A DNA stretch of 41,629 bases, from the NCBI GenBank assembly GCA_051439505.1, contig JBFRWI010000161.1:1-41629 (forward strand), read 5' to 3'. Made by a program: the position numbers and the translations under genes. Shown piece after piece: positions 1 to 41,629 of this stretch (within the stretch, counting starts at the first letter, position 1; each line of letters starts with the position of its first letter). The notes beneath the pieces were generated by a model. That model saw only the letters and a program-made list of their open reading frames with translations, searched no databases and was not told the origin of the DNA. The DNA is from Hormoscilla sp. Its GTDB lineage: Bacteria; Cyanobacteriota; Cyanobacteriia; Cyanobacteriales; Desertifilaceae.

Positions 1-145
1 AGCCTTAAGCTCTGTCGTCTGGCTTTAAGGAACGGAACGAATGGATTTAAGTAGGACCGCGTGAGTCAGATGTAAAAAGCCCCTTTAACTTGACCGAGGC
101 AAACTTTACCCCTTTTTAGGGAGAGCCGAAAGGCAGCAAAATAGT
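1..145 (+). ncRNA. 3' portion of a HEARO/omega-RNA-like (IscB-associated, IS200/IS605) scaffold, truncated by the window start; no iscB ORF follows
   Basis: The motif order GCTCTGTCG...TTAA...GTG...TAAAAAGC...TAAC..GAGGCAAACTTTACC matches my recollection of cyanobacterial HEARO scaffolds. GTCTGGCT (17-24) can pair with AGTCAGAT (64-71). Downstream hairpins are CCC-TTTTTA-GGG and GCC-GAAA-GGC. Confidence 0.65.
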
Positions 146-173
146 CACTGGCCACGCAGCTAGTGGCTTTTTT
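143..173 (+). terminator. Intrinsic terminator-like hairpin with T tract
   Basis: AGTCACTGGC-cacgca-GCTAGTGGCT stem (with G:U pairs) followed by a run of Ts. Confidence 0.6.
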
Positions 174-246
174 GCGTCGCGTCAACCGCCTAATGAGCGG
201 GATTTTCCGGAAATTACCAGTTTTTTAGTATGCTGGCTGCTAACTA

Positions 247-359
247 TACGCGATGTGCAACTTTCTACCGAAGAACAACGGTTTCTCGCTCAAGTGCAGA
301 AAATTTTGTTCTCAAAACTCCCTCAATGGAGTGGATTGGAAAAAGTTGCACAGGGCGTA
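247..359. mobile_element. MITE-like element with 18-bp imperfect terminal inverted repeats
   Basis: TACGCGATGTGCAACTTT (247-264) versus AAAGTTGCACAGGGCGTA (342-359), 16/18 complementary; begins and ends with TA. Confidence 0.5.
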
Positions 360-493
360 ACTATACGCGCTCGCGGCGTTACGCCAAGAGCTTTGCTGGC
401 TGTGGCCCGATCGCGTCATTTGATGCGCTCTGTTATACTTGCACAGATCTACTTGTTAGATTTGTGAGGGTTAAACACAGCACAAGTGGTAGT

Positions 494-1912
494 ATGCGAA
501 AACAACGTTCAATATTGGCTCTGATCCTGGTCCTGGTAGTTGCCGCCATTACGGTATTGGTGCAGTTTGAAACCAGACTGGGATTGGATCTGCGGGGGGG
601 CGCTCAACTAACCCTCCAAGTTAAGACGACCGACGAGGTGACGGAAATAACTCCGCAAGTCCTGGAAGCGGTACAGCGCGTCGTGGAAGGACGGGTGAAT
701 GCCCTGGGTGTTTCCGAGTCGGTGGTGCAAACAGTGGGTTCCGAACAGCTATTAGTGCAACTGCCAGGGGTGAATGACCCCGCACAGGCAGAACGGGTCT
801 TGGGTGGTACGGCCCAGCTAGAATTTCGCCAGCAGAAGCAGGGAAGTGAAGATGAGTTTGCCGCTCAATACCAGATCCTCAGAATATTAGAATTTCAACA
901 GCTCGAACTCAGAGAAAGTGATGATGCTGAGGCGATCGCCCAAAATCAAGGGGCGATCGATAGCAGTAATGAGGCGATCGCGCCTTTGTTTGAGCGCATC
1001 GGTCTAACTGGCAAAAACCTAGAGGATGCTTTTGCTCAACCGGGTCGAGGTGGCGGCGATAACTGGGAAATAATCATCCGCTTCGATGGCGAGGGGGGCG
1101 ATAAGTTTGCCGAAATGACCAAAAACCTGGCCGGTACGGGTCGCAGCATTGGCATTTTCCTGGACGACAGGCTGATCAGTGCGCCCTCGGTGGGAGTAGA
1201 ATTTGCCGAAACGGGGATTATCGGAGGCAGTGCCTCAATTACTGGGAATTTTACTGTCGAATCAGCCAACGACTTGGCAGTACAGTTGCGAGGTGGGGCT
1301 TTACCCGTCCCCGTAGAAGTGGTGCAAAACCGGACTGTAGGTGCCACCCTGGGACGAGATAGTATTTCTAGCAGCATTAAAGCAGCCCTTGCAGGTCTGG
1401 TGGCAGTGTTAATCTTCATGGTGGCCTACTACCGCCTGCCCGGTCTGATCGCAGATGTCGCATTAATTGTCTACGCCCTGCTGACCTTTGCCGCCTTCAA
1501 GCTATTGGGCGTGACCTTAACCTTGCCCGGAATAGCCGGTTTTATCCTGAGTATCGGCATGGCAGTGGATGCCAACGTGTTGATTTTCGAGCGCACTCGT
1601 GAAGAACTGCGCGGTGGCAAGAGCTTATATCGTGGAGTAGAATCTGGTTTCTATCGGGCCTTCTCCAGCATTTTAGATGGCAACGTGACTACCTTGATTT
1701 CCTGCATCGCCTTATTCTGGTTGGGATCGGGTCTGGTCAGAGGTTTTGCCCTGACTCTGGGACTGGGGGTGGTGGTGAGTATGTTTACGGCCCTCACCTG
1801 TAGTCGGACCCTGATGCTCTATGTCTTGCAATTTCCTGGGTTGCGCAAGCCAGAACTGTTCTGTCCTAATCTGCAATTGTCCCCGAAATCCCAATCAGGA
1901 GCAACGTTATGA
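494..1912 (+). CDS. secD: Protein translocase subunit SecD (start moved from 230 to ATG 494, MRKQRSIL...)
   Basis: [33 protein letters not shown] and ILDGNVTT motifs; N-terminal TM begins right after Met at 494; overlaps secF by ATGA. Confidence 0.97.
932..939. repeat. HIP1 octamer GCGATCGC (example site; very frequent throughout the window, including inside the PKS cluster)
   Basis: Many GCGATCGC occurrences seen by eye; HIP1 is an established cyanobacterial signature. Confidence 0.9.
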
Positions 1913-2892
1913 GATTAAAGATTATCAAACAACGCGGGCTCTGGTGGTCAATTTCGGCGGCGATCGTCCTGGCCGGGATGGTGGCCATGGGCATTTCTTG
2001 GACGCGACCGGACATCGGCGCACCTCTGCGTCCCAGTCTGGATTTTGTCGGCGGTACTAGGCTACAGCTGGAACTAGACTGTAACAAGCAAAATAACTGC
2101 GATCGGGCCATTGACCTGGCAGCAGTGCGAGAGGTAATGGCAACTCAGGGTTTGGCCAATAGCAGTATCCAAATTGTCGGCGAAGAGGGAAACGCCCTGA
2201 GCATTAGAACCAAAGACTTAGATGTTTCCGAACGTACCCAACTGCAAACAGCCCTTACCGAGGCGATCGGGGAGTTTGACCCCTCCAAAACCCAGATCGA
2301 CACCGTCGGTCCGACCCTAGGACGACAGTTGTTTACCTCCGGTCTGTTAGCCCTGCTAGTCGCCTTCGGAGGCATTACAGTTTACCTGACTTGGAGATTC
2401 CAACTAGACTATGCCTTTTTTGCCTTCGCGGCCCTGTTCCACGATGTCTTTGTGACCCTAGGGGTATTCTCAATGTTGGGTCTAGTGCTGGGATTAGAAG
2501 TGGATAGCTTGTTCGTCGTGGCCCTGCTGACGATTATCGGCTTCTCCGTTAACGATACTGTCGTGATCTACGATCGGGTGCGGGAGACGCTCAAACTCCA
2601 CCCAGACCAGCATATCGACCAGGTAGTAGATGATGCTGTCAATCAAACTCTGACTCGATCGATCAACACTACCTTAACCACCCTGCTGCCATTATTGTCC
2701 ATCTTCCTGTTCGGCGGCGAAACCTTGAAATACTTTGCCCTGGCGCTGATAGTCGGCTTTATCTCAGGTGCCTATTCTAGTATCTTCATCGCTAGTACCC
2801 TGCTAGCTTGGTGGCGAGAACGCACGGGTCAAGCTATATTGGCATCAGCTTCCGACTCATCTGATGAACTAGCCTCTTCTGATAAGGCATAA
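1909..2892 (+). CDS. secF: Protein translocase subunit SecF
   Basis: [41 protein letters not shown] and GAYSSIFIA motifs; directly follows secD. Confidence 0.97.
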
Positions 2893-2896
2893 ACTG

Positions 2897-3298
2897 ATGG
2901 GAACCGCACAAGAGAGACAAAATGAATCAACGGATGCTATCTTTAAGGCGCAAGTCCAAAGGTTACACCACCTGACAGTGGCTATCAGGTGGTTGGCGAT
3001 CGGGTTGCTATGGCTCACTGTCGGTTCCCTGAGTCTCTGGAACTTGCGATCGGAGATTGATATGTTGCGATCGCATTTTACCTGGGCAGCAGTGTCCTAC
3101 GGCATGTCTTACAACCAGGTACCAGCTTTGGGTCTGGGTTTTTGTATAGCCACGACCACAGCAGTCCTAGTCTGGCAAAGCCGTAACATTCTGCTGGGAA
3201 TGCCACCCCAGTACCAAAAGCGTCTGGAAAAATCAGTTTGCCGCATTCGCCAGCAGGGTCCAACTCATCCCTTGTGGAAATGGGTTTGCCAAAAATAA
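2897..3298 (+). CDS. Hypothetical membrane protein (2 TM), cyanobacterial type
   Basis: 133-aa ORF tightly packed between secF and ilvE; two hydrophobic segments; C-terminal QGPTHPLWKWV. Confidence 0.8.
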   Translation: MGTAQERQNESTDAIFKAQVQRLHHLTVAIRWLAIGLLWLTVGSLSLWNLRSEIDMLRSHFTWAAVSYGMSYNQVPALGLGFCIATTTAVLVWQSRNILLGMPPQYQKRLEKSVCRIRQQGPTHPLWKWVCQK

Positions 3299-3310
3299 CC
3301 AATAACAGAC

Positions 3311-4225
3311 ATGGAGAATTTTTTACCATTTGCTTACTTTCAGAACCAATTTGTTCCTTTTGCTGAGGCGAAGATTTCCATTGCTACCCATGCGTTGCAT
3401 TATGGAACTGGAGCCTTTGGTGGGATGCGCGGGCTAATAGATCCGCAAAATCCGCAGCAAGTCCTGCTGTTCAGATTAGACCGCCATTGCCAAAGGTTAA
3501 GTAATAGTGCTAGATTCTTGCACTACGACTTGCCAGCGGATAAAATTCAATCAGTTATCCTCGATTTTGTCAAGAAAAATCAGCCGACCGAATCTTTCTA
3601 TATTCGACCCTTCATCTACACGTCAGGCTTGGGAATTTCTCCCCGACTGCATAAGGTTGAAAAAGACTTTTTTGTTTATGGGTTGGAGTTGGGAGATTAT
3701 TTGTCCCCCGAGGGAGTAAGCTGTCGCATTAGTTCTTGGTATCGACAAGAAGACCGCAGTTTTCCCCTCCGAGGTAAGCTGAGTGCAGCCTATATTACCT
3801 CTTCTCTGGCTAAGACGGAAGCTTTTGAGTCGGGCTTTGATGAAGCAATTTTAATCAATTCTCAAGGAAAGATCTGCGAAGCGACGGGAATGAATATCTT
3901 TCTGGTGAGAAATGGCTCGCTGATTACCCCTGGATTTGAACAGGATATCCTGGAAGGAATCACCAGAGATAGTGTTATTAAGATTGCCACGGACCTGGGG
4001 ATGAAAGTCACGGAACGCCCGGTGGATAAGTCGGAACTATTGATTGCGGACGAGGTGTTTCTCTGCGGGACTGCTGCCAAGATTACTCCGGTAAAACGGA
4101 TTGAAAATTATCAATTGCCCGAAAGCAAACCCATTACGGAAAAACTGCGAGCCAAACTGACAGCAATTATGTCAAACAGCGATGATGATTACCGAGACTG
4201 GATATACCCAGTCTCTCTAGTATAA
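3311..4225 (+). CDS. ilvE: Branched-chain amino acid aminotransferase (fold type IV PLP enzyme)
   Basis: HALHYGTGAFGG, FRLDRH, GFDEAIL, EATGMNIF, ILEGITRDSV, ADEVFLCGTAA. Confidence 0.93.
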   Translation: MENFLPFAYFQNQFVPFAEAKISIATHALHYGTGAFGGMRGLIDPQNPQQVLLFRLDRHCQRLSNSARFLHYDLPADKIQSVILDFVKKNQPTESFYIRPFIYTSGLGISPRLHKVEKDFFVYGLELGDYLSPEGVSCRISSWYRQEDRSFPLRGKLSAAYITSSLAKTEAFESGFDEAILINSQGKICEATGMNIFLVRNGSLITPGFEQDILEGITRDSVIKIATDLGMKVTERPVDKSELLIADEVFLCGTAAKITPVKRIENYQLPESKPITEKLRAKLTAIMSNSDDDYRDWIYPVSLV

Positions 4226-4229
4226 AATT

Positions 4230-5696
4230 TCAAGCACAGCATTTGAGATTTGTAGTGGACGGATAATTCTGGCGTATGGGAATGGAAATTACAAATTCTG
4301 TTCCCTGGCCGGGCCGGGAGATAAACTGCAATTGACCGCCATGTTTTTCGACGACTATCTGATAGCTAATTGACAATCCTAAACCCGTACCTTTGCCTGG
4401 TGGCTTGGTGGTAAAGAAGGGGTCAAACAGCTTCTTTTGTACTTCCTTTGTCATTCCTAACCCATTGTCGGCAATGCGGACCGCGACAGAATTGCTGTTT
4501 ACAACTTGGGTGGCGATGTGAATCTCAGGGATGGAGGGTTTTCTCATTTCTAAGGCGTCGATCGCATTATTAAGCAGATTCAGGAACACCTGATTCAGCT
4601 GACCGGCGTAGCATTCTACCGATGGGAGGTTCCCATAATCTTTGTAAATGGTAATTGCCGGGAATTTCCGCCGTGCTTGCAGTCGGTTTTGCAAAATCAG
4701 CAATGTACTTTCTAGCCCGGAGTGAATATCAACGGATTTCAAGTCAGCTTCGTCCAGGCGGGAGAAATTCCGCAGGGATAAGACAATCTGACGAATGCGG
4801 TCTGCGCCAGATTGCATTGATTGCAGGACTTGTGGTAGGTCCTCCATGAGGAAATCCAGGTCTGATGCTTCTACTTCTGACTGGATTTCCGGTGCTGGCG
4901 GCTGATAGTGATGCCAGTAAAGGTTGAGCAAGTGTAACAAGTCTTGCATGTATCCTTTGACGTGAGTCAGGTTGCCAGTAATGAAACTGACGGGGTTATT
5001 GATTTCATGGGCAATGCCTGCAACCATTTGTCCGAGACTGGACATTTTTTCGGTCTGAATCAGCTGTGCTTGGGTCTTTTTCAGTTTATATAGAGTTTCC
5101 TCCAGTTGCTGGGCTTTTTCTGTTAATTGAGCTTCTGACTGTTGCAGGGCCTGGGTTGTGAGTTGATGAATCTCCGACTGGGCCAAGAGTAAATCATGCA
5201 TGTCCAATAGCATGTTTTGCCCAGTTTCTAGTTGCACGACGATCGGTTCGTAGATCAATTCGGGCGATCGGCCCAAGGACTGCTGTACTGCTGCCACAAT
5301 TGAGGTATCCCGCGAGATCGTTAAAATTTCACTGTGAGCAAATTGATAGAAAGTCAGCAGCGGTCGTCTGGAAAATAACTCCAAGCTGTAGGGACGACTC
5401 ATCTGTTCAAAGAAATGCCTGCGGGAAATCATCCCCGTAAAATTGCCGGACTCCGTGACAATGATACCCGGTAACCTGGGGTTGGCTTCAAATATTTGGG
5501 TCACCTCTGCGCCGGGGCGCTGGCAGTCAAGTTCAACTTGGTAGAGTGTTAATTCTCCTAGGGTTGATTCTAAACTGAGTTGCGACTCTTGTTTGGCGTA
5601 CTGGCAGTCCTGTGAGATAGCTGACCTTTGAACCGCCCCTGTCAGCCCCCTGACTGCAAAACTATCTTTGAAAAATATGTTATGCACTATACCCAT
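4230..5696 (-). CDS. Sensor histidine kinase with N-terminal CBS-like domain (start may be further downstream)
   Basis: H-box EKMSSLGQMVAGIAHEINNP, N-box QLNQVFLNLLNNAIDA, DNGLGM, FDPFFTTK, GTGLGL; no TM segment. Confidence 0.92.
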   Translation of the reverse strand: MGIVHNIFFKDSFAVRGLTGAVQRSAISQDCQYAKQESQLSLESTLGELTLYQVELDCQRPGAEVTQIFEANPRLPGIIVTESGNFTGMISRRHFFEQMSRPYSLELFSRRPLLTFYQFAHSEILTISRDTSIVAAVQQSLGRSPELIYEPIVVQLETGQNMLLDMHDLLLAQSEIHQLTTQALQQSEAQLTEKAQQLEETLYKLKKTQAQLIQTEKMSSLGQMVAGIAHEINNPVSFITGNLTHVKGYMQDLLHLLNLYWHHYQPPAPEIQSEVEASDLDFLMEDLPQVLQSMQSGADRIRQIVLSLRNFSRLDEADLKSVDIHSGLESTLLILQNRLQARRKFPAITIYKDYGNLPSVECYAGQLNQVFLNLLNNAIDALEMRKPSIPEIHIATQVVNSNSVAVRIADNGLGMTKEVQKKLFDPFFTTKPPGKGTGLGLSISYQIVVEKHGGQLQFISRPGQGTEFVISIPIRQNYPSTTNLKCCA

Positions 5697-5771
5697 TTGA
5701 CGTTTCCTAGTCCATTTGCTGCGACAATTCCAGGTTTTTTCAGCCAGATCTTAGTAGATTGACACAATATT

Positions 5772-5801
5772 ATTATAGTCAATAGCAGAATTATTTGTCA
5801 A
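5772..5801 (-). promoter_or_regulatory. Consensus sigma70-type promoter for the histidine kinase gene
   Basis: Minus strand reads TTGACA-18 nt-TATAAT (-35 at 5801-5796, -10 at 5777-5772), about 75 nt upstream of the ORF start. Confidence 0.65.
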
Positions 5802-6110
5802 GAGCGAGCCATTTATTGCTTTGGGACGATCGCCCTGCAACTGGGGGATAGAGAATTAACAATCGGTAGTTCCGGAAAACTACGCTCGCGATCGTCATGT
5901 CTGTCCGTTAAAAAGCGATCGCACTTCACCTGTTCCGATGCCCCATCGCCGATATATTTTAGCTTTACCAAAAATTACACCCCGCTCAAAATTTCTGTGA
6001 GACTGTTTACTGAAGGCACGATCGTCAGTGACATAATCGGAAGCATCAGTTATCAGCTATAAATATGTTAAAAAGACTTATAACTGACAACTAAAACCGC
6101 TGACTGCGAC

Positions 6111-7265
6111 TCAATTAGCTTGATGAGGTTGTATATCGGGACTGGGAATAGATGGCCGATCGGGAGAATCGGCGATCGGGGGATCGGTTGCACCCTCAGA
6201 ATCCCTTGCGGGGGAAGGGGTTGCATCTGGCAGTCGATCGCCAGTCCAGTTGTCGAGAATATCTTCGATCAATACTTCTCTGAGCCAGGTTTGAGCAACA
6301 ACAGCCAGGGGCAATGCTAATATCAACCCCAGGGGACCGAAAAAGGAGGTAAATGTGATTTGAGCCAACAGGGTAACAGCAGGGAGTAGGGAAACCTTTT
6401 TCTGCATGACAGTGGGACTCAGCCAGTAGCTCTCAATATTCTGAATTACTACATATAGAATCAATACAGCACCTGCCTTTCCCAGAGGATTCTGGTCCAA
6501 AAGGGCGACTGTCAGCGGGGAGACCACGCTTAAGGTAGGTCCAAAATTAGGAATAAAGTTGAATAACCCAGCTAACAGAGCATGAGCTAGCACTAACTTT
6601 ACACCTAAAAACCACAAACCGATGCCACAGGTAATAGCAACAAAGAGCGAATTGATGACAATGCCTCCAAACCAGTTTCCCAACGCCTCTTCACATTCAG
6701 AGAGAATGTGATCTACCCGGCGGCGATAGAAGGAAGGAAACAGCCGCACAAATACCTTTCTGTATGCCAGGGGATTGATCAACATCATAATTGTCAGCAC
6801 AATCACTAGCAACACTTGACCGGCAGCAATCAGGGAATTGGAGAAAAAGGCATAAAAGTTCCCCAGCAGTTGGGTCACAAAGGGCTGTAGTTCTTGGATT
6901 AAATTGGAAATGTTTGGTGGTTCGGGCATCCACTCCGGTCGGTTACGACTAAATTGATCCAGGAGGATGCCAATGCGTTTCAACCCATCAGGTAATAGCT
7001 TGAGTAAGCTTTGAATTTGCTCGATAAAGGGTGGCACGACTAGCCAAAAGAACAGCACGAAAAACAGTAGCGTACAGCTCAGCATCAGCAGCACTGCCAT
7101 GTTACGGCTCAAAGGAGTGAAACGTTGTAACCGCTGCACGCCCCGATTTAATGCTGTTGCTAATACTACGGCTGTAAATACTAGCAAAATAATATGTCTA
7201 ATTTCCCAGAGGATATATAGGGATAAAACTAGACTGAAAAATCCCAGCCATTGACCGATCTTCAA
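6111..7265 (-). CDS. AI-2E family (UPF0118/PerM-like) transporter
   Basis: Multi-TM protein with NFIPNFGP, QNIESYWLSP and FGPLGLILALP motifs. Confidence 0.92.
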   Translation of the reverse strand: MKIGQWLGFFSLVLSLYILWEIRHIILLVFTAVVLATALNRGVQRLQRFTPLSRNMAVLLMLSCTLLFFVLFFWLVVPPFIEQIQSLLKLLPDGLKRIGILLDQFSRNRPEWMPEPPNISNLIQELQPFVTQLLGNFYAFFSNSLIAAGQVLLVIVLTIMMLINPLAYRKVFVRLFPSFYRRRVDHILSECEEALGNWFGGIVINSLFVAITCGIGLWFLGVKLVLAHALLAGLFNFIPNFGPTLSVVSPLTVALLDQNPLGKAGAVLILYVVIQNIESYWLSPTVMQKKVSLLPAVTLLAQITFTSFFGPLGLILALPLAVVAQTWLREVLIEDILDNWTGDRLPDATPSPARDSEGATDPPIADSPDRPSIPSPDIQPHQAN

Positions 7266-7418
7266 AACTTCACACTCCTCCTCAACAAAAGACTTCTTCC
7301 CAGTCTGGCCATAAGCGAGTTATGTTAAAATAAAATTCTATCACAGCCGGTGGTCAGCCGTCAGTTGTATTAGAGGTAGGCGATCGGCACTGTGTTTGAT
7401 AATAGGTATAATGGTCGC

Positions 7419-7448
7419 AGCAGGGAGCAGGGAGCAGGGAGCAGGGAG
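7419..7448. repeat. STRR-type 7-bp tandem repeat (AGCAGGG) x4
   Basis: Directly visible. Confidence 0.9.
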
Positions 7449-7672
7449 AGGGGGGTTTGGGGGGGATCCTTTACAACAAATGCATGACCACACTCATCCG
7501 ACCAAGGCGGGGAGACGATCCGACTGCGGCGGGTGTAGTCAAAAGTAGTTGATCGAGTAGAGCAATGAGCGACTCTGACCGGTAGTGGGCCGCTCCGGGG
7601 TGAGGGGGTATAAAAGGTAATAAACCTCCCGCAATAATAGACAATTATGACAAAAAGCCGCTCCCTCAAGGG

Positions 7673-7852
7673 AAAAGGATCTGCTCTCATAGCCCAAAAG
7701 GATCTTTTCTCGGCGAGAAAAGGATCTTCGATCGCCGAGAAAAGGATCTTCGATCGGCGAGAAAAGGATCTTCGATCGGCGAGAAAAATTTCTTCTCTCA
7801 TAGCGTCCAAGGATCTTCTCTCACCAGGGAACTCATCAGGGAAAAGGATCTT
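7673..7852. repeat. Phased array of AAAAGGATCT motifs with a core of near-perfect 22-bp tandem units (GAGAAAAGGATCTTCGATCGSC)
   Basis: Motif starts at 7673, 7696, 7718, 7740, 7762, a degenerate copy at 7784, about 7807 and 7842. Confidence 0.85.
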
Positions 7853-7911
7853 CTGGGTGCGGCTCCGGAGCCCGTTGATCGTTTCTAGGCCCTACTAGCT
7901 GTCGGATACCC

Positions 7912-7970
7912 TGTAGGGGCGTAGCGCTACGCGCACTGCGCCCACTGCGCAGCGGCTGCGCAGCAGCTAG
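7912..7970. repeat. REP-like GC-rich palindrome cluster
   Basis: GTAGGGGCG lead-in, perfect palindrome GCGTAGCGCTACGC and TGCGCAGC-g-GCTGCGCA hairpin. Confidence 0.6.
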
Positions 7971-8563
7971 CTAAGGAGCTAAAAATTATGACATAATATG
8001 ACAGATGTACTCTCCTCAGGCAACGCCGGGGCACCCCGCGAGGTCTGGAGATGGTGAGCGCGTGCAGTTGGTACGGGGGATCTCACAGGCATGCTAGCGA
8101 TATATTTGGCTAGACAAACATAGCTGGCAGGGCTGCTGGTCGGCAGCTCATGCAAGGGACCGGTAAGCAATTCTTCAAAATTAAAAATTGGGACAGCCTC
8201 TTATAGCAAGGGTTTCAGCTCTTGGGCCTCCGCAATGTAAATGCGCGACAGCTTACTGTAGAAGGGTTGGATTTACGCAATCCAATTTGGTAAAATGGAT
8301 GGAAATTATCACTCCCATACGGCCATCCTCGATCGGGGTAGGGACCGGCAGCAGCAGTTCGTCGATCGCCATCGGTGGATAGATTGGGCAAGACCATAGT
8401 ATGGTATACTCGTCAGGGCCTTGGAGATTTCCCCCAGGGCGATCGCAATTAGGAGGTAAACTACCTGCGGATATGTTAGATTGAGATATGTCAATGCTGA
8501 AGCAACCATTTTCTATCGCGATCGGATAGTATATAGCCTTGTCGAGAATATAGTACAGAACCA

Positions 8564-9295
8564 GTGGAAACAGTAGATCGGCAAAACAGTAAAGGATTAT
8601 TCGCCGCCTGGAACTCGGTCTCTTTGAAGACCCAACAAATGATTACAGCTATTACCGCCGCAGTAATATCATCCCTGGCAGTAGTGATTGTAATTCAAGT
8701 TGAACCCAAGCTGGGTGATACATTAGGGGTTAAGCTGATGGTAGCCCTAGGGACGGCGATCGCAGTAGGCGCTGTTACCTTTGCCCTACAGCAGATTACT
8801 ATTAATAAATTTAACCGCAGCCGAGATAATCTATTGACTGTGTTGAAGGCTGTAGCACGGGACTCGGAAAATGTCAAGGCAGAAATAGGCGGCGGGAAGG
8901 AATGGGAAGAGGTGGCGATCGCATTGGGGCAGATGCAAGAGGCGATCGCCATCAGAGTGGGGGAAGCGGAGCAAAAAGCAGCAGCAGCAGAAAAAGCCTC
9001 CGAAGAATTACAGCAACAACTAATTGAATTGGTAAATAAAGTAGACAAAGACAAGAGTGAGATAACAGCAAGTAATGAAGAAGAACAAATGTTAGAACTT
9101 CCTGGAACCATAGTAGAATTTATGGAGGATTTCCATCAGGAACCGATTCCTCCCGCTCAAATTATCGGTTCTAGTACAATAGAGGAAATGAAACAACACT
9201 TCGATAAGCTTCAGTATCGGCGAGTATGGCTAGAAGCATTACTTAACGAAGCCTCCAGAGAGCTGGAGCTGCTGAAGTTACATTTGCATTTATAA
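8564..9295 (+). CDS. Membrane protein with 2 TM helices, a HAMP-like linker and coiled coil; no recognisable output domain
   Basis: Two hydrophobic helices, then ...VARDSENVKAEIGGGKEWEEVAIALGQMQEAI (HAMP-like) and EELQQQLIELV coiled coil. Confidence 0.7.
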   Translation: METVDRQNSKGLFAAWNSVSLKTQQMITAITAAVISSLAVVIVIQVEPKLGDTLGVKLMVALGTAIAVGAVTFALQQITINKFNRSRDNLLTVLKAVARDSENVKAEIGGGKEWEEVAIALGQMQEAIAIRVGEAEQKAAAAEKASEELQQQLIELVNKVDKDKSEITASNEEEQMLELPGTIVEFMEDFHQEPIPPAQIIGSSTIEEMKQHFDKLQYRRVWLEALLNEASRELELLKLHLHL

Positions 9296-9310
9296 TCAAG
9301 GAAATATCCG

Positions 9311-10249
9311 TCACTCGTAGCCAAACTCTTGAGCCAACTTAATAACAGGTCTCAGAAATCCTTTGTTGTCTTGACGCCAAGGCAAAGGCCCTTCAAGCTG
9401 ACTGTAAGTGACAGGTCTGTAACGATAAGCTGGTGACTTCATAAAGTTGGGGTCGTTGCCCATATGCGCGCCGTAGGGTCCAAAACAAGCGTAGGGAGAA
9501 TCATCAGGATGCAACATAGTCTCCAAGATTGATTCATCCCAGGCAAAGTTTAACCATTGACAGATATTGGCGAAATGCGATCGCGGATCGTTTAACAAGT
9601 CCTCCCCACGCAGACGCATTTGTCTCTCGGCAGGAACCGTGCTTAAAAAGTCCAAAATGTTACGTTGAGTTCGGTACCACAAATATTGGGGATCTCTCCT
9701 GGATAAATTCGTCGAATGCTCGCGAGCCAGAGTTTCAAAAGCTGTACTCTCAAAAGCAAGCTTCCGGGATGATTGTAGAGATAACATCTTCATGACGGAT
9801 TCTCCATGGGTTCTCGGGTGGCGAATCAGGTGAAGATAGTGAGCATTAGGGAAAGTCTTGGCGATGCGAGGGAGCTTTTCTGGTTTACTCGAATACATGG
9901 GACTTTTATCTACTATTCTCAAAGGCGCGACTTGAGCACATAACTCCCAATAAATCTCTCCTGTACTGTGGTCTAATCTGTTCAAAAGCCAACGATGAGC
10001 CATTCCCACTGACTCAATGGTTTGTTCGCCGGCATAGAGTTGGGAAACAGTACGCAACAGACCACTGAGTCGTCTACGCTCTATAATTGCCCAGAGGTAA
10101 GCATCGATCAGCTCCTTGAGCGTATCAGAGAAAAACAGATTCAACTCCGGTACTCCATAGGCTTCGGGATGCTGACCCAGCATGGTAGAAATGAGGGAAG
10201 TGAAAGAACGTGGCGCGGCGAGAATGAAGATGGGCTCTCGAACTGACAT
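9311..10249 (-). CDS. Sulfotransferase family protein (PAPS-dependent)
   Basis: 5'-PSB-like motif PIFILAAPRSFTS, VDKSP, 3'-PB-like HLIRHPR...S, C-terminal AQEFGY. Confidence 0.88.
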   Translation of the reverse strand: MSVREPIFILAAPRSFTSLISTMLGQHPEAYGVPELNLFFSDTLKELIDAYLWAIIERRRLSGLLRTVSQLYAGEQTIESVGMAHRWLLNRLDHSTGEIYWELCAQVAPLRIVDKSPMYSSKPEKLPRIAKTFPNAHYLHLIRHPRTHGESVMKMLSLQSSRKLAFESTAFETLAREHSTNLSRRDPQYLWYRTQRNILDFLSTVPAERQMRLRGEDLLNDPRSHFANICQWLNFAWDESILETMLHPDDSPYACFGPYGAHMGNDPNFMKSPAYRYRPVTYSQLEGPLPWRQDNKGFLRPVIKLAQEFGYE

Positions 10250-10280
10250 ATTCGCATTAAAAACTAAATTTTTAACTTAA

Positions 10281-11360
10281 GTGAGCGCAATGCTGCTAAA
10301 TATGATATTATCACAGCAGTACAGATTTGATGAGGATGAAAATTTGTCAGATTACGAATCGACATGCAGCTTTTATCTCCCATCTGAGGCCGAACAAACT
10401 CCCGTAGGCGTTGTGGCTGATATTAAACTAACAGACCACAGGCGAGACCGGGAGGTACCAGTCAAGATTTACTATCCTGATGCAGATGGTACATTCCCGG
10501 TGATACTATTTTCTCACGGTACAGGGGGCTCCCAGGAAACCTTTGCCCATCTTAGTCGCTTTTGGTCTAGTTATGGATATGTCTGTATCCATCCTACCCA
10601 TTTGGGGAGTGACACCGGGGCTTTAAAAACACACGGTTTTCTCGACTTGATGGAGATAACCAGGACTCCGAAAGTATTGCAAGACCGCCCCCAGGATATA
10701 TCATATATAATAGACTCTCTCGATGAACTGGAACAACTGGTCCCACAACTGACAGGGAAAATGGAACGAGGGGCGATCGGGGTAGGAGGTCATTCCGCCG
10801 GTGCCTATACAACCATGTTACTGGCCGGCGCGTCAGCAACCATGCCATCGGGAGAAAAAGTAAATTTAAGAGACTCCCGTGTCCGGTCGTTTTTGGCGAT
10901 ATCTCCCCAAGGAACCACTCCCCCTGGTTTTGATAAGTATTTGTGGGGTTTAGATGGAGATTCTTGGTCCAAAATTGCCGCTCCGATGATGACAGTGAGC
11001 GGTTCCAAAGACAAAGGATGGGAAGGAAGACCGCCATCATGGAAAGTAGAAGCATTCAATAATATGCCTCGGGGGGATAAATATCATCTCTTGATTCAAG
11101 GTGCTGGGCACTTTGCTTACGATAACTCTGACGCTCTGGGCATAAATAACGAGCGGATAAAAACTGGAGCAAATCAAATAGCCCTGGCGAGGAAAAAAAA
11201 GTGGTTAGAGAGGAAAAAACAGATCCACTTATATCTGCAAAGAACAAGTATAGCGTTTTGGGATGCACATCTAAAATCAAAAGAATTGGCAAAAAAATAT
11301 CTCATGTCCGATGGCATGAAAACATCTAGTGACGGAGCGGCAGAAATTTATTTTAAGTGA
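10281..11360 (+). CDS. Alpha/beta hydrolase (dienelactone hydrolase/PAF-AH-like); true start probably somewhat downstream
   Basis: PVILFSHGTGG, DRPQDIS, nucleophile elbow GHSAG, GSKD, GAGHFAY. Confidence 0.88.
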   Translation: MSAMLLNMILSQQYRFDEDENLSDYESTCSFYLPSEAEQTPVGVVADIKLTDHRRDREVPVKIYYPDADGTFPVILFSHGTGGSQETFAHLSRFWSSYGYVCIHPTHLGSDTGALKTHGFLDLMEITRTPKVLQDRPQDISYIIDSLDELEQLVPQLTGKMERGAIGVGGHSAGAYTTMLLAGASATMPSGEKVNLRDSRVRSFLAISPQGTTPPGFDKYLWGLDGDSWSKIAAPMMTVSGSKDKGWEGRPPSWKVEAFNNMPRGDKYHLLIQGAGHFAYDNSDALGINNERIKTGANQIALARKKKWLERKKQIHLYLQRTSIAFWDAHLKSKELAKKYLMSDGMKTSSDGAAEIYFK

Positions 11361-11367
11361 TAGTGAT

Positions 11368-12822
11368 ATGAAGATTGTTAATCCCGAACCGAAACCAGGT
11401 CTGAGGAACAGTAACTTTCGGAAAATTTGTGAAAATGGTTTCGGCGATCGCAACAACTCCTATGCCCATTCTATGGCTTGGTTTCAAGACCATCTGTACG
11501 TAGGCACCACTCGGGCAAATTTATGTTTGATTCGCCACGGGATGCCACAGATTAAAATGGACGTATGGCCTGTTGAATGTCCCAATCCAGTATATTCCCC
11601 TGAATTTGAACGGACTGAAGCTAGGGCGGAAATATGGCGCTACGATCCCCCTAATGACCATTGGGAAAGACTGTTTCAGGCCCCGATGATTATTGGTAGT
11701 GAAGGAGAACCAATCAGTCGCGAACTTGGCTATCGTGGGATGGTGGTGTTTCAGGGAAAATCAGATAGTAAACCAGCCTTATATACGACTACTTGGTCCC
11801 GTTCTCGCGGTCCTGGTTCCCTGATTCTGCGATCGGATGGTGGTCAAAATTTTGTGACGGTATCTAAACCGGGATTGATCGGTCTGCCCATTACCAGTCT
11901 GCGATCGCTCGTTCCCTTCAAAGGAAGACTGTTTACTGCACCCACAGGTGCGGCCCGAGGCAATGCTAACACATCTGGTGTTCCGGTGATTTATGAAAGC
12001 AGCGACCCTGCCAAAGGAGAGTGGCAACCTGCAAACGAACCCGGATTTGGAGACCTGAATAATCGGACAATCTTTGAGTTACGAGGTTTCGGTGACTACC
12101 TCTACGCTGGGACTTTCAACAATAACGGTTTTCAAATTTGGCGGACAAAAGCAGAAGGAAAACCTCCCTATGATTGGACCAATATCATTACCAATGGTGC
12201 TGGTCGTGGCAGTCTCAATCAGGTTGCTGGCAGCATGATAGTCTTCAAAGATGCTCTCTATGTGGGCACGGGCATTCAAAATGGCGGTTACGATCGCCTG
12301 AATAATATCGGTCCGGCTGGAGCGGAAATTATCAGAATACATGATGATAATACCTGGGAAGTGGTGGTGGGAGAAAAGCGAAATGGGAAACGTCCCTTAA
12401 GTGGGATATATGCTGGATTTAATAGTATTTGTAACGGTTATGTCTGGAAAATGTGCGTTCATGATGGTTGGCTTTATGCAGGAACTTTTGACTGGAGCGT
12501 GAGCGCCAGTTTCACGAAGCTAGAAAACAAGCCAGAAAGACTAGCAAGGTTGCTAGGAAAGGTAGGGATAGAAAACATAGTGGAAAATCAAGGTGGTTGC
12601 GAGTTATGGCGTTCCTATGATGGCGAAAACTGGCTGCCAGTCAACCGCCAAGGATTTGGAAATCCATATAACTATGGATTTCGCAACATGGTTTCTACGC
12701 CCTATGGTCTGTTTATCGGGACCGCCAACCCTTATGGTCCCAAGGTAGCAAAGAAGATAGACGACCAATGGACCTATGTAGATAATCCTGATGGCGGTCT
12801 AGAAATATGGCTAGGCAAGTAA
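11368..12822 (+). CDS. Uncharacterised beta-propeller-like repeat protein (start reassigned to ATG 11368)
   Basis: Repeated GFG..N....(M)..F...LY.GT units (e.g. NGFGDRNNSYAHSMAWFQDHLYVGT, PGFGDLNNRTIFELRGFGDYLYAGT, QGFGNPYNYGFRNM); Asp-box-like RSDGG and RSYDGENW. Confidence 0.8.
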   Translation: MKIVNPEPKPGLRNSNFRKICENGFGDRNNSYAHSMAWFQDHLYVGTTRANLCLIRHGMPQIKMDVWPVECPNPVYSPEFERTEARAEIWRYDPPNDHWERLFQAPMIIGSEGEPISRELGYRGMVVFQGKSDSKPALYTTTWSRSRGPGSLILRSDGGQNFVTVSKPGLIGLPITSLRSLVPFKGRLFTAPTGAARGNANTSGVPVIYESSDPAKGEWQPANEPGFGDLNNRTIFELRGFGDYLYAGTFNNNGFQIWRTKAEGKPPYDWTNIITNGAGRGSLNQVAGSMIVFKDALYVGTGIQNGGYDRLNNIGPAGAEIIRIHDDNTWEVVVGEKRNGKRPLSGIYAGFNSICNGYVWKMCVHDGWLYAGTFDWSVSASFTKLENKPERLARLLGKVGIENIVENQGGCELWRSYDGENWLPVNRQGFGNPYNYGFRNMVSTPYGLFIGTANPYGPKVAKKIDDQWTYVDNPDGGLEIWLGK

Positions 12823-12937
12823 AAGATGTCTGGTTAGTGGATGTTTGCTCTTGTTGAGAATCAGAGGACCAGACAATATCCCTATAGGGGAGCTATAATA
12901 TTTTGTAGTACCTCTAAGATTACAGCTAGGAAAGTCT

Positions 12938-14014
12938 ATGAACCCTACCATTCGTCGCCTCTCTTTACTCATGCTAGCAGCCCAGAGTTTGGTATTATCC
13001 TCAGTCGCTAGTTGTTCCTCCGAGTTCCAGGGACAGGCTTATAGCGCTCTGGCCCCAGAGATCGCTGAGGTGAAAAACATGATTGATAATTATATACAGA
13101 CCGATCGCCTCCAGGGGGCCGCTTTACTCCTGGTCAAAGATAATCAGATAATTTATTCCGGTGCCTTCGGCGAGTACAGCGAGAACACAGTCGTACCCAT
13201 TGCTTCTGCTAGCAAGTGGCTCTCCGCAGCAGTGGTCATGACACTGGTGGACGATCGCACGATCGCTCTAGACGATCGGGTCGGGCAATACCTGCCCAAC
13301 TTTACTGGCGAAAAGGGAAGCATCACTATCCGCCAGTTGCTCTCCCATACATCGGGACTCCCCACCAAGCACCGATGTCTGAGCGATCGCTTCATTACCC
13401 TGGCGGAATGCGTTAACCAGATATCCCAGACTCCATTGCTAGCATATCCAGGCACGGAGTTCAACTACGGCGGCGTCTCTTTTCAAGTCGCCGGTCGAGT
13501 AGCCGAAGTCGCTAGCGGTAAGTCCTGGAATACCTTGTTTGAGGAGAGAATTAAAAATCCCCTCAGCATGGTTGACACCAGCTACTATGCCACCCTCAAT
13601 CCGAATATTGGTGCGGGTGCAGTTTCCACAATTGGCGACTACAGAAACTTTTTGGAAATGATCCTTAATGGCGGTGTCTTCAACGGTTCTCAGGTGCTAT
13701 CGGGAGCATTAATTACCGAGATGGAACGCAATCACACCGATGGTGTTGAGATTGTTTTCTCCCCTCGGTTAGCCGCCGACAAAGAAGGCTACGGTCTCGG
13801 ACTCTGGCGCGATATCGTTGATAATAATGGTAGGTTAATCCAAGTCAGCTCTCCGGGAGCCTTTGGATTCACACCCTGGATCGATCGCCAGCGTAACCTG
13901 GTTGGTGTCTTCCTTGTCAAAGACAGGTTCCCTAACATTTATCAGCTAGTCCACAATATTCAAAAAATACTGCGGGATGCAATAGATAGCGAGCTAGCCA
14001 CTAGCAATAGCTAA
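12938..14014 (+). CDS. Serine hydrolase, beta-lactamase class C/AmpC-like fold, probable lipoprotein
   Basis: SxxK motif IASASKW, LLSHTSG, PGTEFNYG; signal peptide ending in lipobox-like VASC. Confidence 0.88.
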   Translation: MNPTIRRLSLLMLAAQSLVLSSVASCSSEFQGQAYSALAPEIAEVKNMIDNYIQTDRLQGAALLLVKDNQIIYSGAFGEYSENTVVPIASASKWLSAAVVMTLVDDRTIALDDRVGQYLPNFTGEKGSITIRQLLSHTSGLPTKHRCLSDRFITLAECVNQISQTPLLAYPGTEFNYGGVSFQVAGRVAEVASGKSWNTLFEERIKNPLSMVDTSYYATLNPNIGAGAVSTIGDYRNFLEMILNGGVFNGSQVLSGALITEMERNHTDGVEIVFSPRLAADKEGYGLGLWRDIVDNNGRLIQVSSPGAFGFTPWIDRQRNLVGVFLVKDRFPNIYQLVHNIQKILRDAIDSELATSNS

Positions 14015-14016
14015 TT

Positions 14017-14131
14017 GCTATAGCATTTCTCAAGCTAATGAGGTACAGGCTCGTCGAGCCCCCCAACCCCCCGAGATCGCGAGGGATTTAGGGAGATTAT
14101 GGATGTACCTCACGGTGAAAACCGCTATAGC
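14017..14131. mobile_element. MITE-like inverted-repeat element between two convergent genes
   Basis: GCTATAGC palindrome at both ends, inner arms TGAGGTACA / TGTACCTCA; the right end supplies the stop codon of the minus-strand ORF. Confidence 0.55.
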
Positions 14132-15327
14132 AATACTCCAGCAGTAAACGGAACAAAAGTTAGCTCATCTAAGCTAGTCACGACATTGTCCAAAATAGCT
14201 AAAATTTGGTTCGTATCCAGCAGTTTAATCAATGTGTCTCCCCCTTCAACCGATACTCCTAACTGCTCAATCGTTAAGCCCTCTGATAGCCCTAGCCTAT
14301 CTTCGCCAATCTGGTAGTCACGAATTGTGTCCCTACCTTTGCCAACCTCTAGGACAAACAAGTCATTGCCACGTTGTCCGTATAACTTATCTTGACCAGC
14401 ACCACCGATCAGAATATCTGCGCCATTCTCCCCGTAGAGAATATCTCGACCAGCACCACCGATCAGAGTGTCTGCATTTTGTCCTCCAGCTATGCGGTCA
14501 CGATCGTCACTACCAAATAGCAAATCCCGATCGCGGGTTCCTAGCAACATATTAGGACCTTCAGTACTGATAAATTCTCCGAATTCATGTTCAAAGTCCA
14601 CAAACGGCACAAAAGTCAGCTCATCTAAGCTAGCCGTTACATTGTCCAAAATAGCTAGAATTTGGTTGGACTCCAGCAGTTTAATCAATGTGTCTCCCCG
14701 TTCCACCGATACTCCTAACTGCTCAATTGTTAAGCTCTCTGATAGCCCTAGCCTATCTTCGCCAATCTGGTAGTTACGAATTGTGTCCCTACCTTTGCCA
14801 ACCTCTAGGACAAACAAGTCATTGCCACCCTGTCCGTATAATTTATCTTGACCAGCACCACCGATCAGAGTGTCTGCGCCATCATCCCCGTGGAGAAAAT
14901 CTCGACCAGCACCACCGATCAGAGTGTCTGCCTTTGGTCCTCCAACCATGCTGTCACTACCACCACCACCAGATAGCAAATCAACATTACGGGTTCCTAG
15001 CAACACATCATGACCTTCAGTACCAATAAATACTCGGAATTCAGACTCGAACTCCACTACAGCCATCCGGGATACTTGCCCCTTTACTGGAACAGCATCA
15101 GATACTTCATGAGAAGTTAAATCAATTCTTATAGCCCCTTCATCAGAATGGGTAAAGAAATAGCTACTGTCAATCTCACCTCGTCGTGAGGAGATGGTTA
15201 AATTTCCCACTTCAATGTAATCAACCTCATTAGTAATTAGGTTTAAAACTGCGACATTATCCCCCGACGTTTGAGGTATCCAAGCTTCCCAATCTATAAC
15301 ATCTCGATAAAAATGGGTGCCATTCAC
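14125..15327 (-). CDS. C-terminal part of a YncE/YVTN-like propeller plus RTX (hemolysin-type Ca-binding) repeats; probably a frameshifted continuation of 15324-16181
   Basis: GGAGRDxLxG nonapeptides; two 152-aa duplicated modules; starts with GTG overlapping the upstream TGA in the middle of the propeller. Confidence 0.75.
   Translation of the reverse strand: MNGTHFYRDVIDWEAWIPQTSGDNVAVLNLITNEVDYIEVGNLTISSRRGEIDSSYFFTHSDEGAIRIDLTSHEVSDAVPVKGQVSRMAVVEFESEFRVFIGTEGHDVLLGTRNVDLLSGGGGSDSMVGGPKADTLIGGAGRDFLHGDDGADTLIGGAGQDKLYGQGGNDLFVLEVGKGRDTIRNYQIGEDRLGLSESLTIEQLGVSVERGDTLIKLLESNQILAILDNVTASLDELTFVPFVDFEHEFGEFISTEGPNMLLGTRDRDLLFGSDDRDRIAGGQNADTLIGGAGRDILYGENGADILIGGAGQDKLYGQRGNDLFVLEVGKGRDTIRDYQIGEDRLGLSEGLTIEQLGVSVEGGDTLIKLLDTNQILAILDNVVTSLDELTFVPFTAGVLL
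14146..15006. repeat. Intragenic tandem duplication, period 456 bp (152 aa)
   Basis: 14146-14550 aligns to 14602-15006 at a constant 456-nt offset (checked at three anchors). Confidence 0.9.
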
Positions 15328-16181
15328 ACTTCACCGCCAATCGTTACTTGAGCGTCAAATGCCGGTTGAGTGTGAGTCTCAAGTGCAGTATTCCAAATAC
15401 CAATATCATTCTCTTCAGCTCCAGCATTGAGAATAAGAATATACTGCTGATTGGGACTATAAGCATGTCTCCCGAAAATGGGGTATCGATCGAGCACAAC
15501 CTCATTCGTGCTGGTGTCAATGAAAGAATATCCAGCATCACCAGTTAGTTGAAAAAAGGCCAGCCCAGTGGCGGGGTTATAGCCTTTGTCATGGGTACCA
15601 ATGTCAGGATTACCACCGGCAATTTCGATGGGGGGACCAACTTCCCGTGTTTCCAGATTGACGGGAAACACGGCTGGATCTCGGGTGGTGGTCGCATAAG
15701 CATTAGATCCTAAACCTGGTGCTAATAGCAGCTTGCCATGCCCCTCTCCTGTTCTGCTAGCGGAAATTAGCTCGGAGACTTCCAGCGTATTTTGATCGAT
15801 GACATTAAACCCACCATCGCCATCAACGTGAACCCAGACTTCCTCTTCGTATATATAACTATGTAAGGGGCGATCGTCTACATCTAAAATAGTTTCAACT
15901 TCGCGAGCCTCTGTATTGATTACTACTACCTTATCTGCATTTGTGGCGTTCGCGAAGATCCGACTACCGTCATTGCTAACAAGGGCATCTCCCCAAGCTG
16001 GGCCTTCACCATTCCCTCCTTCATTTTCTGGCGCGGTAATGACTGAGATATCATCGAACGTCAATTCTTTTACGATCTCAAATTCATCGTTTTCACTATC
16101 TACGATTGTGACGCCGTGGGTGTTGGTCTCTGTGTCTTGCCAAAAATAGTAAACTTCACTCGATGCCGTGTTGATGTTCAT
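15324..16181 (-). CDS. N-terminal part of a YncE/YVTN-like beta-propeller protein
   Basis: Propeller blades such as DGSRIFANATNADKVVVINT...VETILDVDDRPLHS; several His (GHGK, GTHD); no signal peptide. Confidence 0.75.
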   Translation of the reverse strand: MNINTASSEVYYFWQDTETNTHGVTIVDSENDEFEIVKELTFDDISVITAPENEGGNGEGPAWGDALVSNDGSRIFANATNADKVVVINTEAREVETILDVDDRPLHSYIYEEEVWVHVDGDGGFNVIDQNTLEVSELISASRTGEGHGKLLLAPGLGSNAYATTTRDPAVFPVNLETREVGPPIEIAGGNPDIGTHDKGYNPATGLAFFQLTGDAGYSFIDTSTNEVVLDRYPIFGRHAYSPNQQYILILNAGAEENDIGIWNTALETHTQPAFDAQVTIGGEV

Positions 16182-16330
16182 AGTTTTCTAATTCATGAAT
16201 TTACCTCTTGAGATCTACAACTTCTTCCTCGTCCGCACCAGTAAAGGATGCCGGACTGGTGCAGAAAGATCTCCGAACTCACGTCGGGTCAGGGTTTGGG
16301 GAGGCGTTGCACCCGAAGTTACTTCCCTTT

Positions 16331-16466
16331 GGGTGCATCCCAGTTTTGCTTCTTGAAAATTGAAAATTGAAAATTGAGCAATTTTGCTATTTTCCATTCT
16401 CCATTCGCAATTGGACATTCGCAATTAGCAGGATTTAATGCCAAAGCGCAAAAGTGGGATGCTCCC
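16331..16466. mobile_element. MITE-like element with 19-bp inverted repeats enclosing STRR heptamers
   Basis: GGGTGCATCCCAGTTTTGC (16331-16349) versus GCAAAAGTGGGATGCTCCC (16448-16466), 17/19; internal TGAAAAT x3. Confidence 0.6.
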
Positions 16467-16482
16467 CTTCCCTTTCCCCATT

Positions 16483-18084
16483 CTACTCCAGATAACCTAG
16501 CATCTGCAACTGCGCGATAATTTTTTGTTTTTCCTCATCGCTAATCTCCTCTACAGACTCGGCACTTGCTTCTTTTTCCACTCCCGTTCCCTCACCCATA
16601 ACAACTGGGTTTGACATGAGATAATTTTCCGTGAAGAAACAATCCGCTACCACCCCTTCTTGAGCTGGCCCGATCGGCAAACCCAGACTGTAGAGTAAGG
16701 TAGCAGTCACATCCACAATATTGCGCCTTTCTGCCTTAAATCCCGACTTGATTCCCGCACCCCCTGCTAAGAAAATACCGTCCGGATGATGAGTGCCAAC
16801 GGGCACTGGACGTTGTTCCACTGCCGGTTGCACGTTATTAATGGAAACAAATCCATAGTCCCGCAGCACTAAAGTCAGGTCCGGCGCTTCTGCCACCGCC
16901 TCCCCAGAATAAATATCTTCCCGCTTGTAAATTCCTTGGAGAATCCTTTCTCCTGTCTCGGGATCTTGGAAACTTTCTAGATCCTCAATCAGGCGATCGC
17001 GGAACTCTTCGTATGCTTCTGGTTTAATCCCGGGGTCTCCAGGATTTCGGGCCACGCGGATCGTGATGCCGTTGCTAGAAGCGGTCCGACAGTAAGCGAG
17101 GGTCTTTTCCCAATCTAGGTTGGCAAACTTGCTAGCTTCCCGCCTTTTTTCCGCTTCACTATTATCGCCTTTTTTCCAGGCCAGATATCCTTTTTCTGCC
17201 AAGAAGGTATTGATGCGAACTACTTCCGTACTCGTCGTAAAGCCGTGATCGGAAGCCATAAATACTTGGGCCTCTGGCCCTGCGAGTTCTACCAACTTCT
17301 CAATATAGCCATCTAACTTGCGGAAATATTCTAACACCAATGCCCGCATCCGCTGCTGCCAAGAAGTAGGATTAGTTCTTACCAATGCCGGATCCAGAAA
17401 GTCCCAAATTTGGTGCTGAAGTTTGTCCGTGCCGTCAAACATCACTGCCATTAAGTCCGGGTTGTCCTCCCGCAGCAGTTTTGAGGCGATCGCGAACCAT
17501 TGTTCGTCTCGGGGGAGATGATATCGCACCCAATTTTCCAGATCCGACTCTGTCATTATTTCTCCAATTTGGTTTTCCCGATCGAAATCCCATGCTAACT
17601 CCTTGGGATTAAAATCGGGAATTTCCTTCAGTCGATCGTACAGATCTGGCGGTGTCGTATTGCGGCGCAGATGTTTCCAGGGAACGAAACCGGGTACCAA
17701 TGATCCCGCTATCTTTGGCGGTGGGGCCGTCATGGGAAAGTTTAAGGCCACAACAGTGCGATTTTGACGACTGGCAATGGTCCAAATTGTTTCTGTCCGG
17801 ATATCTCTGAAATCGTAGAGGGTAAAATATACATCATTTCCCTGTTCTTCCGCCCGCAGAAAATCATAGACACCATGATTTCCCGGACTCCTTCCGGTCA
17901 TCAGCGAACACCAGGCCGGAGGGGTGAGGGGGTTGGGCGTGGACCGCAATAAACTTGCTGTCCCCGTGGATATAAACTGCTTGAGAAATGGCATCGTTAC
18001 CCCTTCCTCTGGCAAGTCGCGAGTTAGTTCGTCTAGTACAGTAAATGTTGCACCATCAAGTCCTATGAATAAAGTCCGGGTCAT
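16483..18084 (-). CDS. Alkaline phosphatase superfamily protein (type I phosphodiesterase/nucleotide pyrophosphatase-like)
   Basis: IGLDGAT, LRSTPNPLTPPAW..LMTG, DKLQH, SDHGF, GTHHPDG, C-terminal LQMLGYLE. Confidence 0.9.
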   Translation of the reverse strand: MTRTLFIGLDGATFTVLDELTRDLPEEGVTMPFLKQFISTGTASLLRSTPNPLTPPAWCSLMTGRSPGNHGVYDFLRAEEQGNDVYFTLYDFRDIRTETIWTIASRQNRTVVALNFPMTAPPPKIAGSLVPGFVPWKHLRRNTTPPDLYDRLKEIPDFNPKELAWDFDRENQIGEIMTESDLENWVRYHLPRDEQWFAIASKLLREDNPDLMAVMFDGTDKLQHQIWDFLDPALVRTNPTSWQQRMRALVLEYFRKLDGYIEKLVELAGPEAQVFMASDHGFTTSTEVVRINTFLAEKGYLAWKKGDNSEAEKRREASKFANLDWEKTLAYCRTASSNGITIRVARNPGDPGIKPEAYEEFRDRLIEDLESFQDPETGERILQGIYKREDIYSGEAVAEAPDLTLVLRDYGFVSINNVQPAVEQRPVPVGTHHPDGIFLAGGAGIKSGFKAERRNIVDVTATLLYSLGLPIGPAQEGVVADCFFTENYLMSNPVVMGEGTGVEKEASAESVEEISDEEKQKIIAQLQMLGYLE

Positions 18085-18359
18085 TTTACCTTCTTCTCCA
18101 CAAATTTTGCTATTTCCTCTACCCCGAGGTCGTCTATATATCGCCCATTTTTCATCAGCAATTCATTAAATCCTAATTTCTGCTGAAAATGCTCTTCTAT
18201 AGCCACAACTAGCTGGATAATGTCAATTGAAACAAATCCCAGGTCTTCTACTATTTTAGTTGTCGGTAAAATTTCAATCTCGTCTATCTCCCAGTCTTGG
18301 GTTATATCTTTAAGTATTTCTATCAGTTCTGACTGAATTTCCCTTTCTGTCATTTGCAT
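18081..18359 (-). CDS. Stand-alone acyl carrier protein
   Basis: Acidic 92 aa; DLGFVSIDIIQLVVAIEEHF (Ppant Ser in a VS rather than DS context); overlaps the next gene by ATGA. Confidence 0.85.
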   Translation of the reverse strand: MQMTEREIQSELIEILKDITQDWEIDEIEILPTTKIVEDLGFVSIDIIQLVVAIEEHFQQKLGFNELLMKNGRYIDDLGVEEIAKFVEKKVK

Positions 18360-18374
18360 TTTTTTATCAGATGT

Positions 18375-18404
18375 CAGTTGTTAGTTGTTAGTTGTTAGTT
18401 GTTA
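18375..18404. repeat. STRR-type 7-bp tandem repeat (AGTTGTT) x4
   Basis: Directly visible. Confidence 0.9.
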
Positions 18405-18516
18405 TATACGATCTGGGCATTACCCACAATTTTTGAACCGATCTACTTTTACGACTATAGATGAACGCGAAACTAATAAACTCAAGTGGCTGTTGGGTTT
18501 CGTGCCCAGACCCAAC

Positions 18517-21500
18517 CTACATGGTTGGCGGCGAGAAGATACCATCCTGAAAGACCGCAGCTGTTACTCGTTCTTGATTAGCTAGAAACTCTTCCATCAA
18601 GTCAAAGTGAGATTGCACGATCGCCAACCGAGTATCCTCTGGCAGCGGCCCAACTGCTGGTGTTGCTACCCCGTTCCTTGGCAATATTTCCCTCTCTGGC
18701 GTGGGGACTGGCATTATTTTACTACCATTGCTGCCATTGTCTGTCGGTACGGCCTCCTGCCCATCGCTGATTTGTTCGGGTACTCTCTTTCCCTCTACTG
18801 TTGACAAGTTTGACTGTAGCTGGGCTTTAATCTCTCGGACAAACTCCGGCTGCAAGCGCATGATCGGCATCTTTAATTCTAACCGATTCCCTTTGGGTTT
18901 TTCTTCCCCTGCCGGGCGATCGCCCAGAGTTAAAAGCTGCAACTCTCGCCCTTTGTAGAAGGTCTCGAAATTCACTGTCGCCCCATTGGCATACAGACAA
19001 CCGATTACATGCTGCAATTGTTCCAGTCCCGATCGCCTTTTGATATTGCTTGCTAAGGCTAATTTATCTCCCTCACGCAATATATCATTGACAAAACCCG
19101 TTAAATTACTGCTCGGACCCACTTCTACAAAGGTTCTAATTCCTCGATCGTATAGGGCCGATATTGCTTCGGTAAACCTTACTTGGCTAAACCATTGCTT
19201 GGCTACTATAATTCTAATTGCTTCTGGATCCTCCGGGAAGTACTGGTTGCTCGTACAACTATATATGCTAGTATGGCCTGGACCTACTTCCATTGTATCA
19301 TAATACTCTTTAAATGCAGCGCTGACTTCTGCAAATAGAGGGGTGTGATAGGCCCGATCGAATGGTAATGGTCGGCAAATGCCCCCCGCCTGTTCTAGCT
19401 GTTTTCCTGCTGCCGCGATCGCCTCTGGTTCCCCAAACACGATTACTTGATTTGGGCAGTTTTCCATTGCCAAATGCAAACCAAATTTAGCAATTACTTC
19501 TTTTACCAAGTCTAGTTCTACCGCCCCTACTGCTAGTTGACTTCCTTTAGGAATCCTATCATCTGCTGTCAATTTTTCATAGATTTGATTGAGGGCAAAA
19601 ATCTTCTCTCCTAAATCCTCTCGGTCTTTTATCTTAATTGTTTCCGAGGCGATTAAGGCTGTATTTTCCCCCGTACTGTGGCCGACCATCACTTCAGCAT
19701 CTATCCCCAATTGCCGTAAAAGTTCGTACAATGCCATATTAGCAGTAAACACTGCTTCCGAACCCCAGTCCATCTGGAATAGCTGTTCGGTGGCCCGATC
19801 GCGCTGTGCTGCTGTCAGACCCGTTGGCGGCGGAAATATTATGCTACTGGGGAGAATCGATCGCCGTTCCCCAAATATTCTATCCAGGAAGTCAAACCAC
19901 GATCGCACCTGGGGGAAGTACAGGCACAGGTCTGCTAGCATATTCTGGTACTGGGAACCTTCCCCGGGAAATAGAAATGCGGTTTTTTCCCGCCTCGCTA
20001 ACTCGCTATTGGCGGCGTAGTAAATGCCATTGCGGGTTTTTAGCTGCCTGCATTCCACCTGGGCGAGTTTCTCCAGGACTTTATCCAGTTTAGCTTGTAA
20101 GTCCGGGATATCTTTAGCGACGATCGCCATCCGTTCCCCACCCGTTATGTCCCTTGACAAAGTATAAGCCAGATCCGCCAGATTTACTTGCCCATTTGCT
20201 TGCAGAAAACCTCGCACTCTTTTCAGTTTATCGATCAGTTCCTCTCGCAATGCCGCCCCAAACACGCATAGTTCTGTCGGCCACTGATTCTGGGCGCTGT
20301 TTCCCGGAACCCCTATTTGCACCACCGGGGGAGATTTTTCCTTGCTACCCCGATATTCTTCTAGCACTACGTGGGCATTAATGCCCCCAAACCCAAAAGC
20401 ATTCACTCCCGCCCGTCTGGGAATTTCCCGACGCCTGTGAATCCAGGGCCGGGTTTGATTGTTAATATAAAAGCAAGACTCTTCCATGTGCAACTCCGGG
20501 TTGACCCGATCGCACAGAGTGGGTGGCAATACTTTATGGTAAAGTGCTAAGGCTGTTTTGATCGTGCTCGCCGCCCCGGCGGCCAAAAGACAGTGACCGA
20601 TCTCCGATTTTACCGATCCTAGAGCACATGTAGGTAGCATTTCCTCTCGCTGACCAAATACTGTATTCAGAGCCTGCATTTCCGTGCGATCGCCTAAAGG
20701 TATCCCCGTACCGTGAGCTTCTATGAGGCTGACTGTTTTTGGGTCTACCCCGCTTTGGGCATAAGCTCTCTCCAATGCTAACACTTCCCCTTCTAAGCGG
20801 GGGGCCAGCAATCCCAAGGCTTTGCCATCACTGGAAATTCCCACTCCTTTGATTACCGCATAAATGCGATCGCCATCTGCTGCGGCATCTGACAGTCGTT
20901 TGAGCACCAATATCCCTAAACCTTCTCCTAGCAGGGTGCCATTACCCTCCGCAGCGAAGGGTCTGATTTCCGAACGTGACAATGCTCCCAGCTGACAGAA
21001 CCCCATAGTCGTTTGTGGCGATATTGTCGCATTTACTCCTCCTGTGAGCATCATATCGCAGCGACCGCTGGTCAGTTCTTTAATCGCTAAATCCATGGCG
21101 ATCAAAGAAGAGCCACATGCCCCATCAATCACATAGTTCGGTCCCTTTAGATCCAAGCGATTCGCAATTCTACCCGTGATAATATTTGGTGCCAATCCCG
21201 CTATTGTCTCTACCGAAATATCGGGCACACTCGTCTTCAGGTTGTTCTCGATTTTTCCTATTATCTGATCGTCTATTCCTGGCACCATTTCCCCAAGCAA
21301 TTCCAGAGTTTGGTCCAAAACCATCCCCTGTTGCATCACTGTCCCCCACCCTCTGTTCAATGGCAGTGACCCACCTAATATTATCCCTGTTTTTTCTCTA
21401 TTAAAATGTCGTACAATGTAGTCAGCATCTGCCAGAGCGTCCCTAGCTAACTTCAGGGCTATAAAGTGAACTGGATCGCTTCCCTCTATGGACTTTGGCA

Positions 21501-21735
21501 TAATCCCGAATTCCGTCGGTTCAAATTCCACCAAATCGCCAATAAATCCGCCTTTGCGGGTATAGATGCGGTTTGGAGCCGTTGATTTCGGGTCGTAATA
21601 TGGTGTAGCCCAAGCATCAGGGGCATCCTGCACCCCATTAACCTTGTTGATAATATTCTGCCAGTATGTTTGCAAGTCTTTCGAGCCAGCAAACATAGCT
21701 GACATACCGACGATCGCGATATCCTGGCTAGTCAT
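18517..21735 (-). CDS. Type I PKS subunit KS-AT (Pfa-like)
   Basis: KS DGACGSSL / EAHGTG / IGHCLLAAG; AT FPGEGSQY, GHSTGE, RAYHT; overlaps the upstream gene stop by ATGA. Confidence 0.92.
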   Translation of the reverse strand: MTSQDIAIVGMSAMFAGSKDLQTYWQNIINKVNGVQDAPDAWATPYYDPKSTAPNRIYTRKGGFIGDLVEFEPTEFGIMPKSIEGSDPVHFIALKLARDALADADYIVRHFNREKTGIILGGSLPLNRGWGTVMQQGMVLDQTLELLGEMVPGIDDQIIGKIENNLKTSVPDISVETIAGLAPNIITGRIANRLDLKGPNYVIDGACGSSLIAMDLAIKELTSGRCDMMLTGGVNATISPQTTMGFCQLGALSRSEIRPFAAEGNGTLLGEGLGILVLKRLSDAAADGDRIYAVIKGVGISSDGKALGLLAPRLEGEVLALERAYAQSGVDPKTVSLIEAHGTGIPLGDRTEMQALNTVFGQREEMLPTCALGSVKSEIGHCLLAAGAASTIKTALALYHKVLPPTLCDRVNPELHMEESCFYINNQTRPWIHRRREIPRRAGVNAFGFGGINAHVVLEEYRGSKEKSPPVVQIGVPGNSAQNQWPTELCVFGAALREELIDKLKRVRGFLQANGQVNLADLAYTLSRDITGGERMAIVAKDIPDLQAKLDKVLEKLAQVECRQLKTRNGIYYAANSELARREKTAFLFPGEGSQYQNMLADLCLYFPQVRSWFDFLDRIFGERRSILPSSIIFPPPTGLTAAQRDRATEQLFQMDWGSEAVFTANMALYELLRQLGIDAEVMVGHSTGENTALIASETIKIKDREDLGEKIFALNQIYEKLTADDRIPKGSQLAVGAVELDLVKEVIAKFGLHLAMENCPNQVIVFGEPEAIAAAGKQLEQAGGICRPLPFDRAYHTPLFAEVSAAFKEYYDTMEVGPGHTSIYSCTSNQYFPEDPEAIRIIVAKQWFSQVRFTEAISALYDRGIRTFVEVGPSSNLTGFVNDILREGDKLALASNIKRRSGLEQLQHVIGCLYANGATVNFETFYKGRELQLLTLGDRPAGEEKPKGNRLELKMPIMRLQPEFVREIKAQLQSNLSTVEGKRVPEQISDGQEAVPTDNGSNGSKIMPVPTPEREILPRNGVATPAVGPLPEDTRLAIVQSHFDLMEEFLANQERVTAAVFQDGIFSPPTM

Positions 21736-24284
21736 AAAGCAATTGCCAAACGATTGAGTTTGGGACTACTGGTGCTTTCAATATCCTGCATATAGAAATG
21801 TACCATGCCGTTTTCATCGTAGAAAATGGCATCGTAGGTGATGCTGTGGTCACTCACCTGACTCACCCTAAACGCCAGTTGCAGGGCCTTGCTTGGCAAC
21901 CGGGAACTCCTGTATCGGGTAACGGCACCCACTCGTGAAGGCAAAGAACTCGTGTCCCGCTGCACCCTGGTCCACACCATTGCCATTTGGGGCCCTGTAT
22001 CCATTAGTCCGGGGTCGAACAACCATTTGCTTGTCATACCCATATCCTGACTCGGCAACCATTCTTGGGGGTCACTTGCTTTTACCACCGCATCTATTCC
22101 CCGTTCGTTCAAGCGATCGATCGCCGTCACCAGATGGAAGCTAGGTCCGTGAAAGAGATAGTCTTGATAGGCTATCTTTGGTTCTATCTGCATTCCCGAA
22201 CTGAGAGAGACTGTTCGCCCATCTCTATACTCCCCTATTTCTGGTTCTAGCACAATTTCTGCCCGATAAAAGGGAATCTTGCCCACGGGGTCGATCATTT
22301 CTGCTGTCACTGTCAAGCAGGAAGCATCAGCATGGGTGGCAGCACGAGCTTTAAAAATAACATTACGACCTGCTTGAGTTTCTAGCACTAACCCCCGCAG
22401 TACCCGCAAGTCCCGCACCCCTGTCACTGTCCAATCTGGCCAACCTGCTTGCACTACCTCAGCTAGCCATTCTAGGGCCACTGTCGCTGGTACAACTGGT
22501 TTGCCATCCAGTCGGTGATCTCCTAGATAGGGGTCCCGATCGAGAGAAAAGGTATGTTCTAGGATAATAGCACCATCGGGCTGAATTTGGGGAGTGCGTT
22601 CCCCCAGGAATGGCAATTGTTGCTTGGCCTTCCCCGTTGCCGTATTGCCATTTTGAATTCTACCATCCCAGGGACCATCCCCGGCAATGATTTCCATTTC
22701 CCCTTTTTTACCATAGAGCATTTCGTCGATAAAAAATTGCCGACCTGCTTCCAGGGGAATGGGAATGACTCCTTGTTCTCGGAATTTCCGTTTTACTTCT
22801 GCCGATGCCATACCCGTAGTGTCCCAGGGTCCCCAGTTGATGGCTACTACCCGCGTTTTTTCCCACTTGCTGTCCAACTGCCAGGCCAGGCGGTTTACTA
22901 CTTCATTGGCGGCGGCGTAGTCTGACTGACCCCTATTTCCAAATGTTCCGGCTATTGAGGTGAAGAACACTAGCAATTTTAATGTTTCTGGCCTTACATG
23001 CTGGGCTAGGATAAAGGCACTGTCTGCTTTGGTGTCGAATACCCGATCGAACGATGCTGGAGTTTTGTCCGGTATCAGCTTGTCTTCGATGATGCCCGCA
23101 CCGTGAATCACTGCATCCAGGCGATCGTACCTTTCATATATATCATTTATCAGTAACCCAAATTCCGATTCATTTCTGACATCCGCTGCTCTATATTCTA
23201 CCCGCGCACCCGCTTTTCGGAAGCTTTCTAGGTTGCGCAGGATCGCCCGATCGCGCCTTATCCCCCATATTTGACGTTCTATTTGCACTGGCGTGCTTGA
23301 CAACCCTTGTTTGCGGGCTTGTTGCAGCAGGACTTTTCGCAAACTCGCCACATCTTTTATTCCCGCTGTTTCTGCATTTTCCTTTCTTGGGTAGGGCGAG
23401 CGGCCCACCACGATCATAGTTATACCATAGGCTGCCAAATCTTTAGCAATTTCGGCAGTAATTCCCCTGGCACCACCGGTTACTAATATCACCCAATCGG
23501 CAGATGGACTCAACTGTATCTCTTTTTCCGTTCGGGGGGCAGGTACTGTATCAAAAACGGTACGCTTTCCTTGGGGATACCCTATTTCTACCCTACCCCA
23601 ATTCTCCTTTACCCCTGTCTGGTGGGCCGTGCCCACCCTACGTTGGAAATCTTCTGGTAACATTTTTCCCTCTGTCTGGTGGGCCGTGCCCACCCTACCT
23701 GGGAAATCTCCTGGTAACATTAATTCTTGACAAATATGCTTGGCTATGGTATTTGCATCCAATTTATTGTCGAAATCTATCGCTTTTGCATCTACACCAG
23801 GTCTCTCAGCCACCAGGGTTTTCAGTAACCCATTACTGCTACCACCCGTAGGTAAACCCGGACCACAATCACCCCGACGTCCAAAATGACCGCCTAACAA
23901 AGAAGCTGCCAGGACTTTTGTCGGACTAGATAACTGCAACAACCCGAACAAACTTTTTACCTGGCCTGAAGTATGCGATCGCCAATCTGATAGCTTTTCT
24001 GGCATCATCATTGGGGATAGGGGTGCCAAATGGACAATTCCATTTACCGGTCCTCTACTGTTAACTATCTCCGCCAATTTTTCGGGCTGTTGCAGTTCTG
24101 CCGATCTGATTATAACTGTTTGCGCCCCCTTTTGATCCAAGGTTGACGCTACTACAGCCGCCACTCCCATGCTATCTTCTGTAATCAGAAACAAACCTGC
24201 GGGCGATATCAATTCTACGTCAGGAAAAGGTTCTTCTCGCCCACAGATTAGGTAACGCCCAATGCCTTTGACTGGGACTGATAC
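21732..24284 (-). CDS. KR-DH portion of a Pfa-like PKS. The ORF track starts at TTG 24212, but the frame is open upstream and likely entered by a -1 frameshift at 24284
   Basis: KR VTGGARGIT, HGAGIIED, GQSDYAAAN, INWGPW; DH DHRLDGKPVVP, LFHGPSF, DPGLMD; in-frame upstream extension VSVPVKGIGRYLICGREEPFPDVE. Confidence 0.88.
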   Translation of the reverse strand, partial: VSVPVKGIGRYLICGREEPFPDVELISPAGLFLITEDSMGVAAVVASTLDQKGAQTVIIRSAELQQPEKLAEIVNSRGPVNGIVHLAPLSPMMMPEKLSDWRSHTSGQVKSLFGLLQLSSPTKVLAASLLGGHFGRRGDCGPGLPTGGSSNGLLKTLVAERPGVDAKAIDFDNKLDANTIAKHICQELMLPGDFPGRVGTAHQTEGKMLPEDFQRRVGTAHQTGVKENWGRVEIGYPQGKRTVFDTVPAPRTEKEIQLSPSADWVILVTGGARGITAEIAKDLAAYGITMIVVGRSPYPRKENAETAGIKDVASLRKVLLQQARKQGLSSTPVQIERQIWGIRRDRAILRNLESFRKAGARVEYRAADVRNESEFGLLINDIYERYDRLDAVIHGAGIIEDKLIPDKTPASFDRVFDTKADSAFILAQHVRPETLKLLVFFTSIAGTFGNRGQSDYAAANEVVNRLAWQLDSKWEKTRVVAINWGPWDTTGMASAEVKRKFREQGVIPIPLEAGRQFFIDEMLYGKKGEMEIIAGDGPWDGRIQNGNTATGKAKQQLPFLGERTPQIQPDGAIILEHTFSLDRDPYLGDHRLDGKPVVPATVALEWLAEVVQAGWPDWTVTGVRDLRVLRGLVLETQAGRNVIFKARAATHADASCLTVTAEMIDPVGKIPFYRAEIVLEPEIGEYRDGRTVSLSSGMQIEPKIAYQDYLFHGPSFHLVTAIDRLNERGIDAVVKASDPQEWLPSQDMGMTSKWLFDPGLMDTGPQMAMVWTRVQRDTSSLPSRVGAVTRYRSSRLPSKALQLAFRVSQVSDHSITYDAIFYDENGMVHFYMQDIESTSSPKLNRLAIAL

Positions 24285-27200
24285 TTTCCCAGGCCATTTT
24301 CCTCCCCCTTGGTAATTTCTGACTGGGAATTTTCGCCCTTTTCTAATAAATGTGCGATTAACCCGTTGAGTGTCTTGACTCGGGTCAATGTTTCCATCTG
24401 TGCTTGAATATTCCCCGCTGATGCTTCAGGCAGATTTTTCCCTAGGGCACCCAATATTTCTACCCGCTTGATCGAATCTATCCCCAGTTCCGCTTCTAAG
24501 TCCAGGTCTAATCCTAGCATCTCTGGCGGATATCCCGTGCGATCGCTTACTATCTTCAGTAGCATTGCCCTCAGACTTTCCTTATCTGGCATTGCTGATT
24601 GGCGATCGCCGATCGGCGGGGATGGACTTTTCCCATTTTCTAACACCCGTGCGATCAATCCATTCAGAGTTTTTACCCGAGTCAGAGTCTCCATTTCTGC
24701 TTGCATACTTTTCGACAAGGCGATGGGCAGATTTTTTCCTAATGCCCCCAATATTTCTACCCGCTTGATCGAATCTATCCCCAATTCCGCTTCTAAGTCT
24801 TGGTCTAACCCTAGCATCTCTTGGGGATATCCCGTGCGATCGCTTACTATCTTCAGCAGCATTTCCGTCAGACTTTCCCTATCTGGCATTGCTGTTGGGT
24901 TTCGTTCGGAGACCCAACCTACTTGCCCTGGGTTTCCTTCCTCTACCCAACCTACTTGATGCTTGGTTCCATTCCCCGTTTCCTGGAGTCCGTTCGGGGG
25001 CGTAACAATTTGCTGTACTGGAGTTTGTCTGACAATTTGCGGTACCCGACTCTGTGCCTCCGGTTCCCCCCTTCTGTAAGGGGGGTTAGGGGGGATCTGA
25101 CTCTGGGGTTCTGCTAACATTGGCGCTGCTGCTGCGTCCAGTCCCCTGTCAGGGGGGTTAGGGGGGATCCCGCCACTTAGAAACTGCTGCATCACCGACT
25201 CCTGTACCTTCAGGAATTGACGCATTGTCTCTTGATAAGCTTGGTACGCAATTACAGCCGCATCTGGGGACACCTGATAGTTGCTACTTGTTGGTTGCTG
25301 GTTCGATCTTGACATTCTCGATTGCGTATTGACTTGCTTATGCTGTTGCGATCGCGACATTATTCTCGATTTTGGCAACGCTTTAGCGCTTTGTGCTGCC
25401 CTTTCGACCTGGGACTGACGTTCCCGTTCTATGGGAAGTTCCGCCCGTTCGTGAGAAGACTTCGTTTCCAGGGTGAGAGGTGGCCTTTTGCCCATGTAAC
25501 CAACATCAACACCGACAGGTCGTGCCGTTCCGCCATTTAACAGCCAGGTTGTGGGGGATAATTTAGGTTTCCCGGTTAATTCCACTAGCTTGGATAAGTC
25601 TAGCTGCTTCACCTGCCGCCCCGCAAACAAGCCTGTCGGATCGATATTAACACGATTGCTCGTCACCAACTTCCCTACAGCTAACAATAAACCCTTCAGT
25701 CCGCCCCCTTGACCGTCCAGGGATACAACTGTATGGTCTTTGTCTGCCAGTATTTGACCCACCAGGGATTTCAGGATACTTTTCGGACCTACTTCTACGA
25801 ACACCCGCGCCCCCGCAGCATACATGGCCTCGATCTGATTGACAAATTGCACGCTGTTGAGGGCGTGGGCTGATAATCTCTTGGAGATGGCTTCTGGTTC
25901 TGAGGAGTAGATACCATCTCCATTTGAGTATACGGGAATTTGCGGAGATTCGAGCTGGCAGTCGGCGATCGCCTCTGACAGGGGCCCTGTCGCCGACTCC
26001 ACCAAGGACGAATGGAAAGCACCCGCAACTGGTAGCATCCGGGCCTGAATGCCTTTACTCGTCAGACTGCTAACTACCTCTTCTACTTGGGTTCTTTCGC
26101 CGGAAATTACTGACTGGAGTGGGGCATTATGGTTAGCAAGCACAACCTGTGGAAAGCTGCTGAGATATTCTAGCAAGTCACGGGCGCTCATTTGCACTGC
26201 TGCCATTGCCCCATCGGCAACTTCGCAAGCGGAGGCCATCACTCTACCTCTGGTTTCCGATAGGCGGAGAAACTCTTTTGCTGGTAACACCCCTGCTGCA
26301 TAGAGAGCGGTATATTCTCCATAGCTATGTCCCCCTACCATATCTGCTTTCAGTCCCAGTTGGGCGATAATCTCCAAAAAGCCCATTGATATGGTCCCAA
26401 TGGCAGGTTGCGCCACATGAGTGTCTGTCAGTTGCTGTTTGTTGCTGAGTTTCTCGGTTTCCGAATAGGCGCTGGCCGGATAGATGAATTGACTGAGTAA
26501 TTTCGGCAATTTACCTGCGGTCTCCCGGTCTGCTAATTCCAACGCTTGGCGCATCTGTGGGAAATACAATGCCACCTCTCGTGCCATCTCTGGATATTGG
26601 GCCCCTTGACCGGGAAATAGAAAGGCTATTTTATCCTGCCTTTCTTGAGTACCGGTAACTTCCTGCAACTGGATGTTTAATGGTAGGGGTTCTCCACTAT
26701 TTCCCTCTAGATGTTTTAAGGCTAACTCTAGACTTGCAGTTAATTCTACTAAATCTTTTACACATATCGTTAGGTTCGTAGTAAGCGCTTTAGCGCTTGC
26801 CTTCCCGCTTGCATAGGTGTAGGCTAAATCTGCCAGGCGCGGTTCTGCACCCGCAAGCAAAGTTTCTAGGAGAAACCGCACTTCCTTAATTAAAGCTTCC
26901 CGGTTTTCCCCCTGCAATATAATCAGTTCCCAAGGCCAGTTCTCGGCACCCAGTACCGGACTCTGCCAATCATTGTATTCTTCGAGTGTTGCATGGAAGT
27001 TGGTGCCCCCAAACCCAAAGGCACTTACTCCTCCACGTCTCGGTCTCGAACCCAACCAGGGATGGGCCTCTTTGAGGAGATAAACTGGACTTTCTGGAGA
27101 AGCGATCGCATCGATAGGCTGTTCTACATTAGTATGGGGTGGTAATACTTTATGGTACAGGGACAGGGCCATTTTCACTAACGCTGCCACTCCTGCCGTA

Positions 27201-30200
27201 CTCTTGGTATGACCGATCGTCGTCTTTACTGACCCGATCGCGCAAGACTTTTGTCCTGCATCTGTATTCCGTAAAGTTTCAGTAATGGTCTCTAGTTCTG
27301 CCCGATCGCCTGCCACCGTTCCGGTGCCGTGGGCCTCATATAATCCTAAAGTATTGGGTGAGAATCCTGCCTTATTATAGGCCCGTTGCAGGGCCCGCCT
27401 TTGACCTGCTGGTCGGGGGGCTGTCATACTCAGTCCCTTGCCATCGCTGGAACCTGCTACTGCTTTGATGACTGCGTAGATGCGATCGCCATCTCGTTGG
27501 GCATCTGCCAGTCGCTTCAGCACCACTATCGCTATGCCTTCACTAATAACAATACCATCTGCGTTTTTATCGAAGCTGCGGGCTACACCTTGGGGAGATA
27601 GGGCCTGAGTTTTGCTAAAACAAAAATAAGACCAAGGAGTTTGCATCCCATCTACTCCCCCAGCAATTACCATATTACTGCGACCACTCTCTAACTCTTG
27701 CACTGCCAAATCTATTGCTGCTAGGGATCCTGCACAAGCTGCATCTACTGTAAAATTTGACCCGCCTAGATCTAATTTATTCGCCACTCTCCCTGCGATC
27801 ACGTTCAGCAGCGTCCCGGGGAATGATTCTTCCGTCCATTCGGGCAATCTTTCCCATACTTGGGATGATGTTTTTTCCACAAACAGAGGCATGGTTGCAC
27901 GAGTGGTGTATTGTTGACCTAGATCTCCCATGCCCCCGCCCGCACCCAAGATTACCGATGTCTTTTCCCGAACGCTGCGCGAAAAATCTAACTCGGTTCC
28001 CCCCTTGTTAAGGGGGGTTAGGGGGGATCCGGTTCCCCCCTTGTTAAGGGGGGTTAGGGGGGATCCCTCAAACAACCCCGCATCTACCAAGGCCCGGCGC
28101 ACTGCTTCTAGGGTTAATAATTGTAATGGTTCGATGGATTTCATCGATTTGGGCGGGATGCCAAAACTAATGGGGTCAAAGGGTACATCATCTATAAAGC
28201 CACCCCATTTACTATATACCTTATCTCTCGCATTCCGGTCTGGGTCATAATATATCCGCCAATCCCACCTATTCGCCGGTATTTCGGTAATTGCATTTAC
28301 CTTTTCGATAATGTTCTGCCAGAATGTTTCGGGATCTTGTGCTTTGGGAAGCAAGGTACTGATGCCGATAATAGCGATATCCGATGGAGGACTAAAGTCC
28401 TCACTACGAACCTTTTGAGGACTGAAGTCCTCACTACGAACTTTCGCTAACAGATCCTTACTTCCTTGGGAAACTTCCTCATGCAACTGCTGCACCGTCA
28501 ATACCCGATCGCGCATAGTTGCCACCTGCCCGATCATGTACATCCCCTCAGCAATTTGTTTTTCGGAGTCCACAGTCACCATCTCACCAGCAGCATCTCT
28601 AGTCAACCCCTTAGAAGCGATCCGCAGGCGTCCCAAGGTCAAGTCTTCTAATACGCGACTTATTTCATCTTTCCCCCGTCCCTCTGCCATCATCTGGCGG
28701 CGGGTCTGGTAAAATTCCCCGGCGAAAGGGGTAACGGCGCAGCGACTGGCATGACCGGGTCCCGTTTCCAAGTTAATAGTACGGGTACAGGTCAATGCTT
28801 GTGCTTGGAAACCCTTGACTATGGCCCCGCTGGATACCGCTTCTTCCGTGAATAAATAAGCACTTCCCATCAGTACCCCAATTTTCATGCCTCGTTCTGC
28901 CAGGGGGGCGGCCATTGCACTTACCATAGCAGCCGATCGGGCGTCATGAATCCCCCCAGCAAACAGCACATTTATCTGTGACTGTTCATCTGATGCTACT
29001 CCCTCTGGTACTGATGCTAACAGGGTAGAGATCGTGCTTTCCCACAGCATGAAGCTGCTGAGGGGACCGACGTGACCGCCGCATTCCCGCCCTTCAAATA
29101 CAAATTTTCTCGCCCCCTGTTCCAGGAACATTTCTAGCAGTTTTGGCACCGGTACGTGGATGTACGTAGCAATTCCCAGAGATTCCAACTGGGCCGCTTG
29201 ATCCGGACGCCCCCCCGCTATTAAAGCAAAGGGCGGTCTAATTTCTGCGATTATTTTTAGCTGTTCCTCACGCAATTCTTGGGGTACAAATCCCAGTATG
29301 CCAACTCCCCAAGGGCGATCGCCCATTTTCTCCTGCGCCTCTGTCAATAGCGATCGCACTTGCGGACCCCCCATGAGGGCCAATGCTAACAATGGTAATC
29401 CCCCAGCTTGGGATACGGCATCTGCAAATTCTGCCTTATCGCTAACCCTGGTCATCGGACCTTGGACGATCGGATATTTCGTGCCGTGAGTAACTGCCAA
29501 GGGGGCATTTTCTCCCAGGGGCTGCAACTTTTGGGCAATTTCAATCTGTTCTCTACTCCCATTGAGTAATGCTTGCACGCATCTGCCTGTAGTTTTGTAG
29601 CGATCGCGATACCCTGCTGCCAACCCGATCGCCTGTCCCACTGGCCATGCCAACATTCCTGGCGAGTCCCAACCCACCAATCTTGATGCCTTTTCCCTCC
29701 AGTCCTGGGGATTTTCTAATCCTAACCTTTCTGCCAACTCCTGGAGATTTTCTATCGCCTCAAACCCCGGACGAGACAACACCCGACAACTGGCATTGAG
29801 TCTTTCTCCAATGGTAATTGCCTCTTGACCGTTCAGGTTAGCCAGATGCTTTTGCCATGACTCTGGCATTGGTGATTCCGGCATCAACCACAATTGGTCG
29901 TCTAATACTATACCAGATGCGCCCGCCCCCCGACAGGCTGCCGCCGTATGGATGCCGATGCCACCTTGCACATATATGGGGAGTGATGTTTTTTCTCTCA
30001 GTTTCTGTAGGAGAATATAAGCTGAGTCTTCACCCACCCAGCCCCCACTTTCGTGACCTTTTGCTATTATACCATCTATTATATCTTCCCTTATTACCGA
30101 TGCCTCAACTGCATCGGTAATTTCTATTAATATTTTTCTCCCTTCCCTTACCAGGGCTTTTATATCTCCTATTTCTCTAACTTCGCTGATAATTAAATAA

Positions 30201-30451
30201 TGTACCCGATCGCCCAATCTTTCCAATATTTGATAGTCATCATTGATTTGGTCCCCGCGCAACCGCAACCCCACTGCCTCAGTCTGATTTACCAACTCTA
30301 GCAATTTCTCTATATTTGCGATCGACCGGTCTCGATCGTGACAAAACTCACCATCTAGGATACCCACACCTCCTGCCCTGGTTGTCGCCACGGCAATGCC
30401 CGGATGAGACATACTTATCGGACTGATAGAAAAGCATTCAAATGAATTCAT
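24248..30451 (-). CDS. Iterative type I PKS/secondary lipid synthase: two FabK/nitronate-monooxygenase-like (ER) domains, KS, AT, ACP, ACP
   Basis: ER-like IAKGHESGG / QGGIG and QGPMTRVSD / EGRECGGH / AGGIHD; KS DAACAGSL, EAHGTGT, IGHTKS; AT GQGAQ, GHSYGE, GAFHS; two PfaA-type ACPs LEAELGIDSIKRVEILG. Confidence 0.95.
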   Translation of the reverse strand: MNSFECFSISPISMSHPGIAVATTRAGGVGILDGEFCHDRDRSIANIEKLLELVNQTEAVGLRLRGDQINDDYQILERLGDRVHYLIISEVREIGDIKALVREGRKILIEITDAVEASVIREDIIDGIIAKGHESGGWVGEDSAYILLQKLREKTSLPIYVQGGIGIHTAAACRGAGASGIVLDDQLWLMPESPMPESWQKHLANLNGQEAITIGERLNASCRVLSRPGFEAIENLQELAERLGLENPQDWREKASRLVGWDSPGMLAWPVGQAIGLAAGYRDRYKTTGRCVQALLNGSREQIEIAQKLQPLGENAPLAVTHGTKYPIVQGPMTRVSDKAEFADAVSQAGGLPLLALALMGGPQVRSLLTEAQEKMGDRPWGVGILGFVPQELREEQLKIIAEIRPPFALIAGGRPDQAAQLESLGIATYIHVPVPKLLEMFLEQGARKFVFEGRECGGHVGPLSSFMLWESTISTLLASVPEGVASDEQSQINVLFAGGIHDARSAAMVSAMAAPLAERGMKIGVLMGSAYLFTEEAVSSGAIVKGFQAQALTCTRTINLETGPGHASRCAVTPFAGEFYQTRRQMMAEGRGKDEISRVLEDLTLGRLRIASKGLTRDAAGEMVTVDSEKQIAEGMYMIGQVATMRDRVLTVQQLHEEVSQGSKDLLAKVRSEDFSPQKVRSEDFSPPSDIAIIGISTLLPKAQDPETFWQNIIEKVNAITEIPANRWDWRIYYDPDRNARDKVYSKWGGFIDDVPFDPISFGIPPKSMKSIEPLQLLTLEAVRRALVDAGLFEGSPLTPLNKGGTGSPLTPLNKGGTELDFSRSVREKTSVILGAGGGMGDLGQQYTTRATMPLFVEKTSSQVWERLPEWTEESFPGTLLNVIAGRVANKLDLGGSNFTVDAACAGSLAAIDLAVQELESGRSNMVIAGGVDGMQTPWSYFCFSKTQALSPQGVARSFDKNADGIVISEGIAIVVLKRLADAQRDGDRIYAVIKAVAGSSDGKGLSMTAPRPAGQRRALQRAYNKAGFSPNTLGLYEAHGTGTVAGDRAELETITETLRNTDAGQKSCAIGSVKTTIGHTKSTAGVAALVKMALSLYHKVLPPHTNVEQPIDAIASPESPVYLLKEAHPWLGSRPRRGGVSAFGFGGTNFHATLEEYNDWQSPVLGAENWPWELIILQGENREALIKEVRFLLETLLAGAEPRLADLAYTYASGKASAKALTTNLTICVKDLVELTASLELALKHLEGNSGEPLPLNIQLQEVTGTQERQDKIAFLFPGQGAQYPEMAREVALYFPQMRQALELADRETAGKLPKLLSQFIYPASAYSETEKLSNKQQLTDTHVAQPAIGTISMGFLEIIAQLGLKADMVGGHSYGEYTALYAAGVLPAKEFLRLSETRGRVMASACEVADGAMAAVQMSARDLLEYLSSFPQVVLANHNAPLQSVISGERTQVEEVVSSLTSKGIQARMLPVAGAFHSSLVESATGPLSEAIADCQLESPQIPVYSNGDGIYSSEPEAISKRLSAHALNSVQFVNQIEAMYAAGARVFVEVGPKSILKSLVGQILADKDHTVVSLDGQGGGLKGLLLAVGKLVTSNRVNIDPTGLFAGRQVKQLDLSKLVELTGKPKLSPTTWLLNGGTARPVGVDVGYMGKRPPLTLETKSSHERAELPIERERQSQVERAAQSAKALPKSRIMSRSQQHKQVNTQSRMSRSNQQPTSSNYQVSPDAAVIAYQAYQETMRQFLKVQESVMQQFLSGGIPPNPPDRGLDAAAAPMLAEPQSQIPPNPPYRRGEPEAQSRVPQIVRQTPVQQIVTPPNGLQETGNGTKHQVGWVEEGNPGQVGWVSERNPTAMPDRESLTEMLLKIVSDRTGYPQEMLGLDQDLEAELGIDSIKRVEILGALGKNLPIALSKSMQAEMETLTRVKTLNGLIARVLENGKSPSPPIGDRQSAMPDKESLRAMLLKIVSDRTGYPPEMLGLDLDLEAELGIDSIKRVEILGALGKNLPEASAGNIQAQMETLTRVKTLNGLIAHLLEKGENSQSEITKGEENGLGKYQSQSKALGVT
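24284..24308 (-). other. Candidate programmed -1 ribosomal frameshift signal: internal SD GGGGGAGG, 10-nt spacer, G_GGA_AAG slippery heptamer
   Basis: Minus strand reads AAG GGG GAG GAA AAT GGC CTG GGA AAG TAT; heptamer at 24290-24284, SD at 24308-24301. Confidence 0.75.
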
Positions 30452-30781
30452 GGGGTAACTTTCTCCTCTGTAGTATCTTCGGATTCCTCTCTTTCTTCCC
30501 TGGCTTTCCCCAGATTACCATATTACCATGCTAACCTTTACACTTGCTATAACCGTTAGAGTAGCCATTGACTACATTCTCCCCCTTTTCCATTTCGGAA
30601 AATATTCCATCTTTTTTCCCGGTCATTTCCTCTCTTCCTTGTCACCTCCCAATGGCGATCGGCTATTTCGGTGCTTGTCTATATAATATTCCCAATTGCC
30701 TTGACATTCTCCCACTCCCTCACTTTCCCACAAATGTTAATTAATTATCTGGAAGGTATAGCTTGGTGGGCCGTGCCCACC

Positions 30782-31606
30782 CTACGGGCATTTTCCTTCC
30801 GCGAATGGTACTTCAAAGCATTTTTCGTGCATTACTGGACCATGGCCAAAATAGCCTGATTCTCCGAACAACTCTCCGTGATCTGCGGTAATAATTACGT
30901 GAGTATTGGCGGGACATTTGCTGAATAATTCTCCCACGAGTCCGTCTACATATTCAACACATTTGATTTGCTGTTGATGGAGACGCTGCATTTCCTCTGG
31001 GTCAAAAAATTTTTTTTCCTCCTCTGGCTTTTCCCCAACCAGTAATTCATCCATCTGCTTAAAGACCCCATGGACTCCCGAAATGTGAGGCATATCCTCC
31101 CCCGTTAGCATATAAGGATAATGGGTTTCGCCCAAATTCAGGAAATAAAATCTGGGGGTCTCGTCGGGAAACTCAATTTCGGATACCATCGTGGCAAAAT
31201 CATTATGGTTGGCCATTAATACGTAGTCATCAAAATATTTATTGATGCTCGTAAACTGGTTCAGCACCGGTAGAGACACTCGCGCGATCGTCCGATATCC
31301 CAAATCTTTGAGCACCTTGGGGAGAGACAGTTGGGGCACAAAAGTCTTGAAGGACAAATTCTCAATTCCCAGGCGATCGACCCAAAGTGCGAATTCCTGC
31401 TTGTAGACCTCAGAGGCAAAGACCCCGCGCGGACTGGTATGGGGAATCATGCCCATCAGCATAGCATAATGGGAAGGGGATGTCCAAGAAGCATAGCTGT
31501 AGCGTAGTTCCGCCTTGCCGATGCCATCCATATTGGGGGTAGATGCCGCCGCAAAGCTGTCATAGCGACAGCTATCCATAATGATATAGACGAGATGATT
31601 TGGCAT
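30782..31606 (-). CDS. Sulfatase-like hydrolase/transferase (alkaline phosphatase superfamily); start reassigned to MPNHLV at 31606
   Basis: YIIMDSCRYD, ASWTSPSH, ETHYPY, YVDG, TADHGE, GHG, EVP. Confidence 0.85.
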   Translation of the reverse strand: MPNHLVYIIMDSCRYDSFAAASTPNMDGIGKAELRYSYASWTSPSHYAMLMGMIPHTSPRGVFASEVYKQEFALWVDRLGIENLSFKTFVPQLSLPKVLKDLGYRTIARVSLPVLNQFTSINKYFDDYVLMANHNDFATMVSEIEFPDETPRFYFLNLGETHYPYMLTGEDMPHISGVHGVFKQMDELLVGEKPEEEKKFFDPEEMQRLHQQQIKCVEYVDGLVGELFSKCPANTHVIITADHGELFGESGYFGHGPVMHEKCFEVPFAEGKCP

Positions 31607-31663
31607 AGTTTGTAAGGTGGGCACCGCCCACCACGGACGATTTGGCCTCTGCTGGGGAACCGG

Positions 31664-32704
31664 CTATTTACTGACCGATCGCTCCTGACGGCGGGCCTGT
31701 CTATTTTCACGCCTGCGAGTTTGAGCTGCAGTCAGTTGTTCTTGGGCCTCTGCTTGGTAGGAAGCGACGACTTCGGTCCAGCGTTCTTCATCTTCGGACT
31801 CGATCTCTTCCAGGTCCATCAGATCCTCTGGTATTTCTGTAGACTCTGAAGCTAACAGCGCTGCTGCTTGATACTCTTCCGCTGCTTCCTGCAACAACCC
31901 TTGTCGCTGGTAGATGTCCCCCCAGAGTTGATGGATCTTGGGTGCCAACTGCTTATTGCTGCGAGGCACCTGCCGGAGAGTTTCCATCGCCTCTTGCAGC
32001 TCGTTATTTTCGATCAAGGCTTGCACTAAGCCCATTTTAGTCCTGGGCGAGGCATCTGGCTTGAGGTCGATCGCTTCGGAGAAAGCTGCTTGGGCCCCCT
32101 GGTAGTCTTGTTGTCGCAGATAGATGCGCCCCAACCGTTGACTCACCCGGGCCGTCGGGCCACCAGCCATATTTTGAGTCTTTTGGAGTTCAGCTACTGC
32201 AGCGTCTAGCTTATCTTGGGCTTGATATATTTGGGATACTAGCAAGCGAGCCGTGATGCGCTGGGGGTCTAAGCGCAGGGCCTGACGTAACTGTTCTAGG
32301 GCCGCCTCATACTTTTTTTCTCGGATCAGCGCCTGAGCCATGCCCTGATAGGCTGGGATAAACTGGGGGTCGATATCCAAAGCTGCCTGAAATTCCGCTT
32401 TGGCCAGTTCCAACTCCCTCTGTCTGAGATAGACCTTTCCGGCAGCGTTGGGGGCCTGAGTTCTCAGAGGATCCAGTTTCTTCACCGCCTGATAATGGGC
32501 CAGGGCTTCATCGTAACGCTGCTGCCGGACTAGCATATTACCTGCGCCCATATGGGCCTGTTTTGAGTTAGGATTATTTTGCAGAACCGCTTCAAATTCC
32601 GCTAACGCCTCGTCAAAGCGCTTTTCCTTGGCCAGGGCTAAAGCCAGCTTAGTCTGTTCCCGGTCGTTTGTGCCTACTTTCTTTACCTTGGGGGTGAATG
32701 TCAT
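31664..32704 (-). CDS. Tetratricopeptide repeat protein
   Basis: About 7-8 consecutive 34-aa TPR units (e.g. AHMGAGNMLVRQQRYDEALAHYQAVKKLDP). Confidence 0.92.
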   Translation of the reverse strand: MTFTPKVKKVGTNDREQTKLALALAKEKRFDEALAEFEAVLQNNPNSKQAHMGAGNMLVRQQRYDEALAHYQAVKKLDPLRTQAPNAAGKVYLRQRELELAKAEFQAALDIDPQFIPAYQGMAQALIREKKYEAALEQLRQALRLDPQRITARLLVSQIYQAQDKLDAAVAELQKTQNMAGGPTARVSQRLGRIYLRQQDYQGAQAAFSEAIDLKPDASPRTKMGLVQALIENNELQEAMETLRQVPRSNKQLAPKIHQLWGDIYQRQGLLQEAAEEYQAAALLASESTEIPEDLMDLEEIESEDEERWTEVVASYQAEAQEQLTAAQTRRRENRQARRQERSVSK

Positions 32705-32923
32705 GAATTCTCCTTCAACGTTAGCACCGGTGATCCCTCAGGACACCGTGATACTCCATAATAGCAAAAGCCGTTCGTAGTCAACGGGAAGCGCGTTTGC
32801 CGGGTTCGCCGTCAACCGTTCGTAGCCTCCCTGTCAAAAAAACACATTTTCCGATTATACCTCCAGAGGGGCGATCGACCACAAGCAAAGAATAAAATTG
32901 CTACAAGACCAGTTTCCTGCTGA

Positions 32924-32978
32924 CCGGGCAGGCGAGACGCCCGCCCTAGGTCTTCCCGGGCAGGCGAGACGATCGCCC
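32924..32978. repeat. Two REP-like copies (CCGGGCAGGCGAGACG...) in the divergent promoter region
   Basis: 16-bp direct repeat at 32924 and 32956, each part of a hairpin (GGGCAGGCG-aga-CGCCCGCCC). Confidence 0.7.
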
Positions 32979-33000
32979 GACATCATCGACCAATAATATC

Positions 33001-35586
33001 ATGTATAATCTCCACCGAAAATATTTTCGTCAAGACCTGATTGTTACGTCAAAAACGGACAAGGATACGGGAGAAAAATCCTATTTAATTAAAGACCCCA
33101 AGTCGGGAGAGACTTTTGAGTTAGGGGAAGAGGAGTATTTTCTCTGCCAGTCAATGGATGGAAGGGCAACTCCCTCTCAAATATCTGCTAGCTTCCAAGG
33201 TCGTTTTGGATTAGAAATTAATGAGTCCGATCTCGATAGTTTCTCCCAACAAATGTCCGAATTGGGACTGCTGCAACCTGTCAATGGGTCGGTTCCTGCT
33301 AGTTCTTCGGAGTCGGGAAACGGGCGATCGCCCACCGGTTCGGAGTCAGAAACTACCTGGGTCAAAAGCCAAAAACGCCAGAAACAGCCAGGGAAGACAT
33401 ACATATTTTCGGCAAGGAATCCCACTTCCATGCTAGCAAAATGGGCGCGAGTTGTCAAGCCTTTTGAGGGATTATGCAAGTTATTAGTTTGGCTGTTAAT
33501 TCCGGGAGTTCCCCTAGCGTTGTTGACATTATTGAATAACCAACCAGAATTTTGGCAGGACATCAGGGTATCGGTAGGGCCAGTATCATTTTTTGTGAGT
33601 TATGGCTTAAAATTGATGCTAATTAACTTCACAGCCAGGGTAGCGGAAGGGATAGTCTTTAGCTATTATGGGATTAAGGTAGAGAAGTTTGGCCTAGTGC
33701 TAGCGGCGGGATTAATTCCCCGATTTTCCCTGGACAGAGACGGGGTATGGGCATTGAAGCGCCAGCAGCAATTATGGTGCTTTGCCACGCCCTTGATAGT
33801 GAGACTGATATATTTCGTCTGGGGGACTTTGTTTTGGTACTGGCATCGCAGTTCCGGTACGTCTTTAGGGATCTGGGCGCTATTACTGGGTCATTCAGCT
33901 TTGATGGCGTTTCTGATCGTTAGCTGTCCGCTATTTCCCAGTGATGGATATAGGTTGTTCCGAGCTTATTTTCGCCTGCCTCGGAACTTTTTAGCAAGGA
34001 CATATATGGTTTGGCGGATGGTACTCCAGCGTCGCCCTTTGCCCAAGTCAATGTCGGGGAAAGAAAAGTTCCTGCTGTTAGGATATGGTCCAGCTATATT
34101 AGTTGTTGTGTTGTTCTTGATGCTGAGGATTTCCCTATCTGTGGCCAGGGGAATAGCAAGCAGTTTTCCGGGGCTTTTTGGCAGAGGGACTTTGGCGGTT
34201 CTGCTATGCATAACTATCGGGTTGGTTTTGCGGAATCGAGGTACAAAATTGTGGCGGCGACAAAAACGTTTTGCGGGAAAAAAGGAGTCCGTAACTGTCG
34301 AAAAACCAGTGAAGCTGCCTTGGAAAAAACGGCTGTGGAAGAGGACAATCAGGTTAGGCTTTTTGGTGCTGTTGGGGGTGCTACTTTCCTTACCCTATCC
34401 CTATCGCCCGGGGGGACAAATTCAACTATTGCGGCCCGCCCAGCAGGAAATTCAAGCCCAAGTAGATGGTACAATTGTGCAGGTGATGTTCGATGGCGGT
34501 GATGGCAAATTGATTGCAGCGGGAACCCCGATCGCAATTATGGAAGCAACCGACATTGAAAATGAGGTGCTGACAACTAGGGAAAGGATCAAAAATCAGG
34601 AAGCAGTCTTGGCGCGGGAACAAGCGACTCTGAATAAACTGTTGAATACTCCCCGTCCGGAGGAGGTAGAAGTTGCCAGACGAAAAGTGCGAGTGGCGCG
34701 ACAAGAGGTGGAGGTGGCGCGACAGGAAGTAGAGGTAGCGCGACAGGAGGTAGAGGTGGAGAAAAGAAAGCTGGATGCCGGGAGATCCCAGGCGGAATTT
34801 AGCGCCAATAAGGCCAAGCGGATGAAGTCTTTATATGAGGAGGGGGCTATATCTCTGCAAGACTGGGAGGACGAACAAAAGCGGGCAGATAACGATCGCA
34901 TCGCGGTGGAGGAACTGGGGCAAAGTTTGGCCGTGAAGGAAAAGGACGTGTTATCGGCCCGGAACCAATTGGTGAAAAAGCAAGAAGATTTAGCGGAAAC
35001 CCGGGCAAGTTTAGAATTAGTATTAAGCGGGGCCCATCCCGATGAAATTGCCGCCGCCCGCAAGCAGGTAGAAGCGGCCCGGGCCCAGATCGATCGCCTG
35101 GAACAGGAGTTAAAATATGCCCAGTCAGAGTTACAACGGACGGAGTTACTGATGCCTTTAGATGGCCGGTTAATCACGCCCTATTTGCCCCAGAAGCGGG
35201 GCAGCTATCTGGAAAAGGGAGATAAGTTTGCCGTGGCGGAGGACGATCGCATTATCCAAGGGGAAGTGAGAGTCCCGGAGTATAATGTCGCGGAATTCGC
35301 GATCGGGGCCCAGGTTGAAGTGAAGCTGTTAGCTTATCCCGATCAATCATTATTAGGGAAAGTTGTGGCGATCGAACCGACAGCGGCGTTGGGGGGTGAT
35401 ATCAGAACAGATGCTACAGAACGGGTGGTGAGAGTAATAGTAGACTTGGAGAATACCGATCGACTGCTGAAAGCTGGGATGACGGGCTATGCTAAAATAA
35501 CTGGCAGTCCCAAACCTTTAATCGTCGCCTTCACACGCCCGATCGTGAGATTCATCCAAGTGGAAGTTTGGTCCTGGTTACCTTGA
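33001..35586 (+). CDS. Fusion of an N-terminal PqqD-like domain, an M50-like membrane domain lacking HExxH, and a HlyD-family periplasmic adaptor
   Basis: YLIKDPKSGETFELGEEEYFLCQSMDG (PqqD-like); multi-TM region with PLFPSDGY; lipoyl-like IQAQVDGTIVQV and LLMPLDG, long coiled coil, LKAGMTGYAKI. Confidence 0.85.
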   Translation: MYNLHRKYFRQDLIVTSKTDKDTGEKSYLIKDPKSGETFELGEEEYFLCQSMDGRATPSQISASFQGRFGLEINESDLDSFSQQMSELGLLQPVNGSVPASSSESGNGRSPTGSESETTWVKSQKRQKQPGKTYIFSARNPTSMLAKWARVVKPFEGLCKLLVWLLIPGVPLALLTLLNNQPEFWQDIRVSVGPVSFFVSYGLKLMLINFTARVAEGIVFSYYGIKVEKFGLVLAAGLIPRFSLDRDGVWALKRQQQLWCFATPLIVRLIYFVWGTLFWYWHRSSGTSLGIWALLLGHSALMAFLIVSCPLFPSDGYRLFRAYFRLPRNFLARTYMVWRMVLQRRPLPKSMSGKEKFLLLGYGPAILVVVLFLMLRISLSVARGIASSFPGLFGRGTLAVLLCITIGLVLRNRGTKLWRRQKRFAGKKESVTVEKPVKLPWKKRLWKRTIRLGFLVLLGVLLSLPYPYRPGGQIQLLRPAQQEIQAQVDGTIVQVMFDGGDGKLIAAGTPIAIMEATDIENEVLTTRERIKNQEAVLAREQATLNKLLNTPRPEEVEVARRKVRVARQEVEVARQEVEVARQEVEVEKRKLDAGRSQAEFSANKAKRMKSLYEEGAISLQDWEDEQKRADNDRIAVEELGQSLAVKEKDVLSARNQLVKKQEDLAETRASLELVLSGAHPDEIAAARKQVEAARAQIDRLEQELKYAQSELQRTELLMPLDGRLITPYLPQKRGSYLEKGDKFAVAEDDRIIQGEVRVPEYNVAEFAIGAQVEVKLLAYPDQSLLGKVVAIEPTAALGGDIRTDATERVVRVIVDLENTDRLLKAGMTGYAKITGSPKPLIVAFTRPIVRFIQVEVWSWLP

Positions 35587-35607
35587 GTAGAGATTCATTC
35601 ACTTCGC

Positions 35608-35668
35608 TGTTAGCCCGCCGGGGGTTCAAACCCCCGGCTAATAGCTAAAGTGGGTTAAAACCCACTGG
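35608..35668. repeat. REP/REPIN-like double hairpin after the HlyD gene (possible terminator)
   Basis: GCCGGGGG-ttcaaa-CCCCCGGC and AGTGGGTT-aa-AACCCACT. Confidence 0.7.
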
Positions 35669-35763
35669 AAGCATTGTCTAGAAAGGATTTAGATGCGGCC
35701 TGTTCAGACTAATCTGATAATGTTAAAATAATTGTTGCGTTGTTTTGACAAAATGGTATTATT

Positions 35764-36561
35764 ATGAGAATTAGGTTCTACGATAAATTTGCGTACTTGC
35801 CTAGCGCGGAAGAATTACCAGACTCAGATGATACTCCCGTGGATAGCGAACTACAATACCTGATCCCCTACTTAGTACACGATCTCTTGTTCGGTATTTT
35901 TGCAGACCGAGATGATTGGTTTTGGGGAGTAAATATGGGAATATACTATAACCCAGGCAAACTAGCCCTAATCCCAGATGGATTTCTAAGTTTAGGAGTA
36001 CAGCGGGCAAAATCAACAGGACCGCGCCCCAGCTATGTGTTGTGGGAAGAAGAATTCATCGTGCCAATTTTGGTGATGGAAGTGATCTCCAAAACCTATG
36101 GGGGAGAGTATGAAGACAAAATGACGGATTATGCAGAACTAGGGGCATTGTACTATGTGATTTATAATCCATTTTGCCGTCCGAGATTGAATCGAAGACG
36201 GGGGCCAAGGAGTCGTCATGATGACCATCAGACTTTGGAAGTATACCGGTTAGAAGGAGACAGATATGTTCGGCTGCCAGGCGATCGCATTTGGTTACCA
36301 GAAATAGGGTTAGGAATTGGAATTGAACAAGGAAGATATCTAGGATTGACAGGGGAATGGATATATTGGTATGACCGAGAAGGTACAAGATATCTGACCA
36401 CAGAGGAGTTGGCGCTGCAACAACAGCAACGAGTCGAACGGGAACGACAACTGGCCCAACTGGAACGGCAACGGGCCGATCGGGAACAGCAACGGGCCGA
36501 TCGACTGGCAGAATATCTGCGATCGCAAGGTATCGATCCCGATAATTTGCCGGGAGGATAA
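35764..36561 (+). CDS. Uma2 (DUF820) family PD-(D/E)XK endonuclease
   Basis: LPSAEELPDSDDTPVDSELQ, IPDGFLSLG, VMEVIS, EYEDKMTDY, YYVIYNP; QR-rich coiled-coil tail ending LRSQGIDP. Confidence 0.93.
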   Translation: MRIRFYDKFAYLPSAEELPDSDDTPVDSELQYLIPYLVHDLLFGIFADRDDWFWGVNMGIYYNPGKLALIPDGFLSLGVQRAKSTGPRPSYVLWEEEFIVPILVMEVISKTYGGEYEDKMTDYAELGALYYVIYNPFCRPRLNRRRGPRSRHDDHQTLEVYRLEGDRYVRLPGDRIWLPEIGLGIGIEQGRYLGLTGEWIYWYDREGTRYLTTEELALQQQQRVERERQLAQLERQRADREQQRADRLAEYLRSQGIDPDNLPGG

Positions 36562-36615
36562 TTGATGCGATCGCCCCCAATTACTATAGATAAAGGGCGA
36601 TCGCCGCTTGTCTGA

Positions 36616-37101
36616 TTACTCGCCGACAATTTGCAATACCCGATGGTACAGCGCCTGACCTACCCTAAAAGACGCGATCGCAATCAACTCATTGAGTACG
36701 GGTTTGACCGCCGGAATCAATCCTTGATTTTTCGCTTCTATGAGAACTCCCAGCAATCCAGTAAAATCGAGTCCCAGACGGGTTGCCTGTATTCTAGCAT
36801 CCAGATCGTCTATCAAGAGTAGCTCGGCATGCAACTCTATAGCCAGCGCTATTGCTTCAGCTTCTCCCTCATCTACACCTGGTCTGAGTGGTATTACCAA
36901 GGATTTATTTTCTACCTGCCGCATTTCAATCCAATCATAGGTCTGTACTTCGGAAGTACCAGGTACGGGACTGTCTAGATCCGTTAATTCCCGATAAACT
37001 GCTTCCGGAATGATGATGCTGCCATATAGCTGTTGCAGCAGCTGTAACTGGTTAATGGCAGCTAAGCTGGTAATTGGCGAAGTGTTACTAACTACAATCA
37101 C
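36616..37101 (-). CDS. DUF3368 PIN-domain protein (putative toxin)
   Basis: MIVVSNTSP, IPEAVYREL, DEGEAEAIALA, LLIDD, GLLGVL..AK. Confidence 0.9.
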   Translation of the reverse strand: MIVVSNTSPITSLAAINQLQLLQQLYGSIIIPEAVYRELTDLDSPVPGTSEVQTYDWIEMRQVENKSLVIPLRPGVDEGEAEAIALAIELHAELLLIDDLDARIQATRLGLDFTGLLGVLIEAKNQGLIPAVKPVLNELIAIASFRVGQALYHRVLQIVGE

Positions 37102-37346
37102 AGTCTTCCTAACTTCTGCAGAGTCTTCAAGTCGTGTTCCAAATCTTCGATATCGTACTCATAGGCGGGAATTTGGCGAGACGCCAGCAAGTGTTGAAAC
37201 AGAATTCTGTTCATGCCGGCGAACGCGCTAGCTTTCCCCAGACCGAGTTTCTTCTTTTGGAAAAGCATAACAGCAATTTCCTGCTTTAACTCCGCCTCGG
37301 TCATCTTGGTGGCGTATAATATTTCGTCGGGGATAATCAAGCTCAT
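37098..37346 (-). CDS. UPF0175 family protein (putative antitoxin)
   Basis: ELKQEIAVMLFQKKKLGLGKASAFAGM..F..LLA.R.IP..YD; overlaps the PIN gene by 4 nt. Confidence 0.9.
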   Translation of the reverse strand: MSLIIPDEILYATKMTEAELKQEIAVMLFQKKKLGLGKASAFAGMNRILFQHLLASRQIPAYEYDIEDLEHDLKTLQKLGRL

Positions 37347-37512
37347 GTACTATTCTCCTCTTTCGCTATTCCTATGCTACAATTAATTCTAGCTTTGGTG
37401 AGGTCACTATCTGGTGCCTAAGGGTCCGATCGCCCGTAGCCCTGTGGCGATCGCCTGTAGCCCTGTACCTACGATGATGATAACACATCTTTGGTTATCT
37501 GACATCTTTATC

Positions 37513-37607
37513 TTAACATCTAGAGGGCGCCAATCCACTGAGACCAGACGTGTCACTCACAACAATCATAGCCACCCCTTCGCAGTCAAATCCTGGATAT
37601 CTTCCTG
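37513..37607 (-). pseudogene. Remnant junction of a second UPF0175/DUF3368 pair
   Basis: Minus strand encodes ...QEDIQDLTAKGWL* (37607-37566) overlapping by ATGA with MIVVSDTSGLSGLA... (37569-37513), paralleling the intact EHDLKTLQKLGRL*/MIVVSNTSPITSLA junction. Confidence 0.7.
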
Positions 37608-37995
37608 GGCTCATCTCAATGTTAAATTAAGAAACCAGGTTTTTACCGAAAACATGATTTCTGGGCTATTTCCAACTACTTATCAGTAAACCTACCCTCG
37701 GGGAAACTCATGCACTGACACTGGCAGCTTCCCGCACGGAATACTCCACTGAACGGGGATTTTCCATCTTTTTTGAGGCATCCATGATTTCTAATCCTAC
37801 CACATTCCCCTCCCGATCGTAATCCAGAATTAAACCGGCTTCCACTTCGTCGCTTTCTTGAATTTGAACCTGGTTGAAAAGAATGCGGACAATATCTACT
37901 TCGGGGTCGTAAATTATTTTCACAAACTGGGCTCATCTCAATGTTAAATTAAGAAACCCGGTAGGTCGTAAAAACCGGGTTTCTGGGCTACTTCC
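37605..37995. repeat. About 68-bp direct repeats (37605-37673 and 37927-37995) bracketing the DUF2283 gene
   Basis: Identical 32-mer CTGGGCTCATCTCAATGTTAAATTAAGAAACC, followed by AGAAACC..GGTTTCT-type palindromes and TTTCTGGGCTA. Confidence 0.85.
37708..37923 (-). CDS. DUF2283 family protein (putative antitoxin)
   Basis: MKIIYDPEVD...ESDEVEAGLILDYDREGNVVGLEIMDASK. Confidence 0.9.
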   Translation of the reverse strand: MKIIYDPEVDIVRILFNQVQIQESDEVEAGLILDYDREGNVVGLEIMDASKKMENPRSVEYSVREAASVSA

Positions 37996-38012
37996 GAATT
38001 TCGAGAGACTGG

Positions 38013-38056
38013 AGGCAGAGCCTCAAATGTGCGTTCCCTGGCTCCGCCAGGGAACG
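38013..38056. repeat. REP-like double palindrome
   Basis: GAGGC-aga-GCCTC and CGTTCCCTGGC-tcc-GCCAGGGAACG, just downstream of the large minus-strand gene. Confidence 0.7.
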
Positions 38057-38071
38057 AGGGAAATAAATGTT

Positions 38072-41071
38072 TTACAGCAGGTCGAAGGATTGCAGGTGGT
38101 CTAGAATGGCAGTCTCAGTGGTACGGGTGGCACCTTCTTCTATTGCACGGCTAATCAAAGCATCACCTGTTAATCCGAGAGCATAACGCAGGAATAAAAT
38201 GCCATCACTTAATCCTCCTGCGGTGCCATTACCATCTACATCTAACATGATGTCCCGCGCTTCGTCCAAGTAGGTAACAATTTCCGCAGCATCGCGGGTG
38301 GCACCTTCACCTAAAGCATTATTAGTCAAAGTCTCTCCCCTAAACTCGATGAGATAACGTAGGGCTAAAATGGCGTCGGTTAACCCGTCTACGACTCCAT
38401 TGCCATCAATGTCCAGTGTAAATCTACGGGGGGTTAATGCAATTGAACTGGGGACAAAAGTGCTATTTGCAGGGAGGCTATCTGGGTTGGCACTAAAGTT
38501 GATCCTCGTCCCTTCAAAGCCTGGTAGGGCTGTGAAGTTGGCCCTGTAGAGGGTAGGATTAGAATTGTTGGGCCAATTTCCCCCAGCATCTACCCAAGCT
38601 TGCAGGATGTATTTGTCTGTATTGGGGTCGCGGTCAAAACCCCCATTGGTGACAGGATCGTCCTCTACGACTACACCTGTAGATTGTGCGCCAAAAGAAA
38701 AGCGGTTGGTCAGACCAGTGACCGGATCGAATGCTACTTGAGAACTGTCCCAATGCATGCGAAAGGCTATTCCTGTGATGGGAGTTTCCGTAGGTTCGGT
38801 AGAGTAGTTAACATCAAAGCTGACTGGGTTGTTTCGGACTGCTACTTTAATCGGTTCCGAGGGGGCGACTCTCAGTTGAAGGACATCTTCAGGAGCAGGA
38901 TTTACTGTTATATTTACTGTGGCGGTGTCAGTAGCTCCATTGCCATCAGAGATACTGTAGGTGAAGCTGTCAGGCCCCGTGAAATTTGGGTCTGGGGTGT
39001 AAATTAGATCGCTGCCTTGACGCCTGACATTGCCGTTATTTGGATCGGTAAAGTTGAGCAGTTGGATGGGGTCGCCGTTGGGGTCGTTGTCGTTGGCCAG
39101 AACGGGAATGACTACTTCTGTGTTTAACTCGGTGATAGCGTTGTCGTTAATAGCTACAGGCGGATTATTGGTAGGGTCAGCAGTCGAGGAAAGGTTGAGA
39201 ATGTAGTTAGTATTGAGGGTGTTTTCCTCTGTATAGACGCGAACAAAGTAGGTTCCAGCTTCTAAATCTAAGAAGGTAAAAGCTCGATCACTCGACGTTC
39301 TGTACCTGTCAGTCTCGACCAAAACCTCACCAGAATCTACCTGACCATTGTCATTGAGGTCTGCAAATAGCTGCACCTCAGTATCTGCTACTAAGCCACT
39401 TAACAGTAAGCTGAAATCTGCATCTTGGTTGAGGCTGAAGCGGTAGTAGTCACTGCGGTCTACAGTGCCCACAAATTCACGGAAGGTTTGCCGGCTGCTC
39501 AGAGCACCAATATCCAGAGCAGCGCTGAAGGTGCTACCTGGATCAGTTGGAGTTGTGGGCGGCGTGGCAAGTGCTTCAACATTTAAAATGTAGTTGGTAT
39601 TTAGACTGTTATCCTCTGTGTAGACTCGGAGGAAGTAGTCTGCGGCTCCCAGCGTAACCCCGATGCTTCGATCACTGGAGGATCTATATAAATTAGTCTC
39701 GCGCAAATCCTCGCTAAAATCGATCTCACCATTGCCATCGAGATCGGCAAATAGCTCAACCTCAGCGTCTTGTCTCAAACCACTCAACAACAAACTGAAA
39801 TTACTAGGCTGGTCGATGCTGAAGCTGTAGTAGTCACTGCGGTCAAATGTTCCTAAAAACTCGCGGAAAGTTTTGCGTTCGCTCAGAGTGCCAATATCCA
39901 GAGGTGTGTTGAAGCCGGGATCGAAGGGCGTTGTAGGCGGTGTCGCAGTTGCAGAAACATCTAGGAAGTAATTGGTATTATTAGTTATACTTTCATCTCT
40001 GTAGACCCTGATCGAGTAAGTCGCAGGTCCCAGGGTGACACTAATACCTCTGTCACTAGAGGTTCTGTACAATTCAGTTTCCCGCAAAACCTCGCTAGAA
40101 GTTATCTGAGTGTCGTCGTTGAAGTCAGCTAGCAACTGTACCTCAGCGTCCTGTCTTAAACCTCTCAGCAACAGATTAAAATTACTAGGCTGGTCAATCG
40201 TGAAGCGATAGTAGTCACTACTATCAAAGGTTCCCACAAACTCGCCGTAAGTTTGGCTGCCGCTCAGAGTGCCAATATCCAAAGGACTGTTAAACTCTGG
40301 ATCGAATGGAGTCGTAGGCGGTGTAGCAGTTGCAGAAACATCTAGGGTGTAATTGGTATTAATGCTACGACTCTCTGTATAGACCCGGAGAAAGTAAGTT
40401 TCAGGTCCTAGTGTGATACCGAACGCTCGATCATTAGAGGAATCTCTCAGATCAGTTTCCCGCAAAAACTCGTTGGTAGTTATCTGAGTGTCGTCATTGA
40501 GATCGGCCAATAGCTGCACCTCAACGTCATCTTCCAGGTCACTCAAGCGCAGGTTGAAATTGCTAGGCTGGTCAATCGTGAAGCGGTAGTAGTCGCGGCT
40601 ATCGAAAGTTCCTACAAACTCTTCAAAAGTTTTGCTATCGCTCAGAGTGCCAATATCCAGAGCTGCGTCGAAGAGGTTGCCCGGATCGGAGATCGTCGTA
40701 AACACTATAGCATTTGTTTCAACCTCCAGCGTGTAGTCGGTGCTGTCAGTGTCGTCATCTGTGTAGACATTGATAAAGTAAGTCCCCGCTCCCAAAGGTA
40801 GGAAAATCCTGCGATCGCTGGAATCACTCAAATTAACCCCGCGCAAAACCTCGCCAGAGTCCACCAGACCATCGCCATCAAGGTCAGCAATTAGCTGCAC
40901 CTCAGCTTCATCTCCCAAGTCAGTCAACAGCAGACTAAAATTGCTAGGCTGGTCAAGGGTGAAGCCGTAGTAGTCATTGCGGTCATCAGTCCCCACAAAC
41001 TCGTTGAAGGTTTCAGTGCCGCTGAGGATACCAATATTCTCTGCTGTGTCCAGAGTATTGTTGTTAGGCAT
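38072..41071 (-). CDS. Large acidic surface/secreted protein: 5 PPC-like repeats, Ig/cadherin-like domain, cohesin-like domain, C-terminal dockerin-like pair
   Basis: Five ~128-aa units with FVGTxDxxDYYRF and DLDGDG; NNPPVAINDNA...FTGPDSFTYSISDG; FDVNYST...GIAFRMHWDSSQV; DIDGNGVVDGLTDAILALRY and DVDGNGTAGGLSDGILFLRY. Confidence 0.85.
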   Translation of the reverse strand: MPNNNTLDTAENIGILSGTETFNEFVGTDDRNDYYGFTLDQPSNFSLLLTDLGDEAEVQLIADLDGDGLVDSGEVLRGVNLSDSSDRRIFLPLGAGTYFINVYTDDDTDSTDYTLEVETNAIVFTTISDPGNLFDAALDIGTLSDSKTFEEFVGTFDSRDYYRFTIDQPSNFNLRLSDLEDDVEVQLLADLNDDTQITTNEFLRETDLRDSSNDRAFGITLGPETYFLRVYTESRSINTNYTLDVSATATPPTTPFDPEFNSPLDIGTLSGSQTYGEFVGTFDSSDYYRFTIDQPSNFNLLLRGLRQDAEVQLLADFNDDTQITSSEVLRETELYRTSSDRGISVTLGPATYSIRVYRDESITNNTNYFLDVSATATPPTTPFDPGFNTPLDIGTLSERKTFREFLGTFDRSDYYSFSIDQPSNFSLLLSGLRQDAEVELFADLDGNGEIDFSEDLRETNLYRSSSDRSIGVTLGAADYFLRVYTEDNSLNTNYILNVEALATPPTTPTDPGSTFSAALDIGALSSRQTFREFVGTVDRSDYYRFSLNQDADFSLLLSGLVADTEVQLFADLNDNGQVDSGEVLVETDRYRTSSDRAFTFLDLEAGTYFVRVYTEENTLNTNYILNLSSTADPTNNPPVAINDNAITELNTEVVIPVLANDNDPNGDPIQLLNFTDPNNGNVRRQGSDLIYTPDPNFTGPDSFTYSISDGNGATDTATVNITVNPAPEDVLQLRVAPSEPIKVAVRNNPVSFDVNYSTEPTETPITGIAFRMHWDSSQVAFDPVTGLTNRFSFGAQSTGVVVEDDPVTNGGFDRDPNTDKYILQAWVDAGGNWPNNSNPTLYRANFTALPGFEGTRINFSANPDSLPANSTFVPSSIALTPRRFTLDIDGNGVVDGLTDAILALRYLIEFRGETLTNNALGEGATRDAAEIVTYLDEARDIMLDVDGNGTAGGLSDGILFLRYALGLTGDALISRAIEEGATRTTETAILDHLQSFDLL

Positions 41072-41505
41072 GAATTTAATCTCCTTTGATTAACTCCTAA
41101 ATAGTAGCGGAAAAAAAGCCAGAATACCTCCCGATCGCGTAAACTTTTGCAAAGAAAAATTAATTATCGTTACTCTCGTTCTCATTCTCTGACCCAACTC
41201 TCGTTCTCCTTCTCAGTCTCAGTCCCTAATCTCGGGACCGGTCTCTGGATATGTACCGGTGGTTTCTCTGTTTATGACGGTCGGCAGAGCCAGGGAACTC
41301 CGGACCGGTAGCCCGATCGCCTGATGACCGTCCGCTTCCCCTCGCGCTTGTGCGTCCCCAGGGTTGACAGGCGATCGGGCGTTGGTAGGGCGATCGCATG
41401 TGGGGCCGCGCCTTGCGATCGGGGAAAGAGTTGGATGTAGTACAATCAAAGGAAAGTGACAAGCCTAGTCAAGGGGGGTAGGGATCGCCAGTTCTCGAAC
41501 TGAAA

Positions 41506-41629
41506 ATGCCCCATATGATATTTGATATGCCCCATATGATATTTGATATGCCCCATATGATATTTGATATGCCCCATATGATATTTGATATGCCCCATAT
41601 GATATTTGATATGCCCCATATGATATTTG
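41506..41629. repeat. Perfect 21-bp tandem repeat ATGCCCCATATGATATTTGAT, 5 full copies plus a partial sixth running off the window
   Basis: Directly visible; no spacers. Confidence 0.95.

Follow-up and report, generated by a model that had tools for sequence, protein, structure and literature searches.

A probable dnaX-type programmed −1 ribosomal frameshift inside a PfaA-like lipid/polyketide megasynthase of Hormoscilla sp.

The ACP/KR boundary of a PfaA-like lipid/polyketide megasynthase encoded by Hormoscilla sp. most probably harbours a dnaX-type site of programmed −1 ribosomal frameshifting. The window analysed here spans positions 1–41,629 of contig JBFRWI010000161.1, and the proposed shift site is a heptamer, G_GGA_AAG, close to the end of ORF A (Table 1). 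Under the proposed mechanism, a ribosome translating ER-KS-AT-ACP2 would reach this heptamer with its P site on GGA and its A site on AAG, at which point the internal GGAGG 10 nt upstream would pair with the anti-SD of that same ribosome. In a fraction of ribosomes both tRNAs would re-pair one base back, on GGG AAA, and the −1 frame would then be read through KR-DH to give a 2906-aa ER-KS-AT-ACP2-KR-DH protein; unshifted ribosomes would stop 11 codons on, releasing a 2067-aa protein without KR-DH. We infer the slippage itself, its efficiency and the use of both isoforms, which may, for example, set the KS/ACP to KR/DH stoichiometry in the assembled synthase. Production of a short and a full-length enzyme from a single message by such a slip is very probable, because the heptamer is kept letter for letter in relatives.

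Table 1. Positions within the window of the coding frames and candidate recoding elements at the synthase locus
Feature	Position	Strand	Description
ORF A (zero frame)	24248..30451	−	2067 aa; ER-like (NMO), KS, AT and two ACPs; predicted short product without a shift
−1 frame, heptamer to stop	21732..24290	−	850 codons after the predicted shift; KR (structural and catalytic subdomains) and PKS-type DH
ORF C	18517..21735	−	1072 aa; KS-AT and about 170 aa without a family match
SD-like GGGGGAGG, candidate 5′ stimulator	24301..24308	−	10-nt spacer before the heptamer
Slippery heptamer G_GGA_AAG	24284..24290	−	Gly-Lys codons of an LGK motif; proposed −1 tandem-slip site
Small hairpin CCCAGT-caaaggc-ATTGGG	24258..24276	−	7 nt past the heptamer; neither conserved nor significant
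Arg-Tyr codons CGT TAC	24252..24257	−	Invariant in relatives; read only in the −1 frame, 5′ of every canonical start
Zero-frame stop TAA	24248..24250	−	11 sense codons past the heptamer
First canonical start in the −1 frame, TTG	24210..24212	−	26 codons past the heptamer

The domains encoded at this locus follow the PfaA order of KS-AT-ACPn-KR-DH, as judged from both Pfam and TIGR02813, with a split at the ACP/KR boundary. ORF A matches NMO (residues 320–660), ketoacyl-synt, Acyl_transf_1 and two copies of PP-binding, and the NCBIfam PfaA model TIGR02813 is the best model of that collection for both halves of the locus. It covers model positions 9–889 in ORF A (911.7 bits) and 1915–2580 of 2582 in the KR-DH frame (273.5 bits); the two halves were scored separately, and each stays below the curated cut-off of 1010.1 bits. 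The KR-DH frame would form the C-terminal part of the proposed 2906-aa product. Its stop codon overlaps the ATG of ORF C (ATGA), and this KS-AT gene is the only other synthase gene amongst the eight ORFs scanned between 14125 and 32704. As these eight ORFs include no PfaC-like KS-CLF gene with FabA-type dehydratases, a PUFA is an unlikely product. A scan for promoters and terminators from 18000 to 31000 returned counts near the shuffle expectation, with none at the ACP/KR junction. A +1-frame ATG that follows the SD core (24297–24295) and opens a frame of 25 codons was considered as a gene and rejected; a GGC codon must come directly before it, which restricts it to 8/25 loci.

On the minus strand ORF A ends ...AAG GGG GAG GAA AAT GGC CTG GGA AAG TAT ... 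TAA. An earlier, sequence-only reading of this DNA had placed the heptamer in the X_XXY_YYZ phase of ORF A, the SD-like core 10 nt before it and the zero-frame stop 11 codons after it, and had described the −1 frame as open from 24425 with no ATG, GTG or TTG before the TTG at 24212; each of these placements proved exact, and the predicted product sizes of 2067 aa and 2906 aa (2056 + 850) follow from the coordinates. A single heptamer in phase is not beyond chance, as ORF A contains 19 heptamers of the X_XXY_YYZ type in phase, two of them in the overlap window, where codon shuffles give 11.9 ± 3.6 for the whole ORF, but conservation of the site amongst relatives does exceed chance. With regard to the decoding machinery, the 3′ end of the 16S rRNA, which carries the anti-SD, was not found in the genome bin, and Aragorn identifies one tRNA-Lys(ctt) and one tRNA-Lys(ttt) there. 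Tsuchihashi and Brown are said to have reported in 1992 that the missing CUU tRNA partly explains the slipperiness of AAG in E. coli. This E. coli-like absence of a competing tRNA-Lys(CUU) does not hold for the bin, so the efficiency of shifting may be lower here, whilst shifting itself would still be possible. The excerpted text of PMC4066793 lists G_GG.A_AA.G amongst known, efficient motifs, and counts it as one of the top three in E. coli for −1 efficiency.

Conservation was assessed in two samples. The unbiased one comprised 401 genomes of the same order, 17 of which contain a homologue and 16 a readable junction; one homologue (G389) begins within KR at a contig end. These 16 junctions divide into nine split and seven fused forms, and all of them (16/16) present (C/T)TG GGA AAG in phase. 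In the wider sample, genome-contig loci were added and duplicates merged, leaving 17 split distinct loci (the window included) and eight fused ones, nearly all cyanobacterial. Across these 25 loci GC.TGGGAAAG is identical throughout, with positions −4, −3, −1 and 0 to +6 the same in 25/25, and with GGA and AAG each used in 25/25. By comparison, control columns of the adjacent ACP with an invariant Gly, Leu or Lys use between two and six codons (two to four for Gly and Lys). With the encoded residues and the codon usage nearby taken as given, log10 probabilities of the heptamer sum to −37.8, a figure that overstates significance in that loci are treated as independent. Similarly, an SD core lies 7–14 nt upstream of the heptamer in 23/25 loci against 1.17 expected from coding positions of the same phase, which is again overstated as kinship is ignored; GAGG occupies positions −14 to −11 in 19–22 of the 25. 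A DNA search across 41 relatives gave matches only in repeated ACP segments, none of them informative on the junction.

The sequence-only reading had also proposed asking whether homologous loci break at an LGK-encoding GGGAAAG, with the continuation in the −1 phase and an SD-like core upstream, and whether other homologues are fused in frame. Both are the case: the break takes this form, with the KR-DH part in the −1 frame, in 17/17 distinct split loci, and a further eight distinct loci are fused. The limits of the shift are marked by stop codons in both frames, as in five split loci a −1-frame stop directly precedes CCT GGG AAA G, and in G371 the zero frame stops 10 nt after the heptamer start, which leaves a stretch of about 13 nt around the heptamer in which any shift can take place. 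This +10 nt stop is the earliest in the set, and 11/17 split loci have theirs at +40 nt. The eight fused loci consist of a single frame in which the same heptamer and SD core are kept, from which it follows that the site is older than the split. A −1 slip in these genes would meet a stop one codon later in 6/8; in the remaining two, which are Desertifilum-type, the −1 stop lies one codon after a second, upstream copy of the heptamer. By its predicted reading frames, the split form is thus a dnaX-like flip of polarity. A tree of the N-terminal 330 aa of KR (37 rows, quick method) is too poorly resolved to count transitions between the two forms, with the best topology needing seven split/fused changes and well-supported branches forcing only one.

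For the nine linker codons past the heptamer, compared over 15 gap-free loci and 105 pairs, the −1 frame displays 143 synonymous and 708 non-synonymous differences with a mean BLOSUM score of +0.68, against 75 and 758 with a mean of −0.19 for the zero frame, the pairs being treated as independent, which overstates significance. Immediately past the heptamer, the −1 frame takes over the coding signature. Beyond the linker, an Arg and a Tyr at 11–12 codons past the heptamer are invariant (R12 and Y13; 16 sequences), and the zero-frame TAA of the window falls within the codons that, in the −1 frame, specify the conserved RY(L/V/I)(I/M) motif to which they belong. AlphaFold2 predicts a β-strand at residues 13–19, within a block of pLDDT 78–88, and the predicted KR fold matches PKS ketoreductases; initiation at TTG 24212 would, on this model, lose the RY strand, and the 26 nt preceding that codon show no SD-like core. 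A canonical start upstream of RY is present in only 1/17 split loci, namely G371, where an ATG lies 14 codons before the heptamer, and in the other 16 the first canonical start is at or past codon +11. An ATG does stand at the conserved Met of RY.M in 11/17 split loci, overlapping the zero-frame stop as TAATG or TGATG in seven of these, so that reinitiation could also give a free KR-DH protein at those loci. This Met codon is missing as a usable start in 5/17, the window among them.

A stimulatory 3′ stem-loop or pseudoknot, 5–9 nt downstream, is a common but not obligatory companion of −1 shifting. The small hairpin that the sequence-only reading had described past the heptamer does exist in the window, but its suggested role as a stimulator finds no support: RNAalifold returns zero consensus pairs for the 17 split loci, and the 70 nt past the heptamer fold no better than shuffles in the window (RNAfold z = +0.25), with z-scores between −1.7 and +1.7 in 16/17 split loci. 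A GCGC...GCGC hairpin over the RY.MQA codons recurs in three loci (G025, L066 and L078), starting about 25 nt past the heptamer and likewise without consensus support.

Amongst the alternatives, two ordinary adjacent genes would supply KR-DH only as a free protein, through reinitiation or coupling near the zero-frame stop at a non-canonical start in the ATC/CTA region or at TTG 24212, with the heptamer conserved for some other reason. The overlapping ATG codons just described favour such an arrangement, as does a Spartobacteria locus (L085) with a clean two-gene split, coupled by a GTGA overlap at the same domain boundary and devoid of the heptamer; this true two-gene split indicates that a free KR-DH subunit is viable amongst PfaA-like synthases, and the cluster typing in the excerpted text of PMC3098273 likewise has ‘split pfaA’ genes without recoding. 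Set against this, the window and four other split loci have no ATG at the conserved Met, the invariant RY and its predicted strand lie upstream of any start (G371 excepted), and the −1-frame coding signature begins directly past the heptamer. As adjacent genes would also leave the frozen 25/25 heptamer, the SD core and the −1 stop in fused relatives all unexplained, this explanation is improbable. A different role for the same elements would be to make ribosomes pause or drop off at the ACP/KR boundary, serving for example co-translational folding or phosphopantetheinylation with no useful frameshift, the split forms being tolerated in some other way. Ribosomes can pause at internal SD-like sequences, and the element sits exactly in the interdomain linker. 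A pause, however, needs neither an in-phase X_XXY_YYZ, nor a −1 stop one codon on, nor three slippery sequences in different clades, and it leaves 17 start-less −1 KR-DH frames unexplained, rendering it very improbable.

Two further explanations are both exceedingly improbable. The assembly is fragmented (232 contigs) and single-base indels are common in such data, so that an error of sequencing or assembly might be suspected, or else a pseudogene recently inactivated by a frameshift, and the sequence-only reading had itself called for the site to be confirmed in reads. Logan contigs from three runs of one study, which may include the source sample and are hence not fully independent, cover 24229–24456 with 0 differences and no indel, and this agreement rules out an assembler slip. 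Moreover, 16 other distinct loci share this −1 arrangement at an identical heptamer, including strain-titled rather than MAG records (Fischerella PCC 7414 and PCC 9431, and Synechococcus Tobar12-5m-g), and the 850-codon KR-DH frame is intact and bears a coding signature. The only RNA run listed, a metatranscriptome, contains 0.04 of the sampled words. The frame could alternatively be restored in some transcripts by slippage of RNA polymerase, which is known on runs of nine A according to the excerpted text of PMC5009743, and runs of A7–A9 do occur at the same boundary in Hgl-like cyanobacterial relatives. The longest homopolymers here are GGG and AAA, far under the reported run lengths, and both the X_XXY_YYZ phase and the 10-nt spacing of the SD core are traits of ribosomal shifting.

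Beyond the cyanobacterial clade, the ACP/KR boundary carries other slippery sequences. Amongst 80 genome-contig loci, all those encoding PF[DE] at the boundary, from proteobacterial and other relatives, contain C CCT TTT (26/26), the −1 reading of which is PF-stop. This choice runs counter to the codon bias of these loci, as CCT makes up 1–22 % of Pro codons in the 22 of them with more than 300 codons of usage data, and probabilities derived from this codon bias overstate significance, as they treat related loci as independent. C_CC.U_UU.U belongs to a high-efficiency class of −1 motifs in the excerpted text of PMC4066793. A-runs at the boundary are found in loci L020, L021, L024, L025, L027, L070 and L074; on such homopolymers slippage by polymerase and by ribosome look alike, whereas the non-homopolymeric heptamer of the window, with its SD core, points to the ribosome. 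Given that G_GGA_AAG and C_CCU_UUU variants exist, it is likely the ribosome, and not RNA polymerase, that slips at this boundary. It is conceivable, if somewhat doubtful, that recoding at the ACP/KR junction of PfaA-like megasynthases is ancient and spans phyla, and that clades keep different slippery sequences there (G_GGA_AAG in the present cyanobacterial clade, C_CCU_UUU in a large number of Proteobacteria, and runs of A in Hgl-like and further clades), most of them after an SD-like core, with lineages flipping between a long and a short product made by the shift. Both isoforms might then be synthase subunits in the manner of tau and gamma, with a ratio, perhaps tunable by the balance of tRNA-Lys(UUU) to tRNA-Lys(CUU) or by temperature, that would set KR-DH capacity per KS-ACP and hence the hydroxyl/keto pattern or the lipid yield.

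The closest known parallel is E. coli dnaX, where tau and gamma arise at A_AAA_AAG with an internal SD upstream and a 3′ stem-loop. The synthase resembles it in its X_XXA_AAG heptamer and SD-like core upstream (10 nt here), in two predicted products with a common N-terminal part and differing C-terminal domains, and, as for gamma, in a −1 frame that stops one codon past the shift in fused relatives. It differs in gene family, being a multidomain lipid/polyketide synthase where dnaX encodes a clamp-loader subunit, in the heptamer G_GGA_AAG, in that no conserved 3′ stem-loop was found here, and in the tRNA-Lys(CUU) of the bin. The tail-assembly frameshift G/GT of phage lambda uses the identical heptamer, G_GGA_AAG, with the long product arising from the shift. 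It is not known to rely on an SD stimulator, and its shift frequency is a few percent, unlike the present site, which has a conserved SD core and lies in a chromosomal enzymatic gene. Both polarities occur within one gene family here, as they do for dnaX in the excerpted text of PMC5009743. The same excerpts mention E. coli copA/CopA(Z), which is likewise a chromosomal gene with an X_XXA_AAG-type −1 site and a truncated N-terminal product, separately useful in copA; the shifted product of copA is a small chaperone domain and just that one polarity is known, in contrast to the megasynthase domain boundary and both polarities seen here.

At the level of gene family, the KS-AT-ACPn-KR-DH order is shared with PfaA of PUFA and ‘secondary lipid’ synthases and with hglE/hglF, although the synthase here, unlike PfaA, carries an N-terminally fused ER-like domain. 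The break at ACP/KR is also that of the ‘split pfaA’ types, for which pfaA1 and pfaA2 are described in the excerpted text of PMC3098273; that literature treats them as two genes, whereas the split here looks like recoding. Few chromosomal bacterial genes are known to employ programmed −1 frameshifting, examples named in PMC5009743 being dnaX, copA and csoS2. Literature searches found no polyketide or fatty-acid synthase with a shift of this kind, and look-ups in excerpts of PMC3711429, PMC5009743, PMC3098273 and PMC11804610 gave no relevant match on such a synthase frameshift. On these sequence comparisons, PfaA-like synthases quite probably represent a new gene family for dnaX-like programmed −1 frameshifting. 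If so, annotations of ‘KS-AT-ACP’ and ‘KR-DH’ as two genes, or as a frameshifted pseudogene, would be wrong across the whole clade, and the expression of such clusters in a foreign host would hinge on how efficiently that host shifts frame. The stoichiometry of the megasynthase would then itself be a variable controlled by recoding.

Both ORF A and the KR-DH frame, which lies at -1 relative to it, have PfaA (TIGR02813) as their top NCBIfam model. ORF A scores 911.7 bits over model positions 9-889 and the KR-DH frame 273.5 bits over positions 1915-2580 of 2582, each falling below the cut-off of 1010.1 bits when scored separately. Due to this shared best model and the positions matched, the two are halves of one PfaA-like protein. 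The KS-AT gene (ORF C) is next in line, with an ATGA overlap with the KR-DH frame, and Pfam finds nothing in its C-terminal 194 residues, with E values of up to 1 allowed. Another NMO match, a partial one (residues 102-234, E = 4.6e-9), falls within the N-terminal 330 residues of ORF A, before the complete ER-like domain, and may be a degenerate tandem ER.

Features of the synthase region and its surroundings
Feature	Position	Strand	Remarks
Sulfatase-like ORF and TPR protein	30782-32704		Upstream of synthase genes
ORF A, 2067 aa: NMO-type enoyl-reductase-like domain, KS, AT, two ACPs	30451..24248	minus	Domain matches
ORF A, residues 1-330	29462-30451	minus	Partial NMO match
SD-like GGGGGAGG	24308-24301	minus	
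NGC codon before Leu-Gly-Lys	24291-24296	minus	
Heptamer G_GGA_AAG	24290-24284	minus	
KR and PKS-type DH, frame -1 relative to ORF A	end at 21732	minus	Domain matches
ORF C, C-terminal 194 residues	18520-19101	minus	
Type I phosphodiesterase/nucleotide pyrophosphatase	within 14125-18084	minus	Directly downstream of synthase genes
285-aa ORF without family match	within 14125-18084	minus	Directly downstream of synthase genes
RTX-repeat protein, serralysin-like C-terminal match	within 14125-18084	minus	Directly downstream of synthase genes

Re-reading the junction bore out the sequence details on which a sequence-only reading had based a candidate -1 frameshift signal: the heptamer is in phase with ORF A, a 10-nt spacer separates it from the SD-like element, the zero frame ends with TAA 11 codons past it, and the -1 frame, open from 24425, offers no ATG, GTG or TTG until the TTG at 24212. 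The 3′ hairpin proposed alongside these is present in the window but is neither significant (z = +0.25) nor conserved in relatives, amongst which no conserved structure downstream of the heptamer was found. ORF A contains 19 in-phase X_XXY_YYZ heptamers, compared with 11.9 ± 3.6 expected from codon shuffles; from the window sequence alone the site is not beyond chance, and the case is built on relatives. The same reading had called for a check of the sequence itself, and Logan contigs from three runs (X1, X2 and X4, all of one study, with the source sample possibly among them) span the junction with 0 differences and no indel. The junction sequence is real.

A protein search of 401 genomes, evenly drawn from the same order as the window's organism, identified a homologue in 17, the window's own genome included. 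One of these (G389) begins within the KR, where its contig ends, and was left out of the junction reading. The 16 readable homologues comprise nine split loci, with the KR-DH in the -1 frame, and seven fused loci in which one uninterrupted frame spans 2501-2994 aa; all 16 carry (C/T)TG GGA AAG in the slippery phase, encoding LGK after the last ACP. A one-genome-per-species scan gave 599 pattern hits and 475 confirmed relatives, of which the best 80 were used, adding loci from Chroococcus, Aliterella, Symplocastrum, Allocoleopsis, a Coleofasciculaceae MAG, Pelatocladus, Phormidesmis, two unclassified MAGs, Fischerella PCC 7414 and PCC 9431, and Synechococcus Tobar12-5m-g. With duplicates merged by identical junction translation (L058 = G324, L061 = G248, L060 = G299, L066 = G007, L071 = G351), the same-order sample and the best 80 of 475 relatives yield 25 distinct loci, 17 split and 8 fused.

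Across these 25 loci, heptamer-anchored positions -4, -3, -1 and 0 to +6 (GC.TGGGAAAG) are identical throughout, and GAGG at -14 to -11 is found in 19-22. The Gly and Lys of the site are encoded by GGA and AAG, respectively, in 25/25 cases, whereas in the adjacent ACP of the same loci, columns invariant for Gly, Leu or Lys draw on 2-6 codons (top-codon share 0.28-0.87). An SD core occurs 7-14 nt upstream of the heptamer in 23/25 loci, against 1.17 expected from same-phase coding positions of these loci. The codon preceding Leu-Gly-Lys is always NGC (AGC 13, GGC 8, CGC 3, TGC 1), encoding Ser, Gly, Arg or Cys; as the residue varies whilst the codon form does not, the constraint is one of nucleotide rather than amino acid, and may reflect an influence of the E-site or of sequence context on shifting. 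Summed over the 25 loci, the heptamer probability (sum log10 P = -37.8) overstates the case, as do other formal values of this kind, because the sequences are kin; the contrast between site and control columns is independent of them.

With regard to where the frame changes, a -1-frame stop stands directly before CCT GGG AAA G in 5 of 17 split loci, and the zero-frame stop of the split locus G371 lies 10 nt past the heptamer start, so that across all split loci no more than ~13 nt, centred on the heptamer, stay open in both frames. An Arg-Tyr pair (RY) 11-12 codons past the heptamer is invariant in a 16-sequence alignment, and is upstream of all canonical start codons in 16/17 split loci, the exception being G371, where a single ATG stands 14 codons ahead of the heptamer. 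RY is followed by a conserved Met, whose codon would be picked as the start by gene callers; this codon is present in 11/17 split loci and absent from the window, L058, L061, L065 and L069. Since fused relatives conserve the same Met, the residue is ancestral rather than a dedicated start. Several loci (L054, i.e. G025, L066, L078, L036 and L037) display a GCGC...GCGC hairpin about 25-50 nt past the heptamer, pairing the Arg codon of RY with Ala/Arg codons after the Met (CCCCCGC...GCGGGGG in L078); it was not recovered as a consensus structure.

An AlphaFold2 model built from the 16-sequence alignment (mean pLDDT 75.9) matches PKS ketoreductases, e.g. Lsd14 and DEBS KR1, and places a beta-strand at residues 13-19 (block pLDDT 78-88), a strand that would be lost if translation began at the TTG at 24212. 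For the nine linker codons past the heptamer, 105 pairwise comparisons of 15 gap-free split loci give 143 synonymous versus 708 non-synonymous differences and a mean BLOSUM score of +0.68 in the -1 frame, compared with 75 versus 758 and -0.19 in the zero frame; before the heptamer, the zero frame scores better. Together with the invariant RY, the coding signature and the model point to translation of the -1 frame from the heptamer onward. Reinitiation could serve as an additional route to the KR-DH, with TAATG or TGATG stop-start overlaps in 7 of 17 split loci. A free KR-DH subunit is viable amongst PfaA-like synthases, as L085, from a Spartobacteria MAG, has a clean two-gene split at the ACP/KR boundary (about 2285-2290), with a GTGA overlap and no slippery heptamer. 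Bearing on slippage itself, Aragorn finds tRNA-Lys(CUU) alongside tRNA-Lys(UUU) in the window's genome bin, and work in E. coli indicates that the former should reduce slippage on AAG. The bin also has a tRNA-Phe with anticodon AAA besides the usual GAA, and one tRNA to which Aragorn assigns no identity; the 16S 3′ end was not found in it.

Returning to frameshifting, fused relatives retain the same heptamer and SD core, and in 6/8 of them a -1 slip would run into a stop after a single codon; in the other two, which are Desertifilum-type, such a stop is found on a second, upstream heptamer copy. These loci (L066 and L029) carry the LGK heptamer as a tandem duplicate (CLGKSEVNGLGK), the two sites being 24 nt apart, each with an SD-like core, and with an immediate -1 stop at the first. 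The fused arrangement, a -1 shift and then a stop one codon later, is that of E. coli dnaX. As the Atkins review (PMC5009743) sets out, ~50 % of ribosomes shift there and stop one codon on, the roles are reversed in some bacteria, and one nucleotide change can flip them where efficiency is near 50 %. Both polarities also occur in the synthase family, and the window has the reversed one, where the shift would be required for the long product; the tree of relatives is too weak for polarity flips to be counted.

Amongst the best 80 of 475 relatives, 14 harbour GGGAAAG, and in 26 the corresponding linker position is occupied by PF[DE], encoded with C CCT TTT in 26/26; 32 have neither motif by the rule applied, including Nevskia-type loci and L067 (Cyanaurora), and 8 have no ACP in sequence. 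The 26 PF[DE] loci have a GC content of 0.56-0.76; in the 22 of them with usage data for >300 codons, CCT accounts for 1-22 % of Pro codons. The motif is written C CCT TTT GA., which gives Pro-Phe-stop when read in the -1 frame. The heptamer is shared by L080 and L134, giving 28 loci (L076, L080, L081, L084, L086, L087, L092, L097, L098, L103, L104, L106, L107, L109, L110, L117, L120, L121, L124, L126, L127, L130-L135 and L137), 20 of which have an upstream SD core against 2.06 expected. These are PfaA-like genes of high-GC Proteobacteria, Thermomicrobia and Bryobacteraceae, with the motif in the linker past the last ACP. It is a second candidate frameshift site, at which shifting would give a truncated form. 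G_GG.A_AA.G and the class containing C_CC.U_UU.U are both efficient -1 motifs in E. coli, according to PMC4066793. Runs of A7-A10 mark the ACP/KR boundary in L070, L074 and five more distant Hgl-like cyanobacterial homologues (28-38 % identity; A7-A9 in these five). Two of the five (L020 and L024) have a split gene whose -1 frame is open, and three (L021, L025 and L027) a fused one in which the -1 frame stops within 2-3 codons of the run's final Lys. The hglE/hglF-type junction may be recoded too.

Frameshifting in PfaA, Hgl or PKS genes is nowhere described in the main-text passages searched; Shulse and Allen (PMC3098273) distinguish 'split pfaA' types, and in the passages covered do not invoke recoding. 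The mechanism is of a known kind, and its use in PfaA-like synthases is, as far as searched, undescribed. Comparison of the loci indicates that the site is a real, conserved recoding signal; its most probable role is in a programmed -1 ribosomal frameshift like that of dnaX, which would yield synthases of 2067 and 2906 aa.
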